In this document: positions 1 through 64,000 of the stretch, piece by piece
Position numbering within the stretch: the first letter of the stretch is position 1
Layout of the letters: every line of letters starts with the position of its first letter
Assembly: GCA_050952725.1 (NCBI GenBank)
Contig: JBMNLN010000001.1
Coordinates: 752,108-816,107, forward strand
Reading direction: 5' to 3'
DNA from: Bacilli bacterium
GTDB lineage: Bacteria; Bacillota_I; Bacilli_A; RFN20; CAG-826
Length of the DNA stretch: 64,000 nucleotides
The notes under the pieces: generated by a model
Databases searched by the model: none
Told to the model about the DNA's origin: nothing
The model's input: the letters and a program-made list of their open reading frames with translations, nothing else
Position numbers and translations under genes: made by a program

Positions 1-1131
1 TGACAAGAACCATGCGAATCCCTTGAAAAGAACCAGTTTTGCCTTTAGGAGTATAATCTCTCGCAGTAGCGATAAATAATCCCGAGCAAAGCATGTTTCC
101 ACACATGATTAATGTGCCTCCTAAAACTAGGGACACCATCTTTAAAATTTCATTATCAGGATGGAAAAATTTGATGAGATAACAGAGTAAACCTCCGACT
201 ATTCCGACTATTGCCACGGGATAATAGATGCGGGTTTTGCCATATTTATCCATCAATTTCCCGCCTAAAACTGAAAGAGTTGCGGAAAAGACCACGATTA
301 GGGCGATAGGAATTACATAGTTAGCAATCCCCAAAGTATGTTGAAAAAGGGAAATCATATAAGGTTGCCACATCTGCAGAGAAAGTGAAGAACAGAGCAT
401 CCCGATAAAGCAAACATAAATCATCTTGTGGTTTTTGATGTTTTTGGGGACAAATCCATAAAAAGTATTTTTCAAATAGGTGTTACTGCGGTCTGGCTTT
501 AAATGCGGTGAATCCTTAAAGAGGAATAAACCTAAGATTCCAATTAAAGTGACTACTCCTCCGAGAATGATGAAGAAGAGATCCCATTTTCCCGCTTGAG
601 TCAAGCCATCAAATCCGACGAAAATAATCATCAAGGCGGCAATCGGCATCAGCGAGAGAATCACATCGGTTAAACCGCGATTGGTGATATCGGTGACATC
701 GCTAATCCAGGCTGAGAAAGCCGCATCATTGGACATCGAACCAAAGAGGGTCATAACGCAGTCCATAATCACAAAGAGAACGACAATTCTCACTACGTTT
801 GCGGCTTCGACTTGGTCATTGCCAAAAAGAGCAAATAAGGCGGTGATCACTCCCCAAAAGATATAACCGACACAGACGAAGAATTTCCGTTTACCGAAGC
901 GATCAGAGAGGGCGCCACCAAAGATGGTGGCTAAAGCCGCGACAATGGCACTACTTGCGACTGCGGCACTGGTCGCCCAAGCATCTTTGGTAATATTAAT
1001 TTGAATAAAGGCGGAAAAATACATATTTTCCACCATCCAAGCTAACTGTCCTGCCAGCCCAAACAGCAAAATACAGGCCCAGATTTTCGGACCTAATTTC
1101 GTCGCTTTTTTCACGACTACATTATTTTCCA
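1..1131 (-). CDS. MFS-family transporter, partial. The N-terminus is at 1131 and the C-terminus lies beyond the window edge.
   Basis: The reverse-strand ORF starts at ATG (complement of 1129-1131) and translates to MENNVVVKKATKLGPKIWACILLFGLAGQLAW.... It has 11-12 hydrophobic helices and a GxxxD/RxGKR-like loop (DRFGKRKFF). It runs off the 5' edge of the window. Confidence 0.7.
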
Positions 1132-1196
1132 TAGTAAGTCTCCTTACGTTTTGATTCTAACACCTTTATTTTGATACATAGCAGTTGCTTATTTCA

Positions 1197-1234
1197 ATAA
1201 AAAAATCCTAACCTTGGCGTTAGGATATTGTTTT
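1197..1234. terminator. Rho-independent terminator hairpin downstream of tRNA-Ser on the minus strand.
   Basis: Inverted repeat ATCCTAACcttggcGTTAGGAT at 1205-1226 is flanked by an A-run on the plus strand, which is a T-run on the minus strand. Confidence 0.5.
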
Positions 1235-1237
1235 CCC

Positions 1238-1328
1238 TGGCGGAGAAATGGGGATTCGAACCCCAGCTGGGCGTACACCCACTATCAGTTTTCGAAACTG
1301 ACCCCTTCAACCACTTGGGTATTTCTCC
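1238..1328 (-). tRNA. tRNA-Ser (anticodon CGA).
   Basis: The reverse complement reads GGAGAAATACCCAAGTGGTTGAAGGGGTCAGTTTCGAAAACTGATAGTGGGTGTACGCCCAGCTGGGGTTCGAATCCCCATTTCTCCGCCA. It forms a cloverleaf with a long variable arm. The anticodon loop is TTCGAAA and the CCA end is encoded. Confidence 0.9.
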
Positions 1329-1407
1329 GTTAACGATTATAGCATAAACGCGGAATGAGCGAACTAACTTCCAGAATTTCTTACCCAGTCCCGAACTTTG
1401 TGAGCAA

Positions 1408-1434
1408 CTGACAAATTAAATCTCTTTGTGTATA
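1408..1434 (+). promoter_or_regulatory. Putative sigma-A promoter with an extended -10 element (cTGACA ... TGTGTATAAT).
   Basis: TGTGTATAAT at 1425-1434 is an extended -10 element. A -35-like CTGACA lies at 1408-1413 with a 15 bp spacer. It sits just upstream of the GGDEF-EAL/proS operon. Confidence 0.35.
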
Positions 1435-1464
1435 ATTGATAAAGTAGATATAACATTTATTTTT

Positions 1465-3210
1465 ATGATGCTACCTATTGAACAGATACATTGGCAATTC
1501 ATCAGTATTGGCGGGGGATTACTCCTAATTCTCATCCTTTTTCTCATCCTCTATCGCCGCGATAAAAAACTCGCGAAAATCGATGAAGTGCGCCTGGAGT
1601 TTAAACGCAATGCTCTGAAGATCTACATGCTCGATTTAATCCACAATACTGTGCTCTGTTTCTCGCGGAGCCGCATCCGCGAAAAAACCGCAGGTGGCAT
1701 TGATATCTTCTATCAGCAATTTCACCCCTCGGAAAGAGAGCGGATCATCCAATGGTTTTACGATTTGCTCGCTGATAAACCCGATACCCCAAGTTATTTA
1801 GAAGCCGATATCATCGGCGGGCAAGGGGACCAGAAGAAGCATCCGTTTTTCTTGCTTTTGCAAGTTTATAAAGTCGATCGTGAACATAAACGCATCTATT
1901 TAGAAAGCACGATTCTGCGCTCGGTTCATCCGCGGGTCAAGATTCGCAAGCGGCGAAAACGCTATCCGACGATGATTACTTCGGAAGCGAGGATGCGCGC
2001 TTATTTCGAGCGAAATAAAGATCATTTACGCGGAACTACTACGCTCTTTCGCTTCTATAAATTGAACTATCATCAAACTTCAACTTTGCCTTTAGAACAC
2101 CAATTAGCCGTAGTCTTACAAGATAAACTAATCGGCTTCCTCGGCAATGGGCGTTATTTACTGGCTTTTAGCGATATGGAAATCGCTGTTTTTGATGTGA
2201 AGAGCCTCGGGAGAAGTACCGCCTTGGAAATCGCTCGCGCAATCGCTAGTGAAATGGCCGCCTATCTCGATATTAACGGGCTGAAAGAAAACTATTCTTT
2301 CTCGATTGGCATCGCGGAAAACAAAGGTCCCTTTGCCGATTATGATTCTTTGATTGAAGGGGCGCGAACCGCGGCGATTCTCGCTGAAGAAAGCGGGAAG
2401 AAAATCGCTTTCTATGAAGGAGGGCCGCAATCGACTCCAACCGAGAATAAAGTTTTCTCCCTTGAATTAGAAAGCCTGATTAAACAACGGAAAATCAATG
2501 TTGCCTATCGCCCCATTGTCGATGTGCGCAAAGGGGCACCAATGGGTTATATCGCCTATTTAGAACCGTATGATTCTCTTTTCAATAACATCAGAGAACT
2601 GCGCGAATACGCCTACAAAGCCAATCAGCATCAAGAACTCTTCTCGTTGCTAGGAAAAAAAGCGATTCCGAGATTCTACGCCCAACGGGGCGATCAAAAA
2701 CAAAAGCTTTTCTTCCCCGTTTCCGTGATTGATGATTATGCGATTAATAAACTGCTCAGCCGTATCAATCATAGCAAGGATGTCAACTTGGTCTTGACCT
2801 TTGCTGAAGAAGAAGTCGGCTATTCGTTAAAGGATATCGAAGTTTTCAGCGAAAGATTGAATAACTATAATCAACTCGGACATGAAGTCGCGGTCCGGAT
2901 TCAAGATGCGACCTTAACCCTTCCTTCATCGATGTATCGTCAATTCGATTACTTCCTCATCGATCATCGGATGGTCAAGCGCTTAAAAACCGATGAGCGA
3001 AGGCGGACGCACTTAAGTTCTGTATTGGAGAAGTTAATCAAATACAACAAGCCGATTGTCATCACCGATCTCGATAACTGGGCGGCGATTCAGTTGGTGA
3101 TTCAAATGGGAATTAACCTGATCAGTTCTGATGAGATCAGCATGCGCAGTGAGATGATCTTGCCAGTGGAAAACAAAAAAATCAAACGGCTCAATAGTTT
3201 TGCCGATTAA
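1465..3210 (+). CDS. Membrane-anchored signalling protein with degenerate GGDEF and EAL-like domains. Both are probably catalytically inactive.
   Basis: The ORF-track start at 1426 is a TTG artefact. The first ATG pair is at 1465/1468 (MMLPIEQ). There is an N-terminal transmembrane helix. GRYLLAFSDMEIAVF ... SFSIGIAE resembles a GGDEF fold in which the GG(D/E)EF motif is replaced by FSDME. VAYRPIVDVRKGAPMGYIAYLEP resembles the start of an EAL domain with IAY in place of EAL. Confidence 0.55.
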   Translation: MMLPIEQIHWQFISIGGGLLLILILFLILYRRDKKLAKIDEVRLEFKRNALKIYMLDLIHNTVLCFSRSRIREKTAGGIDIFYQQFHPSERERIIQWFYDLLADKPDTPSYLEADIIGGQGDQKKHPFFLLLQVYKVDREHKRIYLESTILRSVHPRVKIRKRRKRYPTMITSEARMRAYFERNKDHLRGTTTLFRFYKLNYHQTSTLPLEHQLAVVLQDKLIGFLGNGRYLLAFSDMEIAVFDVKSLGRSTALEIARAIASEMAAYLDINGLKENYSFSIGIAENKGPFADYDSLIEGARTAAILAEESGKKIAFYEGGPQSTPTENKVFSLELESLIKQRKINVAYRPIVDVRKGAPMGYIAYLEPYDSLFNNIRELREYAYKANQHQELFSLLGKKAIPRFYAQRGDQKQKLFFPVSVIDDYAINKLLSRINHSKDVNLVLTFAEEEVGYSLKDIEVFSERLNNYNQLGHEVAVRIQDATLTLPSSMYRQFDYFLIDHRMVKRLKTDERRRTHLSSVLEKLIKYNKPIVITDLDNWAAIQLVIQMGINLISSDEISMRSEMILPVENKKIKRLNSFAD

Positions 3211-3224
3211 GGGGAAAGAAAATT

Positions 3225-4661
3225 ATGGGAAAACAAATTAAAAATGAAGCGATTACCGCGCGCGAGGTCGATTTCGCCCAGTGGTATACCGATGTCTGTC
3301 GCAAAGCGGAATTGATGGATTATTCTTCCGTCAAAGGCTTTATTATCTATCGTCCTTATGGCTATGCGCTCTGGGAGCAAATCCAAAGTTATCTCGATGC
3401 GCGTTTTAAGGAAACGGGTCACCAAAATGTCTATTTACCATTGGTGATTCCGTCTTCGCTTTTCCAAAAGGAAAAAGATCACGTTGCCGGTTTTGCCCCG
3501 GAAACATTAATCGCGACAATTGGGGGCGATAAGGAAATCGATGATCCATTGATCATCCGTCCGACTAGCGAAGTGCTCTTTTGCGAACATTTTGCTAAAA
3601 TCGTCAATTCTTATCGCGATTTACCGCTTCTTTACAACCAATGGTGTTCCGTGGTTCGCTGGGAGAAGACCACCCGTCCTTTCTTGCGCGGTTCCGAATT
3701 CTTGTGGCAAGAAGGTCATACTCTGCACGCTAGTGAAGTCGAAGCCCGACATGAAACCTTACAGATGTTAGAAATCTATAAAGAGATGGGGAAAGAACTC
3801 CTAGCGATTCCCTTTGTCACCGGGATTAAAACCGAAAAAGAAAAATTCGCTGGGGCAATCAACACCTATACGATCGAAGCCTTAATGCATGATGGCAAAG
3901 CCTTACAAAGTGGGACAACTCACTATTTTGGCACCGGCTTTGCGGAAGCTTTTAATATCACCTTCCAAGATAGAGATAATTTAGTGAAAAATCCCCATCA
4001 ATCCTCGTGGGGGGTTTCCACGCGTCTTATCGGCGCGGTCATCATGGTCCACGGGGATGATAATGGTTTAGTCTTGCCGCCCCGTGTGGCGCCAACTCAA
4101 ATCGTCATCGTCCCGATTCAAAGTCAAAAAGAAGGGGTCTTGTCAAAGGCGGAACATTACTTAAAGCGCTTAAAACAAGCGGGATATCGGGTCAAACTCG
4201 ATAACAGCGATGCCAGTCCAGGTTGGAAATTTGCCGAATATGAGATGAAAGGTGTCCCTCTGCGCATCGAAGTGGGACCGCGCGATTTAAACAATGGGGT
4301 CTTTACTATTTCTCGACGTGTTGATGGCAAGAAAAATATCGTTCCGGATCATAGTCTCGAAGATGTGGTCAGCGAACAATTAGATGAGATTCATGAATTA
4401 ATGTACGCAAAAGCCTATCAATTTTTCCATGAGCGCCTGAGCGAAGCGACTTCATTTGCCCAAATTGGCAAGGCCTTGGATGAAAAACCTGGCTATGTAA
4501 AAATTATGTGGTGTGGCGATCAAGCATGTCTCGATAAAGTCAAAGAAGAATTTCAAGCTACGGCTCGGTGTCTCCCTTTTGAACAAATCGCGATTAGCGA
4601 CACTTGTGCGGTCTGTGGAAAGAAAGGACTCCATCTAGTCTATCTTGCCCGCGCTTATTAA
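3225..4661 (+). CDS. proS: Prolyl-tRNA synthetase, archaeal/eukaryotic-type class II enzyme with a C-terminal Zn-binding domain.
   Basis: The 478 aa product has class II motifs and an anticodon-binding region. It ends with a CxxC...CxxC tail (MWCGDQACL...CAVCGKK) typical of archaeal-type ProRS. An RBS (AAGGGGAAAG) lies upstream. Confidence 0.9.
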   Translation: MGKQIKNEAITAREVDFAQWYTDVCRKAELMDYSSVKGFIIYRPYGYALWEQIQSYLDARFKETGHQNVYLPLVIPSSLFQKEKDHVAGFAPETLIATIGGDKEIDDPLIIRPTSEVLFCEHFAKIVNSYRDLPLLYNQWCSVVRWEKTTRPFLRGSEFLWQEGHTLHASEVEARHETLQMLEIYKEMGKELLAIPFVTGIKTEKEKFAGAINTYTIEALMHDGKALQSGTTHYFGTGFAEAFNITFQDRDNLVKNPHQSSWGVSTRLIGAVIMVHGDDNGLVLPPRVAPTQIVIVPIQSQKEGVLSKAEHYLKRLKQAGYRVKLDNSDASPGWKFAEYEMKGVPLRIEVGPRDLNNGVFTISRRVDGKKNIVPDHSLEDVVSEQLDEIHELMYAKAYQFFHERLSEATSFAQIGKALDEKPGYVKIMWCGDQACLDKVKEEFQATARCLPFEQIAISDTCAVCGKKGLHLVYLARAY

Positions 4662-4730
4662 AGGAGAAGAAGTCGCTACTTGTTATCATTGAAGAAAAAA
4701 CTTCTTTTATGTTATGATAAGTGGCGAATC

Positions 4731-4821
4731 GGAGTAGTACCCAAGTTGGTGAAGGGGCCTCCCTGCTAAGGAGGTAGGTCGGGTAACTGGCGCCAGAGTT
4801 CGAGTCTCTGCTACTCCGCCA
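4731..4821 (+). tRNA. tRNA-Ser (anticodon GCT).
   Basis: GGAGTAGTACCCAAGTTGGTGAAGGGGCCTCCCTGCTAAGGAGG...CTACTCCGCCA has a long variable arm. The anticodon loop is CTGCTAA. Confidence 0.9.
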
Positions 4822-4832
4822 TTGAGCAAATT

Positions 4833-4868
4833 AAGGATTGATTCACAATAATCAATCCTTTTTCTTTC
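4833..4868 (+). terminator. Rho-independent terminator after tRNA-Ser(GCT).
   Basis: Hairpin AAGGATTGATTcacaatAATCAATCCTT is followed by a TTTCTTTC tail. Confidence 0.5.
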
Positions 4869-4957
4869 GCGAAAATCAGAACTTTTCCCGTGGATATTTT
4901 CAATATCCAATTGATAGTTTAAAATAAAAAATAGGAACGATATTTTGGAGAATCACC

Positions 4958-6322
4958 ATGAAACACAAAAAAATAAGAGCCTCGATTTTGACTGGCTATC
5001 TCGCCCTTGGCGTGATTGGTTTATTTAACTCGCTCGGCCAGCGCGGTTTTTTACCAGGAGTTATCGCTAATCCCTTAACTCCCGCTTATAAACGCACCTT
5101 GATTGCTGGCGATGGCCCCGGAGTCGCTGCCCCTTTGCGCGGAGTCGTCGAAATCAAGGGGGATAACTATTATTATGCGACTGCTTCCGCTCAAAGCAGT
5201 GACCAATTGATGATCTTATCGGCGACTGATGCCAAAAACCCGGGAGTTTTAATGAATATCACCGTAATTAACGGCATCGCCGAAGTGAAAGCGACTTTTA
5301 CTGGAAGTGGCAATCTCTATGCGCTGGTCACCGCGACCTTATTTGAGCGTTTTGCGCCGACCGCGGCTGATGGTTTAACTAGTGGGGTTACTAAAGAATT
5401 CGCTACTGTCGGGGGATACTTGCTGCTAATGACCGATTCCCTTAATCCCATCTCAATTGCAAGTCTTGAAATCTGTTTCCACTGCAATGGGGATAATGAT
5501 GCTGGTTTCTTTTTTGAACCAGGAGTCAATGCGTATACTGGAGCCCGTTCTTTAGGAAGTAATATCGCGATGACCCATAACGGACTCTCGTTTACAACCA
5601 ATCCAACCGCGACCACGCATAATTATTCAGGAGAAACAGCTGTTCCTCCGGCAACTCGGGCCAATTCATGGTATCGCTGGAATGGGGTAACTATGAGAAA
5701 CTACAAGTTAGATGGAGAAAACCGCGATTATTCCGCGACGCGTTTTGGCAATTTTTTTAGTTCATCATTTGAAGTCAGCGTTACCGCCTTTGTTGACCCG
5801 GTGGTCTTTTATGATGCGGATGAATGGTTCTGTGTCGCTCCGTGGATGAGTTTATCAGTGCAAGGAGACGCTCGCACTCCGAGGGCTTACTTGCAATCCT
5901 ACATTGGCAATGACAACTATGATCCTTTAACTACGGTAAATACGCTGCATCAACCTTATTGGTCGGGGCGCTTCTTTACTAATTACACTTATGATGCTGC
6001 CGATGCTTATCCCGATGATTATATCTTCCAAGATCCTGATACTTTTACGGTGATCGATGATGCTTCCACCACTCTTCGCGCAGCATATGAAGCGATTAAT
6101 TTACCATTCTTTAATGTCACTTTCCAAATCAGTGGAAATACTTATAAAATCTTCATTAATGGCTTTTGGGTTTATACCGATACGATTCTTTCGACTTATA
6201 CAGACGAAGCCTTTGGGATTGAAACTTTTGATCTACAAGCAGTCAACTATGGAAACGCTGATGGATCACCAAAAGCAGGTTATGCGGTTACCTATTCCAA
6301 CCCAGTAGTGAAAACGATTTAA
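4958..6322 (+). CDS. Hypothetical exported or membrane-anchored protein.
   Basis: The 454 aa product has a basic N-terminus followed by a hydrophobic helix (signal anchor). It is Gly/Thr/Asn-rich and has no recognisable catalytic motif. Confidence 0.45.
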   Translation: MKHKKIRASILTGYLALGVIGLFNSLGQRGFLPGVIANPLTPAYKRTLIAGDGPGVAAPLRGVVEIKGDNYYYATASAQSSDQLMILSATDAKNPGVLMNITVINGIAEVKATFTGSGNLYALVTATLFERFAPTAADGLTSGVTKEFATVGGYLLLMTDSLNPISIASLEICFHCNGDNDAGFFFEPGVNAYTGARSLGSNIAMTHNGLSFTTNPTATTHNYSGETAVPPATRANSWYRWNGVTMRNYKLDGENRDYSATRFGNFFSSSFEVSVTAFVDPVVFYDADEWFCVAPWMSLSVQGDARTPRAYLQSYIGNDNYDPLTTVNTLHQPYWSGRFFTNYTYDAADAYPDDYIFQDPDTFTVIDDASTTLRAAYEAINLPFFNVTFQISGNTYKIFINGFWVYTDTILSTYTDEAFGIETFDLQAVNYGNADGSPKAGYAVTYSNPVVKTI

Positions 6323-6820
6323 GTGATATTTAAAATAATCCGAAAGCATAATCTTGACTAAAAACCAATCGCAATTATGATGTAATTAGGCCCAGGGGAA
6401 TCCTGCGCGGTAAAAAGTGGCTTCGGCCCCTTTTTATTTTTATGTCCATTTCTTTTTTTGATTTGCGGCGAAAAGATGAAGCCCTTTTTTAAAACATTCT
6501 AGATAACCGATGAATTTTAGTTAAATACTTCTCAATAGGTGGGTTGTTTTTGGGGAGTCTCAACCAACTTCCCGTGCTAAAGGTAAAAAGGCGGAAAAAG
6601 CAAAGTTTTGTCCATCAAGAGGTAAAGCCTTCTTGCTTGCCATGCGATTTGGCGTAAGGATTTATTTCAAATGCTCCCAATGATAATTTACTACTAGTTT
6701 ACTTATTGTTTCATAGACCATAATTTATCAATGTGTTAAAATTAACTCGTTGTTAAGGGAAAGGTCTTCCCCTTTGGTATCCCCCTCCCTTAGTTAATCA
6801 ATCTGCAAAAGGAGAATATT

Positions 6821-7945
6821 ATGATTGAAGTCAAGCTGGTCACGACCAAACGTCAGTTGAAGAAGTTCGTCAATTTTCCCGTTAAACTCTACCGAGATTG
6901 TCCTTACTTTACCCCTTATATTTACGAAGAGGAAATGAGCAATCTCACCCCGGGGAAAAACCCCGCGGAGTCCTATTGTGAATTTCAACCCTTCCTCGCT
7001 TACAAAGATGGTAAAATCGTCGGCCGAGTCTGTGCGATTTTAAATCACCATGCCAATAAGCGATATCAGCAAAAGCGCATCCGCTTTAATCGGATTGATA
7101 TGATTGATGATTTCGAAGTCACCCAAGCTTTGATCAAAGCCGTAGAAGATTTCGGGAAAGAACGCGGAATGGATGAGATTACTGGACCTTTAGGCTATAG
7201 CGATCAAGATAAAGAAGGTTTGCTAAAACACGGTTTTGATCGCCACAATATGTTTGTCACCTTCTACCACTTTCCCTATTATTATCAACACTTAACCAAA
7301 CTCGGTTTTGTCGATGATGCCACGTGGAACGAATACCGCATCTATATCCCAGGCGAGGAAGCGATTGGCAAGATGGAAACATTATCTGACTATATCGCAA
7401 AGAAATTTAATTATCGCCTCCTCGACATCAAAAGAAAAAGCGATCTTAAACCTTATGTAGTCAAGGCGCTCTCGGTGATGAATCGCGCTTTTAAAGACCT
7501 CTATGGCTATGTGCAAATCTCGGAAAAAGATATGCATTATCTCGCTGGTCAATATGTTCCCCTCTTCCATCTTGATTACACGGCGATTGTCGTTGATGAA
7601 CACGATGAAGTCGTCGCTTTTGGAGTTTTGATCCCCACTCCTGCGTTTGCCTTAAAGAAGAGCAAGGGAAAACTCCTCCCCTTTGGTTGGATTGGCTTTC
7701 TGCGCGCCTTAAGAAAAGAAAAGATTCTCGATATGCTCCTAGTCGCGGTTGAGCCCGAACTCCAAAACACTGGGGTTTTGACGATGATTTTTGCCAAAGC
7801 GATGCGCAATGCCCACAAAAATGGGATTAAATATGCGGAAACAGGTCCGGAGTTAATCGATAACCTCAAAGTGCAATCGCTATGGAAAAACTTCGAACAC
7901 GAACATCATAAAACCCGGGTCTGCATGGTCAAACCCATCGAGTAA
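6821..7945 (+). CDS. GNAT-like N-acyltransferase family protein (putative).
   Basis: The N-terminal FVNFPVKLYRDCPYFTPYIYEEE resembles the conserved leader of large GNAT-family acyltransferases of about 370 aa. A good RBS (AAGGAG) is present. The call is by family recall only. Confidence 0.4.
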   Translation: MIEVKLVTTKRQLKKFVNFPVKLYRDCPYFTPYIYEEEMSNLTPGKNPAESYCEFQPFLAYKDGKIVGRVCAILNHHANKRYQQKRIRFNRIDMIDDFEVTQALIKAVEDFGKERGMDEITGPLGYSDQDKEGLLKHGFDRHNMFVTFYHFPYYYQHLTKLGFVDDATWNEYRIYIPGEEAIGKMETLSDYIAKKFNYRLLDIKRKSDLKPYVVKALSVMNRAFKDLYGYVQISEKDMHYLAGQYVPLFHLDYTAIVVDEHDEVVAFGVLIPTPAFALKKSKGKLLPFGWIGFLRALRKEKILDMLLVAVEPELQNTGVLTMIFAKAMRNAHKNGIKYAETGPELIDNLKVQSLWKNFEHEHHKTRVCMVKPIE

Positions 7946-8112
7946 AATACGAGTCTTAACCAATCAAAAAGAGCGAGCAACTAGACTCGCTCTTTTCATG
8001 TTCAAGGAGATTATCACTGAAGAGATGAAAATGATTTATAACCATGATGTTTGCTTCGTAAACAACCTAAGTAGTCCTCGAGTACTTTTGCCAAAAAGTG
8101 TCGTTACTTTAA

Positions 8113-8142
8113 AGAACAAAAAAACGAACTTTCATTAGTTCG
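8113..8142 (-). terminator. Rho-independent terminator for the minus-strand lipoprotein gene.
   Basis: On the minus strand the hairpin CGAACTaatgaaAGTTCG is followed by TTTTTTTG. Confidence 0.45.
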
Positions 8143-8167
8143 CTCTTTCATCGCTTTTAACGGGGCT

Positions 8168-8650
8168 TTAAGCACTTAAAGGAATAAAGGTGATTCGGCT
8201 ACTGGTCCATTCTTCAAAACTCTGCGCATCTTCAAACAGAGGATGATCGCTATCATAGGAAATCCAATAATAGGGGTCCCCGCGTTCATAGATAGCAAAG
8301 ATTGGCAACTCGATGCCTGCTTCTGCGATGGGAAGGCCAAAATCATAAAGGAGACTGCCATCGTTGAGCACTTGATAATAGGGGAGATGATGGTCGTTAA
8401 TATAGTCCATCAACGCTGAGTGAAAAGTCAAAGAACACGAGCAATATTGGCTAAAGACCACCAGCAGAAACGAATCCTGATTGTCATAAGCGGCTTTGGT
8501 TTCGGTCTGTTGGCTAATATTGTAATCATCCGGAACGACAAAATGCTCCGCGGGTGTTAATTCGACGCGGTGCAGAGGATTATTTTTACAACTGGCTAAT
8601 CCGCCCAAAAGGGAGAGAAGCCAGAACAAGGACGTGAGTTTTTTCATCAT
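8168..8650 (-). CDS. Small lipoprotein of unknown function.
   Basis: MMKKLTSLFWLLSLLGGLASCKNN is a signal peptide with an L-A-S-C lipobox. Confidence 0.6.
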   Translation of the reverse strand: MMKKLTSLFWLLSLLGGLASCKNNPLHRVELTPAEHFVVPDDYNISQQTETKAAYDNQDSFLLVVFSQYCSCSLTFHSALMDYINDHHLPYYQVLNDGSLLYDFGLPIAEAGIELPIFAIYERGDPYYWISYDSDHPLFEDAQSFEEWTSSRITFIPLSA

Positions 8651-8960
8651 TTATTAATATAGCAAAAAGAATGCAAAAAACATATTTCATTTTGATCGCG
8701 AGGGAAACCAGGTCAAGATTAAACACATCATATTCGCCAAAGCATTGCGAGGATGTTGCCCTTTAATCTAATCACGAAGCGCTTTTTCGCTAATTTTGGT
8801 CGTGAGAAAACAAAGCGGACATGATTTTCCTGTCCTTATAAGGAGAAAACGGAATTAGCCAACAGTCCTCTTGAGAAACGCCATTTGACAATCGGAAGGC
8901 TTTAAGTTGATAATTAATTTATCAAGAGTTTAAATTTTCAAAAAGGAGTTTAAAAAATTC

Positions 8961-10556
8961 ATGAAAAAGAACAACTTTGGAAGAGCTGCCCTTTTAGCCT
9001 TTTCCACCTTGGGACTCGCCCTAGGAATCAGCGGGGTGCTGAAACAGACGGGAGTTGCTGTTCACGCCGCCCCGATTACGACGGGAACGATGATTTATTT
9101 TAAACCGACAGATGGTTGGTTGGAAGCCGGGGCGAAAATGTGCATCTACATGTGGAATGATGGTGGTGAAAAACTTTATGAAGAGATGTCGATTGGGACT
9201 AGCAGCACGGTCTACCACTTTGAAACCCCAACTTCCACGAAAGGCTCATTTGATAACCTCATCTTCCTTCGTAATAATCCGAGCGAACCGATTGGTTGGG
9301 ATGGAAAATGGAATCAAACGAGCGATTTAACTTACGATGGGACCAATAATTTGTATATTATCCCTTATGCCGAACAATGGCAGCAGGCCAGTCTCAATAA
9401 TACACACTGGTCCCTTTATGATGCGGCGACCTATGGTTTGATGGAAATTCCTGATGCGACCGCTTTATATCTTCGTCCCGATGCGGCTTTTATGGATGAT
9501 GGAACCACGACTGCGGACCGGATTGCCGCTTATTTCTTTAATTCCGATGGGAAAAATGCTTGGGTTGAGGCCACCGCGGAAGCCGGCGGACTTTATAAGG
9601 TCTTATCCCCGACTTTAACCGCTGGTGTCTTGCCTAACAAGGTGATCTTTGTTTCGATGAAACAAGGGACAACGGGAAGTAATTGGGACAATAAATTACA
9701 ACAAACGGCCGACCTAATTCCCGATTTAACTAAGCCGCTGTTTGATGTTGCTTCCAGCTCTTGGCAAGGAGTCCCGACGATCGTCACTCCAATCGCGACG
9801 ACCGCTGGGATTAGCAGTAGCAAATTCCGCCTTTGGCTCAACCGCAATAACCACTATCCAAGCGATGCTCATCAATACTTATTAAAAGTGGGCACGAACC
9901 GTTATAGTCCGAGTGGATATGAAAAAGCTTTAGTCTTTGATGTGGATGGAATTTATTTCCCCTATTGGGATTTAGAGATCGCTACTCTCAAAGGTCAAGC
10001 AGTAGGTTTTACCATCGTCAATACCGCTAATGAGGTGCAAGTTGAAATTCCTGCGACCACCTTTATCGAAAAAGATAATAGCAAACTTTGGATTATCCAA
10101 TACAATGAGGAGACATCGACTTGGTCGATTCAAAAAGATAAAATCGTCGGAAGAGCCTTTGCCTCATTTGTCGGCAAAGTACTCGAAGGCTATCTTAGCT
10201 GTTCTTCCAGTGTCGATAACGGCTTTGGGGCTTTTAATCTCGTGAACGAAAACTTCATTGAACGCTTAGAAGGCGGGACGTGGAATGTCGAAGGGAATCT
10301 CGGGGAGGTAATCATCAATGACTTCGCCAATCAAACTGATTATGCTACGGGAACCAAAACCGCAACCGTTGATGCCTATACCAAGCATCAAATGCTACAA
10401 GCCAATTACACCGCCGCTTTAGGCGGAGGGGGAGCGCCTTGGGTTTTAAGAGGTTCCAACTTTAATGCGATTCTGATTTCCGTGTTGATCATGGCGGTGG
10501 TCAGCCTGGGATTATTCGGCCTTCTCGCCTTGAGTAAAAAACGTTTCCAAAACTAA
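8961..10556 (+). CDS. Surface protein with tandem CBM25/26-like (starch-binding-like) modules and a C-terminal transmembrane anchor.
   Basis: There is an N-terminal signal peptide. Two repeats match the IYF..DGW...MWNDGG...NLIFLRNN..KWNQTSDL / ...VIFVSMKQG..NWDNKLQQTADL pattern of CBM25/26 modules. The C-terminus is a hydrophobic helix followed by KKRFQN. It is paralogous to the 30812-32437 product. Confidence 0.55.
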   Translation: MKKNNFGRAALLAFSTLGLALGISGVLKQTGVAVHAAPITTGTMIYFKPTDGWLEAGAKMCIYMWNDGGEKLYEEMSIGTSSTVYHFETPTSTKGSFDNLIFLRNNPSEPIGWDGKWNQTSDLTYDGTNNLYIIPYAEQWQQASLNNTHWSLYDAATYGLMEIPDATALYLRPDAAFMDDGTTTADRIAAYFFNSDGKNAWVEATAEAGGLYKVLSPTLTAGVLPNKVIFVSMKQGTTGSNWDNKLQQTADLIPDLTKPLFDVASSSWQGVPTIVTPIATTAGISSSKFRLWLNRNNHYPSDAHQYLLKVGTNRYSPSGYEKALVFDVDGIYFPYWDLEIATLKGQAVGFTIVNTANEVQVEIPATTFIEKDNSKLWIIQYNEETSTWSIQKDKIVGRAFASFVGKVLEGYLSCSSSVDNGFGAFNLVNENFIERLEGGTWNVEGNLGEVIINDFANQTDYATGTKTATVDAYTKHQMLQANYTAALGGGGAPWVLRGSNFNAILISVLIMAVVSLGLFGLLALSKKRFQN

Positions 10557-10593
10557 ATCATATCTCTAAAAAAACTTTGAAATAAAGTAAGGA

Positions 10594-10627
10594 AGACCTG
10601 AGGGGAAAATCTCAGGTCTTTTCTTAT
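10594..10627 (+). terminator. Rho-independent terminator.
   Basis: Hairpin AGACCTGAGgggaaaatCTCAGGTCT is followed by TTTCTTATC. Confidence 0.5.
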
Positions 10628-11035
10628 CGGGTTTCTCGTCTATCGAAATGAGCATCGCGCGGTTTTTCAAGTGGAGAAAACGGTGATAACCATGGCGACT
10701 TTAACAAATGCTTGAAGAAAACCCCTGGTATTTTAGCCATCGGCTTTAATTATCTTGCTTCGTATTAAGCGAAACTTCTTCCAATTCCCATCATGCCCAA
10801 AACGCTGAAGCAGATGGGGGGAATGATTATTTTTGTCCCAATTTAATTTCCAAGAACCCTAAAATGGCAGACTGCTTTTTTGTTTATGACTTGCAAATGA
10901 AAAACGGTATCAATAATACTTGCAAAATTCTTGAAAAAACTCTATATTTTTATTGCTATCGCTCCAGCCGCTTGGGTATGGTGGTAGTTCACAACAAATG
11001 AGCGCCTGCTCAAGCGTAGAAAATGGGGGTGCACG

Positions 11036-12538
11036 ATGAAGAAAAACGATGTAATCATCGAATTAACGCATGTCAGCAAAGTCTATGATGGCACGACGGT
11101 AGTCGATGATTTTAATTTATATGTGAAAAAAGGCGAGTTTATCACCTTTTTAGGGCCTTCGGGTTGTGGCAAGACGACCACCTTACGGATGATCGCGGGG
11201 TTTGAGTTACCGACGACTGGACAGATCTTCCTAAATGGCGAAGATATCACCAATCTCCCTCCCCATAAACGTCCGATTAACACCGTCTTCCAACGTTATG
11301 CCTTGTTTCCCCATCTCGATGTCTACGACAACATCGCTTTTGGTTTAAAACTGAAACGCCTTCCTGTCGAAGTCGCGCCTGGAAAAATTAAAAAAGTGAA
11401 ATTGACTGAAGCCGAAATCGATGACAAGGTGACGCGCGCTTTAAAACTCGTCGATTTAGAAGCGTTTGAAGACCGCGATGTCACTACCCTCTCGGGGGGG
11501 CAGCAACAACGGGTGGCCATCGCCCGGGCGTTAGTTAATGAACCGCATATCTTACTACTCGATGAACCGTTAGGGGCGCTGGATTTAAAGATGCGCAAGG
11601 AGATGCAAATCGAATTAAAGGAAATGCATCGAAAACTGGGAATTACTTTTATCTATGTCACCCATGACCAAGAAGAAGCCCTGACGATGTCGGATACCAT
11701 CGTGGTGATGCGCGATGGTAAAATCGAGCAAATCGGCACCCCGACGATGATCTATAACGAACCCCAAAATGTCTATGTCGCTGACTTTATCGGCGAGAGC
11801 AATATCTACAGTGCGACGATGATCGATAAGCAGAAAGTCCGCTTCTTAAATGCGACATGGGACTGCGTCGATGAGATGCAAAAGAATGAAAAAGTCGATG
11901 TCGTGGTTCGTCCTGAAGATATCATCATCGGTCCCAAAGGTTCGGGTTCCACCCAAGCCAAGATTACCCATAAAGTCTTCAAAGGCATCCATTATGAATA
12001 TCTCGCCCAAGTCGGAAAATACGATGTGACGATTCAAACCACGGTCGAACATCAATTAGGTGATGAGATCGGCTTGACGATTACTCCCGACAATATTCAC
12101 ATCATGAAAAAGGTCTTTACGGTCAACACCTATGATGATGCATGGATTAACAAGCATAACCAAGTGATGATCGATGATGTGGCTTTTGAATGCGATGTCA
12201 CCCAGTTAAAAGAGGGGGCTACTCTTGATGAAGAAGGATATCTCATCGATCAACAGGGGAAGAAATATGACTTAAATGATGTCGATGTGATCGCTGAAGT
12301 TGCTTTTGATCAAATCGAAGTCATCGATAACCCCGAAGAAGGAACGATTGCGGGGCATATTATCGAATCGATTTATTTAGGTGATCACTATCAGATTATC
12401 GTCCGGACGGAAAATGAAGAAGATTTCGTCATCGATACTCCCTATTTATGGAACCCCGATGACTTTGTCAGTTTAAAAATTGCCCCCGAGGCGATTAAAT
12501 TACGCGCCAAAGGAGAGCTGATCCCCGATGAAGATTAG
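11036..12538 (+). CDS. potA: Spermidine/putrescine ABC transporter ATPase PotA, with an internal insertion and a long C-terminal extension.
   Basis: Walker A (GPSGCGKTT), the ABC signature (LSGGQQQRVAIARA), Walker B (LLLDEP) and an H-loop are present. The 500 aa length, compared with about 370 aa normally, matches the enlarged PotA of Mollicutes. Confidence 0.85.
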   Translation: MKKNDVIIELTHVSKVYDGTTVVDDFNLYVKKGEFITFLGPSGCGKTTTLRMIAGFELPTTGQIFLNGEDITNLPPHKRPINTVFQRYALFPHLDVYDNIAFGLKLKRLPVEVAPGKIKKVKLTEAEIDDKVTRALKLVDLEAFEDRDVTTLSGGQQQRVAIARALVNEPHILLLDEPLGALDLKMRKEMQIELKEMHRKLGITFIYVTHDQEEALTMSDTIVVMRDGKIEQIGTPTMIYNEPQNVYVADFIGESNIYSATMIDKQKVRFLNATWDCVDEMQKNEKVDVVVRPEDIIIGPKGSGSTQAKITHKVFKGIHYEYLAQVGKYDVTIQTTVEHQLGDEIGLTITPDNIHIMKKVFTVNTYDDAWINKHNQVMIDDVAFECDVTQLKEGATLDEEGYLIDQQGKKYDLNDVDVIAEVAFDQIEVIDNPEEGTIAGHIIESIYLGDHYQIIVRTENEEDFVIDTPYLWNPDDFVSLKIAPEAIKLRAKGELIPDED

Positions 12539-13328
12539 GTTTCAACGGAAGTTTCTGGCGATTCCTTACCTGCTCTTCTTTTTGTTTTTCTTAGTTTTAC
12601 CGATTTTTCTTATCGTCTATTATGCCTTTACCGATCATAATGGGAAATTTACCTTTGATTTAGTGCGAAACTTTTTCTCCGATACGGGGAAACTCGAAGT
12701 TTTAGCCATCTCTTTGATCTTTGGGTTATTAAACACCATTTTCTGTTTATTAATCGGCTATCCAGTTTCGATGCTCTTAGCCAATAAGAAATACAATAAA
12801 AATGCGGTACTAGTTACTTTATTTATCATGCCGATGTGGATTAATTTTGTCATCCGCACTTGGGCGACGCGCGACTTACTCGCCTGGATTGGCCTATCCG
12901 GGGGGATCTATCCCGAACTAGCGACGACCATCGGTCTAGTTTATAACTATCTCCCATTTGCGATTATGCCCCTATATACGACGATGTTAAAGATGGACCA
13001 GAGCCAAATTGAAGCGGCGAGTGATCTCGGGGCAAATCCAGTCCAAGTCTTCTTTAAAGTGATAATCCCGATGACTAAACCGGGGATTTTAAGCGCGGCG
13101 ACGATGGTGTTTATGCCGACGATTTCCTCCTATGTAATCGCCGATATCTTAGGCGAAGGCAAAGTCACCTTATTTGGGAAATACATCCAAATCTACTTTG
13201 GTCAAAGCGATTGGAATAACGGTTCCTTACTAGCGTTAATCATGCTTCTATTGATTAGCATTTCCTTTATCCTTAATAAGAAAACCGCTCAAAGCGATGA
13301 AGGTGGGGTTAAAAGTTCAATATGGTAA
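12528..13328 (+). CDS. potB: Spermidine/putrescine ABC transporter permease PotB.
   Basis: It has six transmembrane helices and a permease EAA-like loop (EAASDLGANPVQVFFKVIIP). It overlaps potA by 11 nt. Confidence 0.8.
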   Translation: MKIRFQRKFLAIPYLLFFLFFLVLPIFLIVYYAFTDHNGKFTFDLVRNFFSDTGKLEVLAISLIFGLLNTIFCLLIGYPVSMLLANKKYNKNAVLVTLFIMPMWINFVIRTWATRDLLAWIGLSGGIYPELATTIGLVYNYLPFAIMPLYTTMLKMDQSQIEAASDLGANPVQVFFKVIIPMTKPGILSAATMVFMPTISSYVIADILGEGKVTLFGKYIQIYFGQSDWNNGSLLALIMLLLISISFILNKKTAQSDEGGVKSSIW

Positions 13329-14161
13329 AGCCAAAACGCGAACTGCTCAAAGTGCTGCTAGGACGAGGATTGATTCTCTTCGTCTTGCTTTTGATGTACG
13401 CCCCGATTATCGTCTTGATGGTTTTCTCCTTTACCGAATCGACCAATGTCGGAACTTGGAATGGTTTCTCGTTTCAACTCTATCTCGACTTATTTAAAAA
13501 TAAGGTGATTATGCGCGCTTTGTTCAATACGCTTCTCGTCGCTGTAGTAAGTGGTGTGGTCTCGACGATTTTGGGGACTTTAGGGGCGGTTGGAGCCTTT
13601 TATATGTCGAAAAAGGGGCGGAAGTTAGTCGAAGGTTTAACCCAAATCCCGATTATTAACGCTGAAATTGTCATGGCGATTTCCTTAGCGGTTTTATTCG
13701 TCGCCTTCAGTGCGAAGTTTAACTTCCTCACCTTACTGATCGGCCATGTGGTCTTGACTGTCGCTTTTGTCTATCTTTCGGTTAAACCAAAACTGGTACA
13801 GATGGATCCGAGTATTTATGAAGCTGCGCTCGATTTAGGGGCCACCCCGCGGGTGGCGATGCGGAAAGTGATTTTCCCCGAGGTTTTACCGGGGATTATC
13901 TCCGGCTTTATGCTGGCCTTTACCTTATCTTTAGATGACTTCATTATCACCTTTTTCCTCAGGGATAATTCTTTCGATACGATTTCGACTTATGTCCAAG
14001 GTGTCATCGCCAAAAGTGCCATCCCCCCGGCTCTGCGCGCGTTAACAACAATTATTTTTGGATTGGCCTTAATTGTCCTTTTTGTCAACAACTGGCGCAC
14101 GAAGAAAGAAGAACAATTAAAAGCCTTCCATCATGGGAAAGGAACGGTGAATGCCCAATGA
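13322..14161 (+). CDS. potC: Spermidine/putrescine ABC transporter permease PotC.
   Basis: It has a transmembrane-helix profile and the loop EAALDLGATPRVAMRKVIFP. It overlaps potB. Confidence 0.8.
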   Translation: MVKPKRELLKVLLGRGLILFVLLLMYAPIIVLMVFSFTESTNVGTWNGFSFQLYLDLFKNKVIMRALFNTLLVAVVSGVVSTILGTLGAVGAFYMSKKGRKLVEGLTQIPIINAEIVMAISLAVLFVAFSAKFNFLTLLIGHVVLTVAFVYLSVKPKLVQMDPSIYEAALDLGATPRVAMRKVIFPEVLPGIISGFMLAFTLSLDDFIITFFLRDNSFDTISTYVQGVIAKSAIPPALRALTTIIFGLALIVLFVNNWRTKKEEQLKAFHHGKGTVNAQ

Positions 14162-15645
14162 AAAAGTTTGTAACCATTGCTTTAGCGACTCTGCTTTTAG
14201 GTGGAGCCGCCCTCCCGAGTTTGCAACAGACGAAAGTCGATGCGGCCAGCGAAAAGAAAACCTTGCGCATCTATAACTGGGAAGACTATATCTATGAACC
14301 TGAAAGCGCTGATGAACAGCCATCGATTATCGATCAGTTTATCGCCTTTAAAGCCGAAGCCGGAGTAGATGTAACCGTCGTCTATGATACTTTTGCCACC
14401 AATGAAGATATGTACAATATCATGAAACTAGGCAAATCTTCATATGACTTAATCGCCCCCAGTGACTACATGATTCAAAAGATGGCGTTCGAGGGGATGT
14501 TAGAAAAATACGAATATGACGCCGCGACCCAAACCTATGCGAATATTCCCAATTACAACACCTACGCGTCGAAGTATTTAAAAGACATCTATGATGAGAT
14601 TGAAGTCTCCGAATACGCGGTTGGTTATATGTGGGGGACTTTAGGGATCGTCTATAACCCCAATCTCCCCGATGGCCGCCTCGATGCTCAGATGATGGAA
14701 GATGTCAAAAGTTGGACCGTGCTCTGGGATGAAAAATACAAAGGCAAAATCTCGATTAAAGACTCGATGCGCGATGCGTATGTGGTCGGATTACTCTATG
14801 TCCATAAGGAGACGATTGAAACTCTACAAGCTACATTAGCCGCGGGAAGTATCACCGAAGTTGCCTTTAAAGAAAGAATGGCGGAACTCTTAAACGATAC
14901 GACCCCAGAGACGGTGGAAAAAGTCTCGCAAGCCTTAAAAGAACTCAAGAAGAATATCTATGGTCTGGAAGTCGATAGCGGCAAAAACGATATCGTCACC
15001 GGCAAGATCACGATGAATACCGCCTGGAGTGGCGATGCCGTCTATGCGATGGATATCGCCGAGGAAGAAGAAGGAGTCGAACTCTATTACTCGATTCCCG
15101 ATGAAGGGGCGAATATCTGGTTTGATGGCTGGGTGATGCCCAAAGGGGCGGATAAAGAACTCGCGGCTGATTTCTTAAACTTCATCTCCAATCCCGAAAT
15201 CGCCGCTTTAAATATGGATTATATCGGCTATACCTCCTTTATCGCGGGGCAAGAAGTCCTCAGCCTCATCCATGATTGGTATGATGCCGAAGCAGGGGGA
15301 ACGATGGTCGATTTAACCTATTTCTTTGAGGGGACGGTCGATGTTGATCCTGAAGACCCTGCGACTTCGATGATCATCTATTCCGATTTAGTCAACCGCC
15401 AATTAACCGCTCAATATCCTTCCGAAGAAGAGATTCTCCGCTGTGTGATCATGGAGCATTTCGACAATGAAACCAATAACCGCATCGTCGAGATGTGGGC
15501 TGATTTTAAAGCGACGACGATTGCCGCGTGGATGATCGTTTTAATCGTCTTATTGGTCTTAGGGGGAGGCGGCTATCTCGTCTTTGAAATCCAAAGACGG
15601 AAAAAATCCAAGCGCCATGCGCGAAAAGCGGCGAAATCCTCATAA
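14158..15645 (+). CDS. potD: Polyamine-binding protein PotD with a signal peptide and an unusual C-terminal transmembrane anchor.
   Basis: There is a 4-nt ATGA overlap with potC. It has the N-terminal LRIYNWEDYI motif of the PotD/PotF family. The C-terminus is TTIAAWMIVLIVLLVLGGGGYLVFEIQRRKKSKRHARKAAKSS. Confidence 0.75.
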   Translation: MKKFVTIALATLLLGGAALPSLQQTKVDAASEKKTLRIYNWEDYIYEPESADEQPSIIDQFIAFKAEAGVDVTVVYDTFATNEDMYNIMKLGKSSYDLIAPSDYMIQKMAFEGMLEKYEYDAATQTYANIPNYNTYASKYLKDIYDEIEVSEYAVGYMWGTLGIVYNPNLPDGRLDAQMMEDVKSWTVLWDEKYKGKISIKDSMRDAYVVGLLYVHKETIETLQATLAAGSITEVAFKERMAELLNDTTPETVEKVSQALKELKKNIYGLEVDSGKNDIVTGKITMNTAWSGDAVYAMDIAEEEEGVELYYSIPDEGANIWFDGWVMPKGADKELAADFLNFISNPEIAALNMDYIGYTSFIAGQEVLSLIHDWYDAEAGGTMVDLTYFFEGTVDVDPEDPATSMIIYSDLVNRQLTAQYPSEEEILRCVIMEHFDNETNNRIVEMWADFKATTIAAWMIVLIVLLVLGGGGYLVFEIQRRKKSKRHARKAAKSS

Positions 15646-15725
15646 AGCACTCCGCGCAATAAAACCATAACGAAGATTAAATTCTCCTGCGATTTATAAT
15701 AAAATAAGAGTAGGAGAATTTTCTT

Positions 15726-16985
15726 ATGCCAGTTCAAAACCCCAAACAATATCGCCTGCTTAGTTTAACTTTTCCCCTGCTGATTCCCTTGTTGCTAAGC
15801 TCGGGCGAGCAAGTCTTACTTTCCTTAGTTGCAGTTTTAATCGTTTTCGGACTTTTAATCATCATGAGCATTTTCATAAAGAAGCGCAATAGGCGCTTAC
15901 GTAATCAAAGCATCAGTGCTTTCGTTAGGAAAAAACAAGCAGAGGCGAATTGTCAAGAACTTTTCTATCAAACCCCAGTTGCGATTTTTGATCAGAAAAA
16001 AAAGCATACGAACTTTGGGTATGCAACCGATATGGCTTTTATCTTTGAACCGGAAAAAGTCAAACGGCAGATGCGGTTAAAAGAATGGGATTTCTATCAA
16101 ATCCAACATGGGCGGTATGTGGTGCAGTTGACGATTGGCCATATCTCTTACGCGCAGAATGTGGCGATTAATTTAATCGACCTAGAAGCGAAAAAAACCT
16201 ATGCCAGTGGCATCATCAAACTGTTTAAAGGTCAAAGTATGAAAATGCCCGTGGATCCAAGTGTCGATCAAGAAGTGCACTATGTCGATAAGAAATTAGG
16301 GGTTGATCTCCATTATGTGACCAAAGGTAAAGACCGGCACTTATATGGTTCGATTACCGGAAAAGATCGCATCACCTTTGCCGTTGATGTCCATTTAGAG
16401 CGACAGGAAAATCACGAGGCTTTAGTGATCAATACCCCCTTTTCCCATTCCTTTTATCATTTCTATTTAAACTATAAAATTTCCAATTTAAAAGCCTCGG
16501 GGACCTTTTCGATGGGAGATTTAGCCTTTCGTTTTGATCCGCAAGTTGATTTTGGTCTTTTAGATTGGGGACGCGGAGTTTGGCCTTATCACCAAGTCTG
16601 GTTCTGGGGGCAGGTCAATGACTATCTTCCCGATGGCCGGATGATCGGGCTTAATCTTGGTTATGGCTTTGGCAATTTAGAAGCCGCTAGTGAAAATATG
16701 CTCTTTCTCGATGGCAAGGCTCATAAACTCGGACGTATATATTTAGCAAATGATGTCACCCAAGACTATCTAGCGGACTGGGTGATCAAATCCCCCGATG
16801 GCAAAATCGATTTAGTGATGAAGACGATTTATGATCGCTATCATAATGCCGACTTTAAACTAATCCATATGAAGTGTCACCAAGTCTATGGACGATATTA
16901 TGGGACGGTTACTTTAGAAGATGGGACGGTTATCGAACTCACTGGCCAGCAAGGGTTCTTTGAACGGGCACATAATCAATGGTAG
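15726..16985 (+). CDS. Hypothetical membrane-associated protein, possibly DUF2804-like.
   Basis: The 419 aa product has an N-terminal hydrophobic segment and a Trp-rich C-terminal half (DWGRGVWPYHQVWFWGQ). An RBS (AGGAG) is present. No catalytic motif is recognised. Confidence 0.45.
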   Translation: MPVQNPKQYRLLSLTFPLLIPLLLSSGEQVLLSLVAVLIVFGLLIIMSIFIKKRNRRLRNQSISAFVRKKQAEANCQELFYQTPVAIFDQKKKHTNFGYATDMAFIFEPEKVKRQMRLKEWDFYQIQHGRYVVQLTIGHISYAQNVAINLIDLEAKKTYASGIIKLFKGQSMKMPVDPSVDQEVHYVDKKLGVDLHYVTKGKDRHLYGSITGKDRITFAVDVHLERQENHEALVINTPFSHSFYHFYLNYKISNLKASGTFSMGDLAFRFDPQVDFGLLDWGRGVWPYHQVWFWGQVNDYLPDGRMIGLNLGYGFGNLEAASENMLFLDGKAHKLGRIYLANDVTQDYLADWVIKSPDGKIDLVMKTIYDRYHNADFKLIHMKCHQVYGRYYGTVTLEDGTVIELTGQQGFFERAHNQW

Positions 16986-18235
16986 AGTTTCAAGAATTAA
17001 CCAAGGTGGCGATTATTGGAGGTGGCGCCTCTGGTCTTTTTCTGGCCCATGATTTAAGCCATAGACGCCCGGATATCTTGATTACTATCTTTGAAGCTAG
17101 TGATAAATTAGGTCGGAAGATCGATATCAGCGGAAATGGGAGAGGGAATCTCAGCAATATTCAAGTCAATCCAAATAATTACAACCATCCCGATTTGGTT
17201 GAGCCGATTTTAAAAAGTTTCCCGGTGATGGAGTTTTTATTCTACTGTAAGAAGTGGGGCCTAATGACGATGATCGATGAGGAAGGAAGAATCTATCCAC
17301 GGGCCGAAAAAGGCAAGATCTGGCGTACTATCTTAGAAGAAAACATCCGCAGCTTAGGGGTGAAAATCAAACTCAATCATCCCGTGAGTGAAATCAAAAA
17401 AACATCGGATAGTCGCTTTCAAATCGGAAGTGATCTCTATGATTATGTCGTGGTGGCCACCGGCTCAAGTGCCGGTCCTAACTATCGGGGAAAAGTTTTC
17501 GATAACACTCCCTTATTTCGATCTTTAAAAGTCCCGACCACTTCCCTTTACCCCACCTTAAGTGCGCTTGGGGTAAAAGAGAAGATCGCTCAATTAAACG
17601 GAGTAAGAACCAAAGCGGAAGTCCAACTTTGGCTCGATGAAAAACTCACCTATCAAACGAAAGGGGAAATCCAATTTCGCAAAGACTCATTAAGTGGAAT
17701 TGCGATCTTTGAATGCTCCTCGCTTCTCACCTGGAAGTATCGGAAAAATCCCAATCTTCAAGCCAAAATCACGATGGATTTACTTCCAGAAGTTTCGCTT
17801 GCAGAACTCAATCAGGAAATTCAACAACGCTTCCTTCGAGTATTAGAAGATGAGAGTCTTGAGGATGCTCTACGCGGGATGTTTGTGCCGGAACTCAATA
17901 AATATCTAATTAATTGTCTAGATAAAAAACACATGACGAGATTACCTCTATTAATTAAAAAACTCCCCTTTAATATCGATTTATCTTATCTTCCTGATAA
18001 TAACCAAGTCATCTCCGGAGGCGTGGACTTAAAAGCAGTTAATCGCTACACCCTAGAGAGCCTTAATGATGAGCATCTCTATTTCATCGGTGAGGCCTTA
18101 GATATCGATGGGATGTGCGGTGGCTATAACCTGCATTTTGCCTGGGCTTCGGCTTATTTAGTCGCAAAGGAACTCCAAGCGCGAATTCCCGTTTGCAATA
18201 TTGAAAAGAAAGCGTTTGTTCGCTATACTAGTTGA
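16979..18235 (+). CDS. HI0933/BaiN-family FAD-dependent oxidoreductase.
   Basis: An N-terminal Rossmann motif (VAIIGGGASGLFLA) and a DKLGRKIDISGNGRGNLSN motif are typical of the HI0933-like flavoprotein family. The start overlaps the upstream stop. Confidence 0.7.
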   Translation: MVEFQELTKVAIIGGGASGLFLAHDLSHRRPDILITIFEASDKLGRKIDISGNGRGNLSNIQVNPNNYNHPDLVEPILKSFPVMEFLFYCKKWGLMTMIDEEGRIYPRAEKGKIWRTILEENIRSLGVKIKLNHPVSEIKKTSDSRFQIGSDLYDYVVVATGSSAGPNYRGKVFDNTPLFRSLKVPTTSLYPTLSALGVKEKIAQLNGVRTKAEVQLWLDEKLTYQTKGEIQFRKDSLSGIAIFECSSLLTWKYRKNPNLQAKITMDLLPEVSLAELNQEIQQRFLRVLEDESLEDALRGMFVPELNKYLINCLDKKHMTRLPLLIKKLPFNIDLSYLPDNNQVISGGVDLKAVNRYTLESLNDEHLYFIGEALDIDGMCGGYNLHFAWASAYLVAKELQARIPVCNIEKKAFVRYTS

Positions 18236-18244
18236 GCGAAAGCT

Positions 18245-18319
18245 GGTTCCTTAGCCAAGTTGGTAAGGCAACTGACTGCAACTCAGTGACCGCCGGTTCA
18301 AATCCGGCAGGAACCTCCA
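18245..18319 (+). tRNA. tRNA-Cys (anticodon GCA).
   Basis: GGTTCCTTAGCCAAGTTGGTAAGGCAACTGACTGCAACTCAGTGACCGCCGGTTCAAATCCGGCAGGAACCTCCA. The anticodon loop is CTGCAAC. Confidence 0.9.
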
Positions 18320-18475
18320 ACGATAGGATTTGAACTTGATTGAGTTAAATATAAGAAGGCGTCTTTTTTAAACTAATTAATTGATTTTTATTAATGTTGA
18401 TTAATGAATTAAGGCTCTACTCGTAAAACTCTTGATTTTTTTTAGTTTTTCGAGTAGGATTTGTTTAAGGAAAAT

Positions 18476-19693
18476 ATGATGATAAAAAGAGACTATTATT
18501 TGAATAAACTCATATACTACAAAGATAAAGATTTAATTAAGGTAATAACTGGTATCAGAAGGGTTGGAAAATCTTTTTTGCTTTTTAATTTGTATTATGA
18601 TTACTTAATTAAATCAGGAATTAATCAATCCAATATTATAAAAATAAATCTTGAATCAGATAAAATGAAAACTTTAAGAGACCCAGTAGAATTGTCTAAA
18701 TATGTTAATTCTAAAATTAATAGTAATGATAAATATTATTTATTGATTGATGAAATTCAACATGTTAATGATTTTGAAGATGTGATTAATGGGCTAAGAG
18801 TGGATCTTAATGTTGATATCTATTTGACTGGTTCGAATTCGAAACTACTCTCTAGTGATATTAACACTAAGTTAAGAGGAAGAAGTATTGAAATTAAATT
18901 ATATCCGTTATCTTTTTTTGAGTATCACAATTATTATCAAGGAGATCTTGATGATGATTTCAAGGAATATCTTTTATATGGGGGATTACCATATTTAATC
19001 AATGAAGATGATAGCAATGGGAAAATAGCATATCTAAAGATGATTAATGAAACTGTAGTGATAAAAGATATAGTAGAAAGACATAAGATTAGAAACCCGC
19101 ATTTTTTTAATGCTGTATATGAGTTTTTGTGTTCAAATATCGGTTCATATGTCAGTGCTTATAAAATCGCTAACACATTAAAAAGCAATGGCTATAAAAC
19201 TATAACCAGTGATACTGTCAGCAATTACTTAGAGTTTTTAACTAATGCTTATTTGTTTTACAAAGTAAATCGCTATGATGTTAAAGGAAAAGCATATTTA
19301 AAAACTCAAAATAAGTATTATGCATCAGATATTGGGATGCGAAATGCCAAGATTAATTATCGGCAACTAGAAATAACCCATACATTGGAAAACATTATTT
19401 ATTTAGAACTCTTAAGAAGAGGTTACATTGTTGATATTGGGAAAAATTATAATAGTGAAATTGATTTTATCGCGAAAAATAAGCAAGATACTTATTATCT
19501 TCAAGTCAGTTACACAATAAATGACCCTAATATAAAAGAGCGCGAACTAAAAGCCTTTAAAAATTTAGCGGATGGTTATAAGAAAATTGTTTTAACAATG
19601 GATAAAGATCCATATCTTCATTTAGAAAATGGATATAAAAAGGTTAATATAATTGACTTTTTATTAAAAGAAGACATTTTAGAATTGATATAA
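18476..19693 (+). CDS. AAA_14/DUF4143-family ATPase (archaeal-ATPase-like ATP-binding protein).
   Basis: It has a Walker A motif (GIRRVGKSFLL) and a Walker B motif (YLLIDEIQ). The arrangement ...LTGSNSKLL... with a C-terminal DUF4143-like region is typical of this family. The true ATG is at 18476; the track start at 18461 is TTG. Confidence 0.6.
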   Translation: MMIKRDYYLNKLIYYKDKDLIKVITGIRRVGKSFLLFNLYYDYLIKSGINQSNIIKINLESDKMKTLRDPVELSKYVNSKINSNDKYYLLIDEIQHVNDFEDVINGLRVDLNVDIYLTGSNSKLLSSDINTKLRGRSIEIKLYPLSFFEYHNYYQGDLDDDFKEYLLYGGLPYLINEDDSNGKIAYLKMINETVVIKDIVERHKIRNPHFFNAVYEFLCSNIGSYVSAYKIANTLKSNGYKTITSDTVSNYLEFLTNAYLFYKVNRYDVKGKAYLKTQNKYYASDIGMRNAKINYRQLEITHTLENIIYLELLRRGYIVDIGKNYNSEIDFIAKNKQDTYYLQVSYTINDPNIKERELKAFKNLADGYKKIVLTMDKDPYLHLENGYKKVNIIDFLLKEDILELI

Positions 19694-20150
19694 ATTAAAA
19701 ATATTAAACAAAATTCCAATTAATTGCCAAAAAGTTCAATAGAAGTAGTTTTTCATTTTAAATTCTTCCATATTTGATTTCATTAAACATTTTTCGCGTC
19801 TGAGCTTTCATTCCCTAGGTATTAAGCACATCACAATCTGCTTTATTAATTGAGAATGAGATTTTAGGATAAGTGGTTAAATCTAATTTATCTTCAATGA
19901 TTCCTTTTTCCACGACAGACTTTGATGGTGGCTTTCATGGTATTTGCACAAAATTACATCAAATGTTTCTGGGTTTTGTGCTAGTTAAGCATGGTAGTGT
20001 CTCCTTTCTCAGTGTACTTACTAGAATTGTAGACTGCCTTTTTTGTTTGTTACCTACAAATGTGAAACGGTATCAGAAAAAATATTGAAATTATTTTTAT
20101 ACTTTTTGTGATAACATTTTGGTATAAGACAAAAGCAAAGGTGTTTGTTT

Positions 20151-21032
20151 ATGATTAAAAGAGTAGTCGATTTTACTGGTAATCAAACAATAAGATTTAT
20201 TAAAGAATTGTATGAATGCTTTGATACTGGTTATGCATTTGAGGATTTTGTAAAGGTTTATTTAGAATTCTTGGGGTTTGATGAAGTTGTAGTTACGCAA
20301 AGAGCAAAGGATGGTGGTATTGATTTAACAGCAATCAAAATTGGTATTGGAGGGCTTTCTTCCGAAAAAGGAAAAATAAACTACGAGCCAGATAAAGTAA
20401 TCTATCGAATTCAAGCCAAAAGATATAAACCAACAGGTAAAAAGATACCAATAGATGATATTCGAAAATTTAGAGGGGCAGCAGGATTTAAAAGCGGGCA
20501 AAAAGGGATATTTATAACAACTGGTAAATTTACTTCTGATGCAATTAAAGAAGCTAATGCGAAGCCAGAACAACCCATTATTTTAATTGATGGAGAAACC
20601 TTGATTAAAAGCATGCTAGATTTAAATTTAGGTTTTGTATTTATTCCAGAATTTAAGAAGGAGTTAATCAATAATTTATTGCAAAAAAAGAATATTATTT
20701 TATCAACATCGGAATATGGAAGTGAAAAAAGAAGAGACAATTTTATATCTGTTGATAAACTAATTAGTCTAAACGATATTAGGGCAAGAATAATTGGCGT
20801 TCCTCAAGAAATAATCAATGCTTTAGATGATGACTTTGATAAAATCGAAATTCAAATGGGAGATTTATCCACTAAGGAGTATAGCTACAATAAAAATCGC
20901 AAATATATTGCAGGTGTGACAAAATTCTTTAAAAAATACGGATTGATTGATGATGCTAATGTTTATCATCCTAAAAAAGTTAATTGGATGAAAGAAGGTT
21001 CAAATATCAAGATAACTATTTTAGAAGAATAA
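20151..21032 (+). CDS. Mrr-like (Mrr_cat) restriction endonuclease domain protein.
   Basis: FEDFVKVYLEFLGF ... QRAKDGGIDLTA ... IQAKRYK ... GIFITTGKFTSDA ... IILIDGETL matches the Mrr catalytic-domain pattern (D...(D/E)xK, QxK). The ATG is at 20151 with an AAGGTG RBS. Confidence 0.6.
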   Translation: MIKRVVDFTGNQTIRFIKELYECFDTGYAFEDFVKVYLEFLGFDEVVVTQRAKDGGIDLTAIKIGIGGLSSEKGKINYEPDKVIYRIQAKRYKPTGKKIPIDDIRKFRGAAGFKSGQKGIFITTGKFTSDAIKEANAKPEQPIILIDGETLIKSMLDLNLGFVFIPEFKKELINNLLQKKNIILSTSEYGSEKRRDNFISVDKLISLNDIRARIIGVPQEIINALDDDFDKIEIQMGDLSTKEYSYNKNRKYIAGVTKFFKKYGLIDDANVYHPKKVNWMKEGSNIKITILEE

Positions 21033-21907
21033 GTTTTCTGTAAAGGGTTTGTAAAAATATTACCTTAAAATAACTTCAGCAAATAGAATGATACAATTGA
21101 AGATGTTTATATATCACATGAAAACAATTTAGATAAATTGCTGATTCATGAAGTTTTTAGGCAAATTTCGATTAGGATTTTCAAATGTATCTACTCACAA
21201 ATAGCAAAATGCCGCTTAATTATAATGGCAATTATTCAAAGATACGCAAATGTCATTTATAATATCGACAAATATTGAGGATATGAATTTTTTGAGGTTG
21301 ATGTTTAAAAAGACAACTTTTAACAGAAAAACGTAATATTTTTTGGTCACGACTTGGTTCTAAAATAAAGAAGATTAGTCGTCTAAAGCATTGAATACTT
21401 TCGGAATTATAATCATATTTCCAAACTGGGAAAAGAAATCTTAAAAATTATAAAGAACGGTCGTTATGTCTTGAGTTGTTTGTCTATGCTCACATGAGAA
21501 ACTGAGCGCGATAAACCAGATAGTCTATAAAAAATGCAATTGGTGCAAAAATGGGCCACAATGAAATAAAAGGACTCTATATTCAAAAAGTCGAAATCGT
21601 TTTAAAAAATAACCCAATCTTAACCACAGCCATTTTAGACAATAATATTTGGTAAAAACAATACATAGGCAGGAAAGAAATCGGCTTTCCGCGGCTATCC
21701 AATGTTTTTTAAAGAGACATGATACATTTTCATTGGCTGTAAACCAGTATTTTTTGTATTATAAAGTTATAATTTCAATTTATTGGTTCAAATAAGATAG
21801 GGAAGTATGATTTTGTAAGAAATAAAACATATTATTCAGTTATCCGTGCAATCTAAAAACATACATAAGACTTGCATTTATTAAAAGCAAAGAAATGGAG
21901 GAATATT

Positions 21908-24199
21908 ATGACCACGTGGGATGAGTTAGTTTCAGGTGAAGAACTAGATAAAGTTTCCAAATCGAGAAGAATAAAATATAAAGAGATAAAAGTTGAAAAA
22001 GAATCAATTGCTGAGCACGAAAAAAAAGGTTGGAAAATATTTCGAAGATATAAAGATGGCTCTGCTAAAATGCGAGCCCCAAAAGAGATTGGCGATGCCT
22101 TCGAAGATGAAGTATGGACGATTTTTTATGATATGGGCTTTGAGATTATGAACAAGTCTAATGGTTTCAAATTGTCTTATTCTAAAGGAAATCCAGATTT
22201 AACTAAGCAAATCGATGTTATAGCCATTGATGACGAAGTAATACTATTAGTTGAATGTAAAGCTGCTGATAAGCCAGATACAACAGGAAATTGGAAAAAA
22301 GAACTAGAGTCCATACAAGGCTTTTTTCCGGGTTTGTGCAAAGAAATAAGACAAAAATATAAGAACAGAAAAGTAAAATATATACTAGCTACTAAGAATT
22401 ACCTTATAGGTGAGCAAGATAACAAAAGAATGGAAGAATTCAAAATCGCCAATTTTAACCATGAAGTGGTAACGTATTATGCGGAACTTGTGAAACATCT
22501 AGGCTCTGCCGCTAGATATCAGCTTCTAGGTAATCTATTTGCTAAACAACGCGTTGAAAACATGATAAAAAAAATTCCTGCTATTGAAGGAAGAATGGGG
22601 GGCTTGAAATATTATACATTTTTGATTGAGCCTGAAAAACTTTTAAAAATCTCCTACATTTTACATCGAAGCAAAGCAAATCATAAAATGATGCCAACTT
22701 ATCAAAGGTTGATCAAAAAGGATAGATTAAAGGCAATACGAAAATTTGTTAATGAGGGAGGATATTTTCCAAATTCGATAATTGTATCTATTGATACTGT
22801 TAGAAAAGAGCCAAGATTCGAGTTATTAACTTCCAAATTAGATAACAACAATAATTCGCGAGCGGGTTATCTATATTTGCCAGGGTTTTATCAATCGGTT
22901 TATATAATTGATGGTCAGCATAGGCTATATGGATATTCGGATACTAAATATGCAAACAATAATACAATTCCTGTGGTTGCGTTTTTAAATTTGAGCAAAA
23001 ATGAACAAGTTAAATTGTTTATGGACATTAATCAAAATCAAAAATCCGTTTCGAAGAGTCTCAGAAACACACTCAATGTCGATCTTTTATGGGATTCTGA
23101 AGATGCAAACGAAAGAAAGTTAGCCTTAATGTTAGGGCTTGCTCAATCATTGGGTGAAGATCCAACTTCTCCATTGTTTCAAAGAATTATCACAGGAGAG
23201 GATAAAATTACAGAAAAAAGATGTATTACAATCGATTATATTAAAGAAGCCGTTGCAAATTCATCTTTTTTAAATATTTACAAAAAGGGAAAAAATGAAA
23301 TAATTCAACACGGCACCTTCGATAAAGATGATAATGACAGAACATTAGACTTTCTACTTTCATTTTTAAAAAAAAGTTTAAAACTAATGTCTGAATTCCT
23401 ACAAGAGGAATGGGAAAAGGGAAGTTCTGGATATATAACTATTAATAACACGATGTATGGAATCATTAAAATCATTGATGACATCGTAAATATGACTTTG
23501 AAAAAAGAAAAAAAACAAATTGTTGATAACGCAGATGAGTTCTATAAAAAGTGTGAGCCATTACTTTATAAATTTATAGAAACACTATCATCTCTTGATT
23601 CTGATTCAGTTAAGACAATCAAGGAAGCCAAAGGCGGTGCTGCTAAGAAAATATCTTGGCGCACACTACAAGTTGCGTTTTACAAAAAAGAACCTTGTTT
23701 TACCAACCCTGAATTAGAGCAATATATAATCGAAAATTGCACTGATAATAACCCAGATGCTTCTGAGTATTTATTTCAGATTGAGATGTACTTGAAGGGG
23801 CATTTTAAAGAACAACTAGAAAAAAATAATGACTGGATGAACAATATGATACCTGAATCGTTGACCAATCAACTAATATCCAAAAAAGCAATTGAAGAAA
23901 ATAATAGAAAAAAAATGGATAATTATACAGAAGTAGATGTTTGGGATTTTATTTCCTTTGATGAAATCAAACAGATTGCGACTTATAAAACAAATTGGTC
24001 GGATTTTTGCTCGACAATATTATCTTCTTCAAAAATCAAATCCACTAAAGTTGATGCGATTACATGGCTAAGTTCCTTCTCGAGATACAAATCCAAAATC
24101 ACGACAGAAAAGAATATTTTAACAAGCGAACTAAAGGATATTCGTGATATTTATAATATGTTTTTCTTAAATCAGATTGGAGATGAGAAAAAAACATGA
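21908..24199 (+). CDS. DGQHR-domain (DndB-like, ParB/Srx fold) protein fused to an N-terminal PD-(D/E)xK nuclease-like domain.
   Basis: The YIIDGQHRLYGYSD motif sits in a ParB-like region (FPNSIIVSID...). The N-terminal segment IDVIAIDDEVILLVECKAADK looks like a PD-(D/E)xK motif. A GGAGG RBS lies 7 nt upstream of the ATG at 21908. The stop overlaps the MTase start. Confidence 0.65.
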   Translation: MTTWDELVSGEELDKVSKSRRIKYKEIKVEKESIAEHEKKGWKIFRRYKDGSAKMRAPKEIGDAFEDEVWTIFYDMGFEIMNKSNGFKLSYSKGNPDLTKQIDVIAIDDEVILLVECKAADKPDTTGNWKKELESIQGFFPGLCKEIRQKYKNRKVKYILATKNYLIGEQDNKRMEEFKIANFNHEVVTYYAELVKHLGSAARYQLLGNLFAKQRVENMIKKIPAIEGRMGGLKYYTFLIEPEKLLKISYILHRSKANHKMMPTYQRLIKKDRLKAIRKFVNEGGYFPNSIIVSIDTVRKEPRFELLTSKLDNNNNSRAGYLYLPGFYQSVYIIDGQHRLYGYSDTKYANNNTIPVVAFLNLSKNEQVKLFMDINQNQKSVSKSLRNTLNVDLLWDSEDANERKLALMLGLAQSLGEDPTSPLFQRIITGEDKITEKRCITIDYIKEAVANSSFLNIYKKGKNEIIQHGTFDKDDNDRTLDFLLSFLKKSLKLMSEFLQEEWEKGSSGYITINNTMYGIIKIIDDIVNMTLKKEKKQIVDNADEFYKKCEPLLYKFIETLSSLDSDSVKTIKEAKGGAAKKISWRTLQVAFYKKEPCFTNPELEQYIIENCTDNNPDASEYLFQIEMYLKGHFKEQLEKNNDWMNNMIPESLTNQLISKKAIEENNRKKMDNYTEVDVWDFISFDEIKQIATYKTNWSDFCSTILSSSKIKSTKVDAITWLSSFSRYKSKITTEKNILTSELKDIRDIYNMFFLNQIGDEKKT

Positions 24200-25035
24200 A
24201 ACCTGTTTTAAAATGGGCAGGAGGAAAAAGATTACTAATTCCAGAAATTGCTAAATACATAAATAAACAAAAAATGGAAGAAAAAGGTCATCGATATTTT
24301 GAGCCTTTTGTCGGTGGTGGTGCTGTTTGTTTTCATTTAAAAATAAAAGATTCAGTGATAAATGACATTAATACGGAATTAATAAATGTATACACACAAA
24401 TTAGAGATAATCCAACAGAATTAATTAAAAAATTGAAAGAACACAAAAATAAATACAGTTCTGAATATTATGAAAAGATTAGAGTTTTGGACAGAGAACC
24501 TGACTTTTCCTCAAAACCTGCCGTATTAAGAGCGGCAAGATTTATCTTTTTAAATAAAACCTGTTATAACGGATTATATAGAGTTAATTCATTCGGACAT
24601 TTTAATGTTCCTGAAGGTAAATATAAAAATCCTGATATCGTTTCGGAAAACAATATAAAAAAACTTAGCAAATTTTTAAATGAAAAAAATATCTCTATCA
24701 GAAATGTTGATTTTGAAGAGAGTGTAAGAGATGCAAAGGCGGGCGATGTTGTCTATTTTGATCCTCCTTATGACTATGAATATGAAGGTTTTAATGGATA
24801 TAATGTTGATGCTTTTGATCGAGAAAATTTAAAGAGATTAAAACGAGTCGCGGACGATTTAACTAATCGTGGATGCAAAGTTATTATTAGTAATAACAAT
24901 ACTAAGTTTGTCAATGACTTGTTTGACTCAGAAAATTATACAATTGAATATGTGGAAGCCAATAGATTTATTAATTGTGACGGTAAAGGAAGAAAGAAAG
25001 TAAGAGAGGTTATTATTTATGGAGAAAAAAAATAA
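24196..25035 (+). CDS. Dam-family (D12 class) DNA N6-adenine methyltransferase.
   Basis: LKWAGGKRLL (motif X), FEPFVGGGAV (motif I) and YFDPPYD (motif IV, DPPY) are present. There is an ATGA overlap with the upstream gene. Confidence 0.8.
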   Translation: MKPVLKWAGGKRLLIPEIAKYINKQKMEEKGHRYFEPFVGGGAVCFHLKIKDSVINDINTELINVYTQIRDNPTELIKKLKEHKNKYSSEYYEKIRVLDREPDFSSKPAVLRAARFIFLNKTCYNGLYRVNSFGHFNVPEGKYKNPDIVSENNIKKLSKFLNEKNISIRNVDFEESVRDAKAGDVVYFDPPYDYEYEGFNGYNVDAFDRENLKRLKRVADDLTNRGCKVIISNNNTKFVNDLFDSENYTIEYVEANRFINCDGKGRKKVREVIIYGEKK

Positions 25036-25477
25036 AATTCCCTTTCCACAGGCTAATGATTTTGAAAAAGTCATCATGATATTAAATATTAATAATGAGG
25101 CCAATTTGAAAAAAAAATCTGTTATTTCAATGATTTTGGGAGATGTTGAATATAGACAAGTACAATATTACGTTTCTGCGTTAATATATTTGGGATTAGC
25201 AACAAAAGAAAAAACTTTTTCTGAAAAAGGGAAATATATTCGGACACTAGGTTATTCGGAGCAAATAATAGAGTTAGCAAAGCTTATTGTTTCAAAAGAT
25301 GTGTTTGGCACAGCCTATTTTACGGAACAATTTTTAAAAATTAAACTTGATGTTGATGATGTTGTCCAAATAATGAAAATATATGTTGACTTTGATAGTA
25401 ATTCAACATACAAGCGCCGAGCCCAAACCGTAATAAGTTGGTTAGAGTGGATTAATAATAAAAAGAAAGATTTATGA
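25019..25477 (+). CDS. Hypothetical small protein of 152 aa in the island.
   Basis: The ORF overlaps the MTase 3' end by 17 nt and is AT-rich. No motif is recognised. Confidence 0.35.
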   Translation: MEKKNKIPFPQANDFEKVIMILNINNEANLKKKSVISMILGDVEYRQVQYYVSALIYLGLATKEKTFSEKGKYIRTLGYSEQIIELAKLIVSKDVFGTAYFTEQFLKIKLDVDDVVQIMKIYVDFDSNSTYKRRAQTVISWLEWINNKKKDL

Positions 25478-25602
25478 ATTAATTTCTTAATCATTTTTTG
25501 AAAAAAGAAATTTTATTCTTTGGTGACACTAAGAAAAGAGTTGGTAATCCATTTATTATCTTGAAAAAGTCGCCTCCAAGTTATATATTGTATAAGCGTG
25601 TT

Positions 25603-25679
25603 GCGCCGATAGCTCAACTGGATAGAGTGCCAGACTACGAATCTGGAGGTTGCGAGTTCGATTCTTGCTCGGCGCGCCA
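25603..25679 (+). tRNA. tRNA-Arg (anticodon ACG).
   Basis: GCGCCGATAGCTCAACTGGATAGAGTGCCAGACTACGAATCTGG...TCGGCGCGCCA. Confidence 0.9.
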
Positions 25680-25689
25680 TGACTTTTTC

Positions 25690-25765
<76 letters not shown>

Positions 25766-25820
25766 TGATTGTTCTCAACCTTTCCCCTTGATCTTATCCT
25801 AATATCAAATGGGAATTCTC

Positions 25821-25896
25821 GGGGCCATAGTTCAGTTGGGAGAACGCCTGCTTTGCAAGCAGGAGGTCAGGGGTTCGAGCCCCCTTGGCTCCACCA
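25821..25896 (+). tRNA. tRNA-Ala (anticodon TGC).
   Basis: GGGGCCATAGTTCAGTTGGGAGAACGCCTGCTTTGCAAGCAGG...GGCTCCACCA, with a G3:U70-type acceptor. Confidence 0.9.
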
Positions 25897-25903
25897 GTAA
25901 GAT

Positions 25904-25978
25904 GGCTGTGTAGCTCAGCGGTAGAGCGTCCGGTTCATACCCGGCAGGTCGGCGGTTCAAATCCGCCCGCAGCTACCA
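25904..25978 (+). tRNA. tRNA-Met, elongator (anticodon CAT).
   Basis: GGCTGTGTAGCTCAGCGGTAGAGCGTCCGGTTCATACCCGG... closely resembles Bacillus elongator tRNA-Met. Confidence 0.8.
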
Positions 25979-26079
25979 TGGAAACGAAATAGTCGCTGTT
26001 GATCCAGTGACTTTTTTGTTGCTTAGGGTAGGTATTTGTTTAAATAAATATCTATTTAATGTATTATATTTATGCTTGT

Positions 26080-26155
26080 GGACCCTTAGCTCAATGGTTA
26101 GAGCGACCGGCTCATAACCGGTTGGTTTCGGGTTCAAGTCCTGAAGGGTCCACCA
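26080..26155 (+). tRNA. tRNA-Ile2 (CAT anticodon, lysidine-type), less likely Met.
   Basis: GGACCCTTAGCTCAATGGTTAGAGCGACCGGCTCATAACCGG...AGGGTCCACCA resembles ileX-type tRNA-Ile(LAU), which reads GGCCCCTTAGCTCAGTGGTTAGAGC...CTCATAA.... Confidence 0.7.
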
Positions 26156-26162
26156 TGCTTTT

Positions 26163-26253
26163 GGAAGCATACCCAAGTGGTTGAAGGGGTCGGTCTTGAA
26201 AACCGATAGGGGGTGTGAGCCCTGCTAGAGTTCGAATCTCTATGCTTCCGCCA
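26163..26253 (+). tRNA. tRNA-Ser (anticodon TGA).
   Basis: GGAAGCATACCCAAGTGGTTGAAGGGGTCGGTCTTGAAAACCGA... has a long variable arm. Confidence 0.9.
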
Positions 26254-26265
26254 TCAAGTCAATCG

Positions 26266-26300
26266 GGTTTGAATGATCAGTTCAAACCTTTTTTCTTTTT
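26266..26300 (+). terminator. Rho-independent terminator closing the tRNA cluster.
   Basis: GGTTTGAAtgatcagTTCAAACC is followed by TTTTTTCTTTTT. Confidence 0.5.
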
Positions 26301-26337
26301 AAGGGAAGAAGTAGAATCTTAATGCTATAATAAACCC

Positions 26338-26874
26338 ATGAAAATCTTAGGGAAATTCATCGACGATCAATATCCAAATAACGGACATGACTCTCTCCGC
26401 GTTAGTGCTCGCGCCGTAGTTTTAAATAATGAAGGCAAGATAGCTTTAACCCACATTCAAGCGGATGATAAGTTTGGTCACCGCGATTATTATGAACTTC
26501 CAGGCGGAGGTGTCAAACCAGGTGAAAGTGTTTATCAAGCAGTTCAACGAGAAATATTAGAAGAACTCGGAGTGAAAACGCGATTAATCGCTGAGATTGG
26601 CGAAGTCCATGATTTCTACAATCTGATTAAACAGGAGAACAGATCGCTTTATTTTCTTTTACAAGTTGGTGAATATTGCGATAGTCATCTTGAAGAAAGA
26701 GAATCCCATCTGATTAAAGAAATTATCTGGGTCAGTTTCGAAGAAGCGCTTGAGTTATATAAGAATATGCAAAATGTTTTAGTTGGTCGTCTTGTTCAAC
26801 AAAGAGAACTCCCAGTATTATTTGAGGCGGTAAATATCCTCAAAACCAAGCAAAACCTCGATGTTTTCGAATGA
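26338..26874 (+). CDS. NUDIX hydrolase.
   Basis: The Nudix box is ELPGGGVKPGESVYQAVQREILEELGV, that is GX5EX7REUXEEXGU. Confidence 0.8.
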   Translation: MKILGKFIDDQYPNNGHDSLRVSARAVVLNNEGKIALTHIQADDKFGHRDYYELPGGGVKPGESVYQAVQREILEELGVKTRLIAEIGEVHDFYNLIKQENRSLYFLLQVGEYCDSHLEERESHLIKEIIWVSFEEALELYKNMQNVLVGRLVQQRELPVLFEAVNILKTKQNLDVFE

Positions 26875-26949
26875 GCCTTCTATCTTGATTAATTTTAATT
26901 TGCTTTCTTTTGACTTTTCCAAGCTTTTTCAATACAATGTTGTAGCAAT

Positions 26950-27026
26950 GGCGGATGTGGTGAAGAGGTTAACACACCTGGCTGTGAACCAGGCATTCGT
27001 GGGTTCAAGTCCCATCATTCGCCCCA
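26950..27026 (+). tRNA. tRNA-His (anticodon GTG) with a genomically encoded G-1.
   Basis: G-GCGGATGTGGTGAAGAGGTTAACACACCTGGCTGTGAACCAGG...CATTCGC-C-CCA. The 8-bp acceptor stem with G-1:C73 is the hallmark of bacterial tRNA-His. Confidence 0.85.
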
Positions 27027-27037
27027 AAAAAGAGATC

Positions 27038-27066
27038 AATGGGCCTTGAGCCCATTTTTCTTTTTC
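27038..27066 (+). terminator. Rho-independent terminator after tRNA-His.
   Basis: AATGGGCcttgaGCCCATT is followed by TTTCTTTTT. Confidence 0.5.
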
Positions 27067-27367
27067 TAACCCTGGATGGTTTTGGACTATTTTTCATGAT
27101 TTCTCTTGCAAAACTTTGCCACACAAAACCATACTCCCTTACCATATGAAGGTGGGCTCTACTGTAAAATTAATTATTGCGAATATGTGTTGTATTTTTC
27201 AAATTGAAACATCAATTAAAATTTGAAAATGAAATAGCAGCACAATTTATTTTCTTAATTAGTTGATCAAATTCTCTGTCCCATTAAACGCATTGAAAAA
27301 GTTTATTGTAAATAATTATGCTCCTTAAAATTGGACGAAAAATTGGCGATATATTTAGGGAGCATTT

Positions 27368-28462
27368 TCAATCAGGGATGGCTTTCTCTGCCCATTCATA
27401 TCTTGCGCGATGATGGCTTTGATCCCTAGGTATTTTTTTATCTTTCATTAAACGGCTATAGACGATTGATGGTAAAACCTCGGCTTCTTGGGCCAACATC
27501 GCCATTGTCTGATCATTTATTTCATAGTTGCTGATATATTTTTGGTATATTTCGGGATTAATTAAAGTATCCTCAGCAAATTTATTCGCTCTTTTTTCAA
27601 ATTTCTTGCTGGTTTCTTCATCGAGATCATTCTGTAAGTAATCGCCAAAGATGATGTGACCAATTTCATGAAATAATGTAAACCAGAAAATATCGACAAA
27701 TTTATGTCTAAGCGTTAAGGCAATTAAGGGATTATCAGTCATGGTCTTCACGGTTAAACCATTAATTGGGGCTTTTTCAACATGTTTTTTTACGGTGAAA
27801 TAGACGCCGCAACTGTTCAATTCTTCTTGGATTAACCTGATGATTTTCTCCGGTTCTGCAAACATGATTCTTTTAATGTTCGGCAATCTCTTTTTAAGTC
27901 TTTCAAGGTCGAGAGCGGCTACATTTTGCGCATAGACTTCTTGCTCACATAAATATTGCCAAGTATACATGACAAGATGACTGGTTCCTTTGGCGAATTG
28001 GCGTCGATAAAGACCTTGATTGGCTAATTTTGTATGACTAATAGCAGTTAAGTTATTTACCCCCAGGATTTTTCGGAGTTCGTAAATAATTTCATCATAG
28101 AGTTTATCGCCAAATTTTTCTCCCGTAATATCCGCGACTGGTTTTTTAATTTCCCGTGCTATTTCGTGTTCTTCATCGCTGATTTGTTGACTTTGTTTCA
28201 GATAAAAAAGCTCTTTATCATAATTAGCTTGTAAGTTAATCCAAAAAGTATCACTACTATTTAAAGCGATTGCTAATTTTTGCGCAAATTCGTTGGTGAT
28301 ATTGCTCTTGCCGTTAATCACACTGGAAATATGTTTTTCGGTGACCGCAGCCCGAGTCGCTAATTCTTTTTGCGAATAGCCGCGTTCCGCGATGATTTCT
28401 GCTAAGATTTCTCCGGGATGAATTAACAAGTCAAGGGATGTATGTCGTCGTTTTTCCACCAT
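27368..28462 (-). CDS. higA: HigA-like antitoxin: an XRE-family HTH domain fused to an ImmA/IrrE-family (M78) zinc metallopeptidase domain.
   Basis: The N-terminal HTH is ...GYSQKELATRAAVTEKHISSVINGK.... The C-terminal HExxH motif is FTLFHEIGHIIFGD. It overlaps the upstream higB-like gene by 32 nt. Confidence 0.65.
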   Translation of the reverse strand: MVEKRRHTSLDLLIHPGEILAEIIAERGYSQKELATRAAVTEKHISSVINGKSNITNEFAQKLAIALNSSDTFWINLQANYDKELFYLKQSQQISDEEHEIAREIKKPVADITGEKFGDKLYDEIIYELRKILGVNNLTAISHTKLANQGLYRRQFAKGTSHLVMYTWQYLCEQEVYAQNVAALDLERLKKRLPNIKRIMFAEPEKIIRLIQEELNSCGVYFTVKKHVEKAPINGLTVKTMTDNPLIALTLRHKFVDIFWFTLFHEIGHIIFGDYLQNDLDEETSKKFEKRANKFAEDTLINPEIYQKYISNYEINDQTMAMLAQEAEVLPSIVYSRLMKDKKIPRDQSHHRARYEWAEKAIPD

Positions 28463-28784
28463 GGTAATCTTCCACTCCTTTGATAATTACTTTGTCACAT
28501 TGAGCGAAAGCGATAAGGCTTACGTCTCCATTTTCCGTCATTGGTTGTAGGATTAATCTTTTGTTCTTGTCGACACTAACCGCGAATAATCCTTTTTTAT
28601 CGCCTTTTAATGCATGAGGATTCCCCGGGGCTATTTTTAGGAATTCCGCAAAACTGATTGCTGCTTTGAGCACATCATATCTCATTTTTATTCTTCGCGT
28701 TATTTCAATGCCCTTTTTTCTCTTCATTAATTCAAAGTTTTCAAATAATAATGCTACTCTTCTATCATCATAGACGATTTCCAC
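28431..28784 (-). CDS. higB: HigB-like (RelE/ParE superfamily) toxin.
   Basis: ...IAPGNPHALKGDKKGLFAVSVDKNKRLILQP...VIIKGVEDYH matches the HigB killer-protein consensus (PGN..E.LKGDRKG...R.I.......I..V.DYH). The GTG start has a GAAGG RBS. Gene order is toxin first, then antitoxin. Confidence 0.65.
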   Translation of the reverse strand: MEIVYDDRRVALLFENFELMKRKKGIEITRRIKMRYDVLKAAISFAEFLKIAPGNPHALKGDKKGLFAVSVDKNKRLILQPMTENGDVSLIAFAQCDKVIIKGVEDYHGGKTTTYIP

Positions 28785-28797
28785 GTCGGCCTTCTTT

Positions 28798-28875
28798 CTT
28801 ACCGATTTGGTAACTGCCTATATTATAACGCAATTAGTGAATATTTAAAGAAAAAAGTTACCGATTTGGTAACTG
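28798..28875. promoter_or_regulatory. Two copies, 59 bp apart, of a palindromic operator-like element cTTACCgatttGGTAActg in the higBA promoter region, divergent from the Na/Pi transporter gene.
   Basis: Exact 18-19 bp direct repeats lie at 28798-28816 and 28857-28875. Each contains the inverted repeat GTTACC-N5-GGTAAC. They are located 14-90 bp upstream of the higB start. Confidence 0.5.
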
Positions 28876-29077
28876 ATCGTTTTTTCGCTGCATTTGATCA
28901 TATGCCCATCAATCGACAATCATTATTGAACAATAAAAAGAAGCAGTTCACTTTTAAATTACATAAGTGGTTTAACACTGATTTGACTACCAAAGATTTT
29001 ACAGAAATGTCATTTTTGATTACAATTACTTTACAATTGCAAATTTCGCTTAATTACGCTTATGGAAGGTATCCATC

Positions 29078-30733
29078 ATGAATCACGAATTAGTCAAAGC
29101 CATCATCTATTTGCTCGTCGGGGTCGCCATTCTCTTAATTGGGATGAGGATGATGTCCGCTGGATTTCGCAAATCAATTGGGAAAAGAATTCGCGGCTTT
29201 TTTAAACGCACTCAGGATAAAGCCTGGCTCAATCTGGGCATCGGAACTGCGGTCACCGCTGCAATTCAATCCAGTGATGCGACTAACGCGATGGTGGTGG
29301 GGTTTATTAACACCGGGGCAATGAGTGTCTATCAGGGGCTCTGCATCATGCTTGGCGCCTATATCGGCACGACGGTGACCGGAGTCATCGCTTCCTTTTC
29401 TTCCTTGAGCATCTCGATTTATTTCCTATTATTGGTTTTTATCGGGACGGTGATGATGGTCTTTTTCCAAAAGGATATGGTGAATAATATCGGCGAAATC
29501 CTCGCGGGATTAGGTCTGTTATTCCTCGGTCTTGCCTTGATGAAAGACTCGTTTAAAAATCCCGATATCACCAATTTCACGAAAGGTTTATTCAGTTCGA
29601 TTAACTTTGGTCCTTTGCTCTTTTTAATCGGGGTGCTGGTCACCGCGATTATGGATTCAAGTAGTGCGGTTACTTCGATTGTGATCGCCATGGTCGGAAG
29701 TGGGGCGATTGAATTATCTTCGGGTTTATTCATCGTTTTAGGCGCGACTTTAGGAACGGTGGTCACCACCTTAATCGTCGCGATTGGGGGGCATGTCAAC
29801 GGTAAGCGCGCCGCCTGGATTGCTTTTTCCTTACGGACGCTTTCCTCAGTGGTGATGGTTTTGCTTCTTACCATTTTTAGAACCCCGATCACCACTGGGC
29901 TTTCGACCTTTGCCGCTGCGACTAGTCCCGAACTGGCCGTCGCGATTTTTACCGTGGTCTATAACGTGATTTTTATGCCGGCCTTACTGCCATTGGTGAA
30001 GCCTTCGATTAAACTCTTTGAACGGATTATCAAAGAAAAACCAAGCAGCGCGATGGATGGAGTGCTCAAACACATCGAAGATAAGATGCTGGCCTTCCCC
30101 CATATTGCCACCGCGCAGGTGGAAAAAGAGATTATCAATATGTATCTTCTCGCCTTTGCCAATTATCGCCGCAGTGTGGCGATGATCTTAACCAAGAACT
30201 TTGAGGAAGCCCCAACCCTTTTAGAAGTGGAAGACCAAGTTGACTATCTCAATGAGAAGATTACCACCTTCTTAATAAAACTCTCGAGTAAAGAACAACC
30301 TGAATCCGAGCGCAAAGCTGGCTCTTTTTTCCATGTGGTTAATGATATTGAACGGATCGCCGACCACGCGGTCAATATCTACTTAATGGCGAAAGAACTC
30401 GAAGAAAAAGAATTGGCATTCTCCGAACTCGCTAAATCCGAAATCGAGAGTTTAAATGACATCATCTTGCAGATGTTTACCTTAACCAAGACGATTATTG
30501 AAAAGAGCGATTATGCTTCTTTAGTCACATTGCATGGCTTAGAAGAACAAGCGGATAGTTATAAATCCCGCTATTTTAACAATCATTATGAACGGATTAA
30601 AAACAAGAGTTGTGTCTTTGAATTATCGCCTTTCTATTCCAGTTTATTAACCGACTTAGAACGGATTTCGGACCATATCAATAACATCGGTTTCTCCATC
30701 GTTAACCCCATCGGGGTCGATGAATATGATTGA
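29078..30733 (+). CDS. Na+/phosphate cotransporter (NptA/YjbB family) with C-terminal PhoU-like domains.
   Basis: Duplicated QSSDATNAMVVGF / MDSSSAVTSIVIAMVGSG Na/Pi-cotransporter repeats are present. The C-terminal soluble region carries two PhoU-like repeats (IERIADHAVN... / LERISDHINN...). Confidence 0.75.
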   Translation: MNHELVKAIIYLLVGVAILLIGMRMMSAGFRKSIGKRIRGFFKRTQDKAWLNLGIGTAVTAAIQSSDATNAMVVGFINTGAMSVYQGLCIMLGAYIGTTVTGVIASFSSLSISIYFLLLVFIGTVMMVFFQKDMVNNIGEILAGLGLLFLGLALMKDSFKNPDITNFTKGLFSSINFGPLLFLIGVLVTAIMDSSSAVTSIVIAMVGSGAIELSSGLFIVLGATLGTVVTTLIVAIGGHVNGKRAAWIAFSLRTLSSVVMVLLLTIFRTPITTGLSTFAAATSPELAVAIFTVVYNVIFMPALLPLVKPSIKLFERIIKEKPSSAMDGVLKHIEDKMLAFPHIATAQVEKEIINMYLLAFANYRRSVAMILTKNFEEAPTLLEVEDQVDYLNEKITTFLIKLSSKEQPESERKAGSFFHVVNDIERIADHAVNIYLMAKELEEKELAFSELAKSEIESLNDIILQMFTLTKTIIEKSDYASLVTLHGLEEQADSYKSRYFNNHYERIKNKSCVFELSPFYSSLLTDLERISDHINNIGFSIVNPIGVDEYD

Positions 30734-30761
30734 GATTACCGATAACTTTTTTAAAAAAGTA

Positions 30762-30800
30762 ACAAAAAAGCCAGGATTGCACTTCCTGGCGTTTAATTTT
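30762..30800. terminator. Bidirectional rho-independent terminator between convergent genes.
   Basis: GCCAGGAttgcactTCCTGGC has an A-run upstream and T-rich sequence downstream. Confidence 0.5.
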
Positions 30801-30811
30801 GCGGATGCTGA

Positions 30812-32437
30812 TTACGCTCTTTTTTTCTTATAGAAACCAAGATAACCAATCGTGGTTAAACTAAAGAGGACTGCGAGAATTAAGATGCCTGCGGTGTTGT
30901 CGTTGGCCTCATAGGGATAGGGCTGAAAACCCGCAGGTTGAGATGCTTCATACATCTTTTTGAGCATATCGTATTTGGCTTGGGCGTTAATCGTCACCGT
31001 TTTATTACCGGTTTCATAATCGCTGATAGTATCAAAGTCTAAGATAGTGCGATCGCTTAAATATCCCATCGTTTTCCAACTGCCATCGGGATTGCGCAAG
31101 ATAAAGTTGCTATCAATCGCCGGGAAGGCTCCATAGCCATTGTCGGTGTTGCCATCACAGCTTAAATATCCTTCTAAGGCAGCGGCTAATAAACCGCGAT
31201 AGAAGCGGGTGTAGGAGCTATCCAGCGCCCCTTTGGTCAGAGTAAAAGAACCAGCCGCCTCATTGACGCGCCAAATTTTGCTATTATCGCCAGCCGCCGT
31301 GGGAGTGCCCGCGACATAGGTGGTGCCGGCGACGGTTTGGACTTGATAACCACGGCTATCGACAATGGTAAAGGCCACGGATTGACCCGCGAGTACACTA
31401 AGAGGCAAATCGTAATAGACAAAATAGAAATCATTATAGGTGTCAGTTGCTGAAAGTTGTTCCGCCGACCAACTATAGTAGGTGCCATTAACCGTTAATA
31501 AATATTCATAACCACTGACATAATGCTGGTTGCGATCGAGCCAAACGCGCACTTTATAACGGCTAATCCCCAAAGTGGTCGGAGTTTTGAGGATGAGACT
31601 CTCATAAGGTTTCCATCCTGGTGTCCCCGTGAGCTCATATAAGGTTTTACCTACCTCGTAAGTTAAATCTGCGGTTTGATTGATTTTATAACTCCAATTG
31701 TTTTCCGCATTCGATAAACTGACGAAGATCACCCCTTTCCATTTGGTGACCCCAGCATCGCTGGTCGCAGGCACCGTCACCGCATAAACCCCTTGTTTGC
31801 TATCTTCACTCATCGTCACCCATTGCTGATCAACGGGAGTGCCATCGCGGAAGAAGTAAGCAGCCATATGATTAAAATTCGCGCCTTTAAAGGTCGCATC
31901 CGGATAGACATAAAGTTTGGTGCCCACGGGAATCCGCGGGTCGACAAAGACCGTTTTGGTATAGGTGGGGTTATTCCCCGCACTGGTAATCTGATAAAAA
32001 TCATTCGTGCCATCATAGGTGAAGGTGGCGGTATAATTCCACACATTATTTAGATTATTAGGATCTAAGCGGAAGAATTGAAACATGCTATAGGAAGCAC
32101 CTGCAGGAGTCGCCGCCATATAGGTATGATCCACATCGGCCACGGGTGTCATATGCACGCGTGTTTCCCCAGTGCCGCGGACAAAATCAACGGCAAAAAC
32201 CGCGCCATCTTTGGCCCAATCCGTTCCCGCATGTAAGTAAATGATTTTCCCCGTGGGAAGTACAGCAGCCTCAGCTTGCTGGGGTGTGTTGTTTGTTGGC
32301 AAAGTCAAGCCTGCACTCCAAAGACAGGCCAAGCCGGTGATCATGATGAGAAGTTTGGTTTTAATCTTGTTGGTTTTCATCGATCGCCCTCCTTTATAAT
32401 TCTCGAGAAATATAATCATTATTTTACAGTTTGTCAA
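30812..32437 (-). CDS. Surface protein with tandem CBM25/26-like modules and a C-terminal transmembrane anchor. It is a paralogue of the 8961-10556 product.
   Basis: It has a signal peptide. Shared motifs with the paralogue include ...KINQTADLTYE..., RVWLDRNQHY, LEGYLSCDGNTDNGYGAF, ETGNKTVTINAQAKYDMLK, and a C-terminal helix followed by KKKRA. Confidence 0.55.
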   Translation of the reverse strand: MTNCKIMIIFLENYKGGRSMKTNKIKTKLLIMITGLACLWSAGLTLPTNNTPQQAEAAVLPTGKIIYLHAGTDWAKDGAVFAVDFVRGTGETRVHMTPVADVDHTYMAATPAGASYSMFQFFRLDPNNLNNVWNYTATFTYDGTNDFYQITSAGNNPTYTKTVFVDPRIPVGTKLYVYPDATFKGANFNHMAAYFFRDGTPVDQQWVTMSEDSKQGVYAVTVPATSDAGVTKWKGVIFVSLSNAENNWSYKINQTADLTYEVGKTLYELTGTPGWKPYESLILKTPTTLGISRYKVRVWLDRNQHYVSGYEYLLTVNGTYYSWSAEQLSATDTYNDFYFVYYDLPLSVLAGQSVAFTIVDSRGYQVQTVAGTTYVAGTPTAAGDNSKIWRVNEAAGSFTLTKGALDSSYTRFYRGLLAAALEGYLSCDGNTDNGYGAFPAIDSNFILRNPDGSWKTMGYLSDRTILDFDTISDYETGNKTVTINAQAKYDMLKKMYEASQPAGFQPYPYEANDNTAGILILAVLFSLTTIGYLGFYKKKRA

Positions 32438-32534
32438 CTAATATGCCTGGTCAATCTTATGTGCGCAAATCACAACGGAGATTTTCCACCTTTGCTCTTT
32501 TGACAGTAAAGAACAGGAATGATAATCTTATTCT

Positions 32535-33488
32535 ATGGCCACACTTAAAGATATCGCCAAGGCGACGGGTTTTTCCATCATTACGGTTTCACGAGTGGTC
32601 AATGAACCCCATAAGGTGAAACCTGCCACCCGAGCGATTATTGAAGCAGAAATTAAACGGGTCAATTATAAACCCAATGTTTTAGCCCGCGCCTTAGTGC
32701 AACGCAAAACTAATATCATCTATGTCTATATTCCCGCGGCATACGCTCCTAACAACCTCTTTTTTATGAATGTAATCGCGGGGATTGGTGAATTTCTTGG
32801 GGAACAAGGCTATTCCTTGCTGCTTAAAAGGACGTGGTACAACAAGGAAGATTGCGATGGATGTATCTTCATGGGGTTAAACGTTGAAGAAGAAAAAAAA
32901 GTCGCCGAATTAGCCCAAGAGCTGCCTGTGTGTGTCTTTGGTTATGCGCCAGATGTCACTTCGATTGATATCGATAACTTTGATGGGATTTATCAGATGA
33001 CGCGTTATGTTTTAGAAAAGGGTTATGACCAATTGGTCTATGTGAGCATCGCGCAAGAGGATCGCTTTGTCAAGGATCGCGAACACGGATTCCAACGGGC
33101 GATTCGCGATGTCCAACCCGCAGTACGACACCTCATGTTAAAAGTGCACAATAACGAAAACGCTGCCTTTCAAGGGGTCATGCAATTGTTAAATGATGGG
33201 AAAAATCCCCGAGTTTTAATCTGTGCGAGTGACGATATCGCCATCGGGGCGATGCGGGCGCTTAAAAATCATGGCTTACGCGTCCCCGAGGATGTAAAAA
33301 TCACCGGCTTTGATGGATTAGGCATGGATGAGGTCGCTTATCCGCAATTGACCACGGTCCGCCAACCAATTTATACCGCGGGAAGAGAACTGGCGATTCA
33401 TATTATCGATTTGATCAACCGCAAAAATAAAGGGCCCTATCAGCATATCCAAATTAAGCCGAAGGTAATCAAACGTGATACTTTATAG
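32535..33488 (+). CDS. LacI-family transcriptional regulator.
   Basis: The N-terminal HTH is ATLKDIAKATGFSIITVSRVVN, followed by a periplasmic-binding-protein-like sugar-binding fold. Confidence 0.8.
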   Translation: MATLKDIAKATGFSIITVSRVVNEPHKVKPATRAIIEAEIKRVNYKPNVLARALVQRKTNIIYVYIPAAYAPNNLFFMNVIAGIGEFLGEQGYSLLLKRTWYNKEDCDGCIFMGLNVEEEKKVAELAQELPVCVFGYAPDVTSIDIDNFDGIYQMTRYVLEKGYDQLVYVSIAQEDRFVKDREHGFQRAIRDVQPAVRHLMLKVHNNENAAFQGVMQLLNDGKNPRVLICASDDIAIGAMRALKNHGLRVPEDVKITGFDGLGMDEVAYPQLTTVRQPIYTAGRELAIHIIDLINRKNKGPYQHIQIKPKVIKRDTL

Positions 33489-33565
33489 GATGTTGACTAT
33501 ATCACTTGCTATTTTTAATTAATTGAATTAGAATGTTAACGATAACATTTATCTAACCAAGAGGG

Positions 33566-34846
33566 ATGACTATGAAAAGAAAACTTTTTAAGTGTCTTGC
33601 TTTTAGTGCTCTTTTTGCTTTTGCCTTAACTAATGTTAGCGCCTGTAAAGAAGATGGGGGCGAAGAAGGAGGCACGATTCGCTTTTGGGCTTATCAACCT
33701 TCGAAACCCGAAGATCAAACCGCCTATAAGAACTTGATGAAAGAGTTCACCGAGGAAACGGGGATTAATGTGCAGCTTTTAATGATCGTCAAAGATAGTT
33801 ATAATCAGGCGATCAACAGCGCGCTTTCCAGTCGCAGTCGACCCGATATGGCTTATTTAGATCAACCGAAAATTAGCGATTTTGCCGCGGATGGGACCCT
33901 GGCTGTGCTCGATCAGTATCTCGCTACCAGCGAACATATCGACAATCAGCAATTCTTTCAATCGGGCTTAGCCACGAATATTTATCAAGGGAAGCAATAT
34001 GGGGTGCCGCTTAATATGACAACCTCTGTCCTTTTCTATAATAAGGATATCGTTGGGGAAGCGGCGCCGCTTAGTTGGGAGGCGTGGTTAAATACTCCCA
34101 TTGCCAATAGTCAACATTCGCTCTTTGATGGCATTGGAAGTGGCGGTTATGCGGGTTGGTATTTTCAAGCCTTCCTCGCTAATAACGGCGGACAATTGCT
34201 CAACGAGCAAGAAACCGCTGTTGCTTTTAATAATGCCCAAGGGGTGGCAGCAGCCAAGATGATTCAAGATTTATATACCTTCGATCGTCCCCAAGCCTCG
34301 TTAAATCGCAGTTCGAATAATGCCTTTGGTCGCGGGTTGATCGCTTATAAACTTGGTTCTTCGAGTGATATCGATGCTTTGGATACCAATTTCCCCACCC
34401 TTAATTATGGAGTGGCAAAAATTCCTCCCTGTGTCGCAGGGGCAACTTCTTATTCGAATATGGGCGGAGAAAACCTCGTTGTGTTTAATCATTCGCCCAA
34501 TAAAAAGGGATGTATCAAATTGATTGAATTTTTACTCCGAAGAGAGAACATCAACAAAATTGCTAGTTTTACCGGGAACTTCCCCGCGATTGAAGCCTAC
34601 GCCGATGTGACGACTATTCCTGTGGTCCGTGAAAGTTCGCGGGCGAAAAAAGCGGTGATCCTTGAACAGTTAGCAACTAGTGTCCCGCGTCCTGTAATTC
34701 CCAGATGGCTTGAAGTTAACGACTCCTATCTCGGCGTGGCCATTAGCGATAAGGTCTTAAGTGAAGATCCCCTTAAGCGCAGCAACATCCAAGCCGCGTT
34801 AGACGAGGCGGCGACTGCGGCGAATATTCGCCTCTTTGGGAGTTAA
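33566..34846 (+). CDS. Carbohydrate ABC transporter substrate-binding lipoprotein.
   Basis: It has a signal peptide and the lipobox VSAC, and a family-1 sugar SBP profile. Confidence 0.7.
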   Translation: MTMKRKLFKCLAFSALFAFALTNVSACKEDGGEEGGTIRFWAYQPSKPEDQTAYKNLMKEFTEETGINVQLLMIVKDSYNQAINSALSSRSRPDMAYLDQPKISDFAADGTLAVLDQYLATSEHIDNQQFFQSGLATNIYQGKQYGVPLNMTTSVLFYNKDIVGEAAPLSWEAWLNTPIANSQHSLFDGIGSGGYAGWYFQAFLANNGGQLLNEQETAVAFNNAQGVAAAKMIQDLYTFDRPQASLNRSSNNAFGRGLIAYKLGSSSDIDALDTNFPTLNYGVAKIPPCVAGATSYSNMGGENLVVFNHSPNKKGCIKLIEFLLRRENINKIASFTGNFPAIEAYADVTTIPVVRESSRAKKAVILEQLATSVPRPVIPRWLEVNDSYLGVAISDKVLSEDPLKRSNIQAALDEAATAANIRLFGS

Positions 34847-34848
34847 CG

Positions 34849-36774
34849 ATGGCCACGACCTTAAAGCAGAATAAGAAGAGAAGAAGCTTAGCTGGCTATG
34901 TCTTTATTCTTCCTTTGGTCGTGTATTTTCTCATCTTTCAACTGGCGCCAATCGTCATCTCCTTTTTCATTTCCTTTACCGATTGGAATGGGCGCTCACC
35001 GAAATTCAACTTTGTCGGGTTTAAAAATTATCTTGCGATTTTAACCAATCGCGTGTTATATCCGGAATTTTGGACCTCGCTCGGGATTACTTTTCAATAT
35101 ACGTTGCTCACCGTTCCGCTCGGGGTAGTTTTCGCGACGATAATCGCGGCGATTTTAAATAATAAAATCAAGGGGGAACGCTTCTTTAAAACCGCCTTTT
35201 ATATTCCCGCGGTTACCGCTGGGGCTGCGGTTTCAGCGATTTGGTTATTTATGCTCGATCCCGCTTATGGGGTAATCGGGTGGATTAATCAGACCTTCGG
35301 GACCCAGATTAATTTACTCGGGCGGACATCATCCGCGCTGCCGACTTTGGCTTTGATGTCCGTCTGGGGTGGGCTGGGCTATAATGTGTTAATTATTTTA
35401 AGTGCGATGAAGAACATCAATCCCCAGCTGTATGAAGCTTGTGAAGTCGATGGCGGGGGCTTTTTTAAGAAGTTCTTCCATGTAACGGTTCCAGGGATTA
35501 TGCCGACCTTATATTTTATTATCATCACCAGCGTGATTGGCTCGCTCCAAGCTTTTGATCAGATGTATTTAATGACCGGTGGCGGGCCCGAAGGAGCGAC
35601 GCGCACCTTTATGCTCACCGTCTATAAGACGATGTTCACCTATGAAGAAGCCGGAGTAGCAACGGCGATGAGTTATTTCCTCTTTCTGATCATCATCGTA
35701 ATCACCTTTATTCAATTCCGCCTCGTTCCCCAAGGGCATCAAGTTGAAGAAGAAGGTCAAAAACGAAAATTGCTGTGGCGAAAAAAACAACCAGTTATTT
35801 ATCAAGAAGAGATGTCATTTAACGAAAAACCTCTACAAATTAAGCCTGAAATTGTGGAAATCAGCCCTGAGGAAATCGCCGCCTTAACCCGTAAAAGACA
35901 TCGAGCGCAGCAGCGCCAAGTCCACCTTGGTCGCATCGGTCGCGTGCTTCAATATGCGATTTTATGTTTTTTGGCTTTGGCGTTTATCTTCCCTTATCTC
36001 TGGCTGATTTCCAATTCTTTCCGGATTCCGGAAGCGATTTTTAATTCGGGGAGATTCTCGCTTTTGCCCCGCGATATGAATGGGGATATCCGCTTTGTTT
36101 TTGATAATTATGTCAATGCTTTCCACTATCTTGATCTAAAACGCGTCTTTTTCAATACGATGGTTGTCTGTCTAGTCAATACGGGGCTCAATCTCTTTTT
36201 AAATGCCCTTTCTGGTTATGCCTTTGCCCGATTAAAATTTAAAGGTCGCGAACTGACTTTTAAAATTATGATTCTAGCGATTATGATTCCGGGGACGGTG
36301 ATGACGATCCCTAATTTAATTATCTGTCGATTGCTGGGGATTGATGATACCTTGCTAGTTTTAATCTTACCCTTTACCATGAGTATCTATAATGTCTTTC
36401 TCATGCGCCAGCAATTTTACAATCTTCCTAAAGACTTAGAAGAAGCCGCGATTATCGATGGTGCCGGCCCCTTGACGATTTTCTTTAAAGTGAGTTTACC
36501 ATTAGTCACCCCGATGTTGGTTGTCCTAGGGATTACCACCTTTATGTGGAATTACAACAACTTCCTTTGGACTTTAGTCTCGTTGCAGTCACCAGAAAAC
36601 TTTACCTTAGCGCGCTCACTGGGTGATTTAGTTAGTGCTGGTGGCTCCAATCCATCGTTTTATCCGATTATGCTGGCGGGTTCGGTGATCGTCTCGCTTC
36701 CCTTAGTCATCATTTTCTTCGTTTTACAAAAATATATCATCGGCGGCCTCAGTGCTGGGGCGGTCAAAGAATAA
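34849..36774 (+). CDS. Fused carbohydrate ABC permease: a MalF/UgpA-like domain and a MalG/UgpE-like domain in one 641 aa polypeptide joined by a charged linker.
   Basis: The first half has six transmembrane helices and an EAA-like loop (EACEVDGGGFFKKFFHVTVP). The linker (residues 297-360) is Lys/Arg/Glu-rich. The second half has six transmembrane helices and EEAAIIDGAGPLTIFFKVSLP. Confidence 0.7.
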   Translation: MATTLKQNKKRRSLAGYVFILPLVVYFLIFQLAPIVISFFISFTDWNGRSPKFNFVGFKNYLAILTNRVLYPEFWTSLGITFQYTLLTVPLGVVFATIIAAILNNKIKGERFFKTAFYIPAVTAGAAVSAIWLFMLDPAYGVIGWINQTFGTQINLLGRTSSALPTLALMSVWGGLGYNVLIILSAMKNINPQLYEACEVDGGGFFKKFFHVTVPGIMPTLYFIIITSVIGSLQAFDQMYLMTGGGPEGATRTFMLTVYKTMFTYEEAGVATAMSYFLFLIIIVITFIQFRLVPQGHQVEEEGQKRKLLWRKKQPVIYQEEMSFNEKPLQIKPEIVEISPEEIAALTRKRHRAQQRQVHLGRIGRVLQYAILCFLALAFIFPYLWLISNSFRIPEAIFNSGRFSLLPRDMNGDIRFVFDNYVNAFHYLDLKRVFFNTMVVCLVNTGLNLFLNALSGYAFARLKFKGRELTFKIMILAIMIPGTVMTIPNLIICRLLGIDDTLLVLILPFTMSIYNVFLMRQQFYNLPKDLEEAAIIDGAGPLTIFFKVSLPLVTPMLVVLGITTFMWNYNNFLWTLVSLQSPENFTLARSLGDLVSAGGSNPSFYPIMLAGSVIVSLPLVIIFFVLQKYIIGGLSAGAVKE

Positions 36775-36788
36775 AGGAGACCAAAAGG

Positions 36789-39281
36789 ATGAATAAAACT
36801 TCGCGTTTCTTAATTAGTTTCTTCACGACCACCTTGCTTTTAAGTGGGGCAAGCTGTGGCAAGACTTCTCAATTGACTTCGACTTCGGTCAGCGTTCCCG
36901 AATTAAAGAACTTTGTTTCCCTTTATGAAACCACGGGAACGAAAGCGAAAATTCTCGCTCGGCAAGATGATGTCACGTGGCAAGATTATCAAGTCACTGG
37001 CAATAACGAAATCCATATCGATCCGCATGTGGAAAAAGAAGAACTCACTGGAATGGGACTGGCGATTACCCATTCGAGCGCTTATTTACTGCAGACGATG
37101 AGTGAGGCGAATAAAGCCAAAGCCCTAAATGATCTGTTTAGCTTAGAAGGGGCGAATTTAAACTGCGTCCGGATTCCGCTGGGGACAAGTGACTTTACCT
37201 ACACGGAGGAATTTTATACCTTTAACGATCTCAGTTTTGGTCAAAAGGACTATCAACTGGTAAATTTTTCGATTGCCAAAGATGAGGTCTATCTGATTCC
37301 AACGTTAAAAGAAATCCTCCAAATCAATCCCGATATCATCTTTTTTGCCGCTCCTTGGAGTGCGCCCGCTTGGATGAAAAATACCAAATCTCTAAAAGGT
37401 GGTAGTCTAGTTGCCGGTCGCGGTGTCGATCCTAGCGATGAAGAAGTCACCTACGCTGAATATCTATTTAAAGCCGTGCAAGCTTACAAGGCACATGGGA
37501 TTCACCTTCGATATCTGTCGATTGTCAACGAACCCAATGTCAATTTTCTCAATTATCCGTGCATGTCGATGGGAGCGGAGCAATTTGCCCGTGTGGCGTT
37601 GCTTCTAGGACGAAAACTCAAAGCGGCCAACTTGAATACCACGATTATGGCTTATGATCATAACGCCGGTGATGGCAGTGATGATGTGATTTTTGATCAA
37701 TGGTTAGAACAACTCGATAAAAGTGAAGAATTATCGGAATATGTCTCATCTTTTGGCTTTCATTGCTATTCGCAAGGTTGGCAAGAAAACCATCGGACTT
37801 TCCTCGAAAATACTCGGGATGCCTACCCTGACAAACAAATCTTTGTCACCGAAGTGACCGAATCAGAGGGTTCAGGGGTTGACTTTGCTCTGAATGTTTC
37901 CTGGTCGATGAAAAATGTCACGGTTGGCCCTATCGCCGGGGGAGCAAGTGCCGCGCTTTATTGGAATGCGGTGTTGCGCGAAAATGGGCAACCGATTTTA
38001 GGAAATAATGCCGTCTGTTATGGGGTGTTGACTTATGATGGGGAACATCTCCTGCGCAATGCGGCTTATTATTCGCTGGCGCATACGGCGAAATTCGCTT
38101 ATCCAATTAATGGCGTTCATCCCGTTCGCCTCGATAGTTATGCGGATAATGAAGCGAAGATTAAAACCACGACTTTTCGCCGAGCCGATGATGCCATCGT
38201 CACAGTAATCGTCAATAACGATGCGACGACCTTTGAAGATGTGACGGTTGTCTATAATCAGGATCAGATGATTACTGTGCGCATCCAGGCCGAAAGTGCG
38301 ATGACTTTAGTCGCTGAAAGTGCGGAAAAAGAAGCGGGTTACCAAGGCCTTCATGTCCGTAGTTTCGTCTTTGAACAACGCCTGACAAATGAATATGATT
38401 TTGCTTTCACCTTGTCGCATTTTGATCCGGAAATGAAATTCTATCTAACCCGTGAACAGGAAGATTATACCGAAGCCGATTTGATCGCTTATGAAACCAC
38501 AGGGGAAAAGTACACCTTTTCTCGGCAGATCCCCGCGGGTGATTACACCTTGTATATGGTTTTAGGGGAACGGCAAGGCGAATTCAACTTCACGATTCCC
38601 ACGATGTCGCCTCAGGTGGAAAGCCAAAGCGATGGCAGTGTGCTGATTACCTTTGGCTTTGATCATACCACTAGTTGGTCGAGTTATTGCGACCCTTATG
38701 GCAAAAACATTTATCGCTCAAATAACATTCGCTTTGATCAAACTGCGGAACTCGTCAATGTCGACACCGCGGGTAACCCCTATCCGATTTATATCGTCGA
38801 TGAATCCTTTACCGATCATCACCCCGATCAGGATCAGCCCTTTTACTTCCTCGTCCTCACTAGCAAAAATGGTTTAGGCACGATTATTAGCCATCCGTTA
38901 GTCTGCAAAGAAAATGTTTTACAAGATGTGCAGGCGCGTTTAATCATCAAGGATAACCAACCAACTTTAGCGGTCACACCGACGATTCTTCCCCCCTTAA
39001 CCTATGAGATGTTCCGGTTGATTGTCAAAGACAACATCGATGAAATTCACCTGATTGAATATGATGCGATGGGGCTTGAAGAAGGGACTTTCTTTTTTGA
39101 TTTGACGGCTTTGCGGCGCAAAGGGATCTGGTATGATTTGTTAATCGAATATAAAGTGGCCGCGAATCGCTATGATTTACTCGTGGAAAATGCTGATTTA
39201 AGTCAAAAAATTACCGTTAACGGTGAAACTTATGAATTTAAAGCATGGGAAGGACTGCTCAAAGTTAATTGGCAGGTATAA
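36789..39281 (+). CDS. Glycoside hydrolase family 30 (glucosylceramidase-like) lipoprotein with C-terminal accessory domains.
   Basis: The lipobox is LLLSGASCGK. The GH30 signature is FAAPWSAPAWMKNTKSLKGGSL ... IVNEPN. Confidence 0.75.
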   Translation: MNKTSRFLISFFTTTLLLSGASCGKTSQLTSTSVSVPELKNFVSLYETTGTKAKILARQDDVTWQDYQVTGNNEIHIDPHVEKEELTGMGLAITHSSAYLLQTMSEANKAKALNDLFSLEGANLNCVRIPLGTSDFTYTEEFYTFNDLSFGQKDYQLVNFSIAKDEVYLIPTLKEILQINPDIIFFAAPWSAPAWMKNTKSLKGGSLVAGRGVDPSDEEVTYAEYLFKAVQAYKAHGIHLRYLSIVNEPNVNFLNYPCMSMGAEQFARVALLLGRKLKAANLNTTIMAYDHNAGDGSDDVIFDQWLEQLDKSEELSEYVSSFGFHCYSQGWQENHRTFLENTRDAYPDKQIFVTEVTESEGSGVDFALNVSWSMKNVTVGPIAGGASAALYWNAVLRENGQPILGNNAVCYGVLTYDGEHLLRNAAYYSLAHTAKFAYPINGVHPVRLDSYADNEAKIKTTTFRRADDAIVTVIVNNDATTFEDVTVVYNQDQMITVRIQAESAMTLVAESAEKEAGYQGLHVRSFVFEQRLTNEYDFAFTLSHFDPEMKFYLTREQEDYTEADLIAYETTGEKYTFSRQIPAGDYTLYMVLGERQGEFNFTIPTMSPQVESQSDGSVLITFGFDHTTSWSSYCDPYGKNIYRSNNIRFDQTAELVNVDTAGNPYPIYIVDESFTDHHPDQDQPFYFLVLTSKNGLGTIISHPLVCKENVLQDVQARLIIKDNQPTLAVTPTILPPLTYEMFRLIVKDNIDEIHLIEYDAMGLEEGTFFFDLTALRRKGIWYDLLIEYKVAANRYDLLVENADLSQKITVNGETYEFKAWEGLLKVNWQV

Positions 39282-39285
39282 CGCA

Positions 39286-40629
39286 ATGTTAAAAATTATT
39301 CGCACTGCAAAAGATGGCGAACGGCTGCAAGAATTAGATAAGATTCGCCCAATCAAGACTCCGCTGGATGGGAGACTGCTTTTCGTCGATGAAAAGAGGA
39401 CTTATCAAACCCATGCCGGTTTTGGGGGAGCCTTGACCGAGGCGACGACTGCTAATCTGCAACTGATGAGTAAAGCCCAATACGATGAAGTGCTTCAAGC
39501 CTACTATGGCGCAGAGGGCCTGCGCTATAATTTAGGGCGCTTGACGATTAACTCCAGCGATTTTGGTTATGGCAATTACGACTATTTACAGGGGGAAGAT
39601 GCCAGCTTGAAGAGTTTTAGTTTAGCCAAAGAACAAACGCGTTGTCTGCCCGTTTTAAAAGACATCTTCAAATTGCGTGGAGAACGCTTAAAACTGATGG
39701 CCAGTCCTTGGTCGCCGCCAGCTTTTATGAAAACCAACAAGATGATGAATCACGGGGGGAAACTCCTGAAAGAGCATTACCAAACTTGGGCCGATTATCT
39801 TTCACTCTACCTTGAAGAAATGGCCAAAGCGGGCATCAAAATCGATTTCATCACGGTGCAAAATGAACCAGAAGCGACCCAAACTTGGGAATCGTGTCTT
39901 TACACCGCGGAAGAAGAGGCGATTTTTATTCGAGATTATCTAGGTCCGACCTTGAAAAAAAAGCACTTGGAGACGAAGATTTTCATCTGGGATCATAACC
40001 GCGATGAAATCGTCCGGCGCGCGTATTTGACCTTAAGGGATCCCAAGGTAGCGGAATACGTTTACGGGATTGCTTTCCATTGGTATGTCTCCGATGCGCA
40101 TCACCATCTTAGCTATGTCCATCATCTTTTCCCGGATAAACATCTGTTCTTCACTGAGGGTTGTGTCGAAATGCGAAATCGGAATCTCCCCTTAAAAAAT
40201 ATGATGGGCGCGTGGAAAAACGGGGAGACCTATGGACGGAATATCATCAATGACTTTAACAACTACAATGAAGCTTTCATCGATTGGAACCTAGTCCTTG
40301 ATGAACAAGGTGGTCCTAATCATGTGGAAAACTTCTGTGAAGCTCCCATTGTTTTTGATCGAAATCAAAAGGCATTAATCTATAATCCTTCATTCTATTT
40401 TATCGCCCATTTCTCGAAGTATATCGAAGTGGGGGCTAAGCGTTTAGCCATCATGCATGATGTGGAGCAAGGTCTGCATGCCTGTGCTTATCTCAATCCC
40501 GATCAAAAAATAGTCATCGTGATTCAAAATGAGACCAATCAGACGATTAATCTTTGTTTAAAGTTACGGGGGCAATACTATCCTCTAAAACTTAAACGAC
40601 GTTCAATTAGCACATTAAAGGAGGAATAA
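39286..40629 (+). CDS. Glycoside hydrolase family 30 enzyme with no signal peptide, probably cytoplasmic.
   Basis: MASPWSPPAFMKTNKMMNHGGKLL ... TVQNEPEA is present. The start is reassigned to ATG 39286, just after the upstream stop; the ORF-track start at 39223 would overlap. Confidence 0.7.
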   Translation: MLKIIRTAKDGERLQELDKIRPIKTPLDGRLLFVDEKRTYQTHAGFGGALTEATTANLQLMSKAQYDEVLQAYYGAEGLRYNLGRLTINSSDFGYGNYDYLQGEDASLKSFSLAKEQTRCLPVLKDIFKLRGERLKLMASPWSPPAFMKTNKMMNHGGKLLKEHYQTWADYLSLYLEEMAKAGIKIDFITVQNEPEATQTWESCLYTAEEEAIFIRDYLGPTLKKKHLETKIFIWDHNRDEIVRRAYLTLRDPKVAEYVYGIAFHWYVSDAHHHLSYVHHLFPDKHLFFTEGCVEMRNRNLPLKNMMGAWKNGETYGRNIINDFNNYNEAFIDWNLVLDEQGGPNHVENFCEAPIVFDRNQKALIYNPSFYFIAHFSKYIEVGAKRLAIMHDVEQGLHACAYLNPDQKIVIVIQNETNQTINLCLKLRGQYYPLKLKRRSISTLKEE

Positions 40630-40832
40630 GATGAAGTGATAAAAAAACCAACTATTTCCTTGGACCTCGAACACAATTTGGGGGTTTACTCTCCCCAAAG
40701 CCCAAGCACCAGATGGTCAACTTCATGAGGAAAAAGCCAAGTCTACGGACCACATTTGATTAAAAATGTTGCTAGAACATTAAAAACTAGCGAAAATGGT
40801 ATTATCTAAAACTAATGAAGGAGGAAAACAAC

Positions 40833-42536
40833 ATGAGAAAAGATAAACCTAGATCAAACCGCTTATTTATCGCCTTATTAAGCACGATGCTCCTTGGTAG
40901 TTTCGCTAGCTTAAAAGGGATCAATGCGGTACCGGTTAAAGCCGCGACCACGGAACCTGCCATCCTAGGTGAAGGGCTTAACTGGGATATTAATGACCCG
41001 GCTAACAAAATGACCCCGGTCGTTGGTTTGGACGATGTTTTTGAAAAGTCATTCACGGGCTTAACCAGCAACCATTATACGATCGTGGCTTTTGGCAGCG
41101 CTTGGGTGCGCTACCCGAATACGGGTTATGATCGCGCTAATTCCAATGCGGGCAATTTAATCTATCCGATTCCGGATGGGGATAAAAACATCCTCTTACA
41201 GCAAACGGGGGATGTGACTTTCCGGATTTATAATCCCGATAATGAACCAGGTTCGCCCGCGGGCCCTTATCGCTATACGGTCAATTACACGACCCTGCCT
41301 AATCCCGCTCCGAATACGAAGACGAATATCGTTTTAGGCGGGAGTGCCGTCGGTGGGTGGCGAACGGACATTGAAGCCAATCGTTTGGAATGGATGAATG
41401 CCCGTTATGCGTTAAAAGGGATGGCTTTTACCGCGGGAGAATTTAAACCCTATGTTTGGAAAACTTGGGATGGCGGCTGGAATTGTTTTTCGATTGACAC
41501 GCTCAATTCCACCGCGGCTGATGTCCTCTCTAATGGCTCGGCTCCTGACTATAACATCATCGTCAACACGGCGGGCAATTATGGGATTTTATATGACCTC
41601 AAAACCCAAATGTTTACTTTCCACGCCCAGACTACGACGACTAAAACCGTATCGAAATACTATGGAACGACCAAGTTAGAAGAAGAATTCGCTTTTAGCG
41701 GCATCGCTTATAACCCGACTGAATGTGAAGTCGCGGGGAAAAAATTAGTCGGCTGGTACACGGATGCGGATTTTGAAAACTTATATATCCCTGGTGAAGT
41801 CAACGAAAATATAAATCTCTATGGGAAATTCGTTGAAGAGATTAAACTCGCCTTCTACGATAAAGCGCAGACGATTTCAACAGGTGATGTTTATGCCTAC
41901 GGCTGGAATAATGATGCAACCGTCACCCTTGGGGCTTGGCCCGGAACGAAAATGACTAAGCACGGTTATGGTTACCATACTTTGGATGTAGCCGCCGCCA
42001 ACATTTGTGATAATTTAGTCTTCAACAATGGTCTTGGTGGCGATGATGAGGTCAAAACTGGTGACTTGACCTGGAATTTACCTTTTAATATTTATCACAA
42101 CATCAATAATGCTTGGGGCACCAATAGCGATGATTATCACGCAGCGACCTTATTTGGAATTCGCATCCTGCATGAAACCCGGCTTTGCGATGCAACCGGG
42201 GCGACGAACAAGGTCGTGCTCAATGATTGGAACACCCTTGCTGGTGAATTCAATGCTCTATCGGTCAATGTCAAAGCGCTGATTAAAAATCACGTCGGTA
42301 GTGTCACTGGCGACCTTCTCGATCAAGCGGTGGTCCGTTATGATTACATCGTGGCCAAATATGGGGGAGCGGGTTATAACGACTTTATCAATCGCGCCGG
42401 CTCACCTTCGCCCTTAGCTCCTAGAGACTTTATGAAACATGAAAATCTCTTGATCATCTATGCGGTGCTGACGATCGCGATCATCACCGGAGCGGCAATT
42501 GCTCTTTTGAAACGCCAAAAGAAAGCACAAAAATAA
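40833..42536 (+). CDS. CBM26-like starch-binding-module surface protein with a C-terminal transmembrane anchor.
   Basis: A GGAGG RBS precedes the ATG at 40833, and there is a signal peptide. DVYAYGWNND..GAWPGTKMTK..YHTLDV...NLVFNNGLGGDDEVKTGDL is the classical CBM25/26 signature. The C-terminus is LLIIYAVLTIAIITGAAIALLKRQKKAQK. Confidence 0.6.
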   Translation: MRKDKPRSNRLFIALLSTMLLGSFASLKGINAVPVKAATTEPAILGEGLNWDINDPANKMTPVVGLDDVFEKSFTGLTSNHYTIVAFGSAWVRYPNTGYDRANSNAGNLIYPIPDGDKNILLQQTGDVTFRIYNPDNEPGSPAGPYRYTVNYTTLPNPAPNTKTNIVLGGSAVGGWRTDIEANRLEWMNARYALKGMAFTAGEFKPYVWKTWDGGWNCFSIDTLNSTAADVLSNGSAPDYNIIVNTAGNYGILYDLKTQMFTFHAQTTTTKTVSKYYGTTKLEEEFAFSGIAYNPTECEVAGKKLVGWYTDADFENLYIPGEVNENINLYGKFVEEIKLAFYDKAQTISTGDVYAYGWNNDATVTLGAWPGTKMTKHGYGYHTLDVAAANICDNLVFNNGLGGDDEVKTGDLTWNLPFNIYHNINNAWGTNSDDYHAATLFGIRILHETRLCDATGATNKVVLNDWNTLAGEFNALSVNVKALIKNHVGSVTGDLLDQAVVRYDYIVAKYGGAGYNDFINRAGSPSPLAPRDFMKHENLLIIYAVLTIAIITGAAIALLKRQKKAQK

Positions 42537-42563
42537 CGCGTTAAAAACAAACCAATTTTGATT

Positions 42564-42590
42564 AAAGCGCCCTCATTTGGGCGCTTTTTA
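42564..42590. terminator. Bidirectional terminator hairpin between convergent genes.
   Basis: AAAGCGCCCtcatttGGGCGCTTT is followed by TTA. Confidence 0.45.
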
Positions 42591-42726
42591 TCATGAGAAA
42601 ATCAGTTTCAACCAAAGCGATGACTAGGGATTACAATTAAACTCTTTTACGATATTCTCTTTACTCGTTTCACGACTAAAATGGCAAATGAGCATTCGCT
42701 ATATATGGTTTTGAGTAATGATTGAT

Positions 42727-44847
42727 TTAGGTTAATTCCCACTGCAGTCGGGGCTTAGTTCCAGTAAAATCCCAAATTTCCAAATTGTAATCGAGTTCGC
42801 TCAGGAGTTCATCACTAGTATATCCGGTAATACCATCGCCTTTTCCAGTTGCGCTATTACCGATGCGGTCCATGGTGGACTGAGTTTTATCATAGGCACA
42901 ATGATAATAAATCGTCGCATGGCTTCCCCCGGGAGTAACACCGACAAAAGCTCCGACAAAAACATCTTCCCCAGTCTTATCAATCACGGTGGATAAGGCC
43001 AGACAGCAAATGAGCAGATTGTTATATCCTTCCATGCGCCCGACAAAGCCGCCAAGGTGGACTAAGGTGGTCGCGGTCGCTTGCACGCTGCCTTCGGCAT
43101 AGCAATCGCTGATTCCCCCATATCCCATATAACCGACAAAGCCGCCGCTATAATTCGCCCCGGTTACCTCCATATTGGCTTTAGCTTGCATAATCTGCAT
43201 ATAATTATCCAGCATTTGCCCGATAAAACCACCCGTGGGCGTCTGTTCACTGCCAGTCGCGGTCAGAGTGCCATTGGCACTCGAGCGACTGATCATCACT
43301 CCTTGTTCTGATTGACGCAGCAAGCCGATAAAGCCCCCGCTAATCGCATAGGCGGCAGTGATCTCGCCCTGATAATGGACATTTTCATAAATGGAGTTAT
43401 CACTAACTCCTGCAATGCCCCCAGCTTTAGCGATGCCATTACGAGCATGGAGGTTGATATCGATGATCACTTCCACATTTCTAATCGTGGCATGGGAAAT
43501 AACCGCGGATAGCCCCCCGATATGGGCTTCAAAGGTTTGATTGGAAGCGCTATTGACGAGGCCGACCAACTTCAAGTTGGAGATGGAGGCCCCATTTAAG
43601 CAACTGAAGAAGCCCACATTTTGGTTTTGATCACTGACATCAATCCCACTAATCGTATGCCCCGCGCCATCGAAACGGCCTCCAAAGGCTTTGGGTGTCC
43701 AAGGCTCGGTTAAGGTGATATCGGCATTTAACCGATAGGAACCTAAAAAAGTCATCGCCCGCAATTCGGTTTCGGAGTTGATTAAGGTGACATTGAAATA
43801 ATATTTCTCGCTCAGAGCAGAGGGATAATTGGCGCTTGAAATCGCCTGAACTTGGACATAAACACAACCTTCAATTGTCGCCTGCGGCATCGTGTAGCGA
43901 TTCGTGGTGATGCCGGCGACTAAATTTCCATCGATATAGATTTGATAACCATCCGCGTAGGGCACAGCCGCAAAGGTTAAGATATTTCCCGTCAAAGTGA
44001 GATTAGTTGGAGTGGTAAGGGTGATTTTTGGCACGTTGATTTCGACTTGGGCTATTTCGCTATTGAGGTAAGTAGCACTATCGCCACGGGCTTGAATTTC
44101 CACAGTGAGCATCCCGGTTTGATAATAGCCGATCTCACAGCGATTGGTGGGGCTCATCCCCCATAAAGACCCATCGATGACAACTTTATATTCCCTCGCC
44201 TGCGCGACAGCATCCCAAAGAAGAAACCCGTCGTCAAATGCGATATTACGCGGAGTGTCCAGCTGTTGTTTAATCGTGATTTCTTCGCTATAAGCACTCG
44301 ATTTTAAATAGGGGTCACTGGCCGTAGCTAAAACTTTAAGGCTGACGACCTCGCTAGTTAAATCGTATGCAGGATGATTGACATATTGTTCTGAGGCGTG
44401 ATTGATTTTTACGATATAGCCAGTCGCTAAGGGAACTTCATCCCAGAAGATCTGGTTGCCAACTTGGCGCAGATTTTGCGGGACTTCTAAAGTTAAGTAA
44501 GCGGTAAAGGTTTGGACTTCCGAATAAGGCGAACAAGAAGTCAAATGGCATGCTTTGACTTGGACGGTGATTATCCCATAGGTGGTCGCGGGTAATGCGA
44601 AATAATGTTCATAAGTAGTATGTTCGTCCGCATTGAGCAAAACGATATAGGAACTCGCTCCGTCCACCGCCTCCCAACTAAGGGTGCGCTCGGTCAAGGT
44701 AATCTGCTTGGGCGCGGTTAACTCACTGCTGGTGTCTTGACTGGTCGTCAGGCTGGATTCTTCGCGACTCGATTGGGGTTGACATCCAAAGAGGAGAAGA
44801 GCCACACTGGCGAAACTGAAGAAGAGATTGCGAAACTTTTTCATCAT
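42727..44847 (-). CDS. Lipoprotein with four FN3-like repeats and multiple GLUG motifs.
   Basis: The lipobox is LLLFGCQ. Repeated units of about 70 aa match (...W..V..A..Y.V...). The C-terminal half has repeated GG(F/I)(V/I)G...G motifs (GGFVGYMGYG, GGFIGQM, GGIAGVSDN, GGFVGRMEGY), which is the GLUG motif. Confidence 0.55.
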   Translation of the reverse strand: MMKKFRNLFFSFASVALLLFGCQPQSSREESSLTTSQDTSSELTAPKQITLTERTLSWEAVDGASSYIVLLNADEHTTYEHYFALPATTYGIITVQVKACHLTSCSPYSEVQTFTAYLTLEVPQNLRQVGNQIFWDEVPLATGYIVKINHASEQYVNHPAYDLTSEVVSLKVLATASDPYLKSSAYSEEITIKQQLDTPRNIAFDDGFLLWDAVAQAREYKVVIDGSLWGMSPTNRCEIGYYQTGMLTVEIQARGDSATYLNSEIAQVEINVPKITLTTPTNLTLTGNILTFAAVPYADGYQIYIDGNLVAGITTNRYTMPQATIEGCVYVQVQAISSANYPSALSEKYYFNVTLINSETELRAMTFLGSYRLNADITLTEPWTPKAFGGRFDGAGHTISGIDVSDQNQNVGFFSCLNGASISNLKLVGLVNSASNQTFEAHIGGLSAVISHATIRNVEVIIDINLHARNGIAKAGGIAGVSDNSIYENVHYQGEITAAYAISGGFIGLLRQSEQGVMISRSSANGTLTATGSEQTPTGGFIGQMLDNYMQIMQAKANMEVTGANYSGGFVGYMGYGGISDCYAEGSVQATATTLVHLGGFVGRMEGYNNLLICCLALSTVIDKTGEDVFVGAFVGVTPGGSHATIYYHCAYDKTQSTMDRIGNSATGKGDGITGYTSDELLSELDYNLEIWDFTGTKPRLQWELT

Positions 44848-47357
44848 GAACCTCCCAAACGCGGCCGATGGGTAATCGTCGGGGTGATAACTAAGTAATA
44901 GGAAGGGAGATTAATCACTTCCTGCGTATCGCGATTAACCACATAGGCTTGTAAGTAATAATCTTGATCAAAGGCTGCAAGCGAGAGATCTAAGGTTTGA
45001 GAAATCTCTATTCCTTTTGCATATTTTCCTAAAGGCAACTTGCTAAAATGGGGAACGGAGTATTCTTTCCTAATCGGCGTAAATAGCGCATCACCATTTA
45101 AGTGATAACCTTCGATGACCAATTCAATCGGATAATCGCGCTTATCGTTTTCATAGCGCTTATTCAAGGCGAAAGTTGCGATTTCTAAATTCGCCCCCAC
45201 GGCGTTAAACGCGGCTGCTCCGGCGCTAAAATCCCCGCGAGCAGTCGCCAAACCGACATACATATCGCCCGCGCCATAATAGAAATACCACTGATTTTGA
45301 TGACGGATCATCGTGTCGGCAAACATGCATTTATTAAATAAACCATAGTCAATTTTATTCGTATCGGTAGGATACATCGTCGGTTCATCTAAATCTAAGT
45401 GCACATTGGTTAACTCAAACGGATTGCTCTGTGTGGTTTTTAAGACGCCTAAGGCATAGAACCAGCCGCTGGCATTGGGCTGTTGATGTTGGATGTTCGC
45501 ATCGCTTAAGACCCCACCCCCATACATCAGATAAATATCTTGGTCATCGGGTCCGTAGATCTTGCTTATCGCCATACAGGACTCATTGCCTTTTGTTAAC
45601 TTTTCGATGTCATTGGGACCAAAATGGCGCGTGTCGATATCGATGATATCACTGGCCTCAATCCGGGTGACATCACTAGTAAAGCCAATGCGCGTATAGC
45701 CGCCATCTTTCATATAAATCATATATACTCGTCCAAATTTACCCGGGCGCGGATCGCTGATTTGGATGGCGTTTCCTTCCGGATCGGTGACGAAGGTTCC
45801 CGATTTATATGCATGCGCGTAATCGGGGGCGAGCCGCCCGACTTTATGATAGGTGACAAAGTCATGGGTGTAGAGCATCCCTTCGCGAGTAATCGCGTAA
45901 TCATACATCGTATAGGTGATGTAATAGGTGGTCAATCCGCCCCGATTAGGGTCGTTGACAATTTTAAAAATTCGCGGATCTTCCAACCCCCCACCATGTT
46001 CTTCGGGGAGGGTCGGCCAGGCAATCGGGTTATGCTTTCCCCGCGTAAAATGCACGCCATCAAGGGAAGAAGCATAAGAGAGCGTTGACATATGCCCTAA
46101 TTCATAACGCTCCCCATAGTAAGTATCGAAACGGTCAGGCAATTCGGAGCGATAGATCATATGAAAAATCTGGCGCTCATCATCATAAATCACCGCGGGG
46201 TTATAAGTCGCATAACTTTCAAATCCGGGAATATTACCATCGGCAATACTCGCCATATTTGTCACCACCCCATCCGCTTCAATCGGATAACCCTGGGGAG
46301 CTAAAATTAGCCCTCCATCGTGCAAGGTGATGTTACTCATCGCCACCCAAGCGGGACTATTGTGGGAGAATTCCATTGGATGGCCGAGTTTGACCGCGGG
46401 TAAATTGCTTTCGCAATAAAGATCAAACGAATAAATCGAGAACGTCGATTGCCACGGATAACGTCCGGTTTTCTTCGTGGCTTCGCTTGTTTCGCGTTGG
46501 ATTAATTCCACCTTCAGATAACGGCTGGTAGTGCCACTGGGGATTTTAAAGGTCTCGACTTCGCCAAGCCCCGCCTCGGTTCCAGTTAGGTAAACCCATC
46601 CCGCATCTGCGCGCGCTGGCGCGCTTGCCGATATTTCTGGGTGAACATAAATTTGATAGATGCGGGCGAAGGAAACTTCCCAGCGCACTTTAATTAAGTC
46701 AAAGAGCACCGGCGTTTTTAAATCGAAAATCAAACCTTGATCATCAAGCTGGGCTGAGGCCCATCGCGTCTGGGCCTGATTATCTAAAATAGCGGCAGCG
46801 GGTAATTCCACCTCATTTTCATAACTCGAGGCATAGATAACCTCGCCTCCGACTGCTAAACTCTTTGGTCCATACACTTCAAAACTGTAAAATGAATAGC
46901 CGTATTCGAGCGCGCGCCTCACTCCTTGAAATTTGACAAATTGCGTTTCAATCCACTGCGGAAAGATGATTTCATCGATTTCACTGCTAGTTTTATGCAC
47001 CGTCGCTACCGTGGTCCAAGTCACCGCGTCCATCGACATTTGCAACTGGTACTCACGCGCATAAGCGGCCTCCCAGTCAAGGACGACTTTGCCCACGCGT
47101 TCGACTCCGCCTAAATCGATGTAAAAGAAGGCGTTATCCTCAGGAATTGCGGCATAACGGGTATCATTGCGGGCATCGACAGCGTGAATATTGTAATGAT
47201 CATCAGTATGGCCACTAGAGACGACGCGGCGCATAAAAGCTAGATCAACTCCGTATTCGGTCGTCCCCGCAACTTGGAGCGGTTGTTTTTTCGGCAAAGT
47301 GATGGTGCTTGCAAGCCAAGTTGTCGCTAAAACCAAAAGTCCCTTTCGTAATTTCAT
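44844..47357 (-). CDS. Secreted multidomain glycosidase: two F5/8-type C (discoidin/CBM32-like) domains plus a GH130-like β-propeller.
   Basis: The start is set at the ATG complement of 47355-47357, with a GGAGG RBS and a signal peptide (MKLRKGLLVLATTWLAS). Discoidin-like repeats are present (FYIDLGG..VGKVVLDWE / LIFDLKTPVLFDLIKVRWE). NPAVIYDD..IFHMIYR ... SSLDGVHF ... GGLEDPRIF ... YYITYT resemble GH130 motifs. Confidence 0.6.
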   Translation of the reverse strand: MKLRKGLLVLATTWLASTITLPKKQPLQVAGTTEYGVDLAFMRRVVSSGHTDDHYNIHAVDARNDTRYAAIPEDNAFFYIDLGGVERVGKVVLDWEAAYAREYQLQMSMDAVTWTTVATVHKTSSEIDEIIFPQWIETQFVKFQGVRRALEYGYSFYSFEVYGPKSLAVGGEVIYASSYENEVELPAAAILDNQAQTRWASAQLDDQGLIFDLKTPVLFDLIKVRWEVSFARIYQIYVHPEISASAPARADAGWVYLTGTEAGLGEVETFKIPSGTTSRYLKVELIQRETSEATKKTGRYPWQSTFSIYSFDLYCESNLPAVKLGHPMEFSHNSPAWVAMSNITLHDGGLILAPQGYPIEADGVVTNMASIADGNIPGFESYATYNPAVIYDDERQIFHMIYRSELPDRFDTYYGERYELGHMSTLSYASSLDGVHFTRGKHNPIAWPTLPEEHGGGLEDPRIFKIVNDPNRGGLTTYYITYTMYDYAITREGMLYTHDFVTYHKVGRLAPDYAHAYKSGTFVTDPEGNAIQISDPRPGKFGRVYMIYMKDGGYTRIGFTSDVTRIEASDIIDIDTRHFGPNDIEKLTKGNESCMAISKIYGPDDQDIYLMYGGGVLSDANIQHQQPNASGWFYALGVLKTTQSNPFELTNVHLDLDEPTMYPTDTNKIDYGLFNKCMFADTMIRHQNQWYFYYGAGDMYVGLATARGDFSAGAAAFNAVGANLEIATFALNKRYENDKRDYPIELVIEGYHLNGDALFTPIRKEYSVPHFSKLPLGKYAKGIEISQTLDLSLAAFDQDYYLQAYVVNRDTQEVINLPSYYLVITPTITHRPRLGGS

Positions 47358-49882
47358 AATCTTTCCTCCAATAGGTTGATATTGAGTATTTTGGTCAAAT
47401 ATAGATGCGCATAAAGGGCACAGGGCCAAGTAAACCAATCGCGCGTGTATTCACTGGGATCATTGGCGTTAAAAGCCTCGTGCATCACATAAGTTCCCGC
47501 GGTCGTTGCCGTCATATAGGCAATCATCGTTTCAATTTCGCTTTGATTATCGGTGGTTAACCCCTGCATTGCTAACGCCATATGCCAGGGAACGGGAGTG
47601 TCAGGATGAGGGTTAGTTCCCCCGATCATATCGTGGGGATCACCAATGCCTTTCGCGTAAGTTCCCTCGTAATAATAGGGATTGTCTTGACTCAAGATAA
47701 AGGCTCTCGTATTTAAATAAGTTTGGTCATCTTTTTCCGCATATCCGAGCCAGGGAATTGATAATAAACTCGGAATATTAGCAGCGTCCATCAAGAGTTT
47801 CCCTTGCGCAGAATGCAGATCATGACTAAAACCATCAACTTCAAAAGCGTAGATTTTGCCATAAGTAGGGTGCTGATAGGTCGCATAGGTTTCGATCGCC
47901 GCTCTGACTTCACAAGCGAGCGTTGTCGCTAGATTTCGGGCTTCGGGAAAGCGATTGATCTCGTTGAGCAAAACCGCTATTTTCTCCAAAGTGGCAACAG
48001 CAAACATATTGCCAGGAATGAAGAATTTATAGTAAGTAACATCATCGCTGGGGCGATAGCCACTCCAGATTAAGCCGCTTTCGGTATTGACTTCATGGGG
48101 GCCGAAATCGCGATCACGACCCGTAATCATATAATTTTCATCGCGATGATCGCGCTCATTTTGCAAAGTGGTTAAGACCTTGTCCAAAGTAATTTGGAAG
48201 AAGGAGTCAAAGATTGTCGCATCTTGGGTAATGCGATAATATTTCTCCGCGAGCCATAAAGGATAAATCAAGGAATCGATTTCATATTTCAATTCAAAGA
48301 CGCTGCCATCAGCCTTAAAAGCGTTCGCATATTGATTGCGGCGCAATAGTTCAAATTGCCGCAAGAGCAAACCGCGCACTAATAACTGCACATCGGAATC
48401 AATCTTCATAAATTGCAAGTAGGGCAAAACCTGCGCACTGGAATCGCGCAACCACATCGCATCGATGTCGCCCGTAATGATAAAGGTGGTGCCATTGCGC
48501 TGGTTGGTTTGGATGACACTGGGCCAAGAGCCCTGGCTATTGGCAATACCATCCAGAGTCGCATAAAAAGTTTTTTGGACGGTGATTCTAGTGGTTTCGT
48601 CGCTGATTCCCTCAATTAGGGGATTGACATAACCGCGCATCGCTTGAAAAGTATAATCCGCGGTGGTCAGACCCAGTAAATTAAAGGCGACCTCATCACT
48701 AATCGCTGGAGTGTTTTCCAAATCGGTGATGATTTGTTCTAACGATAATAACCCCCAATCTCCCCGGGAATTATCGACGAATTCCAAGTAGAGAGCGCGA
48801 TTTTGATAAGGAATTAAATCGAGATAGTAAAGATGAGTGGCTTCCTCATCGGCCTCCTTCCAGCGGTCGCTAAAGAAGCGGAAAACCTCCTGATTAGTAC
48901 CGACGACTTTTAAGGAAACATAGGTCAGTTCGCGGTGTTTGGTCGCCCCAAGACGGAGTGAGGCAAACCGTTGACTCGTCACTTTAAATGCACTTGAACG
49001 CAGCACGCCAATCTTGGTTTCATCGGGGCGATTACTAAGGCGCTTGGCGGCATTAATATGGCTTTCTTGGAAGACTCCATCTTCCCCAATCACCGTGTAA
49101 CCAGAGAGCCCGTGACGGAAGTCGCCGTTATAAAGTGCGGTTGGGGTTCCCGCATAGTCATTGAAAACGGGCTTGATATCCTCAGCTTTGGTAAACCCGG
49201 TCAAATCGGGTCGGCTTTCGTAATAAGTCACAAAATGATCGACGACTAAATAACCGTAATTAGCCGTGGAACAATCGACTAAGGCAATTTTAATTTCTCT
49301 TCCTAACAAGCAACTTAAATCGACATAATAATCATTCATATTTTCGACGCGATAGGCGGGATGATCAGTGCTTGGCACATTAAATAATTGATTCCCGACG
49401 CGGTATAATTCCACCTCGGTTAAAGCATCGATAAAGGAAATGTAGGTAAGCGCCTGAAGATAGGCACCCCCTAATTTAAAGGTGATGATCCCGCTCCCTC
49501 CGACTATAAAAGCGGCCGAATGCAAAATCCCTTCTGCGCTTTCGTTTTGACTAAAGTAAAAGTAAGTTCCATCTTTGTTGTAGGGGACATCGGGATGGAC
49601 TTGATGAAAGTCGACGATATCGGAGTTTGAAAAAGCGTCGCCTTGGATGAGTTCCCATCCGGATAGATCCCCAGTTTCAAAATTTCCGTTGGCGATTTGA
49701 TAAATGCTCGGATCTTCTTCCGAACTCGACGAATCACCACTGCTCGCACTTGAGCATTCACTGCTCGAGGGATTAGATGAGTCGTGACTGCTGGAATGCG
49801 GCGGTTGACAGCTGAGCAAGATGAAAAAGTTCAGAAGTAAAAGGGAAATCTTTGAAAAATATCGTTTTCGTTTCACTTTCAT
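47354..49882 (-). CDS. Lipoprotein: two N-terminal CBM4_9-like β-sandwich domains plus a GH125 (exo-α-1,6-mannosidase family) catalytic domain.
   Basis: The lipobox is ILLSCQ with a Ser-rich linker. Two NG(N/D)FE.G..GW ... (I/V)L(H/R)S..F...G.G.I.FKLGG units are present. The C-terminal ...TFIITGDIDAMWLRDSSAQVLPYL... is the GH125/DUF1237 signature. Start codon choice (ATG 49882 or GTG 49876) is uncertain. Confidence 0.6.
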   Translation of the reverse strand: MKVKRKRYFSKISLLLLNFFILLSCQPPHSSSHDSSNPSSSECSSASSGDSSSSEEDPSIYQIANGNFETGDLSGWELIQGDAFSNSDIVDFHQVHPDVPYNKDGTYFYFSQNESAEGILHSAAFIVGGSGIITFKLGGAYLQALTYISFIDALTEVELYRVGNQLFNVPSTDHPAYRVENMNDYYVDLSCLLGREIKIALVDCSTANYGYLVVDHFVTYYESRPDLTGFTKAEDIKPVFNDYAGTPTALYNGDFRHGLSGYTVIGEDGVFQESHINAAKRLSNRPDETKIGVLRSSAFKVTSQRFASLRLGATKHRELTYVSLKVVGTNQEVFRFFSDRWKEADEEATHLYYLDLIPYQNRALYLEFVDNSRGDWGLLSLEQIITDLENTPAISDEVAFNLLGLTTADYTFQAMRGYVNPLIEGISDETTRITVQKTFYATLDGIANSQGSWPSVIQTNQRNGTTFIITGDIDAMWLRDSSAQVLPYLQFMKIDSDVQLLVRGLLLRQFELLRRNQYANAFKADGSVFELKYEIDSLIYPLWLAEKYYRITQDATIFDSFFQITLDKVLTTLQNERDHRDENYMITGRDRDFGPHEVNTESGLIWSGYRPSDDVTYYKFFIPGNMFAVATLEKIAVLLNEINRFPEARNLATTLACEVRAAIETYATYQHPTYGKIYAFEVDGFSHDLHSAQGKLLMDAANIPSLLSIPWLGYAEKDDQTYLNTRAFILSQDNPYYYEGTYAKGIGDPHDMIGGTNPHPDTPVPWHMALAMQGLTTDNQSEIETMIAYMTATTAGTYVMHEAFNANDPSEYTRDWFTWPCALYAHLYLTKILNINLLEERL

Positions 49883-49887
49883 CCTCC

Positions 49888-51345
49888 TTAGTAGGCGAGA
49901 TTACGCGCATGATTAACGGTGGTTAAATCGGGTAAATCCTCGTAATAGGTCTGAATCTCGCTGACAAAGATGGTGTCCCAACTATCCGTGGCGTTATCGA
50001 CGATTTCCAAATAGGCGACTTGATCGATGTAATCGCTCAGGTCGAGGAAATATTCGACCAGGTTAGTGCCATCATGCCGCTGATTGGCAAGGCGGTAGAT
50101 TTCGCGATTCGAACCATATAACCGCACGGAAACATAGGTATCTTTATCGAAACGGACTCCTTTACCCGCTGCGAGTTTAAGCGAAGCATAACCGACACCA
50201 TCGATAGTAAATAAAGATGAACGGATCAGCCCGCGCCCTGCATCGCCCTGAGCGTTGCTTTTAAGAATCATCGCTTCGACATGAAAAGTCGAAGAATTTG
50301 ACCACCCTAAATTATCTGACGTCTTCCACAGGGCCATCCCTTGGCGAAAGTCACCATTCGGGAGTTGATTCGGCGCGTAATCTTGGGCAAAGGTCGGAAG
50401 TTGATTAAGCGCTAGATAAGATGCCGTTTCATCTGGCACAACTTCATGATAAGTCTCAAGGGCATCAAAGGTGAGATAATCATCTTCACGCCCGCCGTAG
50501 TCGTTAATGACCGCATAGAGTTCTTCGCCTAAATAAGCGCTTAAATCCGCGCGATAAGAAGTGGTCGCACCATCGCGACTGGGCGAAAAGGGGTCATGAT
50601 ATTGAGAGGCGCTATAACGGGCAATTTCGTGATGATCACGGGCCCGATAAATCGCCAGATAAGCTAAATCGGCGACCCGTCCTGCCCCCATTTTAAAAGT
50701 AAGATAGCCACTTCCTCCTAAAGTAAAGAGCGAAGAAGTTAATCTTCCGATTTTTTCTTCATAAAGCGCTTTATTTTCGTTTAGAGGCGGTCCGAGTAGA
50801 TATTCTCCATGGTCGGTTAAAGGTTCCGGTGAAGTTTTTCCCCGCGCGATAACCGCATCATTAGTAAAAGCTAATAAGTTCCGTTCTCCTTTGAAAACGG
50901 TGTGCGCGGTCCAACCAAATAAGTCACCAGTTTCAAAGGAGTGATTGATAATTCGATATCGATTATGGCGATCGAGAACTTCGAAGTTCAAAGTGCTTTG
51001 ACCGTTTGGAGCATGGACTTTTAGCGCATAAACGCCTGGGGCAAGATTGACTAAATAGTGTTTTTTAATATAGAGATGGTCGTCGATGATTTCGTAATCA
51101 CGAGCGATGATATTGTGACCACTCAAGAAGGAAATATCGTATTTCGTATTATCAAAGACATATTCCAAATCGTTTAATTGATCAAAATCAAATGCATCGA
51201 CAATTTTGGTGAGAACAAAATCATCAACTTCCGCTTCGGGGCTATTTCCATTTGCACTCGGCGAAGAAGATGGCGTTTCTGAAAAGGACTGCCCACATCC
51301 AGTAAGGAGTAATAAATTCAACAATAGCGTTACTTTCAATCTCAT
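49888..51345 (-). CDS. Lipoprotein with tandem CBM4_9-like domains and no catalytic domain.
   Basis: The lipobox is LLLTGCGQ. The motifs INHSFETGDLFGWTAH ... GRLTSSLFTLGGSGYLTFKMGAG and PNGDFRQGMALW ... GLIRSSLFTIDGVGYASLKLAAG are paralogous to the N-terminus of the adjacent GH125 protein. Confidence 0.55.
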   Translation of the reverse strand: MRLKVTLLLNLLLLTGCGQSFSETPSSSPSANGNSPEAEVDDFVLTKIVDAFDFDQLNDLEYVFDNTKYDISFLSGHNIIARDYEIIDDHLYIKKHYLVNLAPGVYALKVHAPNGQSTLNFEVLDRHNRYRIINHSFETGDLFGWTAHTVFKGERNLLAFTNDAVIARGKTSPEPLTDHGEYLLGPPLNENKALYEEKIGRLTSSLFTLGGSGYLTFKMGAGRVADLAYLAIYRARDHHEIARYSASQYHDPFSPSRDGATTSYRADLSAYLGEELYAVINDYGGREDDYLTFDALETYHEVVPDETASYLALNQLPTFAQDYAPNQLPNGDFRQGMALWKTSDNLGWSNSSTFHVEAMILKSNAQGDAGRGLIRSSLFTIDGVGYASLKLAAGKGVRFDKDTYVSVRLYGSNREIYRLANQRHDGTNLVEYFLDLSDYIDQVAYLEIVDNATDSWDTIFVSEIQTYYEDLPDLTTVNHARNLAY

Positions 51346-52268
51346 ACGGGCATCAACCTTTCATATTCGAGAAATGGATCTTTCATCAGGGCATAATGGC
51401 CTTCAGCATCGCTTAAACCGACATACAGGGTGGCCAAATGATTCGCGTGACGGATGATGCCGCCCGCAAAAACCACATCGACCAAATCGGGACGTTTACT
51501 AGCGCCGGGGGCAAAATCTCGACGTTCACAGATGATTTTAAGAGGAGTTGCCACCTGGGTTTTCGGATTAAAAGCAAAAGTCATCCCGTAATAATGTCGC
51601 ACCTGAGTTTCGCTCATCATCGCGATATGGCCCAAGATGCCGATCCATCCATTTTTCAGAAGGAGCACATCGTTGACTCCGCCCCAGGTCAAATCGCCAA
51701 ATTGTCCGGGAATAATCGGCGCCTGTTCGATCAGTTCGGTGGTAATATCGCTGAGTTTTGGGGCAAAAGTGTAGCCGATTTTACCGAGTCCCGCCTTTTC
51801 TCCTTGCGGCCGAGTAAAGATGTGAATTCCCCTATAATCTTGAAATAAGCGCACATCTTTCATCTGCCGAGGCGCACTTAAGACTTTTTTGAAAGAGTCG
51901 AGACCTGATCCTTGATAAAAACTGGTGTGCCAGTGCGTGATTTGCCTTGTGGCATCAGCGAATATTTCCGTGCCCCCAATCATTAATTGGCCATCGATTA
52001 CGGCGATATATGGATCTTGGAGAAAAGGAAGCTGATAGGGAGTGGCGCGATAAGTAGCGTCATCGATTGCTTCAAAAAAGACCACGCGAGAAATTTCTTG
52101 ATCACGAGGTTCGACCCGTCCTGCTAAATAGGTTTTCCCCTTCCAGACCAGGGGGCGCGAAATGTTATAGACATCTTCCTGGTCCACGCCTAAAAAGGTA
52201 ATCTTTTGCGTTTTAATGATCGCCTGATGTTGCCGATGGTCTTGTAATAATTTTGCAATTTTCTCCAT
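51342..52268 (-). CDS. Hypothetical β-propeller-like protein, possibly a DUF1861 or GH130-like glycosidase-fold protein.
   Basis: The 308 aa product has no signal peptide and sits in the operon between the permease and CBM-lipoprotein genes. The family call is by weak recall only. Confidence 0.35.
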   Translation of the reverse strand: MEKIAKLLQDHRQHQAIIKTQKITFLGVDQEDVYNISRPLVWKGKTYLAGRVEPRDQEISRVVFFEAIDDATYRATPYQLPFLQDPYIAVIDGQLMIGGTEIFADATRQITHWHTSFYQGSGLDSFKKVLSAPRQMKDVRLFQDYRGIHIFTRPQGEKAGLGKIGYTFAPKLSDITTELIEQAPIIPGQFGDLTWGGVNDVLLLKNGWIGILGHIAMMSETQVRHYYGMTFAFNPKTQVATPLKIICERRDFAPGASKRPDLVDVVFAGGIIRHANHLATLYVGLSDAEGHYALMKDPFLEYERLMPV

Positions 52269-52272
52269 ATTG

Positions 52273-53169
52273 TTATCCTTTAATGCCGACCCCCGCGACC
52301 GATTGTAAAAATTTCTTCTGCATAAAACTAAACAAGAAGACGACGGGAATTAAACTGATAAGACTAGCCACCGAGACGTAGTTCCACGGGATTAAATAGG
52401 AACTGGAGCCGCCTTCGCGATATAAATTTTCAAAGATGGAAATGCTATTGGCCATCACCCAATGCGATTTATCGCTAATATAGAGAGCGGGTCCGTACAA
52501 GTCGTTATAGGTCCCGACGAAGTAGAGAAGAATTACCGTGGTAATCGCCGGTATATTGAGGGGTAAGATAATTTTAAAGAAGATAGCGACTTCCCCATAC
52601 CCATCCATCCGCGCGGCTTCAATCAGGGCTTTGGGGATAGTTTGGAAAAATTGTCGGAACATGAAGATTACAAAAATATCGGTGGCAAACCACGAAGCAA
52701 TCCACAGGGGAATATAGGCGACTTCCTTCAGTCCGGAATTGACCATGAATTCATAAATTGGGATACCGAGAAGTTCTCCGGGAATCATCATCGTCGACAG
52801 CAAGATGAAGAAGATGATGTTCTTGCCAGGAAATTTAAAGAAAGTAAATCCATAAGCCGCTAGCGAACAGGTGATAATCGTCCCCAAGGTCTTTAAGACA
52901 AAGATGATCATCGTGTTACAAAACATCCGCCCAATTTTATAATCAGGATGATTCAAAACGAACTTGAGATTCTCTCCTAAGGCGAAAGAATGGGGGAACA
53001 TCGTCGCTTGCGTTGCCGCCTCATTTAAATCTTTCATCGCCGTAATCAATAAGTAATAAAGTGGGACCAGCGCGATAAAAGCAAAAAACGATAACGCAAA
53101 ATAGATGAAGGCTTTGCGGGCGTTTTCTTTCCGTTTCGGGTTCGTTTTCTTGGCAGAGGTGGGCTTCAT
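52273..53169 (-). CDS. Carbohydrate ABC transporter permease (MalG/UgpE-like).
   Basis: Six transmembrane helices and an EAA loop (EAARMDGYGEVAIFFKIILP). Confidence 0.75.
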   Translation of the reverse strand: MKPTSAKKTNPKRKENARKAFIYFALSFFAFIALVPLYYLLITAMKDLNEAATQATMFPHSFALGENLKFVLNHPDYKIGRMFCNTMIIFVLKTLGTIITCSLAAYGFTFFKFPGKNIIFFILLSTMMIPGELLGIPIYEFMVNSGLKEVAYIPLWIASWFATDIFVIFMFRQFFQTIPKALIEAARMDGYGEVAIFFKIILPLNIPAITTVILLYFVGTYNDLYGPALYISDKSHWVMANSISIFENLYREGGSSSYLIPWNYVSVASLISLIPVVFLFSFMQKKFLQSVAGVGIKG

Positions 53170-53171
53170 GT

Positions 53172-54101
53172 TCAGGTGATATCCTTTTCGACATAGAATT
53201 TTGACATGAAGAACTGAAACAGGGTAAAAGCGAAGATAATCAAGAAGAACAACCAGGCCATCGCCGCTGCATAACCAAGGCGGAAAGGCATATTAAAGGC
53301 AGTCATAAACATATAGATAGGGAATAAGAGAGTGGAGTTACTCGGCCATCCTTGCCCATTCCCCATCACGAAGGCTAGGGAAAAAGCGCGAAGGCCATCG
53401 ATGGTAATCAACACCACATTGAAAAATAACATTGGAGTAATCAGCGGCAAGGTGATTTTGAAGAACTGCTGAACCCGCGTCGCTCCTTCGAGTTCGGCCG
53501 CTTCATAGTAATGTTCGGGAATACTTTGGAGCGCGGCGAGAAACACGAGCATTTTGACTCCAAACCCCATCGAGCTAATTAAAATCATCGTTAACAATGC
53601 GGAATCAGGGGAAATATGCCAAAGGGGAAGATGGACAAATCCCAAGAAACTCAAGACTTGGTTAACCAGACCAGTACTTGGATTAAATAAGTTTTTATAG
53701 ACGGCCCCAACTGCAAAACTAGGGATGATAAACGGAAGCATATAAATCGTGCGAAAGACCCCGATTCCTTTTACTTTGCTATTGAGTAACAAAGCGAGAA
53801 TAAGCGAAGTCACCAGGACAAAGAAACCGCTCACTAAGGCGAAAATCATCGACTGCTTAATCGATAAGGCGAAGAGGTGATCGTGTTTTAAAGCATATAG
53901 ATAATTTTCCCAACCGATAAACTCCGTATTCGTATCAAAGATGCTCTTATTGGTGAATGATAAGATCAAGGTTTTAACAATCGGATAAAAGTAAAAGAGC
54001 AAGAAGCCAATTAAGGCAATCCCAGTGAAAAGAAGAAAATAACGATAATCTTTTTTGAAATTCTTCTTAAATAACTTCCATTTGGTCTTAATCGCGCTCA
54101 T
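53172..54101 (-). CDS. Carbohydrate ABC transporter permease (MalF/UgpA-like).
   Basis: Six transmembrane helices and an EAA loop (EAAELEGATRVQQFFKITLP). Confidence 0.75.
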   Translation of the reverse strand: MSAIKTKWKLFKKNFKKDYRYFLLFTGIALIGFLLFYFYPIVKTLILSFTNKSIFDTNTEFIGWENYLYALKHDHLFALSIKQSMIFALVSGFFVLVTSLILALLLNSKVKGIGVFRTIYMLPFIIPSFAVGAVYKNLFNPSTGLVNQVLSFLGFVHLPLWHISPDSALLTMILISSMGFGVKMLVFLAALQSIPEHYYEAAELEGATRVQQFFKITLPLITPMLFFNVVLITIDGLRAFSLAFVMGNGQGWPSNSTLLFPIYMFMTAFNMPFRLGYAAAMAWLFFLIIFAFTLFQFFMSKFYVEKDIT

Positions 54102-54104
54102 CGA

Positions 54105-55421
54105 CTAATCTCCATATAAATTGCGATAATAGCTATTCACATTATTTTCAATGCGGGTTAAGACCGCGACCACATCGGTTTCGGCTCCGCGGCCATCGAT
54201 CATCAGTTTATATAATTCACTCATCACGAACTCGCGCATAATCTTAGAAAAATCTTTTTCTTGTGGCAGGACCACCGCTTCGTTAATCGCCGCAAAAAGA
54301 GCCTCAATCTTTATTCGTTTTTGTTTTTCGCGGGGGAGTTCTCCAATATAGGCTTGCATGTTTTTAAGGGCCCCAATTTTGCCGTGTTCATACATTTTTA
54401 GCGCTCCTTCTTTCCCGGCCCAAAGTTTTAAAAAGTTAAATGCAGCTTGATTTTTTTTGCTGCGCACGGAAATGCCAAAAGCATCCGCGGATAATTCTCC
54501 ACCTGGAGCATTAGGACGGCCAACTGGTTTAGGCAACACTTCGATATCCCAGTCGAGATCGAGAACATCATAGGAGAACCAGTCCCCGATATGTCCGCCA
54601 AAAATCATCGCCACATTCCCGGCTGAAAAGGAATTAGCACTGGCCATCTCATTAGCGTTAGGACTGAATTTAACCCCTTCTGTCCCCATCGCCTTTTCCC
54701 GGAAGAAAGTCGTCGCGGCGATGACTTCAGCACTCGTTAGATTAACTTGATGGTTATGCGTATTAGGGACATAGAAAGTCCCGCCCATTTGCTGGACATA
54801 AACATACCATTCTCCCCACCAGTTGAGTTGGGTTTCGGCGCCGAAATGATGAGGCGGCGCTCCAGTATATTTGGTCATCGCCACGCCAGCTTTTTGAAAA
54901 TCATCATAAGTCCAATCCGCCTGGGGATAGACGCTTTCGTCAGCCTTGAGATCAAGCGCACTGCGGATGGCTGGAGCATGTTGATCAAACATCGCTTTGT
55001 TGTAATAAAGTAGCGAGGTATTAATCGAGGTAGGAATCGCGTACACTTTGCCATCAAGGGTTAAGGCGGCCACGATTGGATCGAGATAATCACTTAATTT
55101 AAAGTCGTTATCAGCCCTGATTAAACTAGTTAAATCGATTAAAGAGGGGCGCATCGCTTCAATGATGACCGTACTCGTTTTGATGATATCGGGCTCATCT
55201 TTGGTGCCGATTAATTTTCCCACATCTTGACCATAGGTCGCCTTAACCGCAATCCCTGTTTGATTTTGATAAAGAGCAAATAAATCATCATATCGTCCAT
55301 CATCTTCAATATCGAGAGCGATTTTAATCTCATTGAGATGATCATGACCAAAACAACCTGTTAGCGTCATGCCTAAGGTCGATAAACTCAACAAGAAACT
55401 CACTTTAAGGTACCGTTTCAT
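54105..55421 (-). CDS. Carbohydrate ABC transporter substrate-binding lipoprotein.
   Basis: The lipobox is MTLTGCFG. It has a sugar-SBP family-1 profile. Confidence 0.7.
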   Translation of the reverse strand: MKRYLKVSFLLSLSTLGMTLTGCFGHDHLNEIKIALDIEDDGRYDDLFALYQNQTGIAVKATYGQDVGKLIGTKDEPDIIKTSTVIIEAMRPSLIDLTSLIRADNDFKLSDYLDPIVAALTLDGKVYAIPTSINTSLLYYNKAMFDQHAPAIRSALDLKADESVYPQADWTYDDFQKAGVAMTKYTGAPPHHFGAETQLNWWGEWYVYVQQMGGTFYVPNTHNHQVNLTSAEVIAATTFFREKAMGTEGVKFSPNANEMASANSFSAGNVAMIFGGHIGDWFSYDVLDLDWDIEVLPKPVGRPNAPGGELSADAFGISVRSKKNQAAFNFLKLWAGKEGALKMYEHGKIGALKNMQAYIGELPREKQKRIKIEALFAAINEAVVLPQEKDFSKIMREFVMSELYKLMIDGRGAETDVVAVLTRIENNVNSYYRNLYGD

Positions 55422-56449
55422 AAAACCTCTCCTAAATTCGCAGCGATTTCATCATAGGTTAAGGTGGCCACAGCAATCGCCTCATCGCACACCCCGTAAT
55501 AGATTTTCACTTCATGTTCTTCAAAAACGGCACCACAGGTAAAGACGACTTCGGGCATCAATCCCCCTTTTTCAAAAGGTTCCGTGGGGGCGATGAGCGG
55601 CTCTTTACTTCTTTTAAGGACTTTACTCGGGTCATCTTTAGCAACTAAGAGGGCGGCGAGATGATAACGGTTGAAAGAATCCGCACTATGGTAGAGGACC
55701 AACCATCCATCTTTGCTCAGGTGAGGAACAGCGCCAGCCCCTAAGCGCACACTGGCCGTATAGTCAATCCGCGCTCCCGTTAATACTTGATGCTCTCCCC
55801 AATGGAGCAGATTCGTACTCCGGGCCACCCAGATATCGAGACGGCCAAATTCACTAGTACTCGGCCGGTGATAAGCATAGTAATATCCGTTAATTTTCTT
55901 TGGGAATAAAACCACATCTTTATTATCGAAATGAAAGATATTGCCCAACCGCTCAAACGTTTTAAAATCGCTGGTCACCATCAGGCGGACATTGATTCCA
56001 TACTCACTGACTGCGGTATAGGAAATATAATACTTGTCGTCGATTCTGGTAATGCGGGGATCTTCTAGACCGAATTCTTCATAGATTGAATCGGGTAAAA
56101 TCGGGGTTTCATCAAAGGTGAAGTGATATCCGTCCTGACTTCGTCCCACGCGGAAATGACTGATGGAGGTCAAATAATTTTGCTGGTGATTGCGAATCAC
56201 GCGCACATCCGAGAAGTCATAATGCGAATCATCAAGGGCAAACTTCAAAAAGGTATAGTCATGGTTGCGATAGACGGGAATGACGACATGAGAATCTTTT
56301 TGGAAAGCGATCGTTTCGGCGACACGAGCTAGCATAATATATTGATTATCAACTTTAATAATCGCGGGATTAAACACCCCAAACACCTTAAAATCAGGAC
56401 GAGTTGGTTGAAGGGTCTCTTTGGTAATAATTAATCGCTTCTTCATCAT
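55418..56449 (-). CDS. GH130-family β-mannoside phosphorylase or glycosidase.
   Basis: FGVFNPAIIKVDNQYIMLARV, FGLEDPRITRIDDKYYISYTA and DVVLFPKKINGYYYAYHRP are GH130 hallmark segments. The protein is intracellular, with no signal peptide. Confidence 0.75.
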   Translation of the reverse strand: MMKKRLIITKETLQPTRPDFKVFGVFNPAIIKVDNQYIMLARVAETIAFQKDSHVVIPVYRNHDYTFLKFALDDSHYDFSDVRVIRNHQQNYLTSISHFRVGRSQDGYHFTFDETPILPDSIYEEFGLEDPRITRIDDKYYISYTAVSEYGINVRLMVTSDFKTFERLGNIFHFDNKDVVLFPKKINGYYYAYHRPSTSEFGRLDIWVARSTNLLHWGEHQVLTGARIDYTASVRLGAGAVPHLSKDGWLVLYHSADSFNRYHLAALLVAKDDPSKVLKRSKEPLIAPTEPFEKGGLMPEVVFTCGAVFEEHEVKIYYGVCDEAIAVATLTYDEIAANLGEVL

Positions 56450-58342
56450 TTACTCCGTACGATAGACTTTTAAATAACTGATTTTCATCATCGCCTCGGC
56501 AAATTGCGTTCCGATATCACTGCCATTGACCACCAGATAAAGTTGGAACTGCGGGTAAAGGGGATTAAAATCAATTACTTGGAATCCCGTTTCATTTCCA
56601 GAACTTAATTTAAGGGGGTTTTGCGAGATAATATTGCCATTTGCGTCATAATATAAGACCTTGATTTCCCACATCGTTTTGACAAAATCATTCAGGCGAT
56701 TTAATTCATCAACTTGTAAGAGCATTTGGATGTGAGCGGTCTGGGGTTGAACAAATTTTTGACTCACAATTCCCCCGAAGCAGTATTTCGCTTCGGGGTA
56801 TTTGTTTTGTTTCATCACCAACTTATCCCCTTCAAGGCGGAGTGAAGCGGGACTAAGCGCGTGGATAATCGGGTCTTCACTTTGTTTGGTGCGATCGGGA
56901 ATAGTCCACTTGGCAGCGTTGATGAAATCTTGAGGATAATCGTTAAAGTAGAGCGAGGTGCGACGCACATCAATCGTATATTTTTGTGGTTGTCCAGCGT
57001 TATTGATAATGATGCCCTGTTCGATATAAGCCTCATCCTTTTGCCAAGTGCTGGCTTTAGTCGCGTAATTGATATATAAATCTTCTGCGTTTCCTTCCGC
57101 ATAAAGTAATCCATTGATATTGCGATAGATTTTATTAGCGCTCCCATCGGTCAGATGGAGTTTGATCCGCGCTTTATTATTGAATTCGCGGGCGTTGGCT
57201 TCATTTAGATGCGTGGCATTATTAGCATCAAAATAATTTTCTAAAACGCAAGTATGCCCTTCTTGGTGACTGTGAACACTACTCATCGTTTCCGGAGTGA
57301 TATTCAAGTAAATTTCCCCAGTCCAAGTCGTGTTAAATAAAGTTTGAAAGAGGGGCAAGCCTTCGTTGGTACCGTTATAGTTAATTGTCGCTAATGCGGT
57401 TTTTAAATCATCGATATTTTCGTAACCACTTAAAACATCGATCAGAAGAGTAGCGACTTTACTCTGATCTACTTTTGATTTGGCCGTGACGATGGTGCGA
57501 CCGACGCTTGCAAACTGCACCATTCCGCTTTCGTTTACGTAGGCAATCTGCGGATTGGCACTTTCCCATAATACTTCCTGATTAGCGGTGCTTGGAGTAA
57601 TTGAAGTAGTTAAATGAACCGGTTCGCTATGAACAAGGCGCGCAAGCTGCTGATCAATAATCGCTGGCGAAGTAATCTCGATGCTCGTAATCGCTGCTTG
57701 ATTGTTGTAAATCGCGATATGTCGCAAATTTAATTCAGCGGTTTGTCTTTCCCCGTCGGGACCTTTGGCGAGGACATGGAAAGTACAATGTTTTATTTGC
57801 TCGCGATACTTCCACCCATTTTGGTAACCAGGATCGGGTTGAGTATTCCGTTCTCGATATTTTTGGCAAAGCATTGAATCAACGACATTGACCGAGATGA
57901 GTCCAGGGGTGTTTTCATCTGATAAAACGTAATAATATTCGAGCTCTCCCTCGACAGCTAATTTAATGATGTATTGAGAATAAGCATCGATGACATCCAT
58001 TTCGAAAATCACCGCTTTGGCGAAATCCAAAGCCAAAACCGGCGTTTGCACCCCGCCGTAATTGTCTAAACTCGCATCAATATTCCAAATTGACACATAG
58101 TCATCTTCCCCATGGTAATGAGCCACACCAGCTGGAGTTGCACTGCCAAATTGACTAATATGATGAGCAGAATATCGAACACTTTCACCATTCCATGAGG
58201 GAATTTCTGAGGGATTATCGCTATTGCTACTCGGATCGAGCGACGCGGAATCATTACTGCTTAAAGAAACACGGCTGGAGTTAGGTGTGCAGCTGCTGAT
58301 AATCAAGATTCCGAAAATTCCTAAAATGATTTTTTTCTTCAT
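56450..58342 (-). CDS. Lipoprotein with a Big_2 (bacterial Ig-like) domain. Function unknown.
   Basis: The lipobox is ILIISSCTPN. A Big_2-like segment is ...ANQEVLWESANPQIAYVNESGMVQFASVGRTIVTAKS.... Confidence 0.5.
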   Translation of the reverse strand: MKKKIILGIFGILIISSCTPNSSRVSLSSNDSASLDPSSNSDNPSEIPSWNGESVRYSAHHISQFGSATPAGVAHYHGEDDYVSIWNIDASLDNYGGVQTPVLALDFAKAVIFEMDVIDAYSQYIIKLAVEGELEYYYVLSDENTPGLISVNVVDSMLCQKYRERNTQPDPGYQNGWKYREQIKHCTFHVLAKGPDGERQTAELNLRHIAIYNNQAAITSIEITSPAIIDQQLARLVHSEPVHLTTSITPSTANQEVLWESANPQIAYVNESGMVQFASVGRTIVTAKSKVDQSKVATLLIDVLSGYENIDDLKTALATINYNGTNEGLPLFQTLFNTTWTGEIYLNITPETMSSVHSHQEGHTCVLENYFDANNATHLNEANAREFNNKARIKLHLTDGSANKIYRNINGLLYAEGNAEDLYINYATKASTWQKDEAYIEQGIIINNAGQPQKYTIDVRRTSLYFNDYPQDFINAAKWTIPDRTKQSEDPIIHALSPASLRLEGDKLVMKQNKYPEAKYCFGGIVSQKFVQPQTAHIQMLLQVDELNRLNDFVKTMWEIKVLYYDANGNIISQNPLKLSSGNETGFQVIDFNPLYPQFQLYLVVNGSDIGTQFAEAMMKISYLKVYRTE

Positions 58343-58346
58343 AAGT

Positions 58347-60392
58347 TCACCTGCATATCACTCTCTTGGTTACATAATCTTGTAAACCACTTTGGGTTTC
58401 GATGAGCACCTTTAAGGTGTAGTCGGTATCGGGTAATAAATCTTTTTCGTAATTAAAGAGATGCAGAGGTTCACCATCATAGGCTAAAATTTCGTTAAAA
58501 TAAATCTTCATTTTCATCACTTCATCGTTACGTAAACCAGTATAACGAATCTCGATGTTAGACTGCTCTGTTAACTCTTGCCGGGTATCAATATTGATTA
58601 ATTCCACCGCAGGACGCTTTTTGCTTAAGATATCTTCCCTTAAATAAAAGGTGTCACCTTCAAGTTTCAAATAACTGTTAACCGGTATGACTTTTAGTAC
58701 CAAGGCGCTTTCTTTTGGAAGGGAAATGCGAACATTTCCTTGTAAATCGCGTCCGAATATCGAATTGGATGTCATATCAAACAAGTCGTATTTTTCTTTT
58801 GTTCCGTTAAAGGTGAAGACGCAATCTTCGGGATAAGGATTATAGAACATATAGGTTGGGTATCCGTTACTCCCAAAACTATCCGTGGCATTTAAATCGA
58901 TTTGGAGGATGCCATCAACGTCGGTTGGCGATACGAGTGCCCCCATCCCTCCAAGGAACACACTGCTATATAGACTTAAATCAGATGGTTGATCAAACAT
59001 CGTGGTTGCATCGCCCATCGCATATCCGTTTATTCCGTTCCAAGAATTTCGAAAGCCTTCGTAAATGATGTTGCCTTGGGGATCAAACGGCAAATAATAA
59101 TCCATTGATTGGCGTTCAAGTGGATGTTCTTTGGGGAAGAAGATGCGACTATTACTAACGACATTGAGCATATATTTACCCAAGGCGGTGGCAAAACGAG
59201 GTTCATATTTCACCAGGGGCATTAACGTCGTGGGTAAGTGGAAAGAGTTCATCGAAAAGGCGTAATCGCCAGTTTGCCCGACTAGCCCATGCATTGGGTA
59301 ACCGCCGAAGGTATTATTCATCACCGCCCATCCTGGCCGAAAGGCCGAATCGGGGTCGAAGATAAAGTCAAGAAATTTACCAATGTCATAATCAGTGCCG
59401 TATTTTTGATTTAATACTGCGGCAACATAAGGGGCATAATCAGTGAGCGCTTCATAATTTGGGTTTTTTTGATAGGTTTGCAGGTAATCAAGCACTTCTT
59501 TACACCCGATTAAATATTTGTCATCCTTTGTGATTTCATAAGCAGAATAAAAAAGAAAAGCAAGACCACCGTTAGGGGGTTCGATATGGCCACCCGTTGT
59601 CGTCGGCGAGCCTAAAACCACGTTGTAGCCTACAAATTCATAATTTGGTTGCCCCTCTTTGACAAAGTTGGGTAAGGCTGCTAACCATTGATTAGCACCG
59701 TTTAAAACCATCTCGCGCATATAAGGGGTTTCTGGATAATAATCAAATAGACGCGCGAATAAAATTTGTGGGAATAAGTCATACCAAAAACTTTGACCTT
59801 GGACCCCATAGTTGTGGACTAATTTACTACCTGTGTCATAACTTGCAAATGTCATTTCGACAAAGTCATAAGTGATTTCATCGAAAAATTGTCTTTGTTT
59901 GTCAATTCCGGCCCAAGTACTCCCCAATACGGCCCCAATAGTCACAATTGCTTCGCTTCCAGAACTAAGGACGCGATTATCCCCGACATAGGTGGGAAAA
60001 CCAAAAGTTCGTTTTAAATATCCAGTTTCTAACGGATTATATATCGGGGGTTGCCGCGGTTGATCAAGCCAATAGCCCATGGGACTCCAAGTGGTCGGGT
60101 CATTAGCGATATAAGCAGGTAACTTCGCTTCAATGTCATGGGCAAAATCAAAAGCTAAAGCATCAAAATCTTTAGCGATTTTTTTAAAATTAATATATCG
60201 GTAATTATTTGGAAAAGATGGGAAGGTATTAATCCGTGAAACAGCTTTTTGAGTGCTTTTTTCGCGGGGATAAACTGTTTCAGGAGGATTTTGACTGCTT
60301 GATTCAAAAGATTCACTACCATTAGAAAGGTGGCAGCTGGTCACTAGCAAAAACAAAATGATAAATACACTAAAGGGATGTTTTTTATTCAT
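58347..60392 (-). CDS. Large lipoprotein, possibly an (α/α)6-type glycoside hydrolase-like protein.
   Basis: The lipobox is FLLVTSCHL. The 681 aa product has a Trp/Tyr-rich central region typical of glycan-binding or hydrolysing folds. No firm family assignment is made. Confidence 0.4.
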   Translation of the reverse strand: MNKKHPFSVFIILFLLVTSCHLSNGSESFESSSQNPPETVYPREKSTQKAVSRINTFPSFPNNYRYINFKKIAKDFDALAFDFAHDIEAKLPAYIANDPTTWSPMGYWLDQPRQPPIYNPLETGYLKRTFGFPTYVGDNRVLSSGSEAIVTIGAVLGSTWAGIDKQRQFFDEITYDFVEMTFASYDTGSKLVHNYGVQGQSFWYDLFPQILFARLFDYYPETPYMREMVLNGANQWLAALPNFVKEGQPNYEFVGYNVVLGSPTTTGGHIEPPNGGLAFLFYSAYEITKDDKYLIGCKEVLDYLQTYQKNPNYEALTDYAPYVAAVLNQKYGTDYDIGKFLDFIFDPDSAFRPGWAVMNNTFGGYPMHGLVGQTGDYAFSMNSFHLPTTLMPLVKYEPRFATALGKYMLNVVSNSRIFFPKEHPLERQSMDYYLPFDPQGNIIYEGFRNSWNGINGYAMGDATTMFDQPSDLSLYSSVFLGGMGALVSPTDVDGILQIDLNATDSFGSNGYPTYMFYNPYPEDCVFTFNGTKEKYDLFDMTSNSIFGRDLQGNVRISLPKESALVLKVIPVNSYLKLEGDTFYLREDILSKKRPAVELINIDTRQELTEQSNIEIRYTGLRNDEVMKMKIYFNEILAYDGEPLHLFNYEKDLLPDTDYTLKVLIETQSGLQDYVTKRVICR

Positions 60393-60503
60393 TTTATATG
60401 TGCCTCGATTTTAGTATAGCACAACAATTATTAATAAAAACCTTTTAATTAAAAAATTAATCAAAAATTAATCTATATTTAATCAATTATTTATGCATTC
60501 GCT

Positions 60504-61493
60504 CTAACGAATGATGGTTTTAACAGAATCTCTTTCAACTAATGTGACGGTGATTTGCTGCATCACCCGCTTCTTATTCATGATGTCAATCATTGCGTTA
60601 TAAGCTTTTTTAGCAAAGGAATCACGAGCGGGACCAATGGAGGTTAATTTGGGCAAGAGATTTTCACAGAGTTGGGTATTATCGAAACTGACCACCGAAA
60701 CATCATCGGGGATTTTAAATCCATTGAAGGAGAGGATGGAGTAAAGTTTTTGTGCCGCGGCATCACAGTGACAAATAAAAGCGGTGGGCATCTCATCAAG
60801 CGGAAGATCAAATATCACTTGACTCAATTCAATGTTTTCATTGATATGCCAATTTGGGCGATAGATTAATCCGTGTTCATTAATGGCTTTTAAATATCCA
60901 AAATAGCGATCGGAAACGGCTGCCGTTTTATTGATATTACCAATAAAACCAATCTTTCGGTGACCTTTTTCGATCAAATAGTTGGTGAGTTTATACGCGG
61001 TTTGATAGTTATTGTTATACATAAAGTTCAGCGTGTATAACGGCGAATAATAGTCGATGAACAAGGAAGGGATGCTGACATCTTCCATGTATTTAAAAAC
61101 TTCCGGATCCAATTCACCTGCAAAAAACACCCCATCAGGTTTTAAAATACTAATGGCCGATTTAAGTTTTTCAACTGGATTGATATCGTCAACAAAAACA
61201 ACTTGGAGCATACTATCGGCTTTGGATAATTCACCGCTTAAATAGTAAAAGATATTTGAATAGTATTGCTCGGATGGAGTTAAGAAGAAGTCCTTATTAA
61301 TCACAAAAATAAAACGACTATTATCCATGACTTGGCGAGGTGATTTTACGCCATACCCTACGGAAGTGGCATAGGTTTTAATTCTCTTACGCAGATCTTC
61401 ACTCACGCCTTTTTGATTATTGAGTGCTTTATGGACGGCGACTGTGCTGATATTGAATTTTTCTGCGATACTTTTTAATGTGACTTTTTTCAT
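60504..61493 (-). CDS. LacI-family transcriptional regulator.
   Basis: The N-terminal HTH is VTLKSIAEKFNISTVAVHKALNN, followed by a periplasmic-binding-protein-like sugar-binding domain. Confidence 0.8.
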   Translation of the reverse strand: MKKVTLKSIAEKFNISTVAVHKALNNQKGVSEDLRKRIKTYATSVGYGVKSPRQVMDNSRFIFVINKDFFLTPSEQYYSNIFYYLSGELSKADSMLQVVFVDDINPVEKLKSAISILKPDGVFFAGELDPEVFKYMEDVSIPSLFIDYYSPLYTLNFMYNNNYQTAYKLTNYLIEKGHRKIGFIGNINKTAAVSDRYFGYLKAINEHGLIYRPNWHINENIELSQVIFDLPLDEMPTAFICHCDAAAQKLYSILSFNGFKIPDDVSVVSFDNTQLCENLLPKLTSIGPARDSFAKKAYNAMIDIMNKKRVMQQITVTLVERDSVKTIIR

Positions 61494-61839
61494 TGCGACT
61501 CCTCCATTTTAACTGTTTGCTTAGATTAAATTTTATGCATTAACTGAAATCTTATTCCCGGTAGTCATTCAATTAAGCTGCTGGTTGGAAATAATTATCA
61601 GGTCATTTTAGTGGGCTTTTTGTGTAAAAACGCAATTATTTTATCCCACAAGTTGATATTACTACAAATTAATTAAAAAGTTTATGCTAAAGTTAATTTA
61701 ATCTTTTTTAACTGCTAATTTCAATAAATTAACCGATAAATTAACCGTTTGGATATTGACAAAGTGCTTTTCCCGCCATAACATAAAATCAGTGAGGTGT
61801 GTTTATTTATATATATTAGACACAAAAGGAGAGAATAAT

Positions 61840-63516
61840 ATGAAGAAACGCTTATCGATTTCCCTCATTGTTGGCGCTTTTGCTTTACTCACTAGTGTAT
61901 TCTTACCGAAACCTGAGGCGGGGCAAGTAAGAGCTGATCACACACCTTATCAAGTGTTAAATGGGGGCTTTGAAACTGGCGATTTTACTGGTTGGAAGAC
62001 ATATCGACTTTGGAAAAATGAAGATGGAATGGCGGCTTTTGATCCTTCGCTGGTCCATGGATATGCGACCTATTTCGGATCGCATCCCTATGACCGTGAT
62101 GGAAACTATCAACTCGGTGTTTCTTCAGGTCAAAATGCTAGTGATGGTCCAATCAAATGGGATGGCGGAATGTCAGAAGAGCGCATGGGGTATCTCCGTT
62201 CGAGCGATTTTATCCTCGGGGGCAGTGGCTGGATTAGCTTTAAGCTCGGAGGTGGTAAACACCCATCCTTTGCTTATTTATCCGTGCGCAAATCCACTGA
62301 CCATACTGAGGTGGCGCGGTTTGCGAATCGCCACTACAATGATAAGACGGTAGCTACTGCACAATATGGTTCCGATATTACGAACGCAGAAGCCTTTCTA
62401 TTCCAATATTATTTCGATTTGAGTGAACACTTGACGGAAAAACTTTACTTTTTACTTTGTGATACCTCCTCTTGGGAGTGGTCTGTTCTTTCCGCTGATA
62501 GTTTTGTCACTTACTACGCTGATGCCCCAACTCCCAGTGCGGATCAAACTGCGGTTAATATCTTGCCCGAAGTAAAAAATATCGCAACCGCTGATAACTC
62601 AATCAAAAATGGTTTTTTCGCTTATGGTCTTGACGACTGGAGCACTTCCGCCACGCAAGGCGATAAGGATATGGGGTGGAATATCGACGGTGACTCCGCC
62701 CGTAGTAATAAAAACGGCAAAGGTGATGGCGGAGTTGGTATTCTCCGCTCAAGTGCCTTTATTTTAACTGACAATAAATACGTAAAATTTGATTGGGCAG
62801 GCGGACTCAAATATGACAAACAAATCTTTGTATCCGTCAAAGAAGTGGGAACCAATATCGAAAAATTGCGGTTTGTCCGCAGGGAAAATTTATCTGGTAA
62901 AGAAAGTGAAAATTTCGATAATCATCTGCTCGATTTGACCGGGCTAGATGACACGAAAAAATATTACTTAGAATTTGCTGATAACCGCGCTTCTGGCTGG
63001 GGTGTGTCCTACGTTAAAGGAGTCCAATTGGTAAACTATTACACACCCGATGGAGACCGTGCCGTTGCCATTAGTCATTTACCGACGAATTTTAATATCG
63101 ATCCTCTTCAAGAAGCGACTAACTATGGGGCATACTTCCTAGCGCAAACGGCGGATATGTGTCTAGCCGGAACGGGAAATCTCGTCAATTGGGGAACGCT
63201 TGAGACCGAATATGGCTTATTATCAAATGCCGCAAAAGATATCTTCGTCGATAATGCGACTACTGATGCTAATGTCGTGGCCGCCCGGGAAAGAGCGGTC
63301 TATCTCTTCAATAAATATGGCGCAACCGAAGGATGGACTTTCTTCATCGTCGATTCGACGAATGTCCCATATCCTAAACCATCGGGATTTAAACCAAATG
63401 ATAGCGCGCTTGCCTCGGAAGTATCGCTGAGCAATCTCATCACCTTAGCGACGATTGTTTTAGGAAGTGCGGTTTTATACTTAGCGATGCGGCGCAAACG
63501 TCTAGTTATTAAATAG
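61840..63516 (+). CDS. Surface protein with tandem CBM4_9-like domains and a C-terminal transmembrane anchor.
   Basis: The start is set at ATG 61840, with an AAAGGAGAG RBS and a signal peptide. The motifs LNGGFETGDFTGW ... GYLRSSDFILGGSGWISFKLGGG and IKNGFFAYGLDDW ... GILRSSAFILTD..YVKFDWAGG are present. The C-terminus is LITLATIVLGSAVLYLAMRRKRLVIK. Confidence 0.55.
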   Translation: MKKRLSISLIVGAFALLTSVFLPKPEAGQVRADHTPYQVLNGGFETGDFTGWKTYRLWKNEDGMAAFDPSLVHGYATYFGSHPYDRDGNYQLGVSSGQNASDGPIKWDGGMSEERMGYLRSSDFILGGSGWISFKLGGGKHPSFAYLSVRKSTDHTEVARFANRHYNDKTVATAQYGSDITNAEAFLFQYYFDLSEHLTEKLYFLLCDTSSWEWSVLSADSFVTYYADAPTPSADQTAVNILPEVKNIATADNSIKNGFFAYGLDDWSTSATQGDKDMGWNIDGDSARSNKNGKGDGGVGILRSSAFILTDNKYVKFDWAGGLKYDKQIFVSVKEVGTNIEKLRFVRRENLSGKESENFDNHLLDLTGLDDTKKYYLEFADNRASGWGVSYVKGVQLVNYYTPDGDRAVAISHLPTNFNIDPLQEATNYGAYFLAQTADMCLAGTGNLVNWGTLETEYGLLSNAAKDIFVDNATTDANVVAARERAVYLFNKYGATEGWTFFIVDSTNVPYPKPSGFKPNDSALASEVSLSNLITLATIVLGSAVLYLAMRRKRLVIK

Positions 63517-63630
63517 AGCGGATTTTGCTTTTAAAATTAAAACTCTTTTCTCAATGGTGGAGCGGGTAGGCTAGCAGATGCTAAAAGGGCTATTTGTTCC
63601 ACCATTAATTATGTGGATAAGGCCAAAAAG

Positions 63631-64000
63631 ATGATTGAGATGAACGCAGAAATCAAACGGTGGCAAGCAAGTGAACTGCTCCCTCCTGACTATAGAAAAA
63701 TCTTAGAAACCACCTCAAAAGAGGAACTTTTTGAATGCTTTGGTGGCCAGCTAGGATTTGGGACTGGGGGAATGCGCGGCTTAATGGGAGTTGGTCCTAA
63801 TCGCATTAATGACTTCACGATTAAAGGGGCGACCATCGGCCTTGCTCATTTTTTATTAGAAAAATTTACTCTACCAATCCGGGTGTTGATCGCTTATGAC
63901 ACCCGGCGTGATGGTCAACGCTTTGCTCATGTGGCCGCACAAACCCTTGCGCATTTTCAGATTAATTCCTTGCTTTTCAAGGCGCCTCGGCCGACGCCAC
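63631..64000 (+). CDS. Phosphomannomutase/phosphoglucomutase-family protein, partial; the C-terminus lies beyond the window.
   Basis: FGTGGMRG is the active-site phosphoserine loop consensus of phospho-sugar mutases (TASHNP-type family). The alternative start at 63640 cannot be distinguished. Confidence 0.6.
   Translation, partial: MIEMNAEIKRWQASELLPPDYRKILETTSKEELFECFGGQLGFGTGGMRGLMGVGPNRINDFTIKGATIGLAHFLLEKFTLPIRVLIAYDTRRDGQRFAHVAAQTLAHFQINSLLFKAPRPTP

Follow-up and report, generated by a model that had tools for sequence, protein, structure and literature searches.

The window, i.e., the whole stretch of 64,000 nucleotides that was analyzed, contains three ORFs whose products carry a repeated domain, and all three are present as given in an initial annotation of this DNA (Table 1). 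At NCBI, the 842-aa product is recorded as "glycoside hydrolase family 125 protein [Bacilli bacterium]" (MGI6714139.1), and those of 485 and 558 aa are each recorded as "hypothetical protein" (MGI6714140.1 and MGI6714149.1, respectively). GH125 is a family of metal-independent exo-α-1,6-mannosidases. The 842-aa protein matches the corresponding Pfam profile over positions 7 to 412 of 414 (E 6.4e-109, 365 bits), confirming the proposed fusion of a domain pair to an α-1,6-mannosidase-type domain. In the other two proteins, Pfam and NCBIfam revealed no catalytic domain, in agreement with the initial claim. The lipoboxes of the GH125 protein (…FFILLSC/QPP, ILLSC) and of the 485-aa protein (…LLLLTGC/GQS, LLTGC) were both taken to fit the pattern [LVI][ASTVI][GAS]C. 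The signal peptide of the 558-aa protein lacks a Cys, and there is a C-terminal transmembrane (TM) segment instead; this protein is therefore type-I anchored and not strictly tail-anchored, so that of the earlier description of one lipoprotein and one C-tail-anchored protein only the former holds as worded. The same type of anchor tail is found in the homologues P0010 and P0014, and no family was found for the extra ~120-aa region between copy B and the anchor. From these localization signals, all three proteins of this "Bacilli bacterium" MAG are predicted to be exported and to stay at the cell surface, where a lipid anchor retains the GH125 and 485-aa proteins and a C-terminal TM helix the 558-aa protein. 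The 485-aa protein had been thought to consist entirely of the domain pair; it does contain two copies, but residues ~40 to 125 form a weak CBM_X2-like Ig region, modeled by AF2 with low confidence, for which the PF03442 match improves to E 2.6e-4 in the orthologue found at the same position in the sister locus L001.

Table 1. Features of the locus (window coordinates; copy boundaries from hmmsearch with the six-copy profile)
Feature	Position	Strand	Basis
Secreted protein, two F5/8-type-C domains and GH130-like domain, directly downstream of GH125 gene	44844..47438	-	Pfam
Lipoprotein, 842 aa: lipobox, Ser-rich linker, CBM38-type A-B cassette, GH125 domain	47354..49882	-	ORF, PF06824
GH125 catalytic domain, residues 434-827	47402..48583	-	PF06824
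Copy B, GH125 protein, residues 246-396, divergent B-type	48695..49147	-	hmmsearch
Copy A, GH125 protein, residues 59-229, canonical CBM38-type	49196..49708	-	hmmsearch, AF2
Lipoprotein without catalytic domain, 485 aa: lipobox, linker, X2-like Ig region, A-B cassette	49888..51345	-	ORF, Pfam
Copy B, 485-aa protein, residues 324-476	49918..50376	-	hmmsearch
Copy A, 485-aa protein, residues 127-310	50416..50967	-	hmmsearch
Weak CBM_X2-like Ig region, 485-aa protein, residues ~40-125	50971..51228	-	PF03442 E 0.031
DUF1861 protein, two ABC permeases, sugar-binding lipoprotein, intracellular GH130 phosphorylase-like enzyme	51342..56449	-	Pfam
Putative HTH/LacI-type regulator between operon and 558-aa gene	60504..61493	-	N-terminal HTH read by eye
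Surface protein, 558 aa: signal peptide, A-B cassette, ~120-aa region, C-terminal TM anchor, basic tail	61840..63516	+	ORF
Copy A, 558-aa protein, residues 34-235	61939..62544	+	hmmsearch
Copy B, 558-aa protein, residues 252-404	62593..63051	+	hmmsearch
C-terminal hydrophobic anchor, 558-aa protein (…LITLATIVLGSAVLYLAMRRKRLVIK)	63424..63513	+	read from translation

BLASTP among the three proteins, with the database size set to 1e6, aligned the tandem pairs in register with 30 to 32% identity (E 1e-34 to 1e-46) and also aligned first with second copies off register (E 1e-8 to 1e-10). The repeats thus align significantly with one another, at a level far exceeding chance, and together with the six-copy profile these data confirm that there are six homologous copies in three proteins. 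The motifs NGxFETGDLxGW and LRSSxFxLGGSGxxxFKLGG are intact in the first copies, but the second copies carry degenerate versions, and the domain length, initially given as a uniform ~160 aa, varies between 150 and 200 aa. The expected β-sandwich was recovered in the AF2 model of copy A of the GH125 protein, an all-β jelly roll (pLDDT 89.1, pTM 0.87), and both domains of the 485-aa protein were modeled with confidence (pTM 0.70 despite ~110 disordered residues).

The notion of one homogeneous six-copy repeat was rejected, since the copies split into two kinds, namely, A (first, canonical) and B (second, shorter, divergent), which are 18 to 30% identical to each other. Each of the three proteins contains one A-B didomain cassette, in which a canonical A module is joined through a short conserved linker to the divergent and shorter B module. 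This cassette is present in 50 of the best 150 family representatives, where the B module occurs once per protein and always directly after A. An invariant pair, E103/R106, is specific to the A-B class and found in both A and B, and W38, conserved in 74 to 79% of the GH32-linked and array copies, is missing from the A copies of this class. A Foldseek search with the didomain model returned generic tandem β-sandwich matches alone (TM ~0.2), which are uninformative on the A-B arrangement. We also rejected a recent duplication inside this genome, because the three cassettes share only 33 to 37% (A) and 28 to 34% (B) identity, and closer copies exist elsewhere: the best-matching copies in other proteins are 48 to 81% identical per copy, including P0028 (81% to the 558-aa protein), whose cluster contains OQC10426.1 of Tenericutes bacterium ADurb.Bin087. 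Full-length orthologues of the GH125 fusion are 54 to 58% identical.

CBM38, formerly X39, was first described as an inulin-binding module of fructan enzymes; to our knowledge, this small and poorly studied family has a single characterized member, which binds fructan. The repeats of the window proteins have no matching model in Pfam or NCBIfam, and the domain consequently looked new. The claim of an uncharacterized family was nevertheless overturned by a profile made from the six window copies alone, which matched the repeats that define CBM38, i.e., those of the GH32 cycloinulo-oligosaccharide fructanotransferases (CFTases), with E-values of 1e-30 to 1e-34 (scaled to 1.8e9 sequences). Matched segments were residues 74 to 247 (1e-32) and 1168 to 1323 (3e-12) of the Paenibacillus polymyxa CFTase P0271 and residues 56 to 229 (1e-30) and 242 to 413 (2e-34) of the Bacillus circulans CFTase O52973 (P0265). 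To transfer the residue numbering of the CBM38 construct, we used P0271, which we take to have the same length as AAG47946.1. In pairwise comparisons with the CFTase repeats, the A copies showed 34 to 40% identity (E 1e-21 to 7e-39) and the B copies 27 to 32% (E 1e-5 to 1e-11). Examples are copy A of the GH125 protein with P. polymyxa repeat 1 (40%, E 7e-39), the A copies of the 485-aa (38%, E 2e-27) and 558-aa (36%, E 1e-30) proteins with B. circulans repeat 2, and copy B of the GH125 protein with the CFTase repeats (28 to 30%, E 3e-10 to 3e-11). The core positions N7, F10, G13, W18, G63, S67, F70, D127, D142, and D154 are common to the A copies and the CFTase repeats. By homology to the founding N-terminal repeats of the Paenibacillus/Bacillus GH32 CFTase, the six copies are assigned to CBM38. 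The family was defined on residues 32 to 389 of the P. macerans CFTase, which form two β-sandwiches and bind inulin and levan in the low µM range (PMC10076258), and our AF2 model of the 485-aa protein likewise contains two consecutive β-sandwiches. The GH32 attachment typical of the family, although no formal requirement for membership, is missing; the partner here is GH125 or none. The dbCAN layout CBM38x3-GH32-CBM38 reported for D. raffinosedens (PMC7355431) agrees with the architecture of P0034, in which the repeat positions coincide with the published CBM38 coordinates.

The comparison with the CFTase modules (P. macerans AAG47946.1, P. polymyxa, and B. circulans O52973) reveals common and distinct traits. 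(i) Both are extracellular jelly rolls of ~175 aa, and in the CFTases, too, a full-length module is followed by a shorter, divergent one (residues 73 to 251 and 258 to 395). (ii) The B type described here is distinct, since a B-specific profile fails to match CFTase repeat 2, and only the A-B class combines an invariant E103/R106 pair with A copies lacking W38. (iii) The partner in the CFTases is GH32 and the context fructan, whereas here the modules are attached to GH125, to a phosphatase, or to no partner at all, in a mannoside genomic context. Profile searches of PDB sequences found no solved CBM38 structure; their matches (8xmz and the CBM61 2xom) were confined to the first β-strand, indicating that there is no solved relative. 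No mention of the module was found in the literature on GH125+CBM lipoproteins, 8XMZ, GH32+SLH Paenibacillus, or the LX16 CFTase.

The initial annotation had regarded the domain as CBM4_9-like and as a possible new CBM family related to it. Some data point in this direction, namely, the lack of Pfam and NCBIfam matches in the window proteins, weak PF02018 matches in some relatives, and the presence among the Foldseek neighbors of CBM4-2 of the Rhodothermus marinus xylanase (1K42 and 2Y64; E 6e-4 to 8e-4, TM 0.46 to 0.52, 14% identity), which may belong to the same β-jelly-roll fold class as the copies and has the N-terminal first-strand motif "NGGFE…GW" in common with them. However, PF02018 matched only 4 of 73 family copies (best E 5.9e-4, all below the gathering score) and none of the six window copies, scans of the GH125, 485-aa, and 558-aa proteins gave no match at E≤0.1, and no significant sequence relationship links CBM4-2 to the window copies. 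CBM4_9 membership was consequently rejected, and with PDB profile matches limited to the first strand and direct homology placing the family in CBM38, a new CBM4_9-related family is highly improbable. Any structural relation to CBM4 would be remote; the best neighbors of the copy A model are MAM domains (neuropilin-1 5L73 and RPTPµ 2C9A; E 1.7e-5, TM 0.57). MAM domains are eukaryotic protein-protein adhesion modules with conserved cysteines; their 9 to 12% identity to the model indicates a likeness at the fold level only, and Pfam detected no MAM match in the window proteins or family copies. Porphyran- and alginate-binding CBMs were also among the Foldseek matches.

The family comprises more than 1,000 clusters at 50% identity and was revealed by an exhaustive profile search; a word-indexed search gave 14 (six-copy) and 9 (73-copy) unnamed fragments, and both domain alignments lack any conserved stretch of 7 to 10 columns. 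Carbohydrate-related partners across the family are GH125, GH32, and CBM_X2. The A-B cassette is combined with GH125, purple-acid-type phosphatases, X2/cadherin-like arrays, or no partner, and strong X2 arrays were detected in 16 of 27 A-B relatives. Because neither Pfam nor NCBIfam has a model for CBM38, members are unannotated or mislabeled. The IMG orthology-based label of both noncatalytic window proteins is fructan β-fructosidase, though they lack GH32, which can be attributed to annotation transfer through the repeat.

Related loci were sought with the full-length GH125-fusion alignment, which returned mostly GH125-only loci. The locus is conserved in L001 as SBP-permeases-DUF1861-[X2-A-B]-[A-B-GH125]-[F5/8C-GH130]-GLUG, with the order SBP-permease-permease-DUF1861-[X2-A-B] kept, and the F5/8C-GH130 neighbor is also present in L001 and L081. 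L001 and L002 contain 3 to 4 A-B genes each. Searches of the window and of the sister loci L001, L002, L083, and L084 by tblastn and Pfam scans detected no GH32. Sister loci additionally encode an A-B-phosphatase, which is consistent with the degradation of phosphomannan, a process in which GH125 enzymes work jointly with phosphatases (PMC10154615).

Taken together, the three cassettes are probably noncatalytic glycan-binding units, whose ligand here may be of the mannan type. We infer both that the cassette binds a glycan at all and, from the genomic context, that this ligand is mannan-type (possibly fungal phosphomannan or high-mannose) and not fructan; the mannan ligand guessed initially is thus no more than plausible, given that the founding CBM38 binds fructan. 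The cassette of the GH125 lipoprotein would hold the predicted exo-α-1,6-mannosidase on its polymeric substrate, and the two noncatalytic proteins would use theirs to collect that glycan on the cell surface, from where it could feed the adjacent ABC importer and then the intracellular GH130/DUF1861 enzymes. For the two noncatalytic proteins, the surface glycan-binding proteins (SGBPs) of polysaccharide-utilization loci, such as Bacteroides thetaiotaomicron SGBP-B (7KWB, among the didomain Foldseek matches), offer a functional analogy, with a lipid or membrane anchor, tandem β-sandwiches, and genes beside enzymes and importer. Unlike SGBP-B, to which there is no homology (TM 0.23), they occur with an ABC importer instead of SusC/D and in a Gram-positive-type or wall-less lineage. 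More tentatively, the A-B class may be a distinct CBM38 subfamily in which fructan has been replaced as the ligand by a glycan of fungal walls or of the high-mannose type (α-1,6-mannan or phosphomannan), with the B module and the E/R pair creating a new site; we consider this possible, though less than an even prospect.

Identity of the A copies to the CFTase repeats (up to 40 to 42%) is no lower than among themselves (33 to 37%), and the specificity may therefore be unchanged. The cassettes would then retain ancestral inulin/levan binding and tether cell or enzymes to plant matter or a levan biofilm matrix, a reading favored by the 34 to 40% identity to CFTase repeats with every core position in common, by the sole experimental datum for the family, fructan binding (PMC10076258), and by the grouping in IMG of the two noncatalytic proteins with fructan β-fructosidases. 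We regard it as rather unlikely: that IMG name is attributable to transfer through the repeat, GH32 is absent from the window and the four sister loci, the fusion partner is an α-mannosidase-type GH125 in a locus conserved with GH130/DUF1861, and the A copies lack W38 and have their own invariant polar pair. Two observations run counter to glycan binding in general, namely, that the closest solved structures are the MAM adhesion domains and that 5 of the 27 A-B relatives carry a phosphatase and not a glycosidase, with many in adhesin-like Ig/cadherin arrays. A MAM-like protein-protein module or rigid stalk, co-assembling or spacing the surface proteins of the locus, would account for one A-B unit in each of 3 to 4 proteins per locus. 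It agrees with the single cassette per protein in 50 representatives and with its co-occurrence with cadherin-like, Big_9, and Listeria-Bacteroides repeat arrays and phosphatase; the E/R pair in both A and B could equally be an interface salt bridge. However, the MAM likeness is remote (12% identity at TM 0.57), with CBMs close behind in score, all loci examined are carbohydrate-utilization loci, and glycan binding has been demonstrated (PMC10076258) in the family to which the cassette is clearly homologous, so that an adhesion or stalk function is unlikely.

The CBM38 family was known and no new kind of system is revealed; the A-B variant and its context are new, and CBM38 on an α-mannosidase and two nonenzymatic surface proteins is an unreported context for the family. 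The A-B didomain represents a second form of CBM38, found on α-mannosidases, phosphatases, and noncatalytic surface proteins, which likely widens the ligand range. If the ligand switch is true, this would be the first nonfructan specificity in CBM38, and wall-less or uncultured members of the Bacilli and Clostridia would possess a system for foraging on mannan at the cell surface (GH125, GH130, phosphatase, and binding proteins) whose components share the cassette as their targeting device. The cassettes also provide constructs for asking how glycans rich in mannose are captured by gut or digester bacteria that are wall-less or of the Gram-positive type. In addition, the assignment corrects a systematic misannotation, i.e., the IMG label fructan beta-fructosidase on proteins without GH32.

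Because BLASTP comparisons and a profile built from the six copies agree, the initial annotation's claim that a single domain occurs in six homologous copies across three window proteins is confirmed. When the three proteins were compared with one another (E-values for a database size set to 1e6), their tandem domain pairs aligned in register with 30 to 32% identity (E 1e-34 to 1e-46), and the off-register alignment of first with second copies gave E-values of 1e-8 to 1e-10. The first, canonical copy is termed A and the second, divergent copy is termed B; one A followed by one B forms an A-B cassette.

Location of the three cassette-bearing proteins and their domain copies
Feature	Position	Strand	Basis
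GH125 protein, 842 aa	47354-49882	minus	ORF
485-aa protein	49888-51345	minus	ORF
558-aa protein	61840-63516	plus	ORF
Copies A, B in GH125 protein	residues 59-229, 246-396		six-copy profile
Copies A, B in 485-aa protein	residues 127-310, 324-476		six-copy profile
Copies A, B in 558-aa protein	residues 34-235, 252-404		six-copy profile

The GH125 protein contains a full GH125 domain at residues 434 to 827 (PF06824, E 6e-109). No catalytic domain was detectable with Pfam or NCBIfam in the 485-aa and 558-aa proteins, and both libraries lack a model matching the repeat. Lipoboxes were read directly in the GH125 protein (ILLSC) and the 485-aa protein (LLTGC), and a weak CBM_X2-like region precedes the cassette of the latter. 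In the 558-aa protein, a signal peptide precedes the cassette, and a region of about 120 aa without family assignment and a C-terminal hydrophobic anchor follow it; a close relative, with a copy-level match at 81% identity, shares its cluster with a "Tenericutes bacterium" MAG protein. The region between copy B and the anchor (residues ~405-525, window 63052-63414) had no Pfam match and is kept in the homologues P0010 and P0014, with a common …VAARERY/A… motif and a conserved Cys; it is an uncharacterised juxtamembrane domain.

The domain had been described as CBM4_9-like and as possibly uncharacterised. Membership in CBM4_9 was rejected, as the Pfam model CBM_4_9 (PF02018) reached no more than 4 of a diverse set of 73 copies, the best E-value being 6e-4. 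Profile searches against PDB sequences returned marginal matches alone, confined to the first β-strand motif. Some homologues carry three copies, a GH32 domain, and then one further copy, a layout that led us to suspect cycloinulo-oligosaccharide fructanotransferases (CFTases) as relatives. In CAZy, the region on which family CBM38 (formerly X39) was founded is residues 32 to 389 of AAG47946.1, the GH32 CFTase of Paenibacillus macerans; it consists of two β-sandwich domains, and its affinity for inulin and levan is in the low micromolar range (PMC10076258). A Defluviitalea raffinosedens protein was assigned by dbCAN the architecture CBM38(44-189)+CBM38(221-367)+CBM38(409-527)+GH32(808-1121)+CBM38(1313-1448) (PMC7355431), and that of our homologue P0034 is almost the same (36-214, 220-398, 403-558, GH32, 1328-1494). 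Two homologues are named CFTases: the 1333-aa P. polymyxa protein P0271 and the 1503-aa B. circulans protein P0265 (O52973). A profile made from the six window copies only, with E-values scaled to 1.8e9 sequences, matched P0271 at 74-247 (1e-32), 260-380 (0.011), and 1168-1323 (3e-12), and P0265 at 56-229 (1e-30), 242-413 (2e-34), and 1331-1486 (1e-11). We take residues 32 to 389 of AAG47946.1 to be equivalent to approximately residues 73 to 395 of P0271, on the assumption that both proteins are 1333 aa long and nearly identical. Copy A of the GH125 protein shared 40% identity over 172 residues with CFTase repeat 1 (E 7e-39); the other two A copies shared 34 to 38% and the B copies 27 to 32% (E 1e-5 to 1e-11) with CFTase repeats. 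Because both the window-only profile and the pairwise identities match CFTase repeats, we assign the window repeat by homology to CBM38, and neither to CBM4_9 nor to a new family. A CBM-type β-sandwich family with a GH125 fusion and noncatalytic partners was correctly recognized; its novelty does not hold, given the window-only matches to CFTase repeats at E 1e-30 to 2e-34. New are (i) a didomain form, A-B, in which the B module is divergent, and (ii) its recurrent use on GH125 enzymes, phosphatases, and noncatalytic surface proteins in a conserved nonfructan locus. In the literature searched, CBM38 and GH125 are linked in CAZyme lists only.

An exhaustive search with the six-copy profile retrieved 1047 cluster representatives at E≤1e-3, 250 of them at E≤1e-30. 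Almost all contain 2 to 10 copies, protein lengths reach 3900 aa, and most begin with lipoprotein-type signal peptides. Copies in the 150 best representatives were typed with separate profiles derived from the first (A) and second (B) window copies. Exactly one A followed by one B was present in 50 representatives, whereas the other 100 were arrays of 2 to 10 A-type or unclassifiable copies without B. Solitary B, B-A order, and repeated B did not occur among these 150, which, as judged by profile typing, split cleanly into an A-B class and an A-array class. The three window proteins are all of the A-B class. In giant A-array lipoproteins with up to 10 A-type copies, such as P0015 (3900 aa), recurrent stretches of ~265 aa between the copies matched no Pfam family and look like a second repeated domain interleaved with CBM38.

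Within the window, identities amounted to 33 to 37% between A copies, 28 to 34% between B copies, and 18 to 30% between A and B. The closest copies in other proteins shared 48 to 81% identity per copy, and full-length orthologues of the GH125 fusion shared 54 to 58%. Low identities inside the window and higher per-copy matches outside it show that the three cassettes are paralogues of long standing and that each has been conserved independently.

The partner domains of the A-array class include GH32 with Laminin_G_3 and SLH (e.g., Paenibacillus terricola WP_191201500.1) as well as FIVAR. Among 27 A-B class relatives, CBM_X2 was present in 16, cadherin-like and Big_9 arrays in 10 to 11, and a purple-acid-type metallophosphatase in 5; some cassettes had no partner domain at all. 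GH125 was the partner in 3 of 56 mixed-class representatives.

The window derives from a "Bacilli bacterium" MAG (contig of 1.33 Mb). Of 80 GH125 loci from species-representative genomes, only L001 (Christensenellaceae) and L002, both from uncultured Firmicute MAGs, have the N-terminal cassette; they contain three and four A-B genes, respectively. The window and L001 have a common gene order, namely, SBP, two permeases, DUF1861, X2-A-B lipoprotein, A-B-GH125, F5/8C-GH130, and GLUG protein, and L001 has an inserted gene (1991 aa) with X2/cadherin arrays and an A-B cassette. L002 (6709-10131) and a further related locus, L083 (10001-10963), additionally encode an A-B-phosphatase, a type also represented by proteins P0137 and P0168, in which the cassette is joined to Pur_ac_phosph_N and a calcineurin-like phosphoesterase. 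Its gene adjoins that of A-B-GH125 and is absent from the window; the protein may be a phosphomannan-processing enzyme. No GH32 was found by tblastn in the window or the sister loci, nor by Pfam in window ORFs of ≥180 aa other than that of the putative LacI-type regulator (60504-61493).

GH125 enzymes are exo-α-1,6-mannosidases that act on high-mannose N-glycans and the debranched backbone of fungal α-mannan. In Bacteroides, one mannan pathway employs both phosphatases and GH125, and the linkages that GH130 enzymes cleave are β-mannosidic (PMC10154615). The best-supported reading is that the A-B cassette would act as a substrate-targeting unit, because it shares homology with a module of proven glycan binding, the three proteins are displayed at the surface, and the locus encodes an ABC importer and intracellular GH130 and DUF1861 enzymes. 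On the GH125 protein the cassette would hold the mannosidase on the polymer, and on the 485-aa and 558-aa proteins it would capture glycans at the cell surface.

As to the ligand, the A-B class shows no variation, in A or in B, at the profile positions E103 and R106 (in the GH125 protein, E158/R161 of copy A and E332/R335 of copy B), which are 28 to 45% conserved elsewhere, and W38 is kept in 74 to 79% of GH32-linked and array copies and not in A copies of the A-B class. From this group-specific conservation, the lack of GH32, and the conserved mannoside locus, we infer a mannan-type ligand rather than fructan. The same positions may equally be marks of the A-B interface. Retained fructan binding remains a rival reading, because the A copies resemble CFTase repeats as closely as they resemble one another. 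Another that remains is a non-glycan adhesion or assembly module, suggested by the MAM-like structural neighbours, by the limit of one cassette per protein, by the fusions to phosphatases, and by the arrays of adhesin-like type; the homology to a proven glycan-binding module argues for substrate targeting.

The 485-aa and 558-aa proteins are labelled hypothetical by NCBI and "fructan beta-fructosidase" by IMG, and neither has a GH32 domain. The IMG label was evidently transferred through the repeat, in what looks like a systematic misannotation from the CBM38 repeats of GH32 enzymes. Two large lipoproteins of the mannoside operon, of 681 aa (58347-60392) and 630 aa (56450-58342; Big_2 domain only), are nearly without family assignment and might be glycoside hydrolases or binding proteins that have escaped recognition. 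For the ORF at 44844-47438, a mechanical TTG start gives 864 aa, so that the ORF runs into the GH125 gene's end; this start is probably too far upstream, the public gene call being 837 aa with the start MKLRKG… and a signal peptide.

Directly upstream of the mannoside locus is a second sugar-utilisation locus (32535-42536) with a LacI regulator, a solute-binding protein, a 641-aa fused double permease, two GH30 enzymes (830 and 468 aa), and a 573-aa protein with a CBM26-like module. If the GH30 enzymes are β-1,6-glucanases, the two loci together would fit fungal cell-wall foraging. A low-GC segment (18245-27026; GC 0.29-0.34, compared with ~0.44 elsewhere) starts right after tRNA-Cys and stops ahead of seven clustered tRNA genes. 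The segment, which codes for an AAA_14/DUF4143 ATPase, an Mrr-type restriction endonuclease, a 775-aa DndB-like protein, and a D12 (Dam-type) adenine methyltransferase, is probably a defence island gained by horizontal transfer. The tRNA cluster is adjoined by a regulator gene (27368-28462) combining HTH_3 with an M78 (ImmA/IrrE-type) peptidase, a combination characteristic of the control modules of mobile elements or prophages.
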